Source of the DNA: Fidelibacterota bacterium
Lineage (GTDB): Bacteria; Fidelibacterota; Marinisomatia; SCGC-AAA003-L08; JACNLC01
NCBI GenBank assembly: GCA_024277615.1
Contig: JAJRUW010000054.1
Span: forward strand, 2,944-66,943
DNA: 64,000 bases
Reading direction: 5' to 3'
Under the pieces are notes generated by a model. It made no database searches, was not told where the DNA came from, and worked only from the letters and a program-made list of their open reading frames with translations. Positions within the stretch are counted from its first letter, which is position 1. Each line of letters begins with the position of its first letter. The translations under genes were made by a program, and so were the position numbers. Below, in pieces: positions 1 through 64,000 of this stretch.

Positions 1-1
1 C

Positions 2-253
2 GCCGGAGGCATTGCAACTCCCGCTGATGCCTCACTAATGATGCAGCTGGGTGCCGAAACGGTTTTTGTGGGATCCGGTATTTTTATGAGCGAGGACCCT
101 CAGGCCAGAGCCGCTGCCATTGTGCAGGCCGTAACCTATTATGATGACCCCAAAAAGCTGGCGGAGATTTCAGCCGGACTTAAAGACGCCATGAAAGGTA
201 TCGATATGGCGGAAATTCCCGAAGGTCAGCGCTTGCAGGAGCGTGGCTGGTAG
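2..253 (+). CDS. pdxS: Pyridoxal 5'-phosphate synthase subunit PdxS, C-terminal fragment (5' end lies outside the window)
   Basis: The frame is open from nt 2 and reads [28 protein letters not shown]...QERGW. This matches the conserved PdxS C-terminus, which ends in ERGW. The TAG stop overlaps the pdxT start. Confidence 0.9.
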
Positions 254-819
254 TGCCGGTGGGAGTTCTGGCTCTGCAGGGTGATTTCGAAAAACACCGG
301 CAGATGCTGCAGCGGCTTGATATGGAATCCATCCCTGTAAGATACCCTGATAACCTGAAGGATTGCAGCGGCTTGATCATCCCCGGCGGTGAATCCACCA
401 CCCTGACAAAGCAGATCAACTATGCAAATCTCAGAGCGCCCCTGCTGGAATTTGCCGACGATAAACCGGTTTTCGGAACCTGTGCGGGACTGATCATGCT
501 GGCTGAAACGGTAGATGACGACCGGGTAGCACCGCTGGGTCTGCTGGACATGACCGTCTCACGGAACGGCTGGGGACGGCAGGTCCACTCCTCAACAGAG
601 GAGTTAAAACTGAGTTTTTCAGCCGGGACACCTTTTCAGGCAGTTTTCATACGGGCACCGGTGGTTACGGGCACAGGTCCTTCCGTGACGATACTCGCAA
701 GTTACGGCGATCAGCCCGTACTCATCACGGATGGCAGGCATCTGGCCTGCACCTTTCATCCGGAATTAGGCGAGGACTGCCGGGTTCATGAATATTTCAA
801 GAGATTAATGGATGTTTGA
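253..819 (+). CDS. pdxT: Pyridoxal 5'-phosphate synthase glutaminase subunit PdxT
   Basis: 188 aa with VGVLALQGDF, a GTCAG nucleophile-elbow Cys and a FHPE motif, typical of PdxT/SNO class I amidotransferases. GTG start immediately after pdxS. Confidence 0.9.
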   Translation: MPVGVLALQGDFEKHRQMLQRLDMESIPVRYPDNLKDCSGLIIPGGESTTLTKQINYANLRAPLLEFADDKPVFGTCAGLIMLAETVDDDRVAPLGLLDMTVSRNGWGRQVHSSTEELKLSFSAGTPFQAVFIRAPVVTGTGPSVTILASYGDQPVLITDGRHLACTFHPELGEDCRVHEYFKRLMDV

Positions 820-2692
820 TTATAAATTATTAAGTCAGATCGAGGGTCCTGACGACCTGAAAAAGCTGACTGTCGCCGAACTGGCTGAGTTGTCCGATGA
901 ACTGACGCACATGATCAGGACTACCGTTGAAGATGTGGGCGGACATTATGCCACACCGCTGGGTGTGGTTGACCTCACCATTGCACTGCATTATATTTAC
1001 AATTCACCCACAGATAAACTGGTTTGGGATGTGGGGCATCAGGCTTATGCCCATAAAATCCTCACCGGGCGTCGGGACAGGTTCAATACTCTGCGGCAGA
1101 AAGGTGGTATAAGCGGATACCTGCGTCGAACGGAAAGTCCGCACGATGTCATCGGAGCCGGGCATGCCAGCACGGCTATTTCTTCCGCGCTGGGAATCGC
1201 CCATGCAAGGGATATGAATGGTACCGATGAGAAAGTGATTGCCATTGTGGGTGACGGGGCCATGACCGGCGGTCTTTCGTGGGAAGGCATTAACAATCTG
1301 GGATATCACAGAACACAGTTGGTGATCGTCCTGAACGACAACAGCATGTCCATTTCCCCAAGCGTCGGTGCGCTTTCGAAATACCTCACAAAAATCACCA
1401 CTCACCCGACCTACAATAAAATGCGGGATGACATCTGGCATGTCACCGGGCGAATCCCGGGAAGACTCTCACAATTCACCCGCCGGATACTAAGAAAAAC
1501 GGAAGAAGGCATTAAAGGTATTCTCACACCCGGTGTACTTTTTGAAGAACTTGGGTTACGCTATATCGGGCCGGTTGACGGGCATTCTATGGAAGATCTC
1601 GTACGGACCTTCAAAGCCGTCAGATCGATGCCGAATCCCACTCTGGTACATGTTTATACCCATAAAGGGAAGGGCTCTGAGCTGGCCGAGGCTGAGCCGT
1701 CCAAATATTACAGTCTGCCGGGTAAAAGTGTTTCCAAAAAGCAGAAACCGGCACCGGATTATTCGAAAGTATTTGGCAGCGTTGCGGCACAGTTGGCAGA
1801 ATCGAACGAAAAGATCATCTGCATCACTGCTGCCATGGGAATTGGCACCGGCATGTCGGAATTCTCCGAAAAATTCCCCGGGAGGTATAAAGATGTGGGC
1901 ATCGCAGAAGAACATGCCGTCACCTATGCATCGGGTCTGGCGACGGACGGTTTCAGACCCATCGTGGCGCTCTATTCCACTTTTATGCAGCGGGCCTGGG
2001 ACAATATTTTTCATGATGTATTACTGCAGAATTTACCGGTGACTTTCTGTCTGGACCGCAGCGGTGTGGTGGGCTCCGACGGCCCCACGCATCATGGTAT
2101 TTTTGATATTGCCCTTTTAAGACAGTTACCGGGTATGATCGTTACGGCGCCCGGAAACGGAGATGAATTACGGGATCTGGCAGCCACCGCTTTGTATCAG
2201 AATCAGGCTTTTTCAATCCGCTATCCCAAGGCGACCAGTGAAAAATTTACACCCGGCAGGGAGCCCGAAATTCTTCCCATTGGCGGCTGGGAGACTCTGC
2301 ACAGCGGTGAAGAAATAGCGTTGCTGGCTACCGGGAGTATGGTTGAGATCGCCTTGTCCGCCATGGATGAAATTAAGAAAACACTGGGCTTTGCTCCTAC
2401 GCTGATCAACGCCCGTTTTATCAAGCCTATGGACGAAGAACTCCTCACGAGCCTGGCCCAAAACCACCGGTACCTGCTCACACTCGAAGAGGGGATTCTT
2501 GCAGGCGGTTTCGGCAGCGGGGTTCTGGAATTCATCAGCGATCGGCAGATCAGAGTGAAAGTTGACCGCCTGGGGATCGGCGATCGTTATATCGAACATG
2601 CCACCCGCCGCGAACAATTAAATGAACTGGGTTTCACAACGCAGGGAATCCTGCAAAAAATTCAATCGCTACGAGGTAAAAAGGATGGATGA
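812..2692 (+). CDS. dxs: 1-deoxy-D-xylulose-5-phosphate synthase
   Basis: 626 aa with the [14 protein letters not shown] and GDGAMTGG (TPP-binding) motifs. Full-length DXS architecture. Confidence 0.95.
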
Positions 2693-4334
2693 CAAATACA
2701 GGTCAGCGGAAAATAAATGGAAGGAAGCCGTCAAAACAGCCAGGCAAAGGTCCTACAGTTTTGATACGGCATCCGGTGAAAAAGTAAAGCTCCTCTACAC
2801 TCCGGACATACCCTCAGCGGATTACTCTGATAAGCTGGGATTCCCCGGTCAATATCCCTACACGAGAGGGGTCCATCCCAATATGTATCGCGGCAGACTG
2901 TGGACTATGCGGCAGTTCGCCGGGTTCGGTAGTCCTGAAGATACCAATGAGCGTTTCAAATATCTCATGAAACAGGGTCAAACGGGTTTGTCTGTGGCCT
3001 ACGATATGCCGACTCTCATGGGTTATGATTCGGATCACCCCTTTGCACAGGGAGAAGTCGGGAAATGCGGTGTGGCGGTAAGTTCTCTGGCGGATATGGA
3101 AACTTTATTTGACGGCATAAACCTTGGAAGTGTCAGTGTCTCTCAGACCATCAACGGTCCGGCAGTTATTTTGCTGGCTTTTTATATTGCCGTGGCTGAA
3201 AAGCAGGGAGTGAACGTGGCCGAGTTGCGCGGGACCCTGCAGAATGATATCCTCAAAGAATATATCGCTCAAAAAGAATGGATCTTTCCGCCTGAGGAAT
3301 CTATGCGGGTAATCACGGATATGATCGAATACTGCACCCGATATCTGCCGAAATACAATACCATCTCGGTCAGCGGCTATCATATACGCGAAGCCGGTTC
3401 AACCGCAGCGCAGGAATTGGCCTTTACCCTTTCGGACGGGTTCACCTATGTGGAATATGGTATTGAACGGGGGCTGAATGTGGATGACTTTGCACCCCGG
3501 CTGTCCTTTTTCTTCAATTCACATCTGGATTTTTTTGAAGAAATTGCCAAATTCAGAGCAGCCCGTCGGATCTGGGCGCGACATATGAAAGAAATATATG
3601 GCGCTCAAAATCCTGCTTCCTGGAAGTTACGGTTTCACACACAGACGGCAGGCTTTTCCCTCACTGCCCAGCAGCCCGAGATCAATATTGCCAGGACGGC
3701 TTTCCAGGCCCTTGCAGCAGTCATGGGGGGGACACAATCGCTGCATACGAATTCCATGGATGAGACCCTGGCGCTGCCTACCCGCAAAGCTGCGGAGATT
3801 GCCCTGAGGACCCAGCAACTCATAGCGTTTGAAACCGGTGTTCCCAATGTAATTGATCCCCTGGGCGGTTCCTGGTATGTGGAAGACCTGACCGATAAAA
3901 TCGAAGCCGCTGCCGAAAAATATTTCAAAAAGATCAAAGATCTTGGAGGTGTAGTCAATGCCATCGAGCAGGGATTTCAGCAGCGGGAGATAGCCGAAGC
4001 TTCATCCGCCTATCAGAATAAAGTTGATGCGCAGGAACGCTATGTGGTGGGTGTCAATAAATTCATCAAGGAGGACGAAAAAATAGAAATCCCCATTCTT
4101 GAGATTGGTGGTGAGATCGAAGACAGGCAGGTGGAGAAACTTAAGGATTTGAGAACTTCCAGAAATGAGGATGAGGTCAGGAAATGTCTGCAGGCGGTTA
4201 CCACAGCCTGCAGGAGTGATGAAAATATCATGCCCTCCATTATCTTTGCCGCCAAAGCCTACGCCAGCTTAGGAGAAATCGTGGATGCAATGAAAAAAGT
4301 CTTCGGAGAGTGGCAGGAAATGTCGGTTATTTGA
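2685..4334 (+). CDS. Methylmalonyl-CoA (acyl-CoA) mutase, catalytic large-subunit domain only
   Basis: Motifs [37 protein letters not shown] and SGYHIREAG match the MCM alpha TIM-barrel. There is no C-terminal B12-binding domain. The start was chosen at ATG 2685 (MDDKYR); the ORF track's 2622 start lies inside dxs. Confidence 0.85.
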
Positions 4335-4430
4335 CAAAAAACCGGATAACTGAATTTCATTTTGTAATATATCGCTGAAATCGGGCAATTTAAGCTTGAT
4401 TTTTCTACAATTTAATGACGGAATGACCAA

Positions 4431-5561
4431 TTGACAAATAAAAGTACTGTTTTTGATCATGCACGCCCCTTTACGATTGGCGTTGAAGAAGAGTACATGC
4501 TCTGCGACCCTAAAACCGGTGAACTGATTAACAGGGCAAACGAATTAATGGCCGCTCTGCCCCAAAACTTTAAATCGAGATTCAGCTACGAACTGATGCT
4601 TTCTGAAATCGAAACCAATACACCGGTTTGCGGGACGGTTTCGGAAACTGTTGGAGAGATCATCAAGTTACGGTCTCTGGTGAAAGATCTCGGTGCGGAA
4701 CTGGGATACAGAATCGGTATCAGCGGAACGCACCCCACTGCTCTCCCCGGCACTCAAACCTATGTGGATACAACAGGCTATAACTGGGTCACGGATCAGA
4801 TGCGAAGCTATGCAGACCAGAATATGACCTTTGCGACGCATGTACATATTGCTGTCCCGGGTGCGGAGACTGCAATCCATGTATGCAATGCACTCAGACG
4901 CTGGATCCCTCCGCTGTTGGCGATAAGTGCAAACTCACCATTTTTTGCCGGAAAGGATACGGGCTTTAGCTCCGCAAGGACACTCCAGTTCGGAATTTTC
5001 CCCCGCACTAATATTCCCATGAGATTTAAAAATTTTGCGGAATATGAAGCGCTGGTCGAGCTCTGGAAAAAAACCGGTACTATTGCCAGACCCCGCCATA
5101 TCTGGTGGAAAATCCGGCCGAGCCTGGATTTCGGAACCCTCGAGTTCAGGATTTTCGATGCGCTAAGGTCCCTGAAGAAACTGGAGCTGATCATTGCCAT
5201 ATCCCAGGCGCTGATCCATCAGTTGACAGAAGACCTGCAACAGGGTTGTCTGCCGGAAGAACTTTCACCGGAATTGTTAAACGACGGTCTTTGGAAAGCT
5301 GCCAGATTTGATTTTGGGGAACCTCTCATTGATACAGGTACCCTCGAAGTACTCACGATGCACGACTTTGTCAAAATGCTTGGGGAGTATTGTGCGCCGG
5401 CTTTGCGACATTTCGGAAACGAAAAAGTCCTCAATACGCTGGAGGACATACTGAAAAACGGCACGGAAGCTGCCGGACAATTAAAAGAGTTCAAAGCCGG
5501 AGATATGGCTTCATTGAAATTATTCCTGATGGATGCTGTGGACTATTCTGTAGATGATTGA
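4431..5561 (+). CDS. Carboxylate-amine ligase, YbdK / GCS2 family
   Basis: 376 aa. The N-terminal FTIGVEEEYML and overall similarity match glutamate-cysteine ligase family 2 (YbdK). TTG start. Confidence 0.8.
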   Translation: MTNKSTVFDHARPFTIGVEEEYMLCDPKTGELINRANELMAALPQNFKSRFSYELMLSEIETNTPVCGTVSETVGEIIKLRSLVKDLGAELGYRIGISGTHPTALPGTQTYVDTTGYNWVTDQMRSYADQNMTFATHVHIAVPGAETAIHVCNALRRWIPPLLAISANSPFFAGKDTGFSSARTLQFGIFPRTNIPMRFKNFAEYEALVELWKKTGTIARPRHIWWKIRPSLDFGTLEFRIFDALRSLKKLELIIAISQALIHQLTEDLQQGCLPEELSPELLNDGLWKAARFDFGEPLIDTGTLEVLTMHDFVKMLGEYCAPALRHFGNEKVLNTLEDILKNGTEAAGQLKEFKAGDMASLKLFLMDAVDYSVDD

Positions 5562-6336
5562 TTTCCACAACCATCTCATTCCGCATGTTGACGATGGTGC
5601 AAAAACCATGGAGGTTGCCGCAGAAATGATGGCCGGAGCAATCGAACAGGGAATTACCGAGATCATTGCTACACCTCACCGCCAGCACCCGAAGTTCGAG
5701 ATGCTGCGGGTTTCGAATGAAGATATTCTCTCTGCTTATAATGACCTGCAGGACTACATCAGGATCCGCGAGATACCCCTCAAAGTCCATCTTGGCGCCG
5801 AAGTGTATTTTCAATCCAATCTCCTGGCACTGATCAATCACCCCTTCGCACTCCTGGGGAGCTCACGCTTCATCCTGGTGGAGTTTTCGACCGGCTTTTT
5901 ACCTCTGATTTACAAGGCAATTTTTGAACAGTTGATGGATCTGGGAGTTACTCCCATAATCGCCCACCCGGAACGCTACTCTCCGATTTATTCAGATTTT
6001 TCAATCCTGAAGAAGATTTACAATTCAGGGGTTTTGATCCAGGTGGATGCAGGCAGTCTGCTGGGAACGCTGGGCAGGCGGTCTGAAAAGATTGCCAAAA
6101 AGATCCTCACCGGCGGCTATGCGCATTTTATCGGTTCCGATGCACACAACACGACCAGTAGAAATTTTTGTCTCGCACCGGCCTATGAACTTGCCAGGAA
6201 ATTGATTGGCGCTGATGCGGAAATCCTTGTGACGCATAATCCATCGGCATTAATATATGATGATGAAATAATTTCTATACAACAGAAAAGCAAAAAATTC
6301 GTCCGAAAAATCAGTCATTTCATATCTAAAAAATAA
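5554..6336 (+). CDS. PHP-family protein-tyrosine phosphatase (CpsB/YwqE-like)
   Basis: MIDFHNHLIPHVDDGA at the N-terminus, then IATPH, AHPERY and GSDAH motifs, characteristic of CpsB/CapC Mn-dependent tyrosine phosphatases. Confidence 0.75.
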   Translation: MIDFHNHLIPHVDDGAKTMEVAAEMMAGAIEQGITEIIATPHRQHPKFEMLRVSNEDILSAYNDLQDYIRIREIPLKVHLGAEVYFQSNLLALINHPFALLGSSRFILVEFSTGFLPLIYKAIFEQLMDLGVTPIIAHPERYSPIYSDFSILKKIYNSGVLIQVDAGSLLGTLGRRSEKIAKKILTGGYAHFIGSDAHNTTSRNFCLAPAYELARKLIGADAEILVTHNPSALIYDDEIISIQQKSKKFVRKISHFISKK

Positions 6337-6354
6337 TATAGGAGAACCCCTGTT

Positions 6355-7428
6355 ATGTCACGCAAAATTGTCCACATAGTGGGTACCGGGACTATCGGTG
6401 AGCCCCTGATTGGTTTGTTTTGTGATTTTAAGGAAGAACTTGGAATCGACGAAGTTACTTTCCATAAAAATACACCTTTAACCACAGACCGCTCAAAGGT
6501 AAAATCTCTTTTCAGAAGGGGTGCGAGATTAGCTGCACGGGCGGACCGCATGGATGGTTTCAGGGCTATTGATATCAAACCGGAATTTGAGACGGAAGAG
6601 GCCATTGACAGGGCTTCAGTAGTGATCGACTGCACACCCAGCGGAATCGGCCAGCAAAACAAAGCCGAATTCTATGAGAAGTATTTACATAATACTATCG
6701 GTTTCATTGCCCAGGGCAGTGAATTCGGTTTCGGGAAAATGTATGCCAGGGGCATCAACGATGAGGTGTTGGTATCGGAAGAAGACAAGTTCATACAAGT
6801 GGTCTCCTGTAACACTCATAATTTATCGGTCATTATCAAAACTCTTGGAATTGACGATGAGCCTGAAGGCAATCTGGTCTCAGGCCGTTTTGTGGTTATC
6901 CGCAGGGCTAATGATGTTAGCCAGGCTTCGGGATATATCCCTTCACCGCAAGTCGGGAATCATAAAGATGATCAGTACGGAACCCACCACGCCCGCGATG
7001 CTGCTCTGCTGTTCCAGACCAAAGGAATCAACCTGGATCTTTTCTCATCGGTGATCAAGGTCAATACGCAATATATGCATGTGCTGCAATTTCATTTGAT
7101 TGTCAACACACCTACGACACTACAAAGGGTTATCGCCAAATTCGAGGCCAACGACCGTATCGCCACTACAGATAAGATCGATGCCTGCGAAGTCTTTTCC
7201 TTCGGTCGTGATCATGGTCATTATGGCCGGATCCTGAACCAGACGGTAGTCGCCATCAAATCATTGCATGTGAGCAAAAACGGGAAAGAGATCACCGGAT
7301 TCTGTTTTACGCCGCAGGACGGGAATTCACTTTTAAGTTCGATTGCCGCCACGGAGTGGTTCCTGTACCCCAAGTCTTACGAAAGCAAGATCCAATACCT
7401 GAAACCATTCCTGTTTGATGAGGTCTAG
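6355..7428 (+). CDS. Type II (archaeal-type) glyceraldehyde-3-phosphate dehydrogenase family oxidoreductase
   Basis: N-terminal Rossmann loop VGTGTIGE. VVIDCTPSGIG, VVSCNTHNL (catalytic Cys context SCNT), VVIRRANDVSQ and THHARD are collinear with archaeal GAPDH motifs (IDCTPEGIG, VVSCNTTGL, IVRRGADP, SHHGPD). Confidence 0.6.
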   Translation: MSRKIVHIVGTGTIGEPLIGLFCDFKEELGIDEVTFHKNTPLTTDRSKVKSLFRRGARLAARADRMDGFRAIDIKPEFETEEAIDRASVVIDCTPSGIGQQNKAEFYEKYLHNTIGFIAQGSEFGFGKMYARGINDEVLVSEEDKFIQVVSCNTHNLSVIIKTLGIDDEPEGNLVSGRFVVIRRANDVSQASGYIPSPQVGNHKDDQYGTHHARDAALLFQTKGINLDLFSSVIKVNTQYMHVLQFHLIVNTPTTLQRVIAKFEANDRIATTDKIDACEVFSFGRDHGHYGRILNQTVVAIKSLHVSKNGKEITGFCFTPQDGNSLLSSIAATEWFLYPKSYESKIQYLKPFLFDEV

Positions 7429-7514
7429 AGATAAAACTCAGGATTGAGAAGATTACCAGCGGACCCTTTCAGGAAAATTCCTATCTCCTCTGGAAGGAGC
7501 CGAATCAGACGGCC

Positions 7515-8063
7515 GTGCTCATTGATCCGGGAGATGATGCCCCATCGATTTTCCGGGCTTTGGAGGAGTACGAGCTGACCCTGGATGCGATGTTGTGCAC
7601 TCATGGACATGTGGATCATATCACTGCCTCAGGCGAGCTCAAAGCCGCTACCGGCGCCAGGATATTCATTCACGAGCGGGACCAGTGGCTGGTGGATGAC
7701 CTGCCGAACCATTGCCGTTATTTGAATCTGCCCACCGTTGAACCCCCGGTGATTGACGCCTATTTTCAACCTGGTAAGGAATTATCAATAGGCAGCATGA
7801 ATTTTGAGGTAATCGAAACTCCGGGTCACACTCCCGGCGGTGTCTGTTTGAGGATGGGGGAACATCTGTTCGTGGGAGATACCCTGTTTCACCTGTCCAT
7901 CGGTCGAACGGACCTCCCGGGAGGGAATTATGATCAACTCATGCGGTCAATCCGACAAAATCTGTTACCCCTGGACGGAGCACTCATCATCCACTCGGGA
8001 CACGGGCCGGATTCTACTTTGGAGACGGAAAAAAGCCGGAATCCTTTTTTAGCTGAAAGGTAA
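7515..8063 (+). CDS. MBL-fold metallo-hydrolase (glyoxalase II-like); true start probably upstream at about 7431-7443
   Basis: HGHVDH zinc motif, ETPGHTPG and GHG. The first canonical start is GTG 7515, but MBL-like sequence (KLRIEKITSGPFQENSYLLW) continues in frame up to the TGA at 7419-7421. Confidence 0.8.
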   Translation: MLIDPGDDAPSIFRALEEYELTLDAMLCTHGHVDHITASGELKAATGARIFIHERDQWLVDDLPNHCRYLNLPTVEPPVIDAYFQPGKELSIGSMNFEVIETPGHTPGGVCLRMGEHLFVGDTLFHLSIGRTDLPGGNYDQLMRSIRQNLLPLDGALIIHSGHGPDSTLETEKSRNPFLAER

Positions 8064-8064
8064 T

Positions 8065-9450
8065 ATGCCCGACAGGGTAGTTGCAGCAAAATTACAGTCA
8101 TTTGCACGAGCAGATGGCGTATTGATGGATCGGGTGAAAATCCTGTTAGCCGTTTCGGGCGGAATTGACAGCATGGTGATGCTGGATATTTTTCTGAAAC
8201 TGAAAAACGATTTTGGATTCAAACCGGCTGTGGCACATGTGGACCACGGACTGCGGCAGGATTCGAAACTGGATCATGACCTCTGCCTACGGGCAGCGGA
8301 GAAGGCGGCAATCCCTTTTTATTCCAGGCGGCTGTCAGCCTCGGCGATTAAAGGGTCTGTTGAAGACTGGGCCCGGCGGGAAAGATATGCATTTCTCAAT
8401 GAGACTGCCGAAGCAAAGGGGTTTCAATGGATCATGACAGCTCATCATCAGGATGATCAGGTTGAGACGATTTTCATGCGCCGGCAGGGGCGGGCCCGCT
8501 GGTCAGCATTGGCGGGAATCCGGGAAAGTATCGGCAGAGTTCGCAGACCGATGTTGGGTGTAACTCGCACAGAAATTGAAAACTATGCCCGCTCCCGTTC
8601 GGTGATCTGGCATGAAGACCCCTCCAACAGGAATGCAAAATTCCGCCGCAATGCGGTGAGGTTTGATAAACTGCCCGGTGCCAGGCTTGCAAATGCAAAC
8701 ATCACTGAGGAGTTACTGACAATATCGGCTGAATCCGCCGATAAGTTTTTACAGATTGGCAGAAAGCTTGAAGGATTAAAATCCGAACTGCTGGTTGAAG
8801 CCGATTTTGAGAACGGAGAAATCATTCTCAACAGGTCAAACTTTCAAAAACTGGATACGGATGAAAAGAAGATATTAGTGCAATCCCTGACCGCAAAGAT
8901 CAGGGAAGTTGCCTTTATTACAGCCACGGCAGGTCATTGGGAATCATTTTGGCAGTATATTACGACCTCGGGTACCGGTACAATTTTTGAACTCACACAG
9001 GAAATTTCCTGTCTCATTGACCGCAAAGGGCTGATCCTGTTCAACCGGAAGAAATTTAAAGAAACCTCCAGGGTGCGCATAACGTTAGCAGAGACCTGCT
9101 GGTTTAGCGGAAAACTAACAGTTCGACCTGCAGATACTCAAGAATTTTCTGCGGATAAAAATTTTCTGCTGATTACAAACTCTGTTTTTAAAGCGGGGCT
9201 GTTCGTCAGAAGCTGGAAAAAAGGCGACAGAATTCTCACCCACAGCCTGAAAAAATCGGTGAAGCTGAGTGATCTGTTCATTAATCATAAGCTGTCACGC
9301 CTGGAAAAATTAAAGCAGCCCGTCGTGGTGGATATAGAGGATAAAATCCTGTGGCTTCCCGGTATCGCTCACAGCCTGCCGGCCGGCGGCGGAATGCAGA
9401 AAAAGGGAGACATAATAAAACTCACATGGCAGAAGAAAGAAAAACACTAA
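8065..9450 (+). CDS. tilS: tRNA(Ile)-lysidine synthase
   Basis: PP-loop SGGIDSMV, the HVDHGLR motif and a TilS C-terminal domain. Sits in the conserved tilS-hpt-ftsH arrangement. Confidence 0.9.
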   Translation: MPDRVVAAKLQSFARADGVLMDRVKILLAVSGGIDSMVMLDIFLKLKNDFGFKPAVAHVDHGLRQDSKLDHDLCLRAAEKAAIPFYSRRLSASAIKGSVEDWARRERYAFLNETAEAKGFQWIMTAHHQDDQVETIFMRRQGRARWSALAGIRESIGRVRRPMLGVTRTEIENYARSRSVIWHEDPSNRNAKFRRNAVRFDKLPGARLANANITEELLTISAESADKFLQIGRKLEGLKSELLVEADFENGEIILNRSNFQKLDTDEKKILVQSLTAKIREVAFITATAGHWESFWQYITTSGTGTIFELTQEISCLIDRKGLILFNRKKFKETSRVRITLAETCWFSGKLTVRPADTQEFSADKNFLLITNSVFKAGLFVRSWKKGDRILTHSLKKSVKLSDLFINHKLSRLEKLKQPVVVDIEDKILWLPGIAHSLPAGGGMQKKGDIIKLTWQKKEKH

Positions 9451-10013
9451 AACTACCGGCAGGCTACCCGTTTGCAGGACAAGTGCTCGAAGAGATGCTC
9501 TCGCAGGAAGCAATCAGTAAAAGGGTAAAGGAACTCGCGGCAGAGATCTCATCCCGATACGAGGGTAAAATCCCCATTATCATTGGCGTACTGAACGGAT
9601 CATTTTTATTTATGGCGGACCTGGTGAGGAATTTAACCATCGATTTCGAGGTGGACTTCATCAAGATATCATCCTACGGCAGTTCGACAACGAGTTCCGG
9701 TACGGTGAGACTGCTTAAGGATATCAGTGCCGATATTACCGGCAGGGATGTGATCGTCGTCGAAGATATCGTCGATACAGGGCTGTCCCTTTCCTTCCTG
9801 AAACATCGGCTGGAAAATGCTGGCCCGGAATCTGTGGCATTTGTGACCTGTCTCTACAAACCTGAGATTGCCAGACATGACTTTCCCATAGACTTCATCG
9901 CGTTCAGCATAGAAAACCGCTATGTTGTGGGCTACGGACTGGACCTGGATCAAAAATTGAGAGGATTACCCTCTATTTATGCCTTCAAGGAAGGAGAACC
10001 TGATAATGGCTGA
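9426..10013 (+). CDS. hpt: Hypoxanthine phosphoribosyltransferase
   Basis: PRPP-binding motif VIVVEDIVDTGLS and flexible loop SSYGSST. The start was chosen at ATG 9426; the ORF track's 9351 start lies deep inside tilS. Confidence 0.85.
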   Translation: MAEERKTLKLPAGYPFAGQVLEEMLSQEAISKRVKELAAEISSRYEGKIPIIIGVLNGSFLFMADLVRNLTIDFEVDFIKISSYGSSTTSSGTVRLLKDISADITGRDVIVVEDIVDTGLSLSFLKHRLENAGPESVAFVTCLYKPEIARHDFPIDFIAFSIENRYVVGYGLDLDQKLRGLPSIYAFKEGEPDNG

Positions 10014-11856
10014 TAAAGAAAACAGAAAACCCTCAAGGGATAAGCTCCCCGGTAAACCTGCCCAGGGAGGGATTCAAAAATTCTGGCAGGGATTTAATAA
10101 GAATTTCATCGTATGGGCGGTGATAATCATCACTGCAATCACCATAGCACAGGTCATTTCATCAGAGCCTACCGTTGAACAGGTCTCTTATACCACTTAT
10201 CAGAAATATATAGAAGACGGCCTGGTGGCGAGTGCCCAGATCGTTGGCAATAAATTCATCGGGGAATTTAAGCATCCTATGGAAGAATATTTAGGGGCTG
10301 TCAAGCGCAAATATCAAAAATTCTCTACGGTCCTGCCCTATGTTGACAGTGATGTCACTGCAATTTGGGATAAAAAGGGAATTACCTACGAATTCAAAGA
10401 GCAGACCGCTGATTTCATGGATTATCTGCTGCAGTTTTCCCCCTGGATTCTCCTGATTGTTTTCTGGTTTTATATCATGAAGCGTATGCAGGGGAGTGGC
10501 GGTCAAAGCGGGATTTTCGGTTTTGCCAAAAGCAGGGCCAAGATCATAGCACCCTTCAATCCAAAGATAACTTTTAAAAATGTTGCCGGATGTGATGAAG
10601 CAAAGGTGGAATTACAAGAGATCGTGGAATTCCTGAAAACCCCTAAAAAATTCACCAAACTGGGAGCGAAGATTCCCAAAGGAGCTCTCCTGCTGGGTCC
10701 TCCCGGAACCGGGAAAACCCTTTTGGCAAGGGCCGTTTCAGGTGAGGCAAATGTTCCGTTTTTCAGCATCAGCGGAGCTGAATTTGTGGAGATGTTTGTA
10801 GGCGTGGGGGCCAGCAGAGTACGGGATCTTTTTGATCAGGCGAAACGGAATTCACCGGCTATAATTTTTATCGACGAGATTGATGCCGTGGGTCGTCACC
10901 GAGGCGCCGGATTGGGTGGCGGTCATGACGAGCGGGAACAGACCTTGAACCAGATCCTGGTGGAGATGGATGGATTTGGGACTGATGACAATGTCATCAT
11001 GCTGGCAGCCACAAACCGCCCGGATGTACTGGACAAAGCTCTGCTCAGGCCGGGGCGTTTCGACCGGCAGATCATTGTAGATGTACCCGGCATTGACGGC
11101 CGTGAAGCCATCTTAAAAATTCATGTAAAAAATATCCCTCTCGCCAGGGATGTCAATTTGAGAGATGTTGCCAAAGGTACACCCGGTATGGTAGGGGCCG
11201 ACCTTGAAAATCTCTGTAATGAAGCCGCCCTGCTCGCTGCAAGAAGACAGAAAAATAACGTTAGCATGTCAGATTTCGAAGATGCCAAGGATAAAGTGAT
11301 GATGGGCGTTGAACGCAAAAGTCTGATCATGACACCGGAAGATCGCAAGATCACAGCTTATCACGAATCCGGGCATGCCCTGGTGGCACATTTCACCAAG
11401 GGAGCGGACCCGGTTCACAAAATCACCATTACACCCAGGGGAAGGGCTTTGGGGATCACCTCACAATTGCCTGAAAATGAGAAATATAATTACCGTAAAA
11501 AATATTTACTGGGAAGATTGAATATTCTCATGGGAGGGCGCGCTGCTGAAAAAATTATCTTCAACGATATCTCCACCGGAGCCGGTAACGACATAGAAGT
11601 CGCGACCAGTACCGCCCGGAAGATGGTGTGTGAATGGGGCATGAGCAATCGCATAGGTCCGCTTACTTTCGGCAAAAAAAATGAAGAGGTTTTCCTGGGG
11701 CGCGAGATCTCCCACGCCAGAGATTACAGTGATAATATCTCACATACAATCGATCAGGAAATCTCAAAATTTGTCAAAGATGCCTATGCCAGAGCCCAGG
11801 AAATCCTGACAAAAAATATTGATACTCTGCATCGGCTTGCGGAGACTCTGCTGTAA
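10006..11856 (+). CDS. ftsH: ATP-dependent zinc metalloprotease FtsH, ending at an in-frame TAA; FtsH-like sequence continues in frame to 12054
   Basis: Walker A GPPGTGKT, Walker [12 protein letters not shown] region and HESGHAL zinc site. The ORF stops at ...LAETLL-TAA. The same frame then reads YESISGDEMRKVIKG, which matches the usual FtsH C-terminal helix. Confidence 0.9.
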
Positions 11857-12037
11857 TATGAATCCATCAGCGGTGATGAAATGCGGAAGGTGATCAAGGG
11901 TGAGCCAATTGAGCGGAAAACAAAAACTTCCAACAGACCGACCAGGAGAAGGCCCAGACGTCGTTCCACAACTGCAAAAAAGACTGAAGAAAACAAGAGC
12001 ACTCAGCATCGGAAATTACCCCCGATTGTAGGGATCA

Positions 12038-12859
12038 GTGAAGGCAATTCATAAGCTTTTTTCCCGGGACCGCCCTCTCGTGATGGGCATCCTGAATTTA
12101 ACACCGGATTCCTTTTATGACGGTGGAAAATTTACCCGAAAAGAGCAGATAAAAAAACGAGTTTTGCAGATGGTGGCCGCCGGAGCCGATATAATCGATG
12201 TCGGCGGTGAATCCTCACGCCCCGGTGCAGAAGAGGTGGCGGAAAGTATAGAGCTGGAGCGAATTTCGCCCCTTTTCGATATGGTGAGTGCATTGGATGT
12301 ACCATTTTCCATTGATACTTATAAACCGACGGTTGCAAGGGCTGCCCTTGAGCACGGATTCGCCATCATTAACGATATCACCGGTGGCGGAGAGCGGGGT
12401 GAAATGTTTGAACTGGCTGATGATCTTGGAGTGCCCGTCATCATCATGCACATGCAGGGGACGCCCAGGACCATGCAGCAAAATCCGGTGTACAAAGATG
12501 TTATCGAAACTCTCCTGAAGTATTTTTCCGGAAAGATTGCCCTGGCGAAAAAGCTGGGGCTAAGTGACGAACAGATCATTCTTGATCCCGGAATCGGGTT
12601 TGGGAAACGTGTCCCGGATAATGACTGCATTCTGATGAAACTGGAAAAAATCCGGGAACTTGGGTACCCGGTTTTAGTGGGCGCATCCCGCAAATCATTT
12701 CTGGCAGTGGAAGGTGAGCCCCCTGAAGAAAGACTGGCAGTCAGTATGGCCGCCCTCGCGGTTGCCGCTTTAAAAGGAGCGAACATTCTGAGAGTTCATG
12801 ATGTGAAAGAAAGTGTTAAATGCGTTAAATTTATACATCGGTTAAAACAAATAAATTAG
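12038..12859 (+). CDS. folP: Dihydropteroate synthase
   Basis: Motifs MGILNLTPDSFYDGG, DIIDVGGESSRPG, SIDTYK, DPGIGFGK and GASRKSF. The start is either GTG 12038 or ATG 12083. Confidence 0.9.
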   Translation: MKAIHKLFSRDRPLVMGILNLTPDSFYDGGKFTRKEQIKKRVLQMVAAGADIIDVGGESSRPGAEEVAESIELERISPLFDMVSALDVPFSIDTYKPTVARAALEHGFAIINDITGGGERGEMFELADDLGVPVIIMHMQGTPRTMQQNPVYKDVIETLLKYFSGKIALAKKLGLSDEQIILDPGIGFGKRVPDNDCILMKLEKIRELGYPVLVGASRKSFLAVEGEPPEERLAVSMAALAVAALKGANILRVHDVKESVKCVKFIHRLKQIN

Positions 12860-12988
12860 AATTAAACCCGTGACCGGCCGCGTATCCGGAATTTAAAGGC
12901 CTGCACTGCGGAATCGAAAAGAACTGTCTCGTCCGGTGTGAAGTATGTAGAGACGGAATAAACAGGAATACCCGAATAGGAAATTTAA

Positions 12989-13489
12989 ATGAGTAAAAAA
13001 TTCAAATACAATCTAATCTGGCTCTTGGTCATTTTTTCATTTACAGCAGGTCAAACCTTTGATGAGATGAAATCGACTGTCAAACAGAATAATTACAGCG
13101 CCAGCTATGTAATTCCCTCTTCATCCGGGATCAGCATGGCCGTGAATGTCTGGGGTGAAGTGCGTGCACCGGGACAGTACCTCATCCCTTACTCCATCAA
13201 TCTGGATATCGTTTCTCTCCTCTCACAGGCCGGAGGTCCTACCTCAAATGCCAAGTTGAGCAAGGTTATACTCCTGCGTGAAACTGATGATGCGGGAGAA
13301 CAGCAGAAAATAATTGTCGATCTGAAAGAATTCACCAAAACCGGGGATCGCAGCAAACTGCCAACATTGCAGCCCAATGACACAATCATTATCCTGCCTA
13401 CTTTCTGGAACAGGGTAAAGAGCGGAACGGCCTGGGTGGATATCCTGTATCGTTTTGCCACCATCTATTTACTGATCACGCGGTATTAA
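12989..13489 (+). CDS. Small secreted SLBB-domain protein (polysaccharide-export / Wza-like soluble ligand-binding fold)
   Basis: Signal-like N-terminus, then VNVWGEVRAPGQYLIP...LDIVSLLSQAGGPT...NDTIIILP, the beta-grasp SLBB pattern. Confidence 0.5.
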   Translation: MSKKFKYNLIWLLVIFSFTAGQTFDEMKSTVKQNNYSASYVIPSSSGISMAVNVWGEVRAPGQYLIPYSINLDIVSLLSQAGGPTSNAKLSKVILLRETDDAGEQQKIIVDLKEFTKTGDRSKLPTLQPNDTIIILPTFWNRVKSGTAWVDILYRFATIYLLITRY

Positions 13490-13493
13490 AATT

Positions 13494-14595
13494 ATGGACC
13501 TTACAACATTGAACGAACAATTCGAAGCAGCCAGGAAAAAATATCTTGAGCTACGGGGGTATCTTTGATTGGGATAAACTGAATACCCAGCTTGCCGAAC
13601 TGCAAAAATTCACTCTGGCCCCGGGGTTTTGGGAAGATAACAAACGGGCGCAGACCATTCAGAAAAAGATCAGTCTCATTGAGCATGAAATGGCCATGTG
13701 GCAGGAACTTGAGGAGCGCTCTGCAGAAGTTGAATTGCATTTCGAATTAATCGGTGAAGGGGAAGCCCCGGACCCCGATATCGAAAATGCCCTCACCGGG
13801 TTCGTTGATTATCTTAACATGGTGGAAATCAGGAAAATGCTGAACGGACCGGATGATCACCGGGGTGCAATTTTAGCAATCCATCCAGGCGCAGGGGGGA
13901 CCGAGTCCCAGGACTGGGCCAACATGCTCTACAGACTTTATACCCGCTGGTGTGAGCGACAGTCCTTCAGCACGAAAATTCTTGATTTTCAGCCCGGCGA
14001 CTAGGCCGGTATCAAAGATGTGTCGCTGGAAATTACGGGTGAATACGCATATGGTTATCTCAAAGCGGATGCGGGCGTTCACCGGCTGGTCCGCATTTCA
14101 CCTTTTGACAGCAACTCCCGCCGCCATACGTCCTTTGCTTCGGTCTTTGTTTATCCGTTGATCGATGATGATATTGAAATCGAGATTGACGAGAAAGATC
14201 TACGCATTGACACCTACAGAGCCAGCGGTGCCGGTGGTCAGCACGTGAATAAAACGGATTCCGCCATTCGCATCACACATCTCCCCACCGGTACGGTAGT
14301 GCAATGTCAGAACGAACGCAGTCAGTTGAAAAACAAGCATCAGGCGATGAAAATTCTAAAGGCCAGACTCTATAAACTCAAACAGGAAGAACAGGCGAAA
14401 GAAAAACAAGTTCTGGAAGACCAGAAAATGGATATCGGCTGGGGCAGCCAGATCAGGTCCTACGTCTTTCACACCTACAACCTCGTAAAAGATCACCGCA
14501 CAAAAGAAGAAACGAGTAACATTCAGGCCGTAATGGACGGGGACATCAATCGCTTCATCCGCAAATATTTACTCATGAATATGGAGAAAAAATAA
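13494..14595 (+). CDS. prfB: Peptide chain release factor 2, with a programmed +1 frameshift at 13563-13569 and an in-frame TAG at 14002-14004
   Basis: Frame 0 reads [24 protein letters not shown] then TGA. The +1 frame continues [12 protein letters not shown]. Downstream are the SPF tripeptide (RISPFDS) and GGQ ([11 protein letters not shown]). A TAG interrupts GD-*-AGIKDV. Confidence 0.85.
13551..13569 (+). other. RF2 autoregulatory +1 frameshift site (SD-like CGGGGG, spacer TAT, slippery CTT TGA T)
   Basis: The sequence CGGGGGTATCTTTGAT matches the canonical prfB recoding cassette AGGGGGTATCTTTGAC. Confidence 0.85.
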
Positions 14596-14596
14596 C

Positions 14597-16087
14597 TTGT
14601 CACAGGATCACAGAAGTTTACAGCAAATTATTGATTTTCGGTTGCAAAAATTAGCCCGGATCCGGGCGGCGGGATACGATCCCTATCCCTACAAGTTTGA
14701 CGCGGACACACGGGTTGCATCCATCCATAAGGCGGGAGATGACATGGTGGGCAGCCGGGTTTCAATTGCCGGCAGGCTGGTCTCCCTGCGTAAAATGGGG
14801 AAGGCGAGTTTTGCCCATATTCAGGATAAGAGTGGGAAACAGCAGGTTTATATTAAAAGAGACGATGTGGGCGTCGATCTGTACAACAATCTCTTTAAAA
14901 ATCTGGATATCGGAGACATTATCGGTGTACGGGGCGATATTTTCAGAACCAAAACCGGAGAACTCACTGTGCATGTTGAGGACCTGATACTCCTGGCTAA
15001 AAGCATTCGTCCATTACCGAATCTGAAAGAAAAGGACGGACAGGCCTTCAACGAATTCGACGATAAAGAACTCCGCTATCGGCAGCGGCACCTGGATTTT
15101 ATCACCAACCCGGAAGTAAAAATAATCTTCAGGCAGCGGGCGGCCATTATTCGGTCGGTGCTGAATTTTTTCGACACCAGAGAATTTGTGGAAGTAGAAA
15201 CACCGGCTCTTCAACCGATCTATGGGGGTGCTTCCGCCAGACCTTTTATAACTTATCATAACACTCTGGAGCAGAAACTATATCTACGCATCGCAGATGA
15301 GCTTTATCTGAAACGTCTGATTATCGGAGGATTTGAAAAGGTATATGAATTAGCAAAGAACTTCCGTAATGAGGGCATGGACAGAAATCATAACCCGGAA
15401 TATACTTCGCTGGAATTCTATGAGGCCTATCGGGATCTGTTTGATATGATGGAACTGACTGAGAAACTCTTCAAAACAGCTGCAGCGGTCATAGGCAAGA
15501 ACAAATTCGATTTTGCCGGCAATACAATCAATTTGGCGGCGGCTTTCGAGCGCAAATCTATGTTCGAACTGCTCGATGAAAAGACCGGTGAGACCATTGA
15601 AAAAATGAGTGTGCAGCAACTTCTGGAGTATGTAAAATCTCTGAAACTGGAAGTATCTCCCAAAATGAATTACGGACAGCTTCTCGATAAACTCTTTGGC
15701 GAGTTGATCGAACCCGACCTCGTACAGCCCACCTTTGTTTACGACTACCCCAAAGCCATATCACCTCTGGCAAAAGTTAAACGCAACAGTGACGGGACCC
15801 TGGTTGAGCGTTTTGAACTGTTCATCGGGGGAATGGAGTTTGCTAATTCTTTTAGTGAGCTCACCGATCCTATTGATCAGCGGCAGCGGCTGGAAGCGCA
15901 GGCCAAACTCAGAGAACTGGGAGACGAAGAAGCCCAGGTAGTTGATGAGAACTTCCTCCAGGCACTGGAAGTTGGCATGCCTCAGACGGGAGGTGTGGGA
16001 GTTGGTGTGGATCGGCTGGTCATGCTGCTCACTGAACAGAATTCCATCAAAGACGTAATCTTATTCCCCGCCCTGCGACAATTATAA
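14597..16087 (+). CDS. lysS: Lysine--tRNA ligase (class II)
   Basis: 496 aa with an OB-fold N-domain and class II motifs (FRNEG, GGVGVGVDRL). TTG start. Confidence 0.95.
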   Translation: MSQDHRSLQQIIDFRLQKLARIRAAGYDPYPYKFDADTRVASIHKAGDDMVGSRVSIAGRLVSLRKMGKASFAHIQDKSGKQQVYIKRDDVGVDLYNNLFKNLDIGDIIGVRGDIFRTKTGELTVHVEDLILLAKSIRPLPNLKEKDGQAFNEFDDKELRYRQRHLDFITNPEVKIIFRQRAAIIRSVLNFFDTREFVEVETPALQPIYGGASARPFITYHNTLEQKLYLRIADELYLKRLIIGGFEKVYELAKNFRNEGMDRNHNPEYTSLEFYEAYRDLFDMMELTEKLFKTAAAVIGKNKFDFAGNTINLAAAFERKSMFELLDEKTGETIEKMSVQQLLEYVKSLKLEVSPKMNYGQLLDKLFGELIEPDLVQPTFVYDYPKAISPLAKVKRNSDGTLVERFELFIGGMEFANSFSELTDPIDQRQRLEAQAKLRELGDEEAQVVDENFLQALEVGMPQTGGVGVGVDRLVMLLTEQNSIKDVILFPALRQL

Positions 16088-16130
16088 TTGTCTCTCGAGC
16101 CGGACACCCGCCTGTCTGATTTTGAGATTT

Positions 16131-17576
16131 TCAGTTTTGTCCTAACGGCTGCTCAGCGAAAAAATCATAATGAGATAGTTTGCGGATCTCATAATATCTG
16201 ATCCAGAATTTTTTAAGTGTCTGAAAAAAAGTTCTCCGGGCGGCATCTTTTCCCCGCTGGGCATAGAAGAGATTGGTGATGTCGATCTTACCGATGAGAT
16301 AACGGTTTTTTGCAACCTTAAATTGCAAATTGGCCACGGTGTCCGCCCTGGCTGCAATCACCAGCTGACGCTTTAAAAGCTCGAACTCACGTAAAGTGTA
16401 TTCCGATTGCTGCTCGAATAATTGTTCATTATTTTTTGTGGAGATTCTAACCTGTTCCCGTACTGCACGGCTACTGAGCAGCCTGGCGTTGGAGACACCC
16501 TGATTCAGTGGAATATCCAGGCTTAGCGTCACATTCTCCCGGTCAAGAGGGTTATCATACAGCGATCCGATGACATCTGCCGTCTGGTTAAAACCGAGGC
16601 TGGCAGATAAATTAGCCGAAAAGAAACGCCCTGATTGGGTGCGCTTTAGATTTTTTTCGGCTTCCACATTCTGCAGTTCGTTTGAGATGTAAGAGCTGTG
16701 GTTCTTTCTGATGAATGCCAGAGCCCTTTGGAGATCAAGGTGAAAATCAGGGATTTCCTGGGGTGGAACAATGATAAGGGAGTCCTGTGCGCCAAGACCC
16801 ATTGCCAGTTTCAGGTCCGTATAGGCAAATGCCATATCCAGGCGGGATTGTTCGAGAGCTGTCCGGGCATTCATGAGTGCCAGTTCGGATTGCAAGAGGT
16901 CATCTTCGGCAATTTTCCCCACCGTATAACGACCGGAAGAAATGGTGTAAATGGTGTCATTAACCGCCGTATTGAAGGTTGCGATCTCGACTTCCGCTGC
17001 CGCCAGGTAGTAATTGAAAAATTTTTGGGTTATCTCAATGGAAACATCTTCGAGTGCCTCGTCATATTTGCGCTTACTCAGTTCGAAGTCGAGGCGTTCC
17101 GTTTTTGCCGACCAAGCCAGTGTATTGAATTTGAACAGAGGTTGATTGATCCCCACTACGATGGGTGAGGCCTGCCAGTAAAATGTATGTGTGTCTCCGA
17201 ACAGATCGATCCGACTGATTGAGGAAGATGCAAACAGCGAACCGCCCAGAGGCAGAATTTCCTGGGTAACAGAAAGATTAAGGCTGGAATAAGCCTGATT
17301 CTGTGTTGTAAACTGGACGCTGCCATCGGGCTGAACCACGCTGTTGATGGAACGGGTAAAATCAGGCAGAGTGGACTGAAGACCGATCTGAGGTTTCAGT
17401 GTTGCGCTGAAGGCGGCGTACTTCCATCGCCCGGATTCGAATTCCTGTTTTGCAATCCGGGCTGACGGACTGCGCTGTTTTGCCATATTGATGCAGCCTT
17501 CGAGCGTAAGATTGTAAATTTCTTCTGCAGAACAATACAGATTAAGAAGTACACAAATGCTTATGAAAAGTTTCAT
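16131..17576 (-). CDS. TolC-family outer-membrane efflux protein
   Basis: 481 aa with a signal peptide and two OEP repeats of coiled-coil character. It is the last gene of the adaptor-permease-OMP operon. Confidence 0.8.
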   Translation of the reverse strand: MKLFISICVLLNLYCSAEEIYNLTLEGCINMAKQRSPSARIAKQEFESGRWKYAAFSATLKPQIGLQSTLPDFTRSINSVVQPDGSVQFTTQNQAYSSLNLSVTQEILPLGGSLFASSSISRIDLFGDTHTFYWQASPIVVGINQPLFKFNTLAWSAKTERLDFELSKRKYDEALEDVSIEITQKFFNYYLAAAEVEIATFNTAVNDTIYTISSGRYTVGKIAEDDLLQSELALMNARTALEQSRLDMAFAYTDLKLAMGLGAQDSLIIVPPQEIPDFHLDLQRALAFIRKNHSSYISNELQNVEAEKNLKRTQSGRFFSANLSASLGFNQTADVIGSLYDNPLDRENVTLSLDIPLNQGVSNARLLSSRAVREQVRISTKNNEQLFEQQSEYTLREFELLKRQLVIAARADTVANLQFKVAKNRYLIGKIDITNLFYAQRGKDAARRTFFQTLKKFWIRYYEIRKLSHYDFFAEQPLGQN

Positions 17577-17600
17577 GGGGATACCTGATTTTCAATACAA

Positions 17601-18950
17601 TTAATCATGCCGGAGCAACACTACCGGGTCCTGGGCAGCTGCTTTCTGAGCTGGATAAATACCGAAGATCAGCCCGACTGAAATGGAGACAAGGAAAGAC
17701 AAGGCGACGGACATGGGGGAGATGAGCGTTTCGATCTCGGTGGACTTTTCAATAGCATAACAAAACAGAAAGCCCAGCAGGATACCGCAGATCCCGCCGG
17801 TGACGGTCAGTGTAACGGATTCATTGATAAATTGCAGGATGATATCCCTGCGGGAAGCACCGAGTGACTGACGCAGCCCGATTTCTTTGATCCGGTCCAG
17901 AACCGAAGCCAGCATGATGTTCATAACTCCGATGCCGCCCACCATCAGCGATATTGAAGCAATTGCACCCAGTACAAAATTGAATATCCGTTTGGTTTTC
18001 TGCTCCTGTTGTATGAGAAGTTCCGGAATTGTGATCTCGTAATCAACCACATTGTTATGCCGCCGTTTGAGCATCCGGTTGACAATCTCGGAAACCGGGG
18101 TCGTATATTTGTTCTGATCGACGTGCACTATAATTTTATCAAGCTGATTGTAATTCTCACTACCGGTTTCCCTGGATGTCGCACTGACTTGAAAACCACC
18201 CATACGCATGGAACGGGATGCTATCTGCGCCGGTGTCAGCTTACCGCGGTTCTCATAACGCAGCAGAACGGTCTTAATAGGTGTGTAAATGTCCATGTTA
18301 TAGTCCCGCAGTCCGAGTTTTTTAACTTCGCGGCCGGTAACGCTGATATTTTCCAGTACACCAACAACTTTGAGCCAGTTCTGTCCGCATTTGATCCGTT
18401 TTCCCAGCGGAACTTCACCGGTAAAAAAGCGGGTTTTGATTCCGCTGCCGATGATACAGACAGGCAGGGAATTCTCCAGCTGATATTGGCTGAATGCTGA
18501 TCCATCGGCGATTTTAAAATTTTTGACTTCAAAGTAATTCCGGTCGATTCCCACCAGTTTTCCGGTTCGTTTCAATCCGTTCCGGATTACCAGTGATTCC
18601 AGGATGATCTCAGAACTGACGAACTTCACATGTGGAACAGCAGCGGCAATATTATCGGCGTCAGCCAGGGTTAAGCCCGGCGTAAAAGGACGCTTCTCAT
18701 ATTTTTTTTCTTCTTCCGCCTGAACGTTTCCTTCGGATTGCAGTGTGTTCGGGGAAATTACCAGATTATTGGTACCCAGCAATTTCATTTGTTCCAGAAT
18801 GACCTTTTCAGCGCCTGCACCGATTGCGAGCATGGCAATGACGGAGGCTACACCGAAAATAATCCCCAGAGAGGTCAAAAAGGCACGCAGTTTATTGTGC
18901 AGAATTGCCTCTATGGCAATTGAAAAACTGTGGAGAAACTTGGCCAGCAT
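17601..18950 (-). CDS. ABC transporter permease, MacB/FtsX family (no fused ATPase domain)
   Basis: 449 aa: an N-terminal TM helix, a large periplasmic MacB_PCD-like domain, then a C-terminal FtsX 3-TM bundle (GIGVMNIMLASVLDRIKEIGLRQSLGA). Confidence 0.85.
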   Translation of the reverse strand: MLAKFLHSFSIAIEAILHNKLRAFLTSLGIIFGVASVIAMLAIGAGAEKVILEQMKLLGTNNLVISPNTLQSEGNVQAEEEKKYEKRPFTPGLTLADADNIAAAVPHVKFVSSEIILESLVIRNGLKRTGKLVGIDRNYFEVKNFKIADGSAFSQYQLENSLPVCIIGSGIKTRFFTGEVPLGKRIKCGQNWLKVVGVLENISVTGREVKKLGLRDYNMDIYTPIKTVLLRYENRGKLTPAQIASRSMRMGGFQVSATSRETGSENYNQLDKIIVHVDQNKYTTPVSEIVNRMLKRRHNNVVDYEITIPELLIQQEQKTKRIFNFVLGAIASISLMVGGIGVMNIMLASVLDRIKEIGLRQSLGASRRDIILQFINESVTLTVTGGICGILLGFLFCYAIEKSTEIETLISPMSVALSFLVSISVGLIFGIYPAQKAAAQDPVVLLRHD

Positions 18951-20197
18951 CAGTCTGTCAGCCGCTGCAATTTGAGCTCTTCAGTTTTCTCAGGAACCGA
19001 TAAAAATATTTCATCATCCTTGTTGAGTCCGGCCTGAATAATCGCAGATGTATCATTCAGCAAGCCTCTTTTGATCTCCTGTTTGACAACCTGACCGTCT
19101 GTTTTTTTATAGACAATCGCCAGGGAATCCAAAGTATGGATACATTCCAGCGGAATAAAAAGCACTGAGTCCAGTCGTGCAACCTCAATCCTGTTGCTGG
19201 TTGTCATTGAGGGGCGTAGTGTCGTATCTGATTCCAGTATCTCAATTTTCACTTCAAATACTTTGGAGTCTGAATTCGGCCGCTGCTCACCGATATTGGC
19301 CACATGTGTGACGGTGCCGGTAAGCTTTTTAGAGGGCTCAGCATCGAGTGAGACATCGACGCTCTGCCCGATCTGAATTTTCTGAATATCGACTTCATTG
19401 ACATAAGTGAGAGATTCCATTACCGACAGGTCAGGGAGTGTGGCCACAACAGGGTCCCAGCCGCTCACAGTAGATCCCACAACTTTCTTTTTACCGTTCC
19501 ATTCCCGGGCATAGATCACCATTCCGTTTTCGGGAGCCGTAATAGTGAAATCATCCAGCAGCTCCAAATAGCTCTCATGACGTTTTTTTTCTTTGGCGTA
19601 GTCAGCCTCCACGACTTTAATTTTTTCTATGGCCTGCCGGACTTTAGTCTCATAATTTTTTCGGGCCTGAACCAGCGCCCGCTCTGCTTTTTCAAGTTCA
19701 ATCCCGGCCTGCCTTTGAATGGCGGGCGCTTCGAAGCTTGACTGATCCACCAAAAGTTGTTTCTGTTCCAGATTATACTGCAGGTTGATAATATCATTTC
19801 GGGATATGGAAAGTGTGAGAGAGGAATCCAGTTTGGCCTGGATTAACTGTGATTCAAGTTTGTTCAGGTTGATCTGAGATTCCTGAATTGTATTGTCCAA
19901 CTCCGATTTATCCAGACTGGCCACGAAATCGCCGGCTTTAACGATGGTTCCTTCCGGTACGAGATCGGCAATCTGCATATTCCAGATCCTGGCACGTCTG
20001 GCATTGTCCGGACCGCGCACCGATGTAGAGTTTTTAGCCTGCAGTTCACCGGTAGTTGTGACATCCACAATAAAGGTTCCGAACCGGGGTTTGATCAATA
20101 TACCATTCCTGACGACGGTTTCCCGGCTCAGGCGGATAGTGAAAAACAAGATGAGTACACCGATGATTGCCGCCGGAATCAGATATTTCTTTTTCAT
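18950..20197 (-). CDS. Efflux periplasmic adaptor (HlyD/MacA membrane-fusion family)
   Basis: 415 aa with an N-terminal anchor, lipoyl and coiled-coil hairpin regions and a beta-barrel domain. It overlaps the permease start by 1 nt. Confidence 0.85.
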   Translation of the reverse strand: MKKKYLIPAAIIGVLILFFTIRLSRETVVRNGILIKPRFGTFIVDVTTTGELQAKNSTSVRGPDNARRARIWNMQIADLVPEGTIVKAGDFVASLDKSELDNTIQESQINLNKLESQLIQAKLDSSLTLSISRNDIINLQYNLEQKQLLVDQSSFEAPAIQRQAGIELEKAERALVQARKNYETKVRQAIEKIKVVEADYAKEKKRHESYLELLDDFTITAPENGMVIYAREWNGKKKVVGSTVSGWDPVVATLPDLSVMESLTYVNEVDIQKIQIGQSVDVSLDAEPSKKLTGTVTHVANIGEQRPNSDSKVFEVKIEILESDTTLRPSMTTSNRIEVARLDSVLFIPLECIHTLDSLAIVYKKTDGQVVKQEIKRGLLNDTSAIIQAGLNKDDEIFLSVPEKTEELKLQRLTD

Positions 20198-20509
20198 GTG
20201 TTAAAGTTCATCCAATAATATGTTAAGTGAGGTGGTCGTGTTTAAATAACGACAGTGATCCATAGCAGAAAGGGGAATAACCTGCGGATGCAGGACAGGG
20301 ACAGCAGGCAGATATTTCACCGGATACTGACCGCCTGCCGGTCTGTATTTTCCGCAGATCGTGATGTGATTTGTTCATATACGGACCTGAATAATTATTC
20401 AATGGGCTGTTGATAAAAGTATTGGTTTTAAGAATATTTGTCTGAAATTGTTTCCAAAAAAAATCGGTATTTATAGGTGTATTTTAGCATTACCGGGTCG
20501 ATTGGCATC

Positions 20510-23500
20510 TCAAGCCCCCAGAATGACATTGATCAGAATGATCACATCCAAAATGTTCAGCACTCCGTCCTGGTTCAGATCTCCTACTTCTTCCTGCAGC
20601 GGTGAGGGGTCAACGATATCGATGATAATATTGACCATAAGAACGATATCCAGAATATTGGTTGCATTATCGAAATTCAGATCGCCGGGAAGATACTCGG
20701 ACAACATGTGAATGTATGCAGATTTGGTTTCCGTGACCGGATTGCCCGCATAATCCAACACCGTAAGTGAAACATCGTAATCACCCCAGCCGCTGTAATA
20801 ATGCAGAGGATTTTGTTCCATGCTGGTTTCTCCATCGCCAAAATCCCATTGCCACCAGCCTACAAACCCGCTTGATTCGTCAGTGAATCTTATCTGGGCC
20901 GGGGAAAGCGCCGATGTGATATCGGCCGAAAAATCAGCTGTCACCGGATCACCGGCTGCGTAAACCCGCTCTGTATATTCAATACTGCTTTGAGCAATCT
21001 GTGTGTCACTTCGCAACTGGAGGTAATAATACTCATTCGGATTTATGATCATCTGCTCTCCTGACAGATCCTGCCAGTCTGTCCATTCGATCAGACTCAC
21101 CTGGTCGAACCAGGACCGGGCTTCCCCTGAGACAGGCATATCGCTGTTCAGCCGGATGTCAAAATAGCGTGTTGAGGATGGTGGATTTGTATCCTGATAA
21201 TAATAGGTCCAGTCCGTCGTTCCGTTTACATGACTGCCTATATCGTGAGTCACGAGTTGAGAACCGGACGAGCGATTGTGATAATAACGAACTTCAACGG
21301 TTACATTACTGCCATTCTGGGTTTTGATATATCCCTGGAGAGAGTAGTCTTTATCGGGATCTATTTTGACCCGGTTTTGAAGATTCGTCACGATATTATC
21401 TCCTGAATTGGGTAACCGCCGGTGTGTAATGGAGCGCATTCCCCGAAAGGCAATCGTCGTATCCAGCCATTCATCACTACTGTTCAAATTCCATTGAGAG
21501 CTGCCCTCAGCCTCCATATTCCCGTACCAGATCCGTTCTTTACCCAGTCTGAACTGCCAGTTACCATCTGCCTCAGGCTGTTGCAAGACAGCGGGATTCC
21601 CCGTATTATGCACTTTTACGGGGTTTGATATCCAGCCGTTGATGGATGGTGACAGGTTCAGAGGTTTTCTGCTAATGACATCAGTAACGGGCATGTTGAG
21701 GGTGTCTGTAACGATGTGGGCAAGTACCGAGTCCCGGTCGATATATAAATATGTATCGAGCTCACGGGATTTATCGGCGAGGTGATCCAGGATATATAGT
21801 CCCAGGTCTCCCTCCGCTCTCCGGGGAATATAATGATCTATATATACAGGCGTTGCGAAAAAGGCGGTGAATCCGGAATCATCAGCATCAGCGTTGAGAA
21901 TGACGGACGGGAAAGTCTCTTCATAGCTGAGGTCAAAGACGAAATTCCCCAAGGAATGAGCAATGAGTTTACCATTATAGAGTTCAAATCCCTGAATAAT
22001 ATGAGGATGGTGTACGATTACCAGGTCTGCCCCCGAGTCGATGGCGAAATGACGAATTTCACGATCCCACATATGCGGGATATCGAGATAGGGAGAATAG
22101 TTTTCATCTTCATCAGAGAAATCTGGAATATCCATATTGCGGTTATCTTCAACCGGGGCCTGAAAAGTCTGAGGGTCAAGACCATCCCCGTTGAAGAAGT
22201 TATCATAGTTGGCGCCGGGGCCGGTAGAATACTCACTGCCGGCATGCATTTCCATCACAATGAGATCGGCATCTGCCTGTACCGCCTCAATCTGTTGCAG
22301 GAGATAATAAGGACTAAGATAGGCGAATCCGGGTTTGTTGTAGCCCGAATTCAAATAGGGCTGTGCATTATTGTACTGGCCTGTGCGGTCGGAATTTGAC
22401 AAAAAGGCAATGGAAAGTCCTTTTGCAGAATAAAACAAAGGCTGATAAGCTTCCTGCGAATTTTCACCGGCACCGGAAAATAAAATATTATGATTCGATA
22501 ACACATTTTGAGTCGATTGCAGACCGTACAGGCCATAATCGATGGCATGGTTGTTGGCCAGAGTCACAACATCGATCCCGGCATGTACCAATCCGTTAAC
22601 ATTATTAGGATTTCCACGGAAAACTATGGATTTTGTCGGGTGGGGTGTTCCACCGGTCGTGAGCGGACATTCAAGGTTCGAGACGCTGATATCGGCCGCA
22701 TCACCAAGCCAGGGCAGAGTGGGGTCAAAAATTGATTCCACGCCGCTGGTTTCGATGATCCCGCCGTTATCCTCAAAATGCCGCGCCAGCATGATATCTC
22801 CGGTAAAATTCATTGTAAGCGGAAAACTGCTGTCACCGCTGTCCACTTCAATTTGCACCGTAGCCCTGCCCCAGAGTCCTGAACTATCGGCAACTTGCAG
22901 GAGAACCGTGTAAGGATGATCATCCTCGATGATAAAAGTATGCACCGGGTTTGCCTCATCACTGGTTTCACCATCACCGAAGTTCCAGAAATATTCAAAT
23001 TCGTCACTGTCCGGGTCCGTAACGCTGCTGGAAAATGCTACATCGATATTTCTGCTGCCATCTTGCCGACGATACAGATTGCCGAGCTCAAAGGTAATCT
23101 CAACATGAGGGGAGATGGCCAAAACGGGCGTAATATCGAGGACTTCATCGAAGTAGGCCACGCTGCTGTCGTCATCATCCGCATCATTTACGAAAATCAA
23201 GCCGCTAATAACAGGGTAGTAATCGTACCAGGCATACCAGTCATCGGCAAGGGGGAGCTCATAGATATTCCAGTTACGTAGGGGCATGGCTCCCTGGTAC
23301 ACCGGCACCCAATCTTCGATATCCAGCAGTTGACTGCCGCTGAACGAGTACATGAGCGTATGTGCGGAATCCTGTACCCCAAAGCCCTGAATCTCACCCT
23401 CATACTGGGTATAACAGGACACACGCCATACCGTACCGCTGTCCACTGCTGCCGGCTGAATGGATTCGGTTTTCCAGGTATTACCGTACAGTTTGAGTGC

Positions 23501-25261
23501 ATACGGTGACTCCATAAAAGTGTAGGTCGTCGATAGAGCCCAGTGATCGGGTTCGAGGTCCTGGTCCTGAAAAGATCCCAGTTCAACTTCGCCATCATCA
23601 AAATTTTCGATGATCGTATGTGACTGATGCCCTGGGATGGTATCGGTTGTAGCCGTACTCAACTCACCGGCGTTGTCAAAATAATCCACTCCGCGAACCC
23701 TGAAAAGATAGTCTGCCTCACCGTCAAGACCGAGAACAGTCGTACTGATCTGCAGCATATCCAGCAAATCTTCGTCATTGGTTACATCCCAGAAAGGAGA
23801 ATTTTCATCCACGGACACTGTGTCATAAAAAACCTGGTAAGTTCTGAAGTTTGTGTCTTCTGTGTGACTCCATTCAAGGCTGACATAGTGGTATCCGTCA
23901 TAGGTCGAGTGGAGGTTTTGAACCTGTGCGGGGGCAGTTGTATCAGGTACCGTTTCCCAGTTTACGAGATAAGCTTGAACGGCATCGATAAAGGGCTGAT
24001 AGTAGTCCAGGAGAATTTGGAAATTTTGATATGATGTTGGATAGCTGCCGGCATACAGTTCTGTCAGGGGCATATCCAAATCCTGGAATATTTGGGGCTT
24101 TTCATGCAGTTCACACTGCACCCAGGGTTCATAGACACTGCGGTTATCAAAATATTGACGAAGATAGTTCATCTGAACACCGGTATTGGGACCAAGCAGA
24201 GTATAGGTGTGCGGGATGGGGTAATTCTGCGTTTCACCGTAATAATAAAATGAGCCGTTATAATACACCTGATAATAATCATCGATCATTACCGGTTCGT
24301 GAATTCCAAAAGTGTTTTCAGGTATCGTGATTTCATTGGTAAAATTGACAAAATCGAGATGACTATCCGTTATATCCCGAATAGGTTTATTGGCATAGCC
24401 TGCATCCCAGCCCCCTGAAAGTACGATGGAGCGGAATCCGGCATGGGAACTGTTATCGTCAAAGCTGTGCATGTGCAGAACGAGCGGAGAATGGGGGCCG
24501 GTTTGTATCAGCGAATCACTCAATACTTCATGGTAAATCTGAAAAACAGAATTGGCATTTCTGGAGGGGTCAGACCGGGACTTATTATTTGAGTAATTGC
24601 CGCTTTCAGTCCATTTGACTTCGCGTCCGGCACCTGAGATCATCATTGCAAGAGCATCTGTCTCCCTAAAAAGTCGTGTGCCCACGTAGGGAGCAATGAA
24701 ATCATCGCAGGGATGGGGAATTTCTACGATCAATTGCTGCCGGGTTGCTACCGGATTAAGTATGTACAGACCCCAGCCGTTAGCAAAGCTGCCTGAAACC
24801 TCATCCCCGGTAATGTCCGGTTGGTTGGGATCGAAATAAGAATAATCCAGGTTTTCCCGGAGCATGTAGTAGGTCCTGGCATAGGTTGTATCCGTAAATT
24901 CGACGAGTACATAATGAAACGTTGACAACGAATCGGTAAGCAGCTGGTCTGCGGTGTTAATCTCACCGCGCAGCAGGTGCAGGAAAATACTCCTCCAATA
25001 CGGCAGTGTCGGACTGTCTCCCGGAATGATGCGATAATCGCCGAAGCCGTTCGTCTGCACATCCAGCCAGTCCGGACCGTAATCATTGTAGCCCGGGTCT
25101 GCCAGGCCTTCGGAGATATGGCTGACATAGTTCTCATACTCCGTTCCCGGAGAGACCCCGCCGATGAATTCCTGCAGATCGCCCGATTCATAGATGATTT
25201 CGGCGTGAATACACTGATACAGTATGAGCGCCAGGATGATACTGATTATTGTTTTATTCAT
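20510..25261 (-). CDS. Giant secreted multidomain protein: N-terminal hydrolase-like region, FN3, PKD, CapA/PGA_cap metallophosphatase-like domain, CBM-like jelly-roll, PKD, C-terminal dockerin
   Basis: 1583 aa with a signal peptide. FN3 lies at about nt 23660-23945. The two PKD domains carry the WNFGDGETS and WDFGDGETS motifs. The CapA-like segment (FTGDIMLARH...LECPLT...VTLANNHAIDYG...VHHPHIIQG) lies at about nt 21830-22813. Two dockerin Ca-loops (DLNFDNATNILD and DLNQDGVLNILD) sit at the C-terminus. Confidence 0.8.
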   Translation of the reverse strand: MNKTIISIILALILYQCIHAEIIYESGDLQEFIGGVSPGTEYENYVSHISEGLADPGYNDYGPDWLDVQTNGFGDYRIIPGDSPTLPYWRSIFLHLLRGEINTADQLLTDSLSTFHYVLVEFTDTTYARTYYMLRENLDYSYFDPNQPDITGDEVSGSFANGWGLYILNPVATRQQLIVEIPHPCDDFIAPYVGTRLFRETDALAMMISGAGREVKWTESGNYSNNKSRSDPSRNANSVFQIYHEVLSDSLIQTGPHSPLVLHMHSFDDNSSHAGFRSIVLSGGWDAGYANKPIRDITDSHLDFVNFTNEITIPENTFGIHEPVMIDDYYQVYYNGSFYYYGETQNYPIPHTYTLLGPNTGVQMNYLRQYFDNRSVYEPWVQCELHEKPQIFQDLDMPLTELYAGSYPTSYQNFQILLDYYQPFIDAVQAYLVNWETVPDTTAPAQVQNLHSTYDGYHYVSLEWSHTEDTNFRTYQVFYDTVSVDENSPFWDVTNDEDLLDMLQISTTVLGLDGEADYLFRVRGVDYFDNAGELSTATTDTIPGHQSHTIIENFDDGEVELGSFQDQDLEPDHWALSTTYTFMESPYALKLYGNTWKTESIQPAAVDSGTVWRVSCYTQYEGEIQGFGVQDSAHTLMYSFSGSQLLDIEDWVPVYQGAMPLRNWNIYELPLADDWYAWYDYYPVISGLIFVNDADDDDSSVAYFDEVLDITPVLAISPHVEITFELGNLYRRQDGSRNIDVAFSSSVTDPDSDEFEYFWNFGDGETSDEANPVHTFIIEDDHPYTVLLQVADSSGLWGRATVQIEVDSGDSSFPLTMNFTGDIMLARHFEDNGGIIETSGVESIFDPTLPWLGDAADISVSNLECPLTTGGTPHPTKSIVFRGNPNNVNGLVHAGIDVVTLANNHAIDYGLYGLQSTQNVLSNHNILFSGAGENSQEAYQPLFYSAKGLSIAFLSNSDRTGQYNNAQPYLNSGYNKPGFAYLSPYYLLQQIEAVQADADLIVMEMHAGSEYSTGPGANYDNFFNGDGLDPQTFQAPVEDNRNMDIPDFSDEDENYSPYLDIPHMWDREIRHFAIDSGADLVIVHHPHIIQGFELYNGKLIAHSLGNFVFDLSYEETFPSVILNADADDSGFTAFFATPVYIDHYIPRRAEGDLGLYILDHLADKSRELDTYLYIDRDSVLAHIVTDTLNMPVTDVISRKPLNLSPSINGWISNPVKVHNTGNPAVLQQPEADGNWQFRLGKERIWYGNMEAEGSSQWNLNSSDEWLDTTIAFRGMRSITHRRLPNSGDNIVTNLQNRVKIDPDKDYSLQGYIKTQNGSNVTVEVRYYHNRSSGSQLVTHDIGSHVNGTTDWTYYYQDTNPPSSTRYFDIRLNSDMPVSGEARSWFDQVSLIEWTDWQDLSGEQMIINPNEYYYLQLRSDTQIAQSSIEYTERVYAAGDPVTADFSADITSALSPAQIRFTDESSGFVGWWQWDFGDGETSMEQNPLHYYSGWGDYDVSLTVLDYAGNPVTETKSAYIHMLSEYLPGDLNFDNATNILDIVLMVNIIIDIVDPSPLQEEVGDLNQDGVLNILDVIILINVILGA

Positions 25262-25363
25262 GTGGATTATCCTGAAAAACCAAGCATAAATTTATTACGT
25301 CGAAGCCAAATAGTAACGAGGTTTGTTGTAACGGGTGTTTGCCTGTGGAACCCGCAGCTGGGT

Positions 25364-25392
25364 AAAAAAAAGCCCCGGCTGTGAACCGGGGC
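25364..25392 (-). terminator. Rho-independent terminator downstream of hsp20
   Basis: The minus strand reads GCCCCGG-TTCACAG-CCGGGGC followed by TTTTTTTT, 18 nt after the hsp20 stop. Confidence 0.65.
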
Positions 25393-25409
25393 AGTGGGCG
25401 AAAGCCCGA

Positions 25410-25853
25410 TTATTTTATGGCGATTTGCTTTACTGGTGGTTTCACGGGTTCCACTTTCTTGACTTTCAGCGTGAGAACGCCATTCTTGAAGTTTGCTGAG
25501 ATATTATCCTCATCCACATCTTCCGAAAGTCTCAGCGTCCGTGAAAACTTCCCGTAACTGATCTCGTTGACTATAGAGTCTTCATCCTTGGCTCTCTTTT
25601 CCGTTTTGCGTTCACCGGTGATTCTGAGGACCCCATCGGCCACAGAGATGTCGATATCCTTTTTATCCATTCCCGGTAAATCCATGGTGATCTCATAGCT
25701 GTTTTTGTTTTCGTGGATGTCCATGGCCGGATACCAGGAAGTATCCACATCGCCCTGCAGGTCACGGGCCATGTAGTTGATCATACGGTTAATATCATCA
25801 AAGATATTAAATGCAGGTTTACTTGTGATTGGTGTCCATTTTACGAGTGTCAT
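25410..25853 (-). CDS. Hsp20/alpha-crystallin family small heat-shock protein
   Basis: 147 aa with an alpha-crystallin domain (DLPGMDKKDIDISV...GVLRITGER...NGVLTL). A strong AAGGAG RBS lies upstream. Confidence 0.9.
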   Translation of the reverse strand: MTLVKWTPITSKPAFNIFDDINRMINYMARDLQGDVDTSWYPAMDIHENKNSYEITMDLPGMDKKDIDISVADGVLRITGERKTEKRAKDEDSIVNEISYGKFSRTLRLSEDVDEDNISANFKNGVLTLKVKKVEPVKPPVKQIAIK

Positions 25854-26030
25854 TTTAGTCTCCTTTTTTTATGATTCTCTAATTTCTTGACTTCCGCCTT
25901 TCGGCTTACGGGGTGGTTTTTGACAAAGTTTATACCAAGGACGAAGGTAAGACATTTTTATAGTTTTGCTTAACTGATAGAGTCATGATGGCAGTATGGG
26001 CTGCCGATGTGGCGTTTTAGTATGAAAGTG

Positions 26031-26065
26031 TGGAACAAAACCGCTTCCCGTTAGGGCCAGCGGTT
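26031..26065 (-). terminator. Putative intrinsic terminator after the YidD-like gene
   Basis: The minus strand reads AACCGCT-(13 nt loop)-AGCGGTT followed by TTGTT, 38 nt after the stop at 26103. Confidence 0.4.
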
Positions 26066-26102
26066 AAATCTCAGCGTGTAACAGGCCTGTGTTTTGTTGA
26101 TA

Positions 26103-26717
26103 TCACTCTTTTGACTGCAGGGCGCTTCTGTAAGCCCCGTAGAAATCCGCCAGCCAGAAGGTTAGCGCCACGGCACCCAGCAGTGAGGGTGCAATCTGAT
26201 TTCCGTTCTGGAAACCGGTATAGCTGATATAACCCAAACTGCCAATCAGGGAGAAGCTGATAATGGCATCCAATCCGTGCCCGGCATATAGACGACCGAG
26301 ACCTGGAAATACAGAAAGTGCAAGGGCGATTTGTGGATTTTTAGGGCTTTGATTTGTAGGAGTGATTTTAATGGGATCAATCAACCTGCCGTCAGATGTA
26401 AAGCACGGGTCGGCAGTCTCAAGATGATATGTCAAGGCAGCGGGATTACAGCGCAGAATGCGGTCGCTGCCCACAATGACACCTCTAAGCACACCGTAAT
26501 GTGCAATGGACAAGGCCATAAACTGGGAGCAGGAAGGCTCAAACTGACAACCCATGTGATCGGAAGAATAGGATAACTCCTGCCAAAGTTTGATAGGATA
26601 AATGGCAGTCTTTTTAAACAGTCCTGTCTGTGCCTGGGCAAGGATGGAATCTGCAGGCACATCTGCCTGTCCACAGAGTATCTTCAGGCAAATCAGACAG
26701 AGGAGTATGCGGATCAA
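26103..26717 (-). CDS. YidD-domain (membrane protein insertion efficiency factor-like) protein fused to a C-terminal multi-TM extension
   Basis: The CQFEPSCSQFMALSIAHYG...GSDRILRCNP motif matches the YidD signature (CRFxPSCSxY...RIxRCHP). About 90 extra residues of hydrophobic Gly-rich segments follow. Confidence 0.65.
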   Translation of the reverse strand: MIRILLCLICLKILCGQADVPADSILAQAQTGLFKKTAIYPIKLWQELSYSSDHMGCQFEPSCSQFMALSIAHYGVLRGVIVGSDRILRCNPAALTYHLETADPCFTSDGRLIDPIKITPTNQSPKNPQIALALSVFPGLGRLYAGHGLDAIISFSLIGSLGYISYTGFQNGNQIAPSLLGAVALTFWLADFYGAYRSALQSKE

Positions 26718-27574
26718 TGGTTTTTAAAGTGATAGGTGAAACCAACATAGGGGAAAAAGGGAAATCCGTCGGTATCATTGATCCAGTCGCTGACAGTGAC
26801 CAACGCAAAATCAATTGTGAGATAGTCTGCTGTGTACCGGGGACCTGCACTGATCAGGACGGAGCCGTTAGGGAAACGATAATTTTCACTGACGAGAGCG
26901 ATACGGTCGTTTAACTGCTTTTTGCCGGCAATAACGAGAGTCGGGCTGTTACCAAGCTCCCAGTCACTGTCATAGCGGGTGTACCCGTACATCAGGGAAA
27001 AACTGATATTACCGGGATGACTGCCCAGGGTCAGTGTAGTAAAGAGAACTCCCAGACCGACTCCCAGGTCCTGCTCTGTGACGGAAAAATTTTCAACCCC
27101 CACAGCCATGGCCGAGCCCTTTTTTTCAAACAAAGTTGCTTTTACTAAAAAATAATAAGGCACCTGCACCATCCCGGGGAATAGTAAGATACCGCCGTGG
27201 GCAGAAATCTGATCGGTAAAGGCATAGGTCAGTGAGGGAAAAAACAGGCATTTATTCGAGCAATATTTTGAGCGTTTTTTCAAGGCAAATGCGTTTGGGG
27301 ATAAAAAGTATTTCGTATAATTCGGGTCTGTTCGCTGAACGGATTTTCCCCGGATCAGGATATCATCGGCAATTTCACGAGATTCGATTTGTTCTTTCGG
27401 AATTGTGTATTCTGCTCCGGATACCGATTTGAGAATGATCACATTCTCATCTTCGTGTATGACGGCTCCCACAAATGTGTTGCCGTCCAGTGTTTTTATC
27501 TCAACATATTGCTGGTCTGTCTGGGCGATAAGAAGTGTTATGATTGAGAGTATTAATAGCAAAAACGATTTCAT
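26714..27574 (-). CDS. Hypothetical secreted / outer-membrane protein
   Basis: Signal peptide MKSFLLLILSIITLLIAQ, then alternating beta-strand-like sequence with an aromatic-rich C-terminus. No family recognised. Start chosen at ATG 27574. Confidence 0.45.
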   Translation of the reverse strand: MKSFLLLILSIITLLIAQTDQQYVEIKTLDGNTFVGAVIHEDENVIILKSVSGAEYTIPKEQIESREIADDILIRGKSVQRTDPNYTKYFLSPNAFALKKRSKYCSNKCLFFPSLTYAFTDQISAHGGILLFPGMVQVPYYFLVKATLFEKKGSAMAVGVENFSVTEQDLGVGLGVLFTTLTLGSHPGNISFSLMYGYTRYDSDWELGNSPTLVIAGKKQLNDRIALVSENYRFPNGSVLISAGPRYTADYLTIDFALVTVSDWINDTDGFPFFPYVGFTYHFKNH

Positions 27575-27617
27575 GATTAGTCTCCATATTGATGGTCCGC
27601 TAACAGGCACCATGAAT

Positions 27618-27968
27618 TTAACAGGTCAAATGTAAAATAGCATTTGTTTTGGCAGGGTCCCGGGCCAGGAGTTCCGCTGCTGCTCCTGTTTTGAGAAGTC
27701 TGAGCTGCACTTGCTTTTGTTCGGCCAGTCTGTGTACATCTTCCGATACCGGCAGGCTGCCGTACATGCCGGTGCCGATAATCAGAGTATGGCAATCCCA
27801 GGGAATATTTTCAGTTGTAGTCAGGGGTGTGTGCGCATAGCGTCCTTTCAAAGCCCGGCTGTTTTTTTTATTCCGTTTGAGAATCTTACCGTCGTCTATG
27901 ACAATATCGTGGGTGTAGCAGATGCCATTGATTTCTATTTCACCAAAAGTTGTATAGTTGATATGCAT
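27618..27968 (-). CDS. Mth938-like (DUF498) domain protein
   Basis: 116 aa. TLIIGTGMYGSLPVSEDV...LLKTGAAAELLA resembles the Mth938-fold family pattern (llIGtG....l.p......T..A...yN). Confidence 0.55.
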   Translation of the reverse strand: MHINYTTFGEIEINGICYTHDIVIDDGKILKRNKKNSRALKGRYAHTPLTTTENIPWDCHTLIIGTGMYGSLPVSEDVHRLAEQKQVQLRLLKTGAAAELLARDPAKTNAILHLTC

Positions 27969-28161
27969 GCTGAATGGTCTTCTTATTCAAACAGGAACCG
28001 TTCAAAGTTTACGCTTATTTAGGCAATTAAGACCAGCTTTTCTAATCCCTTGAACAGTACAAGCCGCAAAAATGAAGGGAGTTGAAAAAAGCGCTGCCAG
28101 TGGGGTGTAAGCTTGCTTCTGTTTTTTTAAAGTATAAGGTTTTTCAGCTTGCCGTTTGTGC

Positions 28162-28434
28162 TCAATCCCGGGTTGAAATCTGATCCACTACGCCAACAAT
28201 GACAGCACGGACGGGAGCGTTTGCCCGGTCAACAATCTGTCTTGCGGAATTACCCTCATCGATGACCAGTACCGTTTCGCCGGCTCCTGTGCCCACCGTA
28301 TCGACGGCGATGACATATTCTCCGGTGGGTTTACTTTTGTAATCCAGATAATCGACGATCAGCAGTTTTCTGCCATTGTAAAAAGAATGATTAATGGTTG
28401 AATGGATGGCTCCCCGAATTTTTCCAAGCTGCAT
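28162..28434 (-). CDS. BMC-P pentameric vertex protein (EutN/CcmL/PduN family), copy 3
   Basis: 90 aa. The MQLGKIRGAIHST...LLIVDYLD...VIAVDTVGTGAGETVLV pattern is the EutN/CcmL OB-fold. Confidence 0.85.
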   Translation of the reverse strand: MQLGKIRGAIHSTINHSFYNGRKLLIVDYLDYKSKPTGEYVIAVDTVGTGAGETVLVIDEGNSARQIVDRANAPVRAVIVGVVDQISTRD

Positions 28435-28730
28435 CAGTCATCACTCCTCTCCACCGGATAGTCAGTGAGTTTAACATTGTCCACGATGCCGATAATGGCG
28501 TGGTCCACGGGGACGAACCAGGGTTCCAGAGCCAGGGCGGCCTCCCTTGAGCTTTCGTAGTAGATCAATTCACCGCGCCCGCACATACGGGTAGTATCCG
28601 CCGCCACAAAAGGAGAACCGGCCGGGGCCTGTTGCGGGTTCAGAGGCTGGATCAGCAGTAAAGGGACGCCTTCCAGGCCCGTATATACGACACAGGGCGT
28701 CAGCGTACCGATGACCTTACCCAGGTGCAT
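28434..28730 (-). CDS. BMC-P pentameric vertex protein (EutN/CcmL family), copy 2
   Basis: 98 aa. MHLGKVIGTLTPCVVYTGLEGVPLLLIQP...FVAADTT matches EutN/CcmL. Confidence 0.85.
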   Translation of the reverse strand: MHLGKVIGTLTPCVVYTGLEGVPLLLIQPLNPQQAPAGSPFVAADTTRMCGRGELIYYESSREAALALEPWFVPVDHAIIGIVDNVKLTDYPVERSDD

Positions 28731-28731
28731 T

Positions 28732-29337
28732 TTAAATTTCCCCTCCCGGCAGTTGCCGTAAACTGGCAGTCTTGAAACTTGTGGAATGCTCTATCTGCCC
28801 GAGCATCTCCTCCGACAGCCTGGGGATCAAGGTTTCGTTCAGCCAGAGAGATGGCGGATCAATGACTGATCTTGCCAACTCGATTGCAGCGCTTACGGCT
28901 TCGAGCCGTCCGTTAAAGATGGCCAGGCCTTTGCCGCCGATATCGTCACCAAGGCGGAGTTCCACAAGACGGATATCCGTTCCTTTCAGTGACTTGTCTG
29001 CGGCTTTCACAACGGCGGACAGGGTTTCGGTTTCGATAACTGCCAGGGACTCCATCTCAATCGCTTGACGAGTCCCAAGGATTGCTGCATGAACCTCAGG
29101 ATGTACATCGGGCAGGAACAGTTCGTCAAGGATATGGCCTTTACCGCAGGCCAGACCTTCGCGGTAAGATTCCTCCACCGCAGCGACACTGCCGCCGATC
29201 AGGACTATGTACTTTCCATTGTGAACTGTACCGGACCTCAAAACGGTGATGGGTGCTTTTTTTACCATGGCGTCACCTGCATGTATCCCGGCAGGGATGT
29301 GGGCAAACTCGAGAAGGGCAATGGCAGGATATTTCAT
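28732..29337 (-). CDS. BMC-T tandem-domain shell protein, PduT-like
   Basis: 201 aa and collinear with PduT (AIALLEF...GDAMVKKA...GKYIVLIGGSVAAVEES...LAVIETETLSAVVKAADKSLKG...GGKGLAIFNG). The position of PduT's Fe-S ligand Cys38 is occupied by His39. Confidence 0.8.
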   Translation of the reverse strand: MKYPAIALLEFAHIPAGIHAGDAMVKKAPITVLRSGTVHNGKYIVLIGGSVAAVEESYREGLACGKGHILDELFLPDVHPEVHAAILGTRQAIEMESLAVIETETLSAVVKAADKSLKGTDIRLVELRLGDDIGGKGLAIFNGRLEAVSAAIELARSVIDPPSLWLNETLIPRLSEEMLGQIEHSTSFKTASLRQLPGGEI

Positions 29338-30794
29338 TATACGATCCTGAAATGATCCACCAGTACACAGCGACGTTCACGTGTAAAATCTCTCGGACCG
29401 GTCAATCCTTCGCCCGTGGGACTGGCAATCGTAAAGGAGCAATAACCCTCTCCACCGTAGCCGAGGCCGGCCACAGAGGGGCCGTTTTTCACGAAAATAC
29501 TGCAGTCCATCACCCGTGCCATGCGGCTTAGATTATCAAGATTTTTCGAGTGCATAATAGCCGTATGGCGGAAACCGTGTTCAGCCTCCTTTGCAATATC
29601 AATAGCCTGCTCGGCGTTGGGCATCCGCACCAGCGGGATTACCGGCAGCATCTGTTCGGTCCATACCAGCGGGTGACCCGCCTCAACGGGCGCAATTGCC
29701 AGCCGGATACTGTCATCGACTGGTTTGTGAATATTTTTAAGGATAGTCTGCACACTCCGGCCGATGAGGGCTTTGTTAATTACACCGTGTTTGCGCAGGC
29801 CGTTGGTTTGTGAGAAAATGACCTTCTCCAGCCGGGCGATCTCATGTGATTGCAGCACCACTGCATTGTGCCGCTGAAAGGCGGCAACGAGCCTGTCGGC
29901 AACAGACTCTACCACAAAGATCTCTTTTTCGAGGACGCAGATGATGTTATTGTCCAGTGAAGCGCCTTCCACAATGCAGCGGGCGGCATTTTCAATATCA
30001 GCGCTTTCGTCAACCACTACCGGGGGATTACCGGGGCCGGCACAGATGGCCCGCTTCCCGCTTTTCATGGCAGCTTTAACCACGCCGGCGCCACCCGTTA
30101 CCACCAGCAGGTTGATACCGGGATGGGCCATCAATTCCTGTGCACTCTCGATACTGGGTTTACGGACTGTGGTTACCAGGTTTTCCGGACCACCGGCTTC
30201 CTTAATTGCCTGATTGAGCAATTCAAGTGTGTAAAGGCTCACATTGCGGGCGGAAGGATGTACATTGAACACGACGGCATTTCCTGCGGACAGCATTCCG
30301 ATGGTGTTGCAGATAATGGTGGAAGTGGGATTAGTAACTGGTGTGACGGAGCCGATGACACCGAAAGGTGCAGCTTCCATCAGGGTGAGTCCGCGATCGC
30401 CCGTATCAGCTTCGGGAGTTAGGACTTCAGGCCCGGGTGTTTTTTCCGCGACCAGCCGGTTTTTCATGACTTTGTCTTCAACCCGGCCGAGTTCGGTCTC
30501 GACTTGGGCTCTGCTAGCCAGATCTTCGGCATATTCCAGCATTTTTTTACGGATTGCAGCAATGATCTCGTACCGGCTTTTCAGGGTCCGGGTCATAAAC
30601 ACCGACTGAGCTTTTCGGGCCGCCCGGACAGCAGTGTCGATGCTGCTGAAAATTCCATCACCGGCGAATTCATCAGCCGTTGAAGCGGGTACCCGGCTAA
30701 CAGTCGATGCCGGCCATTGAGCGTCAGGTCCAATGAGACCGACGACTTTTGCCGCAATGGATTCCACCTGTTCTGCAGTTAACTGTGACACCAT
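29337..30794 (-). CDS. CoA-acylating aldehyde dehydrogenase (EutE/PduP family) with an N-terminal encapsulation-peptide-like helix
   Basis: The DNNIICVLEKE catalytic Cys context and GPGNPP motif match EutE/PduP. ATG 30794 is preceded by GGGAGAG. Alternative TTG/ATG starts at 30866/30863 would add 24 non-conserved residues. Confidence 0.85.
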   Translation of the reverse strand: MVSQLTAEQVESIAAKVVGLIGPDAQWPASTVSRVPASTADEFAGDGIFSSIDTAVRAARKAQSVFMTRTLKSRYEIIAAIRKKMLEYAEDLASRAQVETELGRVEDKVMKNRLVAEKTPGPEVLTPEADTGDRGLTLMEAAPFGVIGSVTPVTNPTSTIICNTIGMLSAGNAVVFNVHPSARNVSLYTLELLNQAIKEAGGPENLVTTVRKPSIESAQELMAHPGINLLVVTGGAGVVKAAMKSGKRAICAGPGNPPVVVDESADIENAARCIVEGASLDNNIICVLEKEIFVVESVADRLVAAFQRHNAVVLQSHEIARLEKVIFSQTNGLRKHGVINKALIGRSVQTILKNIHKPVDDSIRLAIAPVEAGHPLVWTEQMLPVIPLVRMPNAEQAIDIAKEAEHGFRHTAIMHSKNLDNLSRMARVMDCSIFVKNGPSVAGLGYGGEGYCSFTIASPTGEGLTGPRDFTRERRCVLVDHFRIV

Positions 30795-30862
30795 ATCTCT
30801 CCCGTTAAAAATTAACATCCTCCGTGCACCGGCCGGTAACAGTCCCAACCTGTGCCCGGCCA

Positions 30863-31162
30863 TCAATCATCCGTACCTTTTTTATACTTCACCTCACCGG
30901 CGACTTCCCAGCTGTCCACAATGGCCATGACCACTGCATCGCAGGGCCGCTTGTCGGTTCTCACTGTCTGGCGTCCTGAGCTGCCGGTAGCGAAGAGTAC
31001 GATTTCACCCACACCGGCATCCACCGCGTCCACAGCCACGAGACTGCCTCCGGCGGGTGTCCCGTCCAAGTCAACTTTCTGCAGGATCAGGAATTTCAAA
31101 CCCTCAAGGCTTGCTTCCTTTTGTGTGGCGACCACAGTCCCCACTACTTTTGCGAGATTCAT
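30863..31162 (-). CDS. BMC-P pentameric vertex protein (EutN/CcmL family), copy 1
   Basis: 99 aa. [31 protein letters not shown]...[16 protein letters not shown] matches EutN/CcmL. Confidence 0.85.
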
Positions 31163-31174
31163 TTTTCCTCCGGA

Positions 31175-31486
31175 CTACTTAGTACCCTTCATCTCAGCCT
31201 TACCCTGTGTGGTTCTGCCCAGGGGAAGAATTGCATCCACATTGGGATGGGGACGAGCAATAATATGTACTGCTACGATTTCGCCAACTCTGGCAGCACC
31301 GGCTTTACCGGCTTCACAGGCGGCTTTTACAGCGGCAACATCACCACGGATGCAAACCGTAACATAACCACCCCCTGTTTTTTCGTAAGATACCAATTCA
31401 ACTTTTGCGGCTTTCACCATTGCATCCGCAGCTTCAACCACTGCAGGATAACCTCTGGTCTCCAGCATTCCTAATGCTTCAGCCAT
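31175..31486 (-). CDS. BMC-H hexameric shell protein (PduA/EutM-like)
   Basis: 103 aa. [29 protein letters not shown]...[19 protein letters not shown] is a canonical Pfam00936 domain. A strong SD (TAAGGAGGTGACAAC) precedes the ATG. Confidence 0.9.
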
Positions 31487-31564
31487 GTTGTCACCTCCTT
31501 ATTTTATTAAGTTCGCGTTTCAAGTTATGAAATCTGTTCATTTAGTTTGTAGGATACTCTTTTC

Positions 31565-32188
31565 TCAACTGTGATGTTCTTTGCCGGTCACCTCTTCGAT
31601 GGCCCGTACGGCAGCCCGCCAGCCCACATCGATATCCCGTTCTTTACCTCCGAGGTAGATCCGACCGAATGACCCGAAGGATCTGACTTCGAGAATATTG
31701 ATCTCCGCTGCTTTCTCCGCTTCGTTGGCGGCCAGTGCCGCATAGGCGGCCGGCTGAACCTCCATGACGAAGAGCGTCTCACCGGGAACGATCATATTGC
31801 CGTGGCGCATACGGTTGATGAGCTGAGTTTGATGATCATCGATACGTCGGATAACCTGTTTGGAGAAGATCTTCGGCTTCCAGCGGTCACCCTCGGTAAG
31901 TTCAAGGGCCGCTAAAATAGATTGCCCGGCCTGACGTACATCGGCCTGGGATTCGGAATGGATCTCAAGCATACCATACAAGCGTTCCACGATTTGCATC
32001 CCGGGTGTTACATTTGTCGATTTCAAGGCAATGTCCGTGATGCGGTTGATCTCAATTCCAGGCGATATCTCAATATATAATGAGGCCATCCCGGTAATGG
32101 GCAGAAAGCCCTTGGCCACCGTGCCCAGAAAAGCTGCATATTGGGGCTGCAGATTATCTAAAAATACATAAGCTCTCAGATCTACCAC
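31565..32188 (-). CDS. BMC-T tandem-domain shell protein, probably the permuted double-stacking (CsoS1D/CcmP-like) type
   Basis: 207 aa. [21 protein letters not shown]...[12 protein letters not shown]...QLINRMRHG...[15 protein letters not shown]...GRIYLGG resembles, from memory, the Haliangium BMC-T2/T3 class. The subtype assignment is inference. Confidence 0.7.
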
Positions 32189-32215
32189 TTCGTCTCCTTC
32201 ATAATTCGTTTTGAG

Positions 32216-33631
32216 TTAATTTGAAATTGTCACCGACCGGGATTCGTTCATGATCCTGATCCCGGCGCTGGCACCCAGCCGTGTGGCTCCTGCAGCTATC
32301 ATTTTGCGGGCATCGTCGTAGGATGAGATCCCGCCGGCGGCCTTCACGCCCATTCCTACCGGTTGCACAATTTTGCTCATAAGTTCTACATCTTCTACCG
32401 TTGCACCATGTGGACCGAAACCGGTGGAAGTTTTGACATAATTAGCCCTTGCCCTGACGGCCAGTTTGCAGGCTCGTACTTTCTCTTCGTCGGTCAGATA
32501 GGCCGTTTCAATGATAACTTTGGAGATTGCACTACCGTCACTGCAGGCTTCACTCACACCGCGTATATCCCGATAAACCAGATCGTCATCACCGCTTTTC
32601 AAAGCACCGATGTTGATCACCATGTCGATTTCTCCCGCACCTTCACGGATGGCCTGACGAGCTTCCAGAGCTTTGATCTCAGGCGCGTGTGCACCGGAGG
32701 GGAATCCCACAACCGTACAGACACTGACGGTTGTCCCCTCCAGTTCCCGGGCGGCGAGTCCGACATAACTGGGAGATACGCATACGGAAGCGAATTGAAA
32801 TTCCCGGGCTTCTTTGCAGATTCTGATGATATCGTCAGTTGTGGCTGTGGGTTTGAGATATGTGTGGTCGATACAGCGGGCGATGTCTTCCGGGACGCAA
32901 CCGCCGCCGGTGCCGTCGTGATATCCAAAGCGGTTGACGCCCATCTGCATAAAGTGACGCAGGGTAACCGGATCTTTTTCCAGATGTACACCGCAGCGGC
33001 ATACCATTTCCGAGTCACAGGAGGCTCCCGTACCGGCAGTCAAAGCGCCGCCTGTCATCAGTTCGCGGACTCTTGCGGCAATTCTGGTCATATCATCTTC
33101 TGTGATGGGCGGCACGTCTTCCTCCTTTTCAGGTTGTGTTGCGATTTTACCAGGCAGCTGTTTATCAGCGGCCCTATCCAGATCATCGATCATTTTTACA
33201 CGCCGCAAATGTCGCTCTTCCGTGCAGCTGACAGTGAGAAAAATATCAGCGATCTGTTTCGCCAGAGCCATTCCCGTGAGACCGGCTCCCAGGGTTAAAA
33301 GATTGGCATTATTATGTTCCCGGGCATTCCTGGCAGTGGATAAGTCGTAGCACAAGGCGGCCCTGACACCCATGATTTTATTGGCGGTCATAGCTGACCC
33401 GATTCCGGCGCCATCTACAACAATACCGAAATCGACTTCACCGGCAGAGACCTTCCCGGCCACAATGCGGGCAAATTCAGGATAATCTACAGGCCGGCTG
33501 CTAAAAGTGCCGCAATCTTTTACAAGATAGCCCTGGCCGGAGAGGTGGCTCAGCAGGGCTTCCTTCAGGGCAAAACCCCCGTGGTCTGCCCCCAGGGCAA
33601 TTGAAAGTTTTTGTTGCTGTGAAGCTGACAT
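32216..33631 (-). CDS. Fusion protein: RpiB/LacAB-family sugar-phosphate isomerase domain, linker helix, deoxyribose-phosphate aldolase (DeoC/DERA) domain
   Basis: The N-terminal half reads [11 protein letters not shown]...[13 protein letters not shown]...[13 protein letters not shown] (RpiB fold). The C-terminal half reads IDHTYLKP...VCV...IDMVINIG...YVKTSTGF...VKAAGGI, with the DERA Schiff-base Lys motifs intact. Confidence 0.85.
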
Positions 33632-33647
33632 ACTGTGTAACCCCTGA

Positions 33648-34610
33648 CTAACTCTGTTGCTCTAACAATTCCGTTGCGGTAAACTCATCAGTGATGAGTA
33701 CATTAAAATAGCTGCCATTGAGTGCTGCCCGGATGGGTGCCGTTTTTTGTGGTCCTCCTGCTACGGCTACAGACCAGGGTTTGTCTTTCAGCCCGGCTAA
33801 GCTGATACCGATTGTACGTTCATCAAGTTCCGGTGAGGAAATACTGCCGTCACCACTGATAATCCGGGAGCAGATATCGCCAACAGCACCTGCCTTAAGC
33901 AATTGTTCCACTTCGGGAGTTTCAAAATAATCCGCCTTAACCAGGGCGGATTGCTGGCCGAAGGAGCCAACCGTGAAGAGTGCGACTGTGGCCTGTTCGG
34001 CGAGTGCAAGTGTCCGGGCAATGTTTTTATCCGAAATGATGTTGTGTTTGAGCTCGGCCCGGTCCACCACCGCAGGCAGAGGCAGCAGATAGGGCACTGC
34101 TCCAAACCGATCACCCAGACGACGAACGATCTCACTGGCATGTGTGTCGTATTCCGCCCGGGAAATACCCCCATTGAGCTGCACTACGGCAACATCCCGC
34201 AGTTTCAGTCCGGGCATCGCAAGTGAAACGGCCTGCAGGGTGGTGCCCCAGGAGACCCCAAGGACTGTACCGTCACTTACAATTTGCTCTAAAAATTTTG
34301 CTGCTGCCCGGGCCAGCCTTGATTTGAGTTTCGCCTCTTCGCCGGTGTCGCTGGGGACGACGCTTACGGCTTTCAGGTGAAAACGATTTTGTAATTCATT
34401 TTCCAGAGCAGTACCCTGCCTGGCAGGATCGATAATCTCTATTTTGACAATTCCCTCTGAGCGGGCTTTGTGCAGAAGTCTGGAAACACCCGGTCTGGAA
34501 ACACCTAATTTTTCGGCAATTTGCTGCTGGCTGAATTGGTGCTCATAGTAAAGCCTGGCCACTTCGTAAAGCAGGCGGGAAACATCCTCCTTGTACAGGT
34601 TAGAGGGCAT
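33648..34610 (-). CDS. SorC/DeoR-type sugar-binding transcriptional regulator
   Basis: The HTH region ([38 protein letters not shown]) is followed by a SorC sugar-phosphate-binding domain. Start chosen at ATG 34610 (MPSNLYKED); the 389-aa track ORF has a non-homologous extension. Confidence 0.8.
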
Positions 34611-34618
34611 GATCAGTC

Positions 34619-34654
34619 TTGAACATTTGTTCATTTGTAAATAACATCTGTTCA
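34619..34654. promoter_or_regulatory. Candidate operator: inverted repeat TGAACA-tt-TGTTCA plus an ATCTGTTCA copy, recurring at 31528-31540 upstream of the BMC-H gene
   Basis: TGAACATTTGTTCA lies at 34620-34633 and ATCTGTTCA at 34646-34654. The identical 9-mer ATCTGTTCA, preceded by TGAA, lies at 31528-31540 in the only sizeable intergenic gap inside the operon. Confidence 0.25.
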
Positions 34655-35040
34655 AATCTATGAAAGCTTTGATAAACGATGCAAGGGAAAACTTCATTAC
34701 GCCGGTCTGGGCACATCCGTCCAAAATGTTTGAGCGGTACTTCATGGTAGTTTCAATCATCAAATTGACATCTGCTCTGGTAGAGCAATACTTTTGTAGA
34801 ATTGCATTGCATATCATTGATCAGCTCCCGAGGAGCGATATTTAAAGGTTGTAGTTTAGACCTAACTTAGGCAGGTTTGTACAGGCCGCGCAGCTGGCAG
34901 CCCTACAACTCAGGTGTGTTACGGAATCGAAGTTCAAACCAAACTTTCGGTCACAGTCGTCTTATCCCTGCGAATCCTGTTGAAAAATCGCCTTTTAGAA
35001 AGCTAAATTTTCCGTCTGAAATAAAGATGGATTTAACATA

Positions 35041-36045
35041 TTGAACACTGATCAAAACCAGCCAAGAGAGGTCCTCGTTGAGGTCAACGGTCTAAAAAAA
35101 TATTTCCCTATCCGCCGGGGATTTTTTTCCCGCATACAAGGTTACGTCAAAGCCGTGGATGATGTTTCATTCAAGTTATTCCGGGGTGAAACTCTGGGAC
35201 TCGTCGGCGAATCCGGCTGCGGGAAGACCACCACCGGACGTCTGATCCTCCAGTTGCTCCAATCGACAGCAGGCTCCGTTAAATTTGAGGGACGGGAGCT
35301 GGTCGGGCTTTCCAGCCGTGAACTGCGACCGCTCCGCAGGGGGATGCAGATTATCTTCCAGGACCCATACAGTTCTTTAAACCCCCGCATGACAGTCGAG
35401 AATATGCTGGCTGAAGCATTACGCGTACACCGGATAGTTCCAAAATCTGAAATCACTACCGAGATTTACCGGCTGCTGGATATTGTGGGTTTACCCCGGC
35501 TGCATGCCAAACGCTATCCCCATGAGTTTTCCGGCGGACAGCGCCAGCGTATCGGTATTGCCAGAGCACTTTCGGTGAGGCCCAAACTGATAATCCTGGA
35601 TGAGCCCGTGTCAGCACTGGATGTTTCCATCCAGGCCCAGATCATCAATCTGCTGAAAGAACTGCAGAAATCCTATGGATTGACCTATCTTTTCATCGCA
35701 CACGACCTATCGGTTGTAGAATATATTTCCGATCGGGTCGCGGTGATGTATCTCGGTAAAATCACTGAAATCGCAGATGCGGCAGAGCTCTATCATACTA
35801 CTCAGCACCCCTATTCAAATGCACTGCTGTCGGCTGTTCCCATTGCGGATCCGGACAACAAATCCCGACGCATTATCCTCACTGGAGATGTGCCCAGCCC
35901 GGCGAATCCGCCCTCAGGCTGTACTTTTCATCCGCGCTGCCCTCTGGCCAATGCCAACGGAGGCTTTATTGAGCAATGCCGTCTGGAACAGCCCGGACTC
36001 GTTGAAAAATCTGAAAATCACTTTACTGCCTGTCATCAGGTCTGA
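35041..36045 (+). CDS. Oligopeptide/dipeptide ABC transporter ATP-binding protein (OppF/DppF-like), with no permease genes adjacent
   Basis: Walker [10 protein letters not shown], signature FSGGQRQR, Walker B LIILDEP, and the Opp-type C-terminal extension ([12 protein letters not shown]...[11 protein letters not shown]). TTG start. Confidence 0.8.
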
Positions 36046-37344
36046 ATGAAAAAGAACCTAAAAAAAATAGCTTTCCATACCCTTGGGTGCAAATTGAATT
36101 ATGCCGAGACCTCGACGATCGCCAGAGATTTTACGCGGAACGACTATGAGATTGTGAACTTTTCGGATCCGGCTGATGTCTATGTGCTCAACACCTGCAC
36201 GGTTACGGGTAATGCCGAACGCAAATGCCGTAAACTCATCCGGCAGCTTCGGAAACGCGCACCCCGTGCTTATGTCGCTGTAGTAGGCTGTTATGCCCAA
36301 TTGCGGGCAGAGCAGATCGCCGCTGTCCCCGGTGTGGATCTGGTGCTGGGCTCAGCTGAAAAATTTGATCTACTTCATCATTTGGGGGAACATCCTAAAA
36401 ACGGCACACCGGTAGTTCTCACAAGTCACAGGCAGGATCAGCTTGACTACCATGCTTCCTGGTCCGCCGGGACGCGTACGCGCTCTTTCCTGAAAATTCA
36501 GGATGGCTGCGACTACAATTGCTCCTACTGTACCATCCCCATGGCCCGTGGTCAAAGCCGGAACGGCAGCATCGGGGAAGTGCTTACCGCCGCACAGGCT
36601 ATTATAAGCCGGGGCATAAATGAGATTGTCCTGACAGGCGTGAATATTGGAGATTTCGGGAAAAGTACAGGCGAATCCTTTACGGCTCTGTTGCGGGCTA
36701 TGAAGGACGTTAAAGGACTGAATCGCCTGCGTATATCTTCCATTGAGCCCAATCTCCTGACCGATGAGATTCTCGAATTGATGGCCTCATCGCCTGTATT
36801 CTGTCCCCATTTTCACCTTCCGCTGCAGTCCGGTTCCGACAGAGTTCTGGGGCTCATGAAACGGCGTTACACCAGAGAAGATTATGCCCGGCGTGTAAAC
36901 CGGATTCGCCAGCTGCTGCCGAACGCCTTCGTCGCCGGGGATGTGATAGTCGGGTTCCCCGGTGAAACGGCGGAAGATTTTCATCAAACCGTGGAGTTCA
37001 TCCGGGAACTTGAGATCTCAGCACTGCATGTATTCACCTATTCGGAGCGCCCCGATACGGTCGCATTGCAACTGACCGGCGCTGTGAATCCGGCGGAACG
37101 GGAGCGGCGCAGCCGTGAATTGCACGACCTGTCAAAGCTGAAAATACAAGTTTTTTACAGCCGGGCTGTGGGTCAGACAAGAACTGTGCTTTTTGAGACC
37201 TGTAATGCCGGAAGGCTCACCGGTTTTACTGATAATTACATAAAGGTGACGGTTCCCGGCACCGGGGATCTGTGCAATACTCTTGCTGAAGTAAAACTGA
37301 CCGGGAGAGCCGACGATGTTCTGAATGGAGAAATTGTGCAATGA
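36046..37344 (+). CDS. mtaB: tRNA t6A37 methylthiotransferase MtaB (radical SAM)
   Basis: MTTase N-domain cysteines, the radical SAM motif CDYNCSYC and a C-terminal TRAM domain. Confidence 0.8.
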   Translation: MKKNLKKIAFHTLGCKLNYAETSTIARDFTRNDYEIVNFSDPADVYVLNTCTVTGNAERKCRKLIRQLRKRAPRAYVAVVGCYAQLRAEQIAAVPGVDLVLGSAEKFDLLHHLGEHPKNGTPVVLTSHRQDQLDYHASWSAGTRTRSFLKIQDGCDYNCSYCTIPMARGQSRNGSIGEVLTAAQAIISRGINEIVLTGVNIGDFGKSTGESFTALLRAMKDVKGLNRLRISSIEPNLLTDEILELMASSPVFCPHFHLPLQSGSDRVLGLMKRRYTREDYARRVNRIRQLLPNAFVAGDVIVGFPGETAEDFHQTVEFIRELEISALHVFTYSERPDTVALQLTGAVNPAERERRSRELHDLSKLKIQVFYSRAVGQTRTVLFETCNAGRLTGFTDNYIKVTVPGTGDLCNTLAEVKLTGRADDVLNGEIVQ

Positions 37345-37958
37345 TCTCCGCACCCTTCATCGGGATTGCAGGTAATATCGGCGTGGGAAAGACCACTTTC
37401 ACAAAAACACTTGCCGGACATTACGGCTGGAAAACCTTTTTTGAATCTGTTGTGGATAATCCGTATCTGGGTGATTTTTATGCGGACATGAGCCGCTGGA
37501 GTTTCAACCTCCAGATTTACTTTTTGCAGCACCGCTTCCGGACTCACATGGACATGGCCAATACCGAGGGCGGCGTGATCCAGGACAGAACCATTTACGA
37601 AGATGTGGAGATCTTCGCGCGCAACCTGAGTGATATGCACCTCATGTCAAAACGGGATTGGTCCACATACCGCAATTTATTCATGAACATGACCTCCTTT
37701 CTGCGCAAACCCGACTTGATCATCTATCTGCGGGCTAATATTGATACTTTGATCATACGCATCAAAAAACGCAGCCGTGATTTTGAAAAAGGGATTGATC
37801 CGGAATATCTTTATCGCCTGAGTATTCTGTATGAGCAGTGGATGAAGAGGTTGGATGATATCCCCGTACTCAAGGTAGAAACGGATGATTTTGATATTTT
37901 CAAAGATGAAACCAAACTGCGGGATATTTATCGCCAAATTGAAGAAAAACTATCCTGA
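37341..37958 (+). CDS. Deoxynucleoside kinase
   Basis: P-loop IAGNIGVGKTT, ERS-like QDRTIYED and the dNK family layout. 205 aa. Confidence 0.8.
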   Translation: MISAPFIGIAGNIGVGKTTFTKTLAGHYGWKTFFESVVDNPYLGDFYADMSRWSFNLQIYFLQHRFRTHMDMANTEGGVIQDRTIYEDVEIFARNLSDMHLMSKRDWSTYRNLFMNMTSFLRKPDLIIYLRANIDTLIIRIKKRSRDFEKGIDPEYLYRLSILYEQWMKRLDDIPVLKVETDDFDIFKDETKLRDIYRQIEEKLS

Positions 37959-38593
37959 TGACAAGCATATCCCGGAAAAATATCGCTGTTTTTGCCTCGG
38001 GTAATGGTTCTAATTTCAGGGCGATTCACCGGGCTGTTACCGAGGAGGCTATTCCAGGAAGAATTGGTCTGCTGGTGAGCAATAAACCGGATTGCGGCGC
38101 CGTAACTTATGCAGTCAACAACCGGATCAGAACAGAGATCATAAATTTCAGAGATTATCCTGACAAACACTCACTGGGACGGCACCTCATGAGTATTTTA
38201 ACAGCCCTGCCGGCAGATCTGGTTGTGTTGGCCGGTTTTATGAAAATGATACCGGACTCGGTAGTACAGGCCTACAAACACCGGATACTGAATATTCATC
38301 CGGCTCTGCTGCCCCGGTTTGGCGGAAAGGGGTTTTACGGCATACGTGTACACCAGGCCGTAATTGCTTCAGGTGCTAAACTGTCAGGCGCCACTGTGCA
38401 CTTTGTCGATGAGATTTACGATCACGGGCCTATTCTGGCACAGGCGGCGGTTCCCGTGCTGGCTGAGGATACGGCAGAGACCCTGGCCCAAAGGGTTCTC
38501 GGAGTAGAACACAGCTTGTATCCTCATGCTGTAAAAGCCTTCTGTGAGGAGCGGATATTCTGGAAAAATAATATACCTTTTATCAGGAACTGA
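37958..38593 (+). CDS. purN: Phosphoribosylglycinamide formyltransferase
   Basis: ASGNGSNF, LAGFMK, NIHPALLP and GATVHFV motifs. Confidence 0.9.
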   Translation: MTSISRKNIAVFASGNGSNFRAIHRAVTEEAIPGRIGLLVSNKPDCGAVTYAVNNRIRTEIINFRDYPDKHSLGRHLMSILTALPADLVVLAGFMKMIPDSVVQAYKHRILNIHPALLPRFGGKGFYGIRVHQAVIASGAKLSGATVHFVDEIYDHGPILAQAAVPVLAEDTAETLAQRVLGVEHSLYPHAVKAFCEERIFWKNNIPFIRN

Positions 38594-38596
38594 TCA

Positions 38597-40126
38597 ATGA
38601 TCAAAAGAGCCTTATTGAGCGTTTGGTTTAAAGATGGTTTGGTGGAACTCGGCAAATTTCTTGCCGAAAACGGAGTGGAATTGATCTCCACCGGCGGCAC
38701 GGCTCAAGTTCTCTCAGATGCCGGACTGACAGTGACTCCCGTGGAAAAAATTACAGGTACGGGAGCCGTCATGGACGGTCGCGTAAAAACGCTGGATCCC
38801 CGTATTTTCGGGGGAATTCTGGCCGATCGGGATAAACCGGATCATTTATTGGAACTCTCTAAGCTTGGCGGTGTCCCCATCGATCTCGTCGTAGTTAATT
38901 TTTATCCCTTTGTTGCTGAAGCGGTTGAAAGCGCTCTGGATCTGCGTGACGCCGTTCGGTACATCGACATCGGCGGACCTTCCATGTTGCGCGCGGCAGC
39001 CAAGAATCACCATTCCGTGGTGGCTCTCTGTCGTCCGTCCCAGTATGCAGATTTTATGGAAGTATTCCGACGGAACAATGGCCATATTCCCCTTGAAACA
39101 CGCCGGCGTTACGCCGCTGATATATTTGAGCTGACCAGTAGCTATGACACTGCCGTCAAAGATTATTTTGGAAAGTCCGGGCAGGAACCGGGCGTCGAAT
39201 TAAAACTCGATTTTGTGCGTTCAGCAGAATTACGTTACGGAGAGAATCCCCATCAGAAAGCTGCTTTTTATCTGCCAAAAGGAGCCGAACTGCCCTGGGA
39301 GCAGCATCAGGGGAAGGCGCTTTCCTATAACAATTATGCGGATATGGAATCGGCAGGCAATATTGCTTCCGAGTTTAATGAGATTGCCTGTTGTATTGTA
39401 AAACATGCCAATCCCTGCGGGTTTGGATTCGGCCCTTCTCCGGTCGAGGCATATCGCAGGGCGGTCACTACGGACCCCGTAAGCTATTTCGGGGGAATCG
39501 TGGGATTTAACCGCCGGGTTGACGGCGAAACCGCACGGGAATTGATCAAATCCTTTCTGGAATGCATCATCGCACCCGGTTATTCTGGGGAGGCTCTGTC
39601 CGTTTTCAGCAAAAAGAAGAATTTGAGGGTGGTATCCGTAACACGGCGCGGACTGACTGGCACAATATCGTATAAATCTGTGGCCGGTGGTTTGCTGTAT
39701 CAGGAAAAGGACGGCGACCGGGGTGAACTGGATCATCTGCAGGTTGTTACCAAACGCAAACCTTCCTCTGCAGAAACAGCCGCCATGAATCTGGGTTGGA
39801 GGTTAGTACGGTATGTTAAATCAAATGCCATTGTATTTACGGATTCAGACCAGCTGCTCGGTGTGGGAGCAGGTCAGATGTCGCGGCTGGACTCAGTATT
39901 GCTGGCAATGCGCAAAAGCCGTTCGGCAGGGTTGAAAATCAAAGGGGCTGCAATGGCATCGGATGCTTTTTTCCCCTTTCCGGATGGGATTGAGGTTGCT
40001 GCCGAGGCAGGGATTACAGCGATCATTCAGCCGGGCGGATCTATCAGAGACAGGGAGGTCATTCGGCGAGCTGATGAACTTGAGCTTGCCATGGTCTTTA
40101 CAAATGTTCGACACTTTTATCATTAA
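38597..40126 (+). CDS. purH: Bifunctional AICAR formyltransferase / IMP cyclohydrolase
   Basis: 509 aa with an MGS-like N-domain (ALLSVWFKDGL), an AICARFT domain (LRYGENPHQ, VKHANPCG) and a C-terminal RHFYH. Confidence 0.95.
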   Translation: MIKRALLSVWFKDGLVELGKFLAENGVELISTGGTAQVLSDAGLTVTPVEKITGTGAVMDGRVKTLDPRIFGGILADRDKPDHLLELSKLGGVPIDLVVVNFYPFVAEAVESALDLRDAVRYIDIGGPSMLRAAAKNHHSVVALCRPSQYADFMEVFRRNNGHIPLETRRRYAADIFELTSSYDTAVKDYFGKSGQEPGVELKLDFVRSAELRYGENPHQKAAFYLPKGAELPWEQHQGKALSYNNYADMESAGNIASEFNEIACCIVKHANPCGFGFGPSPVEAYRRAVTTDPVSYFGGIVGFNRRVDGETARELIKSFLECIIAPGYSGEALSVFSKKKNLRVVSVTRRGLTGTISYKSVAGGLLYQEKDGDRGELDHLQVVTKRKPSSAETAAMNLGWRLVRYVKSNAIVFTDSDQLLGVGAGQMSRLDSVLLAMRKSRSAGLKIKGAAMASDAFFPFPDGIEVAAEAGITAIIQPGGSIRDREVIRRADELELAMVFTNVRHFYH

Positions 40127-40139
40127 ACAGGTATAAAAA

Positions 40140-41159
40140 ATGGGAAAATTTTCATCAATTTCGAATCTTGTATCAGGCGATATTGCCATTGATCTTGGAA
40201 CTGCCAATACGCTCATCTGGGTGAAAGGCCAGGGTATCATCATTAATGAACCTTCGGTGATCTCGCAGAGTGTTATCGACGGGAAAGTCATTGCCGTTGG
40301 CAAAGAAGCCAGTGCCATGGTCGGCAAGACTCATAAGGATATACGAACAATCCGCCCTTTGAAAGACGGCGTAATTGCCGATTTTAAGGCCACCGATGCA
40401 ATGATCCAGGGGTTTATACGAAAAATGCACATCAGCCGGATTGCCCGTCCCCGCATTGTGATCTGTATTCCTTCGGGGGTAACGGATGTGGAGCGCAGGG
40501 CTGTGCGGGAATCCGCCGAGCGGGCCAATGCGAGTGAAGTCCACCTCATCGAAGAGCCCATGGCGGCCGCCATCGGTATCGGCATTGACATCAGCGAACC
40601 CAAAGGAAATATGATCGTGGATATTGGCGGCGGAACCACGGAAATTGCCGTGATCTCCCTGAATGGTATCGTAGAGATCGAGGCCATCCGTATTGCCGGT
40701 GATGAGCAGGACTCGGCCATCATCAGCTGGTTCAAGAATGAGCATAAACTGGAGATCGGTCAGAAAACGGCTGAAGCTATCAAATGCAATGTGGGATCAG
40801 CCGTGCGGGGAAACAGCACCAAAATTCATGTGAAGGGGCGGCATCTCGTATCCGGCATACCAAAAACCATCGAAGTGAGTTCGGATGAAATCAGACAATC
40901 TTTAGCAGACACTATTTTCCAGATCCAGTCCGCCATTAAACGGGCTTTGGAACGCACACCGCCGGAGTTGTCCGCCGATATCATCGAGTACGGGATTATC
41001 CTCACCGGCGGGGGTGCCATGTTGAGAGGACTGGATCAGCATGTACGTAATAAAACCGGGTTACCGGTGCATGTGGCCGAAGATGCGCTCTTTTCGGTTG
41101 TAAAAGGAACCGGAATTGCCCTTGAAAATCTGAAAAAATACAGGGAAATCCTGAAGTAG
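40140..41159 (+). CDS. mreB: Rod shape-determining protein MreB
   Basis: Actin-fold motifs DLGTANT, EPMAAAIG and DIGGGTTE. Confidence 0.95.
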   Translation: MGKFSSISNLVSGDIAIDLGTANTLIWVKGQGIIINEPSVISQSVIDGKVIAVGKEASAMVGKTHKDIRTIRPLKDGVIADFKATDAMIQGFIRKMHISRIARPRIVICIPSGVTDVERRAVRESAERANASEVHLIEEPMAAAIGIGIDISEPKGNMIVDIGGGTTEIAVISLNGIVEIEAIRIAGDEQDSAIISWFKNEHKLEIGQKTAEAIKCNVGSAVRGNSTKIHVKGRHLVSGIPKTIEVSSDEIRQSLADTIFQIQSAIKRALERTPPELSADIIEYGIILTGGGAMLRGLDQHVRNKTGLPVHVAEDALFSVVKGTGIALENLKKYREILK

Positions 41160-41160
41160 A

Positions 41161-41940
41161 ATGTCTTTGATCCGCCTGGCATATCTCTACAGAGAGATAC
41201 TTGCACTGGTGATCACGACAGTGGCCTCTCTGTTTATCTTTTTCACCAATTCAGCACCTGCAGTAAGAGCCGTGCAGGCTGACCTCGCAGGAATCACAAA
41301 AGTAATCTTTGCACCCCAGCGCTGGTACCGGAATATTCTCTCGGTCAAAGAAGAAAACCGGACACTTCAGGAAACAGTCGTACAACTGACCCTGCTGAAT
41401 GCGAAACTGATGCAATACCGTTCTGAAAATGAACAACTCAGAAAAATGCTGAAATTCACGGAAGAATCACGCCTTGATCTGCTCCCGGCCCGCATCATCA
41501 ATCAGAATCTCATGGCCTCCGTGCATACCCTCATGATTGATGTGGGTAAGAATTCAGGCCTGCATGCCGATATGGGAGTAATGGATGTCCACGGTATTAT
41601 CGGCAAGATCATCAGCGTTGGGGAAAAAGCCTCTGAAGTACAGATGATAACCGACAAGAATTATAAAATATCAGTCAGGGTGGGTGATTCCCGTGAACTG
41701 GGAATATTCTCATTCGACCAGGGCTCGCTGGGGAAAATAGACGGTATCCGTAAAACACTTTCCCTCAAAGCCGGCGCAATTGTCTATACCTCGGGTATAT
41801 CCGATATTTACCCGGCAGACATTCCCGTTGCCCGCATCGTTTCAACGCGGCAGGATGAGAATAAAGCCTTTCAGGATATCATTGTGGAATTGCTGGCTGA
41901 TATCCATAATTTCGACTTTGTTTTTGTGATTAAAAATTGA
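41161..41940 (+). CDS. mreC: Rod shape-determining protein MreC
   Basis: N-terminal TM helix, coiled coil (ENRTLQE...ENEQLRKML) and a beta-barrel domain. Position in mreBCD. Confidence 0.85.
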   Translation: MSLIRLAYLYREILALVITTVASLFIFFTNSAPAVRAVQADLAGITKVIFAPQRWYRNILSVKEENRTLQETVVQLTLLNAKLMQYRSENEQLRKMLKFTEESRLDLLPARIINQNLMASVHTLMIDVGKNSGLHADMGVMDVHGIIGKIISVGEKASEVQMITDKNYKISVRVGDSRELGIFSFDQGSLGKIDGIRKTLSLKAGAIVYTSGISDIYPADIPVARIVSTRQDENKAFQDIIVELLADIHNFDFVFVIKN

Positions 41941-42030
41941 GGAAACGGTGCTCCTGCGAATACCTGCCCTGTGCTGGGGTTGCCGAGGGACCTGCAGCAC
42001 AAATGCAAAGAAGCTGCTGCATATAAGGAT

Positions 42031-42522
42031 ATGTTATTGATGGTGTTTATCAGATATAGCCTTGCTTTTCTCGTTCTTTTCCTGATCCAGACGCTGCTGC
42101 CCGGATTCTACTTAGGTAATTACAGTTATAAACCTGATCTCTTTCTGGTTTTCCTTACATATATTGCTATCCGTCACGACCGCCTGACCGGAACTGTAGT
42201 CGGTTTTATCATCGGTCTGATCATGGATATTGCAACCCAGGCTGCGCTTCTCGGAATTTATGCTTTTGTTAAATCCATCTCCGGCTACACACTGGGGACT
42301 TTTCATCAATACCGGACAATCTGGACCCGCCCCATAAAGCTGGCCTTCCTTTTTTTCTGTTATCTGCTGCATTTTTCAATTTTCTATTATGTCACACTCA
42401 ACGGGACAAATGCTTCCCTGGCACTTGGAGCGCAGCTGGTCTTTTTCCACTCTCTTATCACTTTGATTCTCGTCCTCGTTTCTGACAGATTTTTCTTCGA
42501 TTTTTATTTAGGCCGAAATTGA
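42031..42522 (+). CDS. mreD: Rod shape-determining protein MreD
   Basis: Polytopic small membrane protein directly after mreC. Start chosen at ATG 42031; the track's GTG 41971 adds a non-hydrophobic extension. Confidence 0.65.
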   Translation: MLLMVFIRYSLAFLVLFLIQTLLPGFYLGNYSYKPDLFLVFLTYIAIRHDRLTGTVVGFIIGLIMDIATQAALLGIYAFVKSISGYTLGTFHQYRTIWTRPIKLAFLFFCYLLHFSIFYYVTLNGTNASLALGAQLVFFHSLITLILVLVSDRFFFDFYLGRN

Positions 42523-44276
42523 CAGTCTATAAACAGAATATTCGCCACAAGTCTTCTCTTCTGATCTGGCTGGCAGGTTTCATTCTGATTTTGTTGGGGT
42601 ACCGCTTTTTCGAGCTGCAGGTAGTGGATTATCACAAATACTGGAGTAAAGCACAATCCAATGCAGTGCGCAGGATCAGCGTCCCGGCACAGCGGGGAAT
42701 CATCTACGACAGAAACGGTGTATCCCTGGTGGATAATTCCCCGATTTATGATATGAAGGTCATCCCGGTGGATGTCACAGAGACCTTTAATTACAGTCTT
42801 CTGGCTGATGTCACCGGCTTGAAAGAGACTGATTTGCGGCAGAAAATCCAACAGGGGAAGCGGGGCGTCTCCCGTTTTAGACCTCTGTTGATTCAGCGGC
42901 ATATAGGTTTTGAGATAATGGCCAAACTGGAGGAGTACAAGCTTGAATTACCGGGACTCATTTTTTCCCAGTTACCGGCCCGGGTCTATCCAGATTCCTG
43001 CAAATTAACACATTCACTGGGGTACCTGAGGAATATTACGGAAGAGATAATCCAGAACTCAGATACGACTTTGAACTACCGTCCCGATGATATTTACGGA
43101 GCGGCCGGACTTGAGATGAGTTACGAAGCCTATCTTCGCGGTCGTGACGGTGTGGAATTACATACTGTGGATATTCTCGGCAGAGACCTGGGAGTCTTAC
43201 AGCAGGAGAATTATTATCCTCCCGTACCCGGTAACCGGCTGGACCTCTGCATCGACGCCCGGTTGCAGTTAGAGGGGGAGCGACTGTTGGCAGGTCGCCG
43301 GGGTGCTCTGATTGCTATGGACCCCGTAAACGGTGATGTCCTGGCCTATGTGAGTTCCCCTGACTATGACCTGGATTCATTTGTGGGCCCCATTCCCTAC
43401 AATCTGTGGAATAAATGGAATACGGACCCCAATCGCCCCTTACTGAACCGTGTGATCAATGGTACTTATCCTCCGGGATCCGTTATGAAACTGGTCGCCG
43501 CCGCCGCCGCCCTCGAATATAATTCCGTCAGTCCGGCCTGGACCGTGAATTGTACGGGTTCCTATCAATACGGAAATCGCACTTATCACTGCTGGAAGGA
43601 GGGGGGGCATGGAATTGTCGACCTGAAAAAGGCGATCAAATATTCCTGCAATATTTATTTTTATCATTTGATCCAGCAAATGTCTTTGAAAGAATGGGCT
43701 TCGATGGCACGGGCCTTTGGTTTCGGTTCGCGCACCGGGATTGATCTGCCTTTTGAATCCAGGGGTGTTGTTCCCACAAAAAAATACCTCGACAATAAAT
43801 ATACCAGCAGGGGTTGGGCCAGGGGGAATCTGTTGAGTTTTGTCATCGGTCAGGGTGATGTACTGGCAACCCCCGTACAGGTCGCTCAGATGATAAACCT
43901 GATAGCACATAAAGGTCAGACCTGCAAACCCCATTTATCAAAGGAAGTCATGTTAACTCCCTTTCGTCTTGACCTGAAATCCTCGACCTGGGATTTTATC
44001 CAAAAGGCAATGTGGGAAGTTGTTAACGGAGAGCATGGCACAGGCAAAGCTTCAAAGATCGCAGGCCCGGCTGTGGTGAGGGGGAAGACGGGTACTTCCG
44101 AGAATCCCCATGGTGAGCCGCATTCATGGTACGGGGGCTATGTCACCCTGCCGGGAGGCCGCATGATGAGTATTGCTGTCATCGTTGAAAATGGCGGCAA
44201 AGGTTCCCATGTTGCAGCACCTATGGCCAAAGAGATGTTTCAATTATTTTCAGATCTGTATTCGACGGGTGGTTAA
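42519..44276 (+). CDS. mrdA: Penicillin-binding protein 2 (elongasome transpeptidase)
   Basis: PBP dimerisation domain plus transpeptidase motifs (PPGSVMK = SxxK, SCN, KTGT). Confidence 0.9.
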   Translation: MTVYKQNIRHKSSLLIWLAGFILILLGYRFFELQVVDYHKYWSKAQSNAVRRISVPAQRGIIYDRNGVSLVDNSPIYDMKVIPVDVTETFNYSLLADVTGLKETDLRQKIQQGKRGVSRFRPLLIQRHIGFEIMAKLEEYKLELPGLIFSQLPARVYPDSCKLTHSLGYLRNITEEIIQNSDTTLNYRPDDIYGAAGLEMSYEAYLRGRDGVELHTVDILGRDLGVLQQENYYPPVPGNRLDLCIDARLQLEGERLLAGRRGALIAMDPVNGDVLAYVSSPDYDLDSFVGPIPYNLWNKWNTDPNRPLLNRVINGTYPPGSVMKLVAAAAALEYNSVSPAWTVNCTGSYQYGNRTYHCWKEGGHGIVDLKKAIKYSCNIYFYHLIQQMSLKEWASMARAFGFGSRTGIDLPFESRGVVPTKKYLDNKYTSRGWARGNLLSFVIGQGDVLATPVQVAQMINLIAHKGQTCKPHLSKEVMLTPFRLDLKSSTWDFIQKAMWEVVNGEHGTGKASKIAGPAVVRGKTGTSENPHGEPHSWYGGYVTLPGGRMMSIAVIVENGGKGSHVAAPMAKEMFQLFSDLYSTGG

Positions 44277-45499
44277 TGTTAAATAAAATTATCTCGACTT
44301 CCAACAGTATCCGCGTGCAGGCCAAAGTGATTTTGCCTGTGATGGTTCTTTTGGTCATGGGACTGATGATCCTGAAGAGTACCAGTAGTCAAGTACTCTT
44401 TTTCGACTCTACACTTTATAAACAGATCATTTGGATAGGGCTGGGGATGTTTGCATTTTTTCTGATCCAGTATATCAGAATCCAGGTTTTTTATGAGTAT
44501 GCTTACATCCTCTACGGCCTCATGATCCTGGCTTTGCTGATGACCTATGCTATGCCGGCAATTTCAGGGTCACATCGCTGGCTGATCCTGGGGCCGGTCA
44601 GGTTTCAGCCCTCTGAATTGGGGAAAATGATAGTGATTTTTACGCTGGCAAAATTTCTATCAGACCGCAGGGACCAGTCCCATCCGATAAAAACCGTGCT
44701 GCTGGCGTTTTGCCTGTCCATAATTCCGGCGTTAATCGTTTTTAAGCAACCCGATCTCGGCACTGCGATAATCTACATTGCCATAACCGTTCCCATGCTA
44801 TTCTGGGCCGGAGTTCATCCCTATTATCTGTTTTTGCTGATCTCACCATTCGTCAGTATTCTGGCAGCCTTCAACCTGATCGCCTTCTATCTGTGGATCG
44901 GCCTGGTAATCCTGATCCTGATTTACAATCAACCAAAGCTTTGGGTGGGGGTTGTGACGGTTTTTATAAATATCGCTTCGGGTACGCTGTCAACATTTAT
45001 CTGGAATCACCTCTATCCCCATCAGAAACAGCGAATTCTCACATTCCTGGATCCTGCGATGGACCCAAGAGGTGCAGGATATCAGATAATACAATCCATC
45101 ACGGCAATCGGGTCCGGAGGATTTTTAGGGAAAGGCCTGGGGCAGGGTACACAGACACATTTACGTTTTTTGCCGGTTCGGGATACCGATTTTATCATCT
45201 CCGTGCTGAGTGAAGAATTGGGATTGATCGGCATAATAATCGTACTCATTGCTTTTTTCGGGCTGGTTTACTGGATAGTGACATATGCCAGATTCGTACA
45301 TAATCATTTTTCTAGCCTGACACTTGTTGGCATCATCTCAATGCTTTTCGTGCACATGTCGATAAACATGGGCATGACGGTAGGGTGGCTGCCCGTCACG
45401 GGACTGCCGGCTCCTTTCATCAGCTATGGCGGCTCATTTCTGCTAACCTCAATCGCTGCCATCGCCCTGGCTAACAATATCATTTCGAATGATATCTAA
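44276..45499 (+). CDS. rodA: Peptidoglycan glycosyltransferase RodA (SEDS family)
   Basis: Ten-TM SEDS protein with the FQPSELGK and TDFI motifs, directly after mrdA. Confidence 0.9.
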   Translation: MLNKIISTSNSIRVQAKVILPVMVLLVMGLMILKSTSSQVLFFDSTLYKQIIWIGLGMFAFFLIQYIRIQVFYEYAYILYGLMILALLMTYAMPAISGSHRWLILGPVRFQPSELGKMIVIFTLAKFLSDRRDQSHPIKTVLLAFCLSIIPALIVFKQPDLGTAIIYIAITVPMLFWAGVHPYYLFLLISPFVSILAAFNLIAFYLWIGLVILILIYNQPKLWVGVVTVFINIASGTLSTFIWNHLYPHQKQRILTFLDPAMDPRGAGYQIIQSITAIGSGGFLGKGLGQGTQTHLRFLPVRDTDFIISVLSEELGLIGIIIVLIAFFGLVYWIVTYARFVHNHFSSLTLVGIISMLFVHMSINMGMTVGWLPVTGLPAPFISYGGSFLLTSIAAIALANNIISNDI

Positions 45500-45672
45500 T
45501 GCCGGTATGTACTGCCCGGCTTGCATTTTCTTCATCATAACCTTGGTTGATCCGGGCATTTTTACAACCTGGGAACTGTCCAAATTCGGGGTTTCCGCGG
45601 TGTTCGGCATCAGAGCCTTTGGAGTTATTCTGGCGCATTGCTCCCTATGGTTTTATTCCTGTAAATTTACTC

Positions 45673-46428
45673 ATGTGTTTAATCGGGAAAACAGGGCTTA
45701 GAATAAAAAAACAACTTCTTCCCCTTTTAAAAATAATTCCAGTTTTAGTTCTTGTCTTTACGGTTTTCAACTGTGCCGGCAGGGCTGTTAGTCCGGGACC
45801 CGGGACTTCAGATAAAATTGCTGATTTGGATCAAGAGGTAAAAAATCTTGAAACAATTCAGGCAGAAGAAACCGCCAGACTGGGGAATCGTCTTAAAATC
45901 GTTGAGGACCGCACGATTTTTTCGGACAGTATCAGTTTTGAAATGCAGAATGAAATTGAGAACCTGATGACCCGCATTGAGCTGCTTGAGAAAAACACGG
46001 CTAAGGTTTTATCAGGTAATCAGCAGGGTAATAGTCCCGATCTGACCGTGTTAACCGATGAAGAATACCGGGCAAAGTACATTTCAGCGCTGGCATCCTA
46101 TCAGAACGGTGACTATTCCGCCGCCGAAAAGGCTTTCCGTGAACTTCTGCAGATAAACCCGCTTCATGACCTGGCGGATAACAGCCAATACTGGATCGGT
46201 GAGATTTATTATGCCAGGAAAAATTATCGTCAGGCTCTGGAGGAATTCCAAAAAGTCATGGACTTTAAAGACACCAATAAAGCCGATCATGCCCTGTTCA
46301 AGATAGGCCTGTGCTATCTGAATCTCGGTGATACACAACAGGCCAGAGCAACCTTTTTAACTCACGTCACCAAATATCCGAACAGCGAACTGTATTCCCG
46401 CTCGAAGTCTTACTTAGATCAAAATTAA
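45673..46428 (+). CDS. YbgF/CpoB-like coiled-coil plus TPR lipoprotein
   Basis: Lipobox-like VFNC, a coiled-coil segment, then the YbgF-type TPR block (ALASYQNGDY...SQYWIGEIYYARKNY...ALFKIGLCYLNLGD). The start is uncertain (track: 45547). Confidence 0.55.
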   Translation: MCLIGKTGLRIKKQLLPLLKIIPVLVLVFTVFNCAGRAVSPGPGTSDKIADLDQEVKNLETIQAEETARLGNRLKIVEDRTIFSDSISFEMQNEIENLMTRIELLEKNTAKVLSGNQQGNSPDLTVLTDEEYRAKYISALASYQNGDYSAAEKAFRELLQINPLHDLADNSQYWIGEIYYARKNYRQALEEFQKVMDFKDTNKADHALFKIGLCYLNLGDTQQARATFLTHVTKYPNSELYSRSKSYLDQN

Positions 46429-46442
46429 TTTCCAGGATTATT

Positions 46443-47273
46443 ATGGCCTTTAAAATTTATTATCTTACTTCCGAAACAGCGCCTTTTTGCGGGACTAATC
46501 TGATCAGCAAATTAACACGCAAAGTGTCAACGATCTATAATGAAGATCCGGAAATTGATATTCGCGTCGTGCAGCCGAAATACGGTTTTATCAGTGAGCG
46601 GAAATATGTCATCAGAGAGGTCATCCGGCTCCGGGAAATTCCGGTTAGCTTCGGTGGGGAAACCAAACTGGTCAATTTGAAATCCGCCTTTATCCCTGAG
46701 TCCAGGGTACAGGTCTATTTCATGCAGTACGATGAATATTTCAAGCAGCTGCCGGAGTTGTTATACAAAGCCCGAAACGGCCGGATCTATAAGGATAATG
46801 ATGATAAATTCACTTTTTTCAGTGAAGTAACCGTAAAGGCACTTAAGCTTTTATTCTGGGTCCCGGATGTTATCATCTGTGCTGATTGGCAGACGTCCAT
46901 GGTTCCGGCAATTCTGAAAAAATACGCCCGCGAGGATGAATTTTATCAGAACATAAAATCAGCTTTTATTTTGTCCTGTGACAACCCGGATTATCGGTAT
47001 TTCTCAAAGGTAACATACGAGAAAGTTGGCCTGGAACCTGCCACAAATGACAGCGTACAAGACAACCTCAAATTTGCTGTCGAGAACTCCGATTATTTAT
47101 TTACCGTAGATGATGAAAACTCGACGTTAACAACCCGGTTGAATAAGGACTCAAAGCTTAAGAATGCGCTTAATAATCGAAAGAATACCCTCATTAAAAT
47201 TCCCAAAGAAGCAAAGAGGGAAGATTGGAAAGCCGCTGCTGCCACAATCAAATCCACTTTATTGGCTGACTGA
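46443..47273 (+). CDS. Short glycogen/starch-synthase N-terminal-domain-like protein (Glyco_transf_5-like), with no GT-B C-terminal half
   Basis: 276 aa. KIYYLTSETAPF...IRVVQPKYG...DKFTFFSEV...PDVIICADWQTS follows the GlgA N-domain pattern (ApfaKTGGLaDV, vvlPrY, D.ihahDWqt), but the KTGGL ADP-glucose loop reads CGTNL. Confidence 0.55.
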   Translation: MAFKIYYLTSETAPFCGTNLISKLTRKVSTIYNEDPEIDIRVVQPKYGFISERKYVIREVIRLREIPVSFGGETKLVNLKSAFIPESRVQVYFMQYDEYFKQLPELLYKARNGRIYKDNDDKFTFFSEVTVKALKLLFWVPDVIICADWQTSMVPAILKKYAREDEFYQNIKSAFILSCDNPDYRYFSKVTYEKVGLEPATNDSVQDNLKFAVENSDYLFTVDDENSTLTTRLNKDSKLKNALNNRKNTLIKIPKEAKREDWKAAAATIKSTLLAD

Positions 47274-47285
47274 CACACACACTCC

Positions 47286-50135
47286 ATGAGTCATAAAATA
47301 AATCCGACAACCAGTCTGCTGCTGGGAGGCCTTCTTCTGCTATTTTTCATCAGCTGTGAATCCAAACCAGTTGACGTGGAATTGGGTGATAATAGCAATA
47401 ATCTGGCGGTATGGAATTCCGGGGAAATCTCCTCCGACACCTTTCAGGACAGTCTCAGTGTGGCAACAAGTGAGCGATTGTATGCAGGGCGCATCGACCA
47501 GGACCATCGAAGCTATGTGCTGTTACGTCTGAATCCCGCGACCTTAAGCCAATCTGAAATATGCAGTACTCCGGCTGACAGTATTCTCTTTAAAACAGCC
47601 CATTTACAACTTAAAACATATTCTACGCTGCCTAAATATCCCCGCACTGAAGATCCCTATGATCAATGGACGCCGATTGCAGGTGAAGATGGGGAGTCGG
47701 GAGACGGCCACTCCACACCGGTCCCTGATGAATTGCCCACCCTGAAAGCCTTCTGGCTGGATCTGAGTGATGCCGGATTTGACTGGGATGAGCAAACCGT
47801 TTTCGGGTTTTCGGATGATTCAACTCTATCTCTGGGGAATCTGCAGCTGGACCTCAACTCCCCTGATGGGGAAGAACTAAAACTATACACGCAACATCAT
47901 GGCATCAGTATTTATTTTGAACCGGCCGATGAATCGAATGAAGAAGGGCCGGATACGGAATCCATCATACGGGCTTTCTGTGCGGCTTCCGAAAGCGACT
48001 ATGCCATTCTGCTCACCGAAACAGATCCGGGTTCATTGGTTGAAATATATTCGTCAAATTATTTGTACACGTCAAACGTACCGGCACTCGATATCGAATA
48101 TGATACTTATCAGATGGTGGATTCAACCCTCACAAAATATAATGTTCTGGGGGTCAGCTCGGCCATGGAGAACGTGGTCGCCAGAATCAGCGGAGAAGGC
48201 ACTTCACTGCCGGGGACAGTCCTGCTTTTCGGCGACAGTCTGAATGCAATCGTAGAAAACGGAACACTGACGCCGGTCATCGGTGATGCCCTGCTGGACA
48301 GTGAGGTTGTGGTGTGCAATATTTCGCTGCAATTAGCGGACAACCCGGTTGACACGACCCATAGTATAGATTTTTATTTTCAGAATGTTCATCTGGCCAG
48401 TACCGATCTGGACCCTGCCGGTGATGATTTTGACGGCAGCGATACGACCTTGACAGAGAACAATTCGTCCTTTGACGATGGAGAACTGTTTTCAGACTGC
48501 GGTGCGGATAATATCTGTAATGAAGATGAACCGGGTTATCTTCCCGAAGGCACCGAGGGAAATGGTATCTGGGATGCGGGTGAACAGTTTGAGGACACGG
48601 GGATTGACAGTCTCTGGAGTTTCGAAGAAGCCGGATATGATCCGCTTACCAATCCTGACCCTGCCGGTGATGATTATAATGTGGACCCCGCCCATGATAA
48701 CTGGCGGGATTGCGGGGCTGACGGCCTTTGTGAGGGGGATGATGACTATCCCGGCGCTGATGAGGGTGAGGGAGACGGCGAATGGACACCGGGAGAGGGG
48801 ACGGAAAATAACGGCAGCTTTAACCTGATCAGCGAAAATGAAATGGAGGTATTTCAGGATACCGGCACAGACGGATTCTTTGATGCGGAAGAACCCGGGT
48901 ATGACCCCGATACCAATCCGGATCCTGAAAATGATAACTGGTCTCCGGAAAATCCCACAGGAACCGAAGGTAACGGAGTGTGGGAGGCCGGCGAGCCATT
49001 TTTAGATGCCGGAGTGGATGGCCTGTGGAGTTGGGAAGAGCCGGGCTACAATGCAGACGGTACTGAAAACAACGACAGCTATGACAGCGGTGAAATATTT
49101 GAAGACTGCGGGTCCGATGCCCTCTGCAACGAAACGCCGGATACGGACAACTATAATCCCGATCCCAATGGTGATGATTACGATGCGGACACTGAAACCG
49201 GAACTGAGGGCAACGGTGTGCTGGATTGGACGGATGACGACGGGGATGGATACTGGGATGACGGCGAAGGCGAACAATGGTGGGACTGGGGCACAGATCA
49301 GGTACCGGACAGCCTTGAAATTCACTACGGCGCCAATAATATCGCCACTAGTCTGGGGTCCAATATCTTCGAGTGGGATTATGAAACCGATCCGGTTGCA
49401 GACTTTGAGCTCCCTTCCAATGCAGCAGATTATGATGCCGCTCTCTGGATCTCGAGGCTGCAGCATGATAACGGTTTCATCGAAGTGACGATTTCTGCCA
49501 AATCAGGTATTTTGGTTGACGGCATTCAATTTACACTGAATCATTTACCATTCGCCTATCAGGATACTGTGTTTGCAGGTAATCACCCAAAGCTGATTGC
49601 CGTAAACAGCGAAAAACTGATAGACGATGCTTCGCTTTACCGGGGACATCAATACGCCTTTGGAAGTCTCAACAATATTTTAATGATCAATTATGCTGAC
49701 AGACTGAAAACCCTCCTGGAAATTAACGAACTCAACGCATTTATCGCCGATCACGAAGATGCCCTGATTTCCAGGGCCGAATTAAAATTATTTGTCGATC
49801 AGGATTCCTCGTCCGTTAAACAGAATATGCGTCTTTATGTGAAACGATTTACGGAGCCGGTGGACTTTTCTAACGCCGACTTCGTACGGGATAGTCTGAC
49901 GGTCACTTCTGTTCTGACAACAGCGGCGTTTCTGAATATCCCGGCGGATGCTGACTCAGTCGTTATTGACCTGCGAGCGCTGATACAGGATTATGTCGTA
50001 GGATCCTTTCAGTATTACGGTCTCGAACTCGAAACCGACGGGTGGGATGATAATTTTTCACGGCTGGTTTTTAACAATCAGGAGGCAGCCGATTTGAAAA
50101 GGCGTCCAAAACTTCAAATATTGTACTCGGAATGA
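47286..50135 (+). CDS. Large lipoprotein with a central, highly acidic repeat array
   Basis: 949 aa with a lipobox (LLLLFFISCES). A central region of about 300 aa is rich in Asp, Glu, Gly and Asn and carries repeated motifs. The flanking regions look beta-rich. Confidence 0.6.
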   Translation: MSHKINPTTSLLLGGLLLLFFISCESKPVDVELGDNSNNLAVWNSGEISSDTFQDSLSVATSERLYAGRIDQDHRSYVLLRLNPATLSQSEICSTPADSILFKTAHLQLKTYSTLPKYPRTEDPYDQWTPIAGEDGESGDGHSTPVPDELPTLKAFWLDLSDAGFDWDEQTVFGFSDDSTLSLGNLQLDLNSPDGEELKLYTQHHGISIYFEPADESNEEGPDTESIIRAFCAASESDYAILLTETDPGSLVEIYSSNYLYTSNVPALDIEYDTYQMVDSTLTKYNVLGVSSAMENVVARISGEGTSLPGTVLLFGDSLNAIVENGTLTPVIGDALLDSEVVVCNISLQLADNPVDTTHSIDFYFQNVHLASTDLDPAGDDFDGSDTTLTENNSSFDDGELFSDCGADNICNEDEPGYLPEGTEGNGIWDAGEQFEDTGIDSLWSFEEAGYDPLTNPDPAGDDYNVDPAHDNWRDCGADGLCEGDDDYPGADEGEGDGEWTPGEGTENNGSFNLISENEMEVFQDTGTDGFFDAEEPGYDPDTNPDPENDNWSPENPTGTEGNGVWEAGEPFLDAGVDGLWSWEEPGYNADGTENNDSYDSGEIFEDCGSDALCNETPDTDNYNPDPNGDDYDADTETGTEGNGVLDWTDDDGDGYWDDGEGEQWWDWGTDQVPDSLEIHYGANNIATSLGSNIFEWDYETDPVADFELPSNAADYDAALWISRLQHDNGFIEVTISAKSGILVDGIQFTLNHLPFAYQDTVFAGNHPKLIAVNSEKLIDDASLYRGHQYAFGSLNNILMINYADRLKTLLEINELNAFIADHEDALISRAELKLFVDQDSSSVKQNMRLYVKRFTEPVDFSNADFVRDSLTVTSVLTTAAFLNIPADADSVVIDLRALIQDYVVGSFQYYGLELETDGWDDNFSRLVFNNQEAADLKRRPKLQILYSE
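48400..49315 (+). repeat. Coding tandem-repeat array of acidic, putative Ca-binding modules
   Basis: Recurring peptide modules are TEGNG(I/V)W(D/E)AGE(Q/P)F.D.G.D.LWS.EE.GY(D/N), TENN.S.D.GE.F.DCG.D..CNE and NPDP(A/E/N)(G/N)DDY. Confidence 0.65.
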
Positions 50136-51376
50136 AAATTAAAAACTACCTTTTGCTTCTCCTGCTGGCCGGTTTACTCTCCGGACAGAATTCATCGCTT
50201 GCCTTCAGCGGCCTGGGTGAGAGAGTTCGTGCTTTTGATCCGGCTTCGGCGGCAATAGGTAATTCACAATATTTTTCCGGCCGTGCTAATGCAGTCGGTC
50301 TGACGGCACTGTCCTCTCTGTGGATGTCACCATTATCGCGGATTTACGCCAGCACCTCTTTCGGATTTGTGAATAGCAAGGCTCTGCCGGCTCAGCAAAA
50401 TCAATATTTCCGAAATCTGTCCTTTATTTTTCCCGTGGGTCAGCAGAAAGCGATGTCCATTGGTTTACAGCCCGCAACCAGAGCAGATTTTTATATTCAC
50501 GAGAGCCTCGGTTCCAATCCGAATGTTCAGTTTGGTGACCAATATTTTACCTCCATTACAAAATATCATGCCGTGGGTGGACTCTCAGAGCTGTATGCAG
50601 GATACGCTGCAAAAGTCGCAGAAAATATAAGTCTCGGAGCACAATGGACCTGGAGTTTCGGGAATCTCTTCCAGTATGATACTCTGCTTACCTACAGTGT
50701 AACCACAGATCCCTTAAGCGGCGAAGTGGTTTACGGAAACTTTGCCAGCAATGTTTCTACTCTGCAGCGTACCCACCGTTTTCACGGCCAGACTCTGGCC
50801 CTGGAAGGCCGCATCAGAGCACATAAAAACGAATTCGTTTTCTCGGCAATGGTTCAGCCGCATTTGACAGTCACAACAACCCATCGGTTCGGCAGCATCG
50901 GAGCGGCTCCTGAAGATAAACATACCAGCGGTTTTTCCCTGCGTTCGCTGGGTGCGGGCTATTCCCGGGTTTTAGGGAATCTGCAGGGTATTACACTGGA
51001 GCTACATCGAGTTGAAAATGAAAACATTCCTTCGCGGTTGGCCATCTTTCAAACACTCTCCGGTACCAGTAATTCCATTAACCTGGGATATTATAAAGTC
51101 TTCAATAATCCCAGACTCAGCAACTGGAACACACTCAATACCCGTGGAGGAGTTTTTCTGACACAGTTAAATAAGCCCGCCGGTACCTATTATGATTTCG
51201 GCATTACTCTGGGGATAGGAATTGATTATATTAAAAGTAAAAATGCTGTAGATTTAGCGCTGATTTTTGGACAAAGATCAAGTGAATTTGAGGAATTTTC
51301 CGGTGAAAAGTATGCCAGCCTGATACTTGGTTTCACTGCCGGTGAAATGTGGTTTATGAAAAGAAAAAGGAAATAA
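50132..51376 (+). CDS. Putative outer-membrane beta-barrel protein
   Basis: Signal peptide followed by alternating amphipathic strands rich in Gly, Tyr, Phe, Ser and Thr. Translationally coupled to the preceding lipoprotein gene by a 4-nt overlap. Confidence 0.4.
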   Translation: MKIKNYLLLLLLAGLLSGQNSSLAFSGLGERVRAFDPASAAIGNSQYFSGRANAVGLTALSSLWMSPLSRIYASTSFGFVNSKALPAQQNQYFRNLSFIFPVGQQKAMSIGLQPATRADFYIHESLGSNPNVQFGDQYFTSITKYHAVGGLSELYAGYAAKVAENISLGAQWTWSFGNLFQYDTLLTYSVTTDPLSGEVVYGNFASNVSTLQRTHRFHGQTLALEGRIRAHKNEFVFSAMVQPHLTVTTTHRFGSIGAAPEDKHTSGFSLRSLGAGYSRVLGNLQGITLELHRVENENIPSRLAIFQTLSGTSNSINLGYYKVFNNPRLSNWNTLNTRGGVFLTQLNKPAGTYYDFGITLGIGIDYIKSKNAVDLALIFGQRSSEFEEFSGEKYASLILGFTAGEMWFMKRKRK

Positions 51377-51382
51377 CGAAAG

Positions 51383-52612
51383 ATGAGAAAGAAAACGGCT
51401 ATTGCATCCCTGTTGGTCTTATTTGGAGTGGCCTGTGTGCCTCCAAGTGAAGCACCCGTTGAAGAAAAAATTGATTATGCTGCTCGTGAAAATGAATGTA
51501 ACAAATATATTAGTTTTGCCTATACAAATTACCAGAACAGAGATTTTGAGGGCGTCATTCGAAATTACAACCAGGCTTTATCCAATGGTTGCGGAGAAGG
51601 ACATGCCAGTGATATATACCAGTGGATGGGACGAGCCTACATTGAAATGGGGAAACTGGACAGCGCTGCTTTTATTATCAGTAAAGGTGTTCAATATTTA
51701 CCCGAGGATACACCGCTGCTCATGGTGGGTGGATGGACTGCCGGCAAGTTGGGCAATCTCGATGATGAGATCTACTACTATGATAAAATTCTGTCATACG
51801 ACCCCGAGAATACGGAAGTGATGCAACTGCTCTCTGACATTTATGGTAAAAATAAAATGTACAAGGAACAGATTGTGATTCTTAATATGTGGCAGAAAAT
51901 CGAACCGGACAATTCCGATGTATTGGGTGAATTGAAAAATGCCTCCTCAAAGCTGGGGTTGGATGTCCTGGATATCGACAAACACCGCTGGGAGAAGGAT
52001 CCCGGGAATATACAGTACGGGCTGGAATATGTGGACGGTCTTATCGGTGCGGACCGCTATACTGAAGCAATTGACGTCTTGAATGAACTGCTGTATCACG
52101 ATCAGAACAATAAACAGGTCTTAAAACTTTTATCGGAGTCTTACCTGAATGCCGGTAAAGCGGATGATGCCGAAAAAAGCTACAAAAGACTCTACCGCCT
52201 GGATAAATCCGATATCTCAATTCCCATTGCGCTCACTGAAATTTTCATTAACAAAGATGATTATGCCACGGCACTTGAATGGGCTGAAAAGGCTGTGACC
52301 AACAGCGCCGGTAACGGTGTGAGCTATTACCACCGCGCAGAAGTCTATTTCAGTTGTGCGGATTACTGTCAGCGTCAGCGGGAGAAATCCGAACTGAAGT
52401 TCATGGACAAGGTCGTTTATGAAATGGCCTATGAAGATTACAAAGAAGCCGTTGCCAGGGGTTACCTGCCTGCAAAAACCAGACGTGACTTCCTGAAAGA
52501 AAATTATATTACCACCAAAGCCGATTGGTTCATGCGTCCGGCAGATGAATATGATGTCTCGCCGGATGGAGATTGTTATGGCTGGATCAAGCGTAGTATC
52601 AAAAGAAAATAA
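51383..52612 (+). CDS. TPR-repeat lipoprotein
   Basis: Lipobox LVLFGVAC followed by multiple TPR-like helices (AYIEMGKLDSA, LSDIYGKNKMYKEQ, SESYLNAGKADDAE). Confidence 0.6.
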   Translation: MRKKTAIASLLVLFGVACVPPSEAPVEEKIDYAARENECNKYISFAYTNYQNRDFEGVIRNYNQALSNGCGEGHASDIYQWMGRAYIEMGKLDSAAFIISKGVQYLPEDTPLLMVGGWTAGKLGNLDDEIYYYDKILSYDPENTEVMQLLSDIYGKNKMYKEQIVILNMWQKIEPDNSDVLGELKNASSKLGLDVLDIDKHRWEKDPGNIQYGLEYVDGLIGADRYTEAIDVLNELLYHDQNNKQVLKLLSESYLNAGKADDAEKSYKRLYRLDKSDISIPIALTEIFINKDDYATALEWAEKAVTNSAGNGVSYYHRAEVYFSCADYCQRQREKSELKFMDKVVYEMAYEDYKEAVARGYLPAKTRRDFLKENYITTKADWFMRPADEYDVSPDGDCYGWIKRSIKRK

Positions 52613-52613
52613 A

Positions 52614-53042
52614 ATGGTCATCGCCATCGGTAGTGATCATGCCGGTTTTGATCTGAAAAAAATGATCATCGGGCAGCTGCAGGCAGCCGGCTACACAGTC
52701 AGCGATCACGGGACAAATTCAAAGGCAGCCGTGGACTATCCGGAATTTGCCCATGCTGTCGGTAAAGCGGTTGCTTCCGGAGATGCGGAAAAGGGCATAG
52801 TCATCTGCGGTACCGGTATCGGCATGTCAATTGCCGCTAATAAAGTGCCGGGGATTCGTGCAGCCCTCTGTCCCACAACTGAACATGCTAAACTTAGCAG
52901 AGCCCACAACGACGCCAATGTTCTGGCTCTTGGAGCTCGTCTCACCTCTCCGGATGATATCCGTGCAATCATTGAAGTCTGGCTTTATACAACCTTTGAG
53001 GGGCATCGTCATCAAAGGAGAATCGATAAAATTGAAATATAG
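52614..53042 (+). CDS. rpiB: Ribose-5-phosphate isomerase B (free-standing, catalytic Cys present)
   Basis: IGSDHAGFDLK, GIVICGTGIGMSIAANK and RAHNDANVLALGAR. Start at ATG 52614, just after the upstream stop; the track's 52545 start overlaps the upstream gene. Confidence 0.9.
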   Translation: MVIAIGSDHAGFDLKKMIIGQLQAAGYTVSDHGTNSKAAVDYPEFAHAVGKAVASGDAEKGIVICGTGIGMSIAANKVPGIRAALCPTTEHAKLSRAHNDANVLALGARLTSPDDIRAIIEVWLYTTFEGHRHQRRIDKIEI

Positions 53043-53045
53043 CTT

Positions 53046-54344
53046 ATGATAAAAAGTCTACAAAATCAAGACCCTGAAGTGTATCAGTCATTATTCGGTG
53101 AATTGGAACGCCAGCGGGATACACTGGAGATGATCGCTTCCGAGAATTTTACGAGCCTTGCGGTAATGGAAGCAGTGGGCTCGGTGCTTACCAATAAATA
53201 TGCCGAAGGGTATCCCGGGAAGCGCTATTACGGTGGTTGCGAGCAGGTGGACCTGGCCGAAGACCTTGCCCGGGCAAGAGCCCGGGAGCTCTATCAATGT
53301 GACTATGCCAATGTTCAGCCTCATTCGGGGTCACAGGCCAACATGGGTGTCTATCTCACTTTTCTGAAGCCCGGCGATACCGTAATGGGATTAAACCTGG
53401 CACATGGCGGGCACCTGACACATGGCAGTCCGGTTAATTTTTCGGGCAAGCTGTATCATTTTATTTCTTACGGCGTTTCAGAGAAGACGGGCCGTGTCGA
53501 TTTTACCGAAGTCCGCAATTTGGCCCGGGAGCACAGACCAAAACTCATTGTTGCCGGGGGAAGTGCTTATCCCCGTTTTATAGAATTTGAACAATTCCGG
53601 GAAGTCGCCGACGAAGTTGGCGCCTATCTCATGGCGGATATTGCACATCCGTCGGGACTTGTAGCTGCCGGGCTTCACCCCTCACCCTGGCCCTATTGTC
53701 ATGTTGTGACGACTACTACGCATAAAACATTGCGGGGTCCGCGTGGAGGAATGATCCTTGCGGGTAGTGATTTCGAAAATACCTGGGGCGCTGTGGCCCC
53801 GAAATCCGGCCGTATCAAAATGTTATCCGAACTGATTGACAGCGCAGTAATGCCGGGTATTCAGGGTGGCCCGCTCATGCACGTAATTGCCGGTAAAGCC
53901 GTGGCTCTCGGAGAAGCCCTGAAGCCTGAATTCAAAACTTATTGCGCACAAATTATTAAAAATGCCAAAGCCCTTGAAGAGGCCTTTCTTTCAAAAGATT
54001 ATGATCTTGTTTCAGGAGGAACGGATACCCATGTATTGCTCATTGATCTCACAAGGCTCGCTGTATCGGGGAAGAAAACCGAGAGACGCCTCGAAGAAGC
54101 CGGGATTACCGTGAATAAAAACATGGTTCCTTTTGACAAACGTAGTCCCATGATTACCAGCGGCATCAGGATTGGTACACCGGCACTCACAACCCGGGGG
54201 ATGGACGAGGATACAATGCGCCATATCGCAGGATTGATCGACAGAGTTATACGCAATATTGATGACGAGGACGTACTCCGTCAGGTTAAAGCCGAAGTAG
54301 CGGATGTCTCAAGTGCTTTTCCGCTGTATCCAGAACTAGGATAG
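53046..54344 (+). CDS. glyA: Serine hydroxymethyltransferase
   Basis: [18 protein letters not shown] and the PLP-Lys motif [15 protein letters not shown]. Confidence 0.95.
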
Positions 54345-54470
54345 ACGTCCCCGCTCAAAACCAGCAGCAGCCCTGAGCCTTGCGGGGGAATGTCCCTGAA
54401 GCGGAATAATACCCCCCATGGCACTATCTCGACTCTTGCGGACTTTCTGAAAAAGGATGTATAATTCACC

Positions 54471-55241
54471 ATGTTTCGCGTGATTTTTTATCCAATAAGA
54501 GGTATAATACAATTTTTTGAAGGAATCGGCCGCTATTTTTTATTACAGCTGATGCTTTTCCGGTCCTTTACTTCCTGGCGCTTAAACCTTGTCAATACAG
54601 TCGATCAGATGATGCTCATCGGCGCCAGGTCGATCCCCATAATTATCCTGACAAGTCTGTTTTCCGGAATGGTGACAGCCGTGCAATCCGCCTACCAGTT
54701 CAGTTCTTTCATTCCTTCGTATTATGTGGGCAGTGTCGTCGGGGAGTCCGTCCTGCTGGAGTTAGCTCCCATGATTACGGGATTGGTTCTCACAGGCAGA
54801 GTAGGCGCTACGATCACTGCAGAAATCGGAACCATGCGGGTAACCGAACAAATTGATGCACTGGAGTCACTCTCCTTTGACCCCGTGGGGTATTTGGTAC
54901 TGCCCCGGGTGCTGGCGGGTACAATTATGTTCCCCTTCTTAATTATCATTGCTGATTTTTTCGGTGTTTTTGGAGGCTGGGTATCAGCAAATGCTCAGAT
55001 GAATGTTTCGCTGTTTGAGTTCATCAAGGGTTTCAAACAATGGTTCACTCCCTGGGATGCCTGGTTTGGGTTGATCAAAGCCGTGACATTCGGTTTTGCG
55101 ATCACCAGTATCGCCTGCTACCACGGGTTTTACACCAAAGGCGGAGCCCAGGGCGTTGGGAAAGCAACGACCATTACCGTTGTGGTTTCCTGCGTGACAA
55201 TTGTTTTCCTGGATTATGTACTGGCGGCCCTGTTCCTATGA
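54471..55241 (+). CDS. mlaE: Phospholipid/lipid ABC transporter permease MlaE
   Basis: 256-aa polytopic protein of the MlaE/Ttg2B family (RVTEQIDALE motif), followed by ATPase and MCE genes. Confidence 0.85.
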   Translation: MFRVIFYPIRGIIQFFEGIGRYFLLQLMLFRSFTSWRLNLVNTVDQMMLIGARSIPIIILTSLFSGMVTAVQSAYQFSSFIPSYYVGSVVGESVLLELAPMITGLVLTGRVGATITAEIGTMRVTEQIDALESLSFDPVGYLVLPRVLAGTIMFPFLIIIADFFGVFGGWVSANAQMNVSLFEFIKGFKQWFTPWDAWFGLIKAVTFGFAITSIACYHGFYTKGGAQGVGKATTITVVVSCVTIVFLDYVLAALFL

Positions 55242-55987
55242 TCCGGGTCGAAAATCTCTACAAGGAATTAGGTTCAAAGCCGGTTCTGAAAGGGTTGTCC
55301 TTTGATGTGCGTGACGGTGAGACTTTTGTCGTGATTGGGAAAAGCGGCTCCGGGAAAAGTGTCCTCTTGAAACATCTGATTGGGTTGTTAATAGCAGATT
55401 CAGGCATAGTAATGATTGACGGAGAAAATATCGGAGAACTTTCCTTTAAAGGATTACAGAGATTGCGGCGAAAAATAGGAATGGTTTTTCAGTCCGGTGC
55501 CCTCTTTGATTCAATGACGGTGGGTGAAAATATTGCCCTGGCGTTGAGCAGCAAAAAGGAGTTCACAAAATGGACCGTTAAAGAAAAGGTCAAAGAAGCT
55601 TTGGAAATTGTTGACCTTGCCGAAGCGGAGGACCTGATGCCTTCAGAACTTTCCGGTGGTATGAAAAAACGAGCCGGATTTGCCAGAGCCATTGCCCTTG
55701 ATCCTCAGTACATCCTTTATGATGAACCCACAACGGGACTGGACCCGGTGATGACAGACATGATCAACCGTCTTATGATAAAATTTAAGCAGCAAAAGGA
55801 AATTACTTCTGTCATAGTGACCCACGAATTACGAATTGTCCGTGATGTGGCCGACAGGGTTCTCTTATTGAACGAGGGGAAAGTGGCCTTCAACGGCTTA
55901 CCGGCTGAAATAGAAAAATCAGAAGATCCCGTCGTACGTCAGTTCATGACTGGTGACAGCACGCTTGCAATAGGGGAGAAAATATGA
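55238..55987 (+). CDS. mlaF: ABC transporter ATP-binding protein MlaF
   Basis: Walker A GKSGSGKS, signature LSGGMKKR, Walker B ILYDEP. The ATG overlaps the mlaE stop (ATGA). Confidence 0.85.
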   Translation: MIRVENLYKELGSKPVLKGLSFDVRDGETFVVIGKSGSGKSVLLKHLIGLLIADSGIVMIDGENIGELSFKGLQRLRRKIGMVFQSGALFDSMTVGENIALALSSKKEFTKWTVKEKVKEALEIVDLAEAEDLMPSELSGGMKKRAGFARAIALDPQYILYDEPTTGLDPVMTDMINRLMIKFKQQKEITSVIVTHELRIVRDVADRVLLLNEGKVAFNGLPAEIEKSEDPVVRQFMTGDSTLAIGEKI

Positions 55988-56967
55988 AAATATCGAAAAT
56001 ATTCTGGCTGGGACTCATCATCACTGTAGCCTCTGTGGGCTTTGTGCTGGGGCTGCTGTATCTGCAGGATATATCTTTTACAAAATCTAACTATACATTT
56101 ACCGTCATACTTGATAATGTGCAGGGCCTGAACCGGGGTGATAATGTGAGCATGCTGGGCAAGCGTATTGGTAAGGTTGCCCGCACAAAGATCATCGGTA
56201 AACAGATTGCACTTGAATTATCCATTGATAATGCTTTTGCGCTGAGTATTCCTGTGGATTCCAAAATTGAAATTAAGAGTGAAGGTCTCATTGGTGAAAA
56301 ATATGTCTCCATCACGCCGGGAACCAATACCAAACATTCCATCCGTCCGGGGGATACGGTGCAGGGGACCCGGGAAGTTGATCTCTCGGAAATCACACCG
56401 GGAATTATTCCTCTGACGCAGGATCTGGGCGTCTTTGCCAGACGGTTGAAGGCAACTCTGGGTGAGGCGGAAAAAGAAAAAATCGTTGCCACCATTCACC
56501 ATTTGGAAGAACTCACCGGTGAAATGACTCTGCTGGTGGAAGATTTCAGAGCAACATTAACGGATAGTGAACGAGTAGAAATACAGCATTTCATTCGGAA
56601 TATTCGTGATATCTCCGATACTCTTAAAACGAATCTGACGATGGATCTCGGGAAAGTTGATTCCATCCTGGATGATATTTCCAAGGTTACAAACAAGTCT
56701 GAAAGCCTGGCAGCTACTATTGAATCCCTGCAGAAATCCGCCGATTCGTTTTCAAAAAGCGCCAAATCATTCGGCGCAGCGGTTGAAAAAATTAATCTTG
56801 CCGTCGATAAGCTGGATTCTACCAAAGGTACTCTGCCAAAGTTTCTCAACGATGATTCAATCTATAACAATGTTGACAGCCTGGTCTATGACCTGCGGTG
56901 GATTGTCAACGATTTTAAGGAACACCCGGGTAAATACCTGAAAGCATATATTAAGTCCAAAAAATAA
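55984..56967 (+). CDS. mlaD: MCE-domain protein MlaD with a long helical C-terminal extension
   Basis: N-terminal TM helix, MCE domain (GLNRGDNVSMLGKRIGKV), then a helical region of about 170 aa. Confidence 0.8.
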   Translation: MKISKIFWLGLIITVASVGFVLGLLYLQDISFTKSNYTFTVILDNVQGLNRGDNVSMLGKRIGKVARTKIIGKQIALELSIDNAFALSIPVDSKIEIKSEGLIGEKYVSITPGTNTKHSIRPGDTVQGTREVDLSEITPGIIPLTQDLGVFARRLKATLGEAEKEKIVATIHHLEELTGEMTLLVEDFRATLTDSERVEIQHFIRNIRDISDTLKTNLTMDLGKVDSILDDISKVTNKSESLAATIESLQKSADSFSKSAKSFGAAVEKINLAVDKLDSTKGTLPKFLNDDSIYNNVDSLVYDLRWIVNDFKEHPGKYLKAYIKSKK

Positions 56968-56976
56968 TCCGTAAAG

Positions 56977-57156
56977 ATGAAAACTGAAAACTTTGAACAT
57001 CTGAAAGAAGTGCTGGCCTGCCCCGTCTGTAAAGGAGTGTTGAAATATCACAAAGCAAAAATGGTTTTCAGCTGTGGAGCCTGTCATCTGTATTTTCCTG
57101 TTAAGAACGGAATTCCCATACTACTGTTGGAGAAAGCGGAACATTTTGACAAATAG
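56977..57156 (+). CDS. Trm112/UPF0434 (YcaR)-like small zinc-ribbon protein, 59 aa, below the ORF-track cut-off
   Basis: My own translation gives MKTENFEHLKEVLACPVCKGVLKYHKAKMVFSCGACHLYFPVKNGIPILLLEKAEHFDK. The CPxC...CxxC pattern and GIPILL motif fit the Trm112p-like family. Confidence 0.6.
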   Translation: MKTENFEHLKEVLACPVCKGVLKYHKAKMVFSCGACHLYFPVKNGIPILLLEKAEHFDK

Positions 57157-57343
57157 AACATTTCTCAAGTCATGTTTAATTTGTTTACAAAAATAAAACT
57201 GCTTTATATTCAGCTTTAATTTAATGGAGAATTTATAGACTTTCGCTAATAGGATTGCGGATCTCATGTGAGATCTGAAATTGTTGAACAAAGTATTTGT
57301 TGTTTTGCAGGGGTCCTGTGCGTTGGTCTGGTTTATAAAAAAT

Positions 57344-57388
57344 AAACCGAGTTTAGCTCATGGGCCTTGCTCGGTTTTTCGTTTTTTT
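57344..57388 (+). terminator. Terminator-like hairpin plus T-tract, ending 15 nt before the PorV-like start codon
   Basis: AAACCGAG-(18 nt)-CTCGGTTT followed by TTCGTTTTTTT, then GGAGG and ATG 57404. Confidence 0.4.
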
Positions 57389-57403
57389 GGAGGTGCAGTT
57401 TCA

Positions 57404-58735
57404 ATGAAGTGGATTTTTAAAGTTTTGGTAATAGTCCTGTTAGGAGCTAATTTGCAGGCGGTAGGTGAAGCAGGGGCAATTTTTCTTCTTATCGTCCCCG
57501 GAGCCGCTCCGGCATCTTTGGGAGAGGCCCAGGTGGCAAAAGCAGATGATGCCTACGCAACCTTTTTTAACCCTTCAGGGCTGGCTTTTCAAAGAGGTCG
57601 CGAGATAGCGCTGATGCATGTAAACTGGCTGCCCAACCTGGCAAGAGATCTTTACTATGAGTTTGCAGCCTATCAGCAGCATGTGGAAGGCCTGGGTACC
57701 TTCGGCGGACATTTGGTATTTCTGAATCTGGGTGAACAGATCAGGACCGATGAAAACGGAAATGAAATAGACAAATTCCGCAGTAATATGTGGGCTATCA
57801 CCGGCAGTTTCGGCACTAAAATAACACCCCGCTCTTCGATCGGTGTCAGCGCTAAAATTTTCCATCAGAATCTCATCAGTGTAACAACCGGTGCCGAGAG
57901 CGGCAGCGGTAAATCGACTGATTTGGCCTTTGATATCGGGTATTTACTGAAAATGAAGAAAATGAACTTTGGCGTTTCAATTACGAATATCGGTCCTAAA
58001 ATATCATTTATCGATGCGGCTCAGGCTGACCCGGCACCCACTAACATGCGTATCGGCATTGATGTGGAACTCTTCAATGACGGATTTAATAAAGTCAACT
58101 TCCTTTTTGATACCAATAAACTGTTGGTGGCTTCATATCCCAGCATGGATTGGGACGGTGACGGGCTGATTGGAGGCTGGGACAGCAAAGGTCACGAATC
58201 CCCGGGTAAGGATTATAATAAAAAGGGTGATCTGGAAACCGCTCACACCGATAAAGTATTCAAGGCTCTTATAACATCGTGGCTTGATGATTGGTATTTC
58301 GGTGGGGATATTGATAAGAATTCCGACAGAAAAATTGGCGGTTACCAATGGAACGATCTGGATGGCGACGGAGAAATTTATCAGGGTACCGACTCCAACA
58401 TAAATGGAAATGATTGCCCTCTCTGTGAGCTGTATCAGGATGACACGGGAATCTATAATGATGAGGGTGAAATTGAGAAAGGAACGGGCAAGGACCGTTC
58501 TTTCAGCACTGAATTCAAAGAAATGGTTTACAACTTTGGCATCGAATATTGGTACACCACTTATTTTGCTCTGCGGGCCGGCTATATCTATGATCAGGAA
58601 GGCAAAATAACTGTGCCCACGTTCGGTGCCGGGATTCGATTTGAGAAATACGGATTTGATTTCGGATATACTGCCGCTGACAAGGGACATCCTCGGGGTA
58701 ACACCATGTATTTTTCCCTGAACATGCTATTCTGA
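57404..58735 (+). CDS. PorV/PorQ-family outer-membrane beta-barrel protein with an inserted DxDGDG-loop region
   Basis: Signal peptide MKWIFKVLVIVLLGANLQA. The N-terminal AGAIFLLIVPGAAPASLGEAQVA..DDAYATFFNPSGLA resembles the PorV/LptO and UPF0164 family signature. The C-terminus is aromatic (YFSLNMLF). Confidence 0.55.
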   Translation: MKWIFKVLVIVLLGANLQAVGEAGAIFLLIVPGAAPASLGEAQVAKADDAYATFFNPSGLAFQRGREIALMHVNWLPNLARDLYYEFAAYQQHVEGLGTFGGHLVFLNLGEQIRTDENGNEIDKFRSNMWAITGSFGTKITPRSSIGVSAKIFHQNLISVTTGAESGSGKSTDLAFDIGYLLKMKKMNFGVSITNIGPKISFIDAAQADPAPTNMRIGIDVELFNDGFNKVNFLFDTNKLLVASYPSMDWDGDGLIGGWDSKGHESPGKDYNKKGDLETAHTDKVFKALITSWLDDWYFGGDIDKNSDRKIGGYQWNDLDGDGEIYQGTDSNINGNDCPLCELYQDDTGIYNDEGEIEKGTGKDRSFSTEFKEMVYNFGIEYWYTTYFALRAGYIYDQEGKITVPTFGAGIRFEKYGFDFGYTAADKGHPRGNTMYFSLNMLF

Positions 58736-58744
58736 TCTTTCTCT

Positions 58745-61393
58745 TTGAAGAAATATTTTTTTCTCATTCTGATTTTTACTCTGGTTCAGGCTGATGAGAT
58801 CAGACATTACCTGCCCAGATTAAGACCGTCTGTTGCGTCAACCAACTCCGAACCGACTCAATTAATTGGGCTCATGGTGGAATTCCAGGATGAATCAAAC
58901 GATCCCGACAGCATCCTCACAACCGGTAACGGGCACTTTCTTACCGCTTCCGACAGCAGTAGTTATCAGGACAGGTGCGATGGAGGGTTCTTCGTTGACC
59001 CGCCACCTCACAATACTGCTTATTTCTCAGATCAACTGATGGCCGTAGCCAATTATTATGAGACCGTCTCAAACGGAACGCTCTCAATCGACGCTTACAT
59101 GATTCCAGGTGTCTATCAACTGAACGGTCATATGTCGGAATATGCACTGTCGGATACTGCCCTTGGAAGGCTTTTTGTTGAAAGTGTTGAGCTTGCACGA
59201 GCTGAGATTGAACCGATTTATAGTGAAAATTCTCTCATCGTTGTCTTTCATGCAGGCATCGGTCAGGATTTCACTATGCCTTTTCTGGATCCTACTCCGC
59301 TGGATCTTTCCAGCGCTTATATCGACCCTGAATTACTGGCTGGGCAACCTGCCCTCTATATCAACGGCTATGAGATTGACAGGGGGATTCTGCTGCCCGA
59401 AACGCAAAATCATATCTATTATGACGTGATCGAGGAAATATTTTCGGGCCAGTCGGATTATTGCGATTACCAGCTGGGTATGACCGGAACCTTTGCTTTT
59501 CTTATGGGATATGCCCTTGGTCTGCCGCCTTTGTTTGTGACGGAAGATGGTCCCCCGGGAGTGAGGCAGGGTGATGCAGGAGTGGGTGTTTTCGGTCTGA
59601 TGGACCAGGGCTCAAACAACGGGCGGGGTGTACTCCCGGCACTACCCACGGCCTGGTCGCGTATTCTTAAAGATTGGGCTGCACCGGTGGCTGTTTCCAC
59701 GGCAGCGGATATCGATGTTGGCACAGATCAGATTTACCGGATTGATATCGCCGATTCCGAGTATTTCCTCATCGAAAACAGAAAAAATTTCATCGATGAT
59801 GACATGGATATAGACGATTACCGTTACTCAGACACCTACCAGATTTCAAATAATATACCCGGTCATTATTTCGATGTTTTGCTGGATGTCCTCGGTGATT
59901 CAAGAGTTTTTGTGGACCCGGAAACTCAGGTCATACTCGGCTTTGACTCCTATGATTACGGCTATCCCGGTTCCGGTCTTTTGATCTGGCACATCTCTGA
60001 ACCGGATCCTGACAGCCTCTTTTCAGGTATCAACAACGACCGCTTGAATCGAGCCATTCAGCTGGAAGAAGCAGACGGCGCCGTGGATATCGGCTTTCCC
60101 ACTACCGCTCTGTTTGCAGACCCGTCCAATGGATGGTCGTGGGATATGTGGTATGCCAATAATGAAGCCTATTTTTTCGCCAATCCGGCCGAAGAGCTGG
60201 AGAACCCCGACAGACTGCTGCGGTTTGCAAATCTGACCAATCCCAATACACGTTCTCATGAAGGAGCCGAATCTCTGATCAGTATCGATAATATCGGTCC
60301 GGCTGGAGACAGTGTTCATTTTCAATTTAACCGCTCCGGTGATGTCCCCGTAATTGAATTGGGGAGCAGTAATATCACCGTAGTCGGTTCCGCCTATTCA
60401 AGCGAGGATTCAAGCGCCACCGTTTTCTATCTGCAGGGGGACCAATTATTCAGTCTGAGCGCCACGACCCTTGACTCAGTGATTACAGGTGAAGAACTTA
60501 TCAGGGTTTTGTCAAATCCATCCTGTGGTGATACAATTATGATCGCTGCAGACCAGCTTGACACAATTTGGTTGGATGACGACTGTGAACGGGTTGATGA
60601 AGGACTTTCCCCAAGAGGCGTCATCGTCCCCCGGGGAATGATAAATTCTTTGGATGATATAGCTTTTACGGACTTGCAGACACAGGCCCTGGGGGATGTG
60701 GACGGAGACGGACTGGACGAATTGATTAATGTTGATGACGGCAATTTATTTGTTCTAAACGGCAACAACACTTTCGCCGACGGCTTCCCGCTGTATGGTT
60801 CTTTTAGCGGAACTCCGCTCATTGCCGATATCCAGGGAGATGAGTATCCCGAGATCATCTGCAGAGAAGACAACCGGTTAGTGGTTATCGACCATACGGG
60901 AACGATTGTCAGATCGATTGCATCCATGAACAAACAAGCCGGGTTAAGACTGATCCCGTTTTGGGACAGACAGTACACGGCTTTGGTTGATGGCGCCAGA
61001 CTGTTACTGTTTCCCCTCGATTTCCCCCGCAGTTATTGGCTGGAATATCACGGGAATTCGTCGAATTCGGCAATTGTACTGGGTGAGCATATTGCCGCTA
61101 CCGCCGCCCTCTCCGGGATAGACCTCCAACGAACTTATAACTACCCCAACCCGGTTACGGGTACAATGACGGTTTTTCGATTTTTTACCGGAGCAGATGT
61201 TCAGAGAGTTGACATCCTGATCTACGATGCCGGGGGATTTAAAGTCGCCGACTTGAAAAAAACGGACCTAACGCAGAATGAATATAATGAGATCCGTTGG
61301 GATGTCCGGGGGTTGGATGCAGGTGTTTATCTGGCCGAGGTCCGCCCTGACCGGGGAGAGTCCAAGCTCGTAAAAGTGGCCGTAATCCATTAA
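58745..61393 (+). CDS. Secreted M6 (immune inhibitor A)-like domain protein with a degenerate zinc site, FG-GAP/VCBS-like repeats and a T9SS-type C-terminal sorting domain
   Basis: Signal peptide with a TTG start. GTFAFLMGYALGLPPLF aligns with the M6 motif FAHEYGHDLGLPDEY. Also present: QLEEADGAVDIG, DVDGDGLDELI, and a C-terminal NYPNPV...ILIYDAGGFKV...GVYLAEV...KVAVIH. Confidence 0.65.
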   Translation: MKKYFFLILIFTLVQADEIRHYLPRLRPSVASTNSEPTQLIGLMVEFQDESNDPDSILTTGNGHFLTASDSSSYQDRCDGGFFVDPPPHNTAYFSDQLMAVANYYETVSNGTLSIDAYMIPGVYQLNGHMSEYALSDTALGRLFVESVELARAEIEPIYSENSLIVVFHAGIGQDFTMPFLDPTPLDLSSAYIDPELLAGQPALYINGYEIDRGILLPETQNHIYYDVIEEIFSGQSDYCDYQLGMTGTFAFLMGYALGLPPLFVTEDGPPGVRQGDAGVGVFGLMDQGSNNGRGVLPALPTAWSRILKDWAAPVAVSTAADIDVGTDQIYRIDIADSEYFLIENRKNFIDDDMDIDDYRYSDTYQISNNIPGHYFDVLLDVLGDSRVFVDPETQVILGFDSYDYGYPGSGLLIWHISEPDPDSLFSGINNDRLNRAIQLEEADGAVDIGFPTTALFADPSNGWSWDMWYANNEAYFFANPAEELENPDRLLRFANLTNPNTRSHEGAESLISIDNIGPAGDSVHFQFNRSGDVPVIELGSSNITVVGSAYSSEDSSATVFYLQGDQLFSLSATTLDSVITGEELIRVLSNPSCGDTIMIAADQLDTIWLDDDCERVDEGLSPRGVIVPRGMINSLDDIAFTDLQTQALGDVDGDGLDELINVDDGNLFVLNGNNTFADGFPLYGSFSGTPLIADIQGDEYPEIICREDNRLVVIDHTGTIVRSIASMNKQAGLRLIPFWDRQYTALVDGARLLLFPLDFPRSYWLEYHGNSSNSAIVLGEHIAATAALSGIDLQRTYNYPNPVTGTMTVFRFFTGADVQRVDILIYDAGGFKVADLKKTDLTQNEYNEIRWDVRGLDAGVYLAEVRPDRGESKLVKVAVIH

Positions 61394-61450
61394 TCATCCG
61401 GACAGGTGAAAACAATTTATCGAACCATCCTACCCTGCATTTTTATCCGT

Positions 61451-64000
61451 ATGCTCAGGTCAATTATTCTGATTTTGGTTTTATTTCCGGTTGTGGCAGA
61501 GTCGCAGGGTTGGTATAATCATCCTGAGCTGAATTGGCAGACCTTTGAGACAGAGCATTTTATTCTTCATTATCATCAGGGTACCGAGCGCAGCGCCCGT
61601 GAAGCGGCCGTCGTCGCTGAAAAAGTTTATGGCCCCATCACCTCAATTTATCAGTTTGAGCCCGATTCCAAAACTCATTTGATAATTCAGGATACCGATG
61701 ATTATTCAAATGGAGCCGCCTATTACTATGATAATAAAATTGTCATCTGGGCCTTGCCGCTTGATTTTGATCTGCGGGGCTCGCACCGCTGGATACAGAA
61801 TGTTATCACACATGAATTTACGCATATTGTACAGATCGGGTCGGCCATGAAACTCCCCCGTCACATTCCAGGTGTTTATCTTCAATATATGGGCTATGAA
61901 AAAGAAAAACGACAAGATGTACTGTATGGCTTTCCCAACAGTATCATCTCTTATCCCCTGCCCGGTACGGCTGTCCCGCCCTGGCTTGCCGAAGGAACCG
62001 CCCAGCACATGTTCAAAGAGGCAAAATTTGATTTCTGGGATTCTCACAGAGATATGATCCTTCGTGATAAGTCCGTATATAATGCGGTTTTCAGTCTGGC
62101 GGATATGAATACCTTCGGCAAACGGGGCTTTGGGAATGAATGCACCTATGACCATGGCTTTGCTTTTGTTGAATATCTCGTAAACAGGTTTGGAGAAGAT
62201 GTCCTGCGGAGAATTTCACAGTCCCTTAAAAAACCCTATAATTATTCGATCCGGAAGGCTCTTAAAGACGCAACCGGGACGGACGGATTGTTATTGCATG
62301 CGGATTGGGTGGAGCAGATGTATCGAGAGTACAGCAGCGAACTTTCCTCTGTGACCGCACTTGAAGTGAAAGGCAAGGTTATAGAGTCGGAAGGAACAAC
62401 CAATCTGCATCCGGTGTGGGCACCCGATGGTAAAAGATTTGCTTTTCTTTCAAATCGGGATAATGATTATTTCGGACAGACGGACCTGTTTATTTATGAT
62501 TTTTCCGATTCTTCTGCTAAAAAGATAATGAGTGGCGTCCAGACGGCGCCCGTCTGGTTAAACGATTCCACACTGGTTTACACCAAAAGAGGAAAACCCA
62601 ATAAAAACGGGTCACGTTATTTTGACCTGTATCGCTATACCCTGCAGGATGAAGACGAAGAACGTCTTACCTTTGATATGCGCCTGACTTCCCCGGTTTT
62701 TAATCCGCTGGAAAATCGAATTGCGGCCATTACAACCTACGACGGGACCTCCAACGTGATGATAAGTGATGCCGACTCGATTGATTTCAAGCCCCTCACT
62801 CATGAAGCCAATGGCCTGCAGATGTTTTCACTAAGCTGGAGCGGCAATAGATTATTGGTTGATGCGGTTTTCGATCAGAGCAGATCCTTGTACGAAATAG
62901 ATGCTTCCGGAAAACTCACTCGTCTTTCCGATGAAAATTGGGATACCAGAGATCCGCAGGAAAATAACGGAATAAGTCTGGCAGCACGAGATAAGTCCGG
63001 AATTTTCAATCTTTATGCCAGCATGGCCCGGGGAGAGGGGTATATTACAAATGTTGTCGGCGGGGCATTTATGCCGGATGTATCGAATGACGGGAAAATC
63101 CTCTATAGTTTGTATGAGAACAGCCGTTACAATATTGCCCTGCTCGATACGATGGTTTTGCTACCAGAAGCCGATGTGGGTTATACTCCTGAATATTATC
63201 GCTCAAATCCTTCCAGTGAGCTCATCGATGAAGGATCATCCGCAGAAGCAGCACCCTATACGGATACGATGTCGAAACCGTTTTTTCTGCCCCGTCTGAT
63301 GGTAGATTACAACACTGTAAAGCCTGGGTTTTATGCCTATGCCAACGATGTACTCGATAAATTGTCCATTTTTAGCGGTGCCTCTTTGAATACGCTGGGC
63401 GATAAAGACCTGTTTCTGCTTTTCGAATTTCGCAAGTACCGTCCGACTTTTTTCACCAATATATACTGGATTTCCCGCAATATCAGTCAGAATCTGATGT
63501 ATAACGGTTATTATCCTGTGGAGAGTGATCTCACGATACAGTTTTTCTCAGCTGATATCGGTGCCAGATTCCCCATCGGTCTGAATAAATTCTGGCTGCA
63601 GTACACCTATACCAACTACCGGGAGATCATCAACCAGGTCATTCGCCAGTCAGATAATACTCTCATCGGGCAGGGCAGGTTATCTTTCGACTATTACAGG
63701 GGGCATCAACTGTCACTGCGCTGGAAACTGAAGATGCGAAAGGCTGAATTCGCAGGGAATATGCTGCCTTCAAATGGCTTTCAGATAAATACCTCAACGG
63801 CCTTTGAATGGAATAACTTTATGGATGGTTTTGGTTTCAATGAGGAGTACAGCACCTATCAGCCTGAATTCAAACCAAATAATACGGCCAGAATCGAAGT
63901 ACAGGCTGAAAAGAACTGGACCCTGAACCATGCACATAAAATTGTCAGCACTCTGGGGACCCGCATCGCATGGCTGAGCAACCATGATATTAACGATTTC
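61451..64000 (+). CDS. Secreted HExxH metallopeptidase-like protein with TolB-like beta-propeller repeats and a C-terminal beta-rich region (3' end outside the window; absent from the ORF track)
   Basis: My own translation is open from GTG 61406 / ATG 61451 to the window end with no stop. It has a signal peptide (MLRSIILILVLFPVVAESQG), the VITHEFTHIVQ motif, and PD40-like repeats (HPVWAPDGKRFAFLSNRD, MPDVSNDGKILYS). Confidence 0.65.
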   Translation, partial: MLRSIILILVLFPVVAESQGWYNHPELNWQTFETEHFILHYHQGTERSAREAAVVAEKVYGPITSIYQFEPDSKTHLIIQDTDDYSNGAAYYYDNKIVIWALPLDFDLRGSHRWIQNVITHEFTHIVQIGSAMKLPRHIPGVYLQYMGYEKEKRQDVLYGFPNSIISYPLPGTAVPPWLAEGTAQHMFKEAKFDFWDSHRDMILRDKSVYNAVFSLADMNTFGKRGFGNECTYDHGFAFVEYLVNRFGEDVLRRISQSLKKPYNYSIRKALKDATGTDGLLLHADWVEQMYREYSSELSSVTALEVKGKVIESEGTTNLHPVWAPDGKRFAFLSNRDNDYFGQTDLFIYDFSDSSAKKIMSGVQTAPVWLNDSTLVYTKRGKPNKNGSRYFDLYRYTLQDEDEERLTFDMRLTSPVFNPLENRIAAITTYDGTSNVMISDADSIDFKPLTHEANGLQMFSLSWSGNRLLVDAVFDQSRSLYEIDASGKLTRLSDENWDTRDPQENNGISLAARDKSGIFNLYASMARGEGYITNVVGGAFMPDVSNDGKILYSLYENSRYNIALLDTMVLLPEADVGYTPEYYRSNPSSELIDEGSSAEAAPYTDTMSKPFFLPRLMVDYNTVKPGFYAYANDVLDKLSIFSGASLNTLGDKDLFLLFEFRKYRPTFFTNIYWISRNISQNLMYNGYYPVESDLTIQFFSADIGARFPIGLNKFWLQYTYTNYREIINQVIRQSDNTLIGQGRLSFDYYRGHQLSLRWKLKMRKAEFAGNMLPSNGFQINTSTAFEWNNFMDGFGFNEEYSTYQPEFKPNNTARIEVQAEKNWTLNHAHKIVSTLGTRIAWLSNHDINDF

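Follow-up and report, generated by a model that had tools for sequence, protein, structure and literature searches.

Nine genes on the minus strand of a 64-kb stretch of bacterial DNA (the window) probably form a DeoR-regulated operon for a metabolosome of the SPU3 type, i.e., a sugar-phosphate-utilizing bacterial microcompartment (BMC). The match to SPU3 was judged feature by feature against the published description and nothing tested differs. Because all of its features match a type that is already catalogued, the locus is a good specimen and no discovery.

Gene Content and Class of the Locus

All nine open reading frames are intact between positions 28162 and 34610, and the locus is complete with nine genes in 6.4 kb. 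The identities and order given in the first-pass annotation were confirmed by Pfam and NCBIfam assignments, the order being DeoR/SorC regulator, RpiB-DERA fusion, CcmP-like BMC-T(dp), BMC-H, BMC-P, aldehyde dehydrogenase (AldDH), PduT-like BMC-T(s), and two further BMC-P. The features, in the direction of transcription, are:

34655-34684, minus strand: promoter-like element abutting the operator (consensus match only)
34620-34654, minus strand: putative DeoR-box operator of two boxes, TGAACA-NN-TGTTCA, conserved in four loci
33648-34610, minus strand: SorC-type transcriptional regulator of the DeoR subfamily, 320 aa (Sugar-bind, Pfam, E 1e-70)
32216-33631, minus strand: RpiB-like/DERA fusion, 471 aa, signature cargo enzyme (LacAB_rpiB and DeoC, Pfam)
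33056-33106, minus strand: internal helix resembling an encapsulation peptide, fusion residues 176-192, between the domains (conserved 17-residue motif)
31565-32188, minus strand: BMC-T(dp), CcmP-like, a permuted, double-stacking tandem-domain trimer with gated pore (BMC domain; CcmP structures)
31175-31486, minus strand: BMC-H, 103 aa, the only hexamer-forming protein (Pfam BMC, E 7e-29)
30863-31162, minus strand: BMC-P number 1, 99 aa, pentamer protein nearest CcmL/EutN (EutN_CcmL, E 4e-29)
29337-30794, minus strand: CoA-acylating AldDH, 485 aa from the ATG at 30794 (Aldedh, NF011927)
30732-30782, minus strand: predicted N-terminal encapsulation peptide of AldDH (motif conserved in homologues)
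28732-29337, minus strand: BMC-T(s), a PduT-like tandem-domain trimer without pore Cys (two BMC domains)
28434-28730, minus strand: BMC-P number 2, 98 aa (EutN_CcmL, E 5.9e-16)
28162-28434, minus strand: BMC-P number 3, 90 aa, final gene of the operon (EutN_CcmL, E 1.5e-24)

Gaps within the operon range from -4 to 78 nt, and the next gene follows BMC-P number 3 after 193 nt. The genes had been described as tightly packed or overlapping, which holds for the spacing; AldDH, when started at 30794, clears BMC-P number 1. The six proposed shell proteins all match their Pfam families, three pfam00936 and three pfam03319 proteins lying within 4 kb and scoring above the gathering scores, and the proposed inventory of one BMC-H, two BMC-T, and three BMC-P stands on these BMC and EutN_CcmL matches. 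No further shell genes were found elsewhere in the 64-kb window. The earlier assignment to the SPU class is likewise upheld, and the locus agrees with the published description of the SPU3 subtype on every testable feature.

Cargo Enzymes

The fusion protein carries an N-terminal LacAB_rpiB domain (pfam02502, E 6e-48) followed by a DERA domain that scores 279 bits against the deoC model TIGR00126 (cutoff 117). Its DERA residues D336, K400, and K430 are invariant in 25 of 25 fusion homologues; by motif comparison they correspond to D102, K167, and K201 of E. coli DERA. In the RpiB domain the alignment places D73 and A75 at the positions of E. coli C66 and T68, with DGAG replacing CGTG. The equivalents of H99, D9/H10, and R133/H134/R137 (E. 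coli numbering) are kept, D73 is Asp in 24 of the 25 homologues, and the G, A, and G of the active-site motif DGAGIGS are found in all 25. The domain as a whole is conserved much like DERA (mean identity 60–61 versus 62–64%). An Asp at the Cys66 position was reported for all SPU RPIs (Dwyer et al., 2024, PMC11585597). Elsewhere in the window (52545-53042) lies the gene of a canonical RpiB, in which CGTG is intact.

With Asp and Ala at the positions of the catalytic Cys66 and Thr68, isomerase activity cannot be taken for granted in the "RpiB" half. It is most likely an assembly or organizing partner of DERA, possibly one that binds sugar phosphate, rather than a ribose-5-phosphate isomerase, and the invariant DGAGIGS motif could have a catalytic role of another kind. 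The statement in the first-pass annotation that the SPU class lacks biochemical characterization is outdated. DERA of an SPU6 locus was purified and found active on deoxyribose-5-phosphate, and its RPI partner, which forms a complex with DERA, had negligible isomerase activity with ribose-5-phosphate, the sole substrate assayed (Dwyer, Sutter and Kerfeld, 2024, PMC11585597).

The linker between the two domains is only 22–24% identical among homologues apart from one conserved motif, the internal helix, which probably works as an encapsulation peptide (EP); an internal EP between the domains has been reported for SPU3 fusions, and an N-terminal EP is expected on SPU3 AldDH (PMC8217296; PMC11585597). 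The window AldDH begins with the peptide LTAEQVESIAAKVVGLI, followed by a Pro/Ala-rich linker, and the motif L[ST]xx[EQ][IV][DE]xIAxR is kept at the N-terminus of homologues from related loci. This peptide is predicted to direct encapsulation. The two cargo enzymes thus each carry a similar short helix motif, and these motifs are conserved across phyla.

AldDH itself scores 649.6 bits against NF011927 (cutoff 403). Its nearest solved relatives are CoA-acylating enzymes, with 5jfl as the best match (E 1.4e-131), and the Cys in its "DNNIICVLEKE" aligns with that of "DNNLPCVAEKE". The longest reading frame spans 29337-30866, but the start is most likely the ATG at 30794, after a GGGAGAG ribosome-binding site, and homologues and the gene call in a syntenic metagenome contig (L082) agree on it; the gene is therefore without overlap with the preceding BMC-P gene.

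Shell Proteins

BMC-T(dp) falls just short of the NCBIfam CcmP model (336.7 bits, cutoff 340) and is closest to the CcmP structures 5lsr and 4ht5 (E 2e-85), with weaker similarity to CsoS1D (E 6e-54); it also matches the T protein of the Haliangium ochraceum (HO) shell in 5v74 (E 1.6e-70). Its "VERLYG" aligns with CcmP "IERLYG", the Glu-Arg pair of which is presumably the pore gate. BMC-T(s) resembles PduT structures (E 7e-28) and has a His ("TVHNGKY") where the alignment places PduT residue 38, which we take to be the Fe-S-binding Cys in the wild type and which is Ser in the solved chains. BMC-H shows the usual interface motifs VKAAK and ARPH. The three BMC-P proteins share 27–37% identity with one another, as expected of an SPU BMC-P triplet. 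Number 1, which scores 98.6 bits against the CcmL model and is 29–37% identical to the other two, lies apart, and numbers 2 and 3 are adjacent with an overlap of 1 nt.

Regulator and Control Region

The regulator combines a helix-turn-helix domain with a sugar-phosphate-binding domain and is closest to DeoR. Among solved structures it matches B. subtilis DeoR best (8r7y, E 4e-72), and the recognition helices of the two are almost the same. Its score against the NCBIfam DeoR equivalog (350.7 bits) is under the cutoff of 420. On the alignments 34610 is the correct start, because homologues align from there and the conserved promoter and operator fall inside the longer reading frame. One feature of the DeoR subfamily, the effector-binding lysine, seems to be absent: an Asn stands in the window regulator at the Lys of Bacillus "VVQLKGG". 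Six further homologues linked to BMC loci have Asn there too, and Neobacillus retains Lys. B. subtilis DeoR has deoxyribose-5-phosphate as its effector, bound covalently. Work by Skerlova et al. in 2014 reportedly identified K141 of Bacillus DeoR as the Schiff-base residue for this compound, and we take the Lys of "VVQLKGG" to be K141, the covalent binder of deoxyribose-5-phosphate. If so, the BMC-linked regulators would either bind the effector differently or respond to another molecule.

Of the two operator boxes the proximal one, TGAACAAATGTTCA (34620-34633), is perfectly palindromic. The second, TGAACAGATGTTAT (34641-34654), lies 21 bp upstream and is degenerate, and the pair stops 9 nt ahead of the start codon of the regulator. 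Both boxes are found upstream of the regulator, at identical 21-bp spacing, in loci L001, L002, and L082, in otherwise diverged flanking DNA. Within 1.27 Mb scanned the perfect box occurs only twice, i.e., in the window operator and in that of L001. The half-site of B. subtilis DeoR is TTGAACA (PMC11229326), and a DeoR-type protein probably binds at these boxes. The abutting promoter-like element consists of TTGCAT (34679-34684), an 18-nt spacer, and TAGATT (34655-34660), and aligns with TTGACA-N18-TAGCTT in L001 and TTGACT-N17-TAGTTT in L002; a stricter promoter scan did not detect it. No mention of a DeoR-type regulator and operator was found in the published SPU3 descriptions consulted. To what is known of the type, the pair of DeoR boxes and the replacement of Lys by Asn in regulators of BMC loci add two minor points that can be tested.

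Proposed Pathway and Alternatives

[quoted passage not shown] The former would exit to glycolysis and the latter would be retained, AldDH converting it with CoA and NAD+ to acetyl-CoA and NADH. The RpiB-like domain, its phosphate-binding residues retained, would most likely be a partner of DERA in assembly or organization. Acetyl-CoA, CoA, and NAD(H) would exchange with the cytosol, most plausibly via the large gated pore of BMC-T(dp), because neither the locus nor the window holds a phosphotransacylase (PTAC), alcohol dehydrogenase, or PduS (none among the window ORFs run against Pfam). Transcription would begin upstream of the regulator gene, and repression via the two DeoR boxes would last until the level of a sugar-phosphate effector rises, this effector probably being deoxyribose-5-phosphate. 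To supply deoxyribose-5-phosphate, no phosphopentomutase, nucleoside phosphorylase, or deoxyribokinase was found in the 64-kb window. The content of the locus also leaves cofactor recycling without explanation.

The same organelle might serve another primary substrate, the Asp/Ala RpiB-like domain being an active isomerase or epimerase that feeds the aldolase and the regulator sensing that compound. This is unlikely, but several observations lean toward it: the domain is as conserved as DERA, its modified motif and all of its phosphate-binding residues vary little or not at all, the BMC-linked regulators consistently lack the Bacillus Lys, and the published RPI assay was confined to ribose-5-phosphate (PMC11585597). 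A new role for the altered DGAGIGS site, combined with another effector for the regulators without the Lys, would mean that some other metabolite enters the pathway, in place of deoxyribose-5-phosphate or alongside it. On the other hand the DERA domain is a clear deoC equivalog with all catalytic-motif residues present, the SPU6 enzyme is active on deoxyribose-5-phosphate, SPU5 loci function without any RPI (PMC8217296; PMC11585597), and the operator and DNA-binding helix are of DeoR type. There is only a slim chance that the SPU3 compartment is not a plain deoxyribose-5-phosphate organelle, with DGAGIGS providing a new sugar-phosphate activity or substrate gating and the regulator answering to another effector.

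A reversed pathway is very improbable. In such an aldehyde sink, reportedly proposed for Atribacteria, acetyl-CoA would be reduced to acetaldehyde and joined to glyceraldehyde-3-phosphate to give a sugar phosphate, thereby disposing of reducing equivalents. Both reactions are reversible in principle and the locus encodes no NAD+-regenerating enzyme, so that a redox-balancing role is compatible with the sequence. However, no gene is there to carry the deoxyribose-5-phosphate produced any further, the residues needed for catalysis on pentose phosphates are missing from the RpiB-like domain, control of the DeoR type is typical of catabolic deoxyribose operons, and published SPU models favor catabolism (PMC11585597; PMC12747264).

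Conservation, Host, and Significance

Of the 45 loci listed, at least 18 have the order RpiB-DERA, BMC-T(dp), BMC-H, BMC-P, AldDH, BMC-T(s), BMC-P, BMC-P; they come from Woeseiaceae, Thermoanaerobaculia, Lentisphaerae, Chloroflexota, Acidimicrobiia, and Neomarinimicrobiota. The nearest loci are those of Ca. Neomarinimicrobiota MAGs, and the window encodes PorV and a Por_Secre_tail protein, both markers of type IX secretion, which makes the earlier suggestion of an FCB-type host plausible. In L082, a syntenic relative with about 82% nucleotide identity, the locus occupies the equivalent chromosomal site, and dN/dS against L082 is 0.006–0.107 for the five locus genes covered (BMC-T(dp) 0.006, BMC-H 0.008), within the range of flanking housekeeping genes and indicative of strong purifying selection. 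The G+C content of the cluster (52–53% versus 46–49% across most flanks) and its other genomic surroundings in L001, a Neomarinimicrobiota MAG, might hint at a relic of horizontal transfer that is no longer active, but this is hardly credible given nine intact reading frames, these dN/dS values, and the conserved promoter and operator.

SPU compartments are among the most widespread BMC types. Read as an SPU3 operon, the locus suggests that a Marinimicrobia-like lineage scavenges deoxyribose derived from DNA. It leaves current understanding unchanged and adds one more member to a known type. Compact and complete, and accompanied by a syntenic relative, it lends itself to rebuilding an SPU3 compartment in a heterologous host, and it suits the question of how CoA and NAD+ are recycled where a metabolosome has no PTAC, alcohol dehydrogenase, or PduS.

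Comparison with Known Systems

The SPU3 subtype was catalogued by Sutter et al. (2021, PMC8217296, Supplementary Data 2) and treated again by Dwyer et al. (2024, PMC11585597). As in SPU3, the enzymes of the window locus are limited to AldDH and pfam02502/pfam01791, here fused with pfam02502 N-terminal, an arrangement found in part of the SPU3 loci (PMC8217296). Also shared are the predicted N-terminal EP on AldDH and the internal EP-like segment in the fusion, a single BMC-H, three BMC-P of which two are neighbors, a BMC-T(dp) of the CcmP-like kind, a BMC-T(s) without pore Cys, and the absence of PduS and PTAC (among the window ORFs). Marinimicrobia are among the host phyla given for SPU3 (PMC8217296), and the locus fits the SPU model in which absence of PTAC pairs with BMC-T(dp) (PMC11585597).

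The SPU6 locus of Chloroflexi bacterium GWB2_54_36 shares DERA as signature enzyme, the Cys-to-Asp change in RPI, the physical association of DERA and RPI, three BMC-P, one BMC-H, and BMC-T(dp). Its DERA and RPI are separate proteins, whereas one fused protein is found in the window; its AldDH is of a different clade and has the EP at the C-terminus, BMC-T(s) is missing, and the regulator is GntR-like in a different gene order. SPU6-like loci in the compared set are about 30% (AldDH) and 50% (BMC-T(dp)) identical to the window proteins.

With the B. subtilis DeoR/dra-nupC-pdp operon the locus shares the closest solved regulator homologue, the half-site TTGAACA, and a regulated DERA. That operon serves non-compartmentalized deoxyribose catabolism and has no shell, its DeoR has the Lys of "VVQLKGG" where the window regulator has Asn, and its operator is a palindrome with a direct repeat rather than two TGAACA-NN-TGTTCA boxes 21 bp apart; in the window the regulator gene is predicted to be transcribed together with the rest of the operon. 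The HO shell and beta-carboxysome CcmP offer parallels in BMC-T(dp) similarity and the BMC-P triplet. Their cargo differs, carboxysomes holding RuBisCO and carbonic anhydrase.

For archaeal SPU-type compartments, shell assembly and EP-dependent cargo recruitment have been described in a 2025 preprint (PMC12747264). Those of Hodarchaeales differ from the window locus in a DERA fused to a flavoprotein domain, in the presence of PTAC and other enzymes, and in one pentamer protein that carries a DNA-binding disordered tail, but have in common with it a DERA and AldDH core, the proposed entry of deoxyribose-5-phosphate, and EPs in terminal or interdomain positions (PMC12747264).

Organization of the locus

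Nine open reading frames, all on the minus strand, were found within window positions 28162-34817, with intergenic gaps of -4 to 78 nt across the operon. Pfam and NCBIfam matches confirm the nine minus-strand genes and their identities as proposed in the first-pass annotation, and every candidate shell protein was matched by a bacterial microcompartment (BMC) model.

Genes of the microcompartment operon, in operon order
Start 34610, minus strand: SorC-type regulator (Sugar-bind E 1e-70; NCBIfam DeoR 350.7 bits)
32216-33631, minus strand: RpiB/DeoC fusion (LacAB_rpiB E 6e-48; TIGR00126 deoC 279 bits, cutoff 117)
Minus strand: tandem-domain shell protein (CcmP model 336.7 bits, cutoff 340)
Minus strand: BMC-H (Pfam E 7e-29)
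Minus strand: first BMC-P (Pfam E 4e-29)
Start probably 30794, minus strand: aldehyde dehydrogenase (NF011927 649.6 bits, cutoff 403)
Minus strand: PduT-like tandem BMC protein (Pfam/NCBIfam)
Minus strand: last two BMC-P (Pfam E 6e-16 and 1.5e-24)

The regulator had been delimited at position 34610, and this boundary stands, as homologues align from ATG 34610 and the longer reading frame contains the conserved promoter/operator inside it. For the aldehyde dehydrogenase, the most likely start is ATG 30794, which is preceded by the ribosome-binding site GGGAGAG and agrees with homologues and with the gene call on a syntenic metagenome contig. A tblastn search with all locus proteins as queries found no extra shell genes in the window, and the promoter/terminator scan gave no convincing terminator on the minus strand downstream of the operon's final gene. 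Searched against Rfam at gathering thresholds, the whole window gave no match, and hence no riboswitch or RNA gene is seen near the locus. The downstream DUF498 gene at 27618-27968 was ruled out as a tenth operon member, being separated by a 193-nt gap and absent beside every related locus.

Shell proteins

The first tandem-domain protein matched the CcmP structures 5lsr and 4ht5 (E 2e-85) and a T protein of the Haliangium shell 5v74 (E 1.6e-70), and its VERLYG aligns with IERLYG of CcmP, in which we take the Glu-Arg pair to be the pore gate. Together these identify it as BMC-T(dp), the double-stacking permuted type, so that the permuted BMC-T suggested earlier is both upheld and refined. The second tandem protein matched PduT (E 7e-28) and carries a His aligned with PduT residue 38, presumably the Fe-S-binding Cys of the wild type. 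The three BMC-P proteins are mutually 27-37% identical, and the last two are encoded by adjacent, overlapping genes.

Cargo enzymes

The DERA domain of the fusion retains an Asp and two Lys (motifs EIDMV, YVKTST, and GVKAAG), which we take to be the equivalents of E. coli D102, K167, and K201, having matched them by motif against the E. coli sequence; these three residues are invariant in 25/25 full-length fusion homologues. Alignment with E. coli RpiB structures shows that the RpiB-like domain has Asp73 in place of the catalytic Cys66 and Ala75 in place of Thr68, and that it retains His99, Asp9/His10, and Arg133/His134/Arg137. Among the fusion homologues the motif DGAGIGS is essentially invariant, and mean identity is 60-61% for the RpiB-like domain, 62-64% for DERA, and 22-24% for the linker. 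Such conservation could fit a novel RpiB-like activity acting on a different or additional substrate, which we consider unlikely in a fusion with an intact set of DERA residues. A canonical stand-alone RpiB (172 bits on TIGR01120) is encoded at 52545-53042 (+), just upstream of glyA, and retains both catalytic residues, Cys and Thr, in VICGTGIG. Its identity with the compartment domain, which has DGAG at the CGTG position, is 44%. Given this canonical RpiB elsewhere in the window, the compartment copy is not the pentose-phosphate isomerase of the cell.

The sole conserved element of the linker is a helix motif (residues 176-192) resembling an encapsulation peptide (EP). A similar EP-like motif, LTAEQVESIAAKVVGLI (residues 5-21), is found at the N-terminus of the aldehyde dehydrogenase, followed by a Pro/Ala-rich linker, and the pattern L[ST]xx[EQ][IV][DE]xIAxR is common to aldehyde dehydrogenase homologues of many phyla in the same N-terminal place. 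The putative EPs were not singled out by a hydrophobic-moment scan, and the useful signal is their conservation across homologues. The closest solved relative of the aldehyde dehydrogenase is 5jfl (E 1.4e-131), in which a conserved Cys aligns with that of DNNIICVLEKE. Single-sequence AlphaFold2 prediction of the fusion gave a mean pLDDT of 38 and a pTM of 0.29, too low for use. A chimera of SPU3, a subtype of the sugar-phosphate-utilising (SPU) compartments, has already been modelled (Dwyer, Sutter and Kerfeld, 2024, PMC11585597), and packing of the linker region on DERA is reported for the Verrucomicrobia chimera.

A short Cys-rich stretch follows the EP-like helix (fusion residues ~200-245) in many homologues (related loci L001, L008, and L015-L023), with C-x6-C-x-C and a later Cys in the window and four Cys in Chloroflexota. 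The stretch, possibly a metal-binding knuckle, is not conserved family-wide; Woeseiaceae, Thermoanaerobaculia, and locus L002 are without it.

Proposed regulation and function

Among solved structures, the regulator is closest to B. subtilis DeoR (8r7y, E 4e-72), and the recognition helices of the two are almost the same. One detail is discordant: the Lys of Bacillus VVQLKGG, which by our own count we take to be K141, the Schiff-base residue of Bacillus DeoR, is replaced by Asn in the window regulator (N146) and in six other BMC-linked homologues, and is kept in a Neobacillus DeoR adjoining a free-standing DERA. B. subtilis DeoR represses the deoxyribose/deoxynucleoside operon, is released by covalently bound deoxyribose-5-phosphate, and has the operator half-site TTGAACA (PMC11229326). 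A perfect palindrome, TGAACAAATGTTCA (34620-34633), lies 9 nt upstream of the regulator start codon and is a putative operator, with a degenerate copy of the box (34641-34654) 21 bp further upstream. Both boxes and their 21-bp spacing are kept upstream of the regulator in L001 (a Ca. Neomarinimicrobiota MAG), L002, and the syntenic contig L082, amid surrounding DNA that has diverged, and the only two perfect box matches in 1.27 Mb of fetched sequence are the window site and that of L001. A conserved -35/-10-like pair (TTGCAT, 18 nt, TAGATT) abuts the boxes and was not flagged by the promoter scan. To judge from the sequence, the operon would be autoregulated and transcribed from this promoter. 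A third TTGAACA (35041-35047) was rejected as an operator, since it sits inside the divergent ABC-ATPase gene, at its start, and the window shows no enrichment of the 7-mer alone (16 observed vs 11.5 +/- 3.2 expected). Upstream of this oligopeptide-type ABC ATPase, ~85 bp (window 34975-35060 (+), L082 4830-4920) are almost identical between window and L082, in an intergenic region that is otherwise diverged; the stretch resembles a promoter or 5' leader under conservation.

[quoted passage not shown] The gated BMC-T(dp) pore would exchange cofactors and acetyl-CoA, and the RpiB-like domain would organise or assist DERA rather than isomerise ribose-5-phosphate. As a whole this mechanism is, in our judgement, quite probable. 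Gene content, residues, motifs, synteny, and selection are direct results of the analysis, and substrate, direction, encapsulation, and regulation are predictions. A reversed pathway, serving as an aldehyde sink, might draw on the same enzymes and seems improbable beside a regulator of the DeoR type.

Relatives, selection, and origin

With one genome taken for each GTDB species, a scan gave 593 stretches with relatives of the fusion, many of them DERA-only matches; the best were in two Ca. Neomarinimicrobiota MAGs (66% and 63% identity). Of 45 tabulated loci, at least 18 retain the order RpiB-DERA, BMC-T(dp), BMC-H, BMC-P, aldehyde dehydrogenase, BMC-T(s), BMC-P, BMC-P; they come from Woeseiaceae, Thermoanaerobaculia, Lentisphaerae, Chloroflexota, Acidimicrobiia, and others. 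Truncated contigs are consistent with it. A second arrangement, in Anaerolineae, is without BMC-T(s), and its aldehyde dehydrogenase and BMC-T(dp) are only ~30% and ~50% identical to those of the window. As this is the published SPU6 type, the window locus, which differs from it, is not SPU6.

Exact-protein look-ups gave no record for the fusion, BMC-H, or a nearby deoxynucleoside kinase, and that of MreB led to L082 (JGI 3300005096, Ga0072503_112474; 49 kb), which is syntenic with the window over flanks and locus at ~82% nucleotide identity. For the five locus genes that L082 covers, dN/dS was 0.006 (BMC-T(dp)), 0.008 (BMC-H), 0.066 (BMC-P), 0.090 (fusion), and 0.107 (regulator), and neighbouring housekeeping genes gave 0.00-0.13. 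These values and the synteny indicate that the locus is under purifying selection and vertically inherited in this lineage, and that it should be an inactive relic is scarcely credible. The G+C content of the locus (52-53% vs 46-49% in most flanks) and its different genomic context in L001 suggest horizontal acquisition in the older past.

Immediately upstream of the regulator in L001, on the same strand, is a 450-aa reading frame (3445-4797 (+)) with no window equivalent that resembles the phosphoglucomutase/phosphomannomutase family by motifs read by eye; it could be a phosphopentomutase supplying deoxyribose-5-phosphate.

Genomic context

The window otherwise carries housekeeping genes (among them dxs, methylmalonyl-CoA mutase, ftsH, folP, prfB, lysS, purN, purH, mreBCD, PBP2, rodA, glyA, and an Mla transporter). 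Phosphotransacylase, PduS, alcohol dehydrogenase, phosphopentomutase, and nucleoside phosphorylase were not found among the window reading frames submitted to Pfam; an SLBB-domain reading frame (12989-13489) was rejected as PduS, being 166 aa with SLBB domains only. After a PorV-like protein (57281-58735 (+)) comes one of 882 aa (58745-61393 (+)) whose C-terminus is a sorting domain for type IX secretion, and these markers fit the FCB superphylum, to which the host had tentatively been assigned.

A deoxynucleoside kinase (37341-37958 (+); PF01712 E 1.5e-58) is encoded on the other strand, 2.7 kb away from the operon, as part of a MiaB-like/kinase/purN/purH string kept in L082; it belongs to deoxynucleoside salvage, not catabolism. 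In the prfB gene (release factor 2; 13494-14595 (+)), the classic site for programmed +1 frameshifting, GGGGGTATCTTTGAT, lies near 13552-13568, and midway through the PCRF/RF-1 coding region there is an in-frame TAG at 14002-14004 (GAC TAG GCC GGT). A single base change separates this TAG from sense codons such as GAG; the TAG could reflect sequencing error, a pseudogene, or recoding. A 1583-aa reading frame (20510-25261 (-)) unusually combines PGA_cap (E 1e-59) with PKD repeats and, at the C-terminus, a type I dockerin. Two large reading frames of 949 aa and 414 aa (47286-51376 (+)) are conserved in L082 and without a Pfam match at E 1e-5.

Comparison with known SPU compartments

The first-pass annotation had called the SPU class biochemically uncharacterised, which holds for SPU3 shells and the fusion enzyme and fails for the class. 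An SPU6 DERA cleaves deoxyribose-5-phosphate and forms a complex with its RPI partner (Cys to Asp), which has negligible isomerase activity (Dwyer et al., 2024, PMC11585597), and archaeal SPU-type compartments are reported to show shell assembly and peptide-dependent cargo loading (2025 preprint, PMC12747264). SPU types without phosphotransacylase typically encode BMC-T(dp), and 20 SPU3 fusions have been counted (Dwyer, Sutter and Kerfeld, 2024, PMC11585597). [quoted passage not shown] In the same description the shell has a single BMC-H, three BMC-P as a triplet, a BMC-T(dp) of CcmP-like type, and a BMC-T(s) that has no pore cysteine and occurs without PduS, and the hosts include Marinimicrobia. 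Each of these features was checked and found at the window locus. The SPU assignment is thereby sustained and narrowed to SPU3 by feature match (Sutter et al., 2021, Suppl. Data 2), and the SPU3 locus is genuine, complete, and well preserved.
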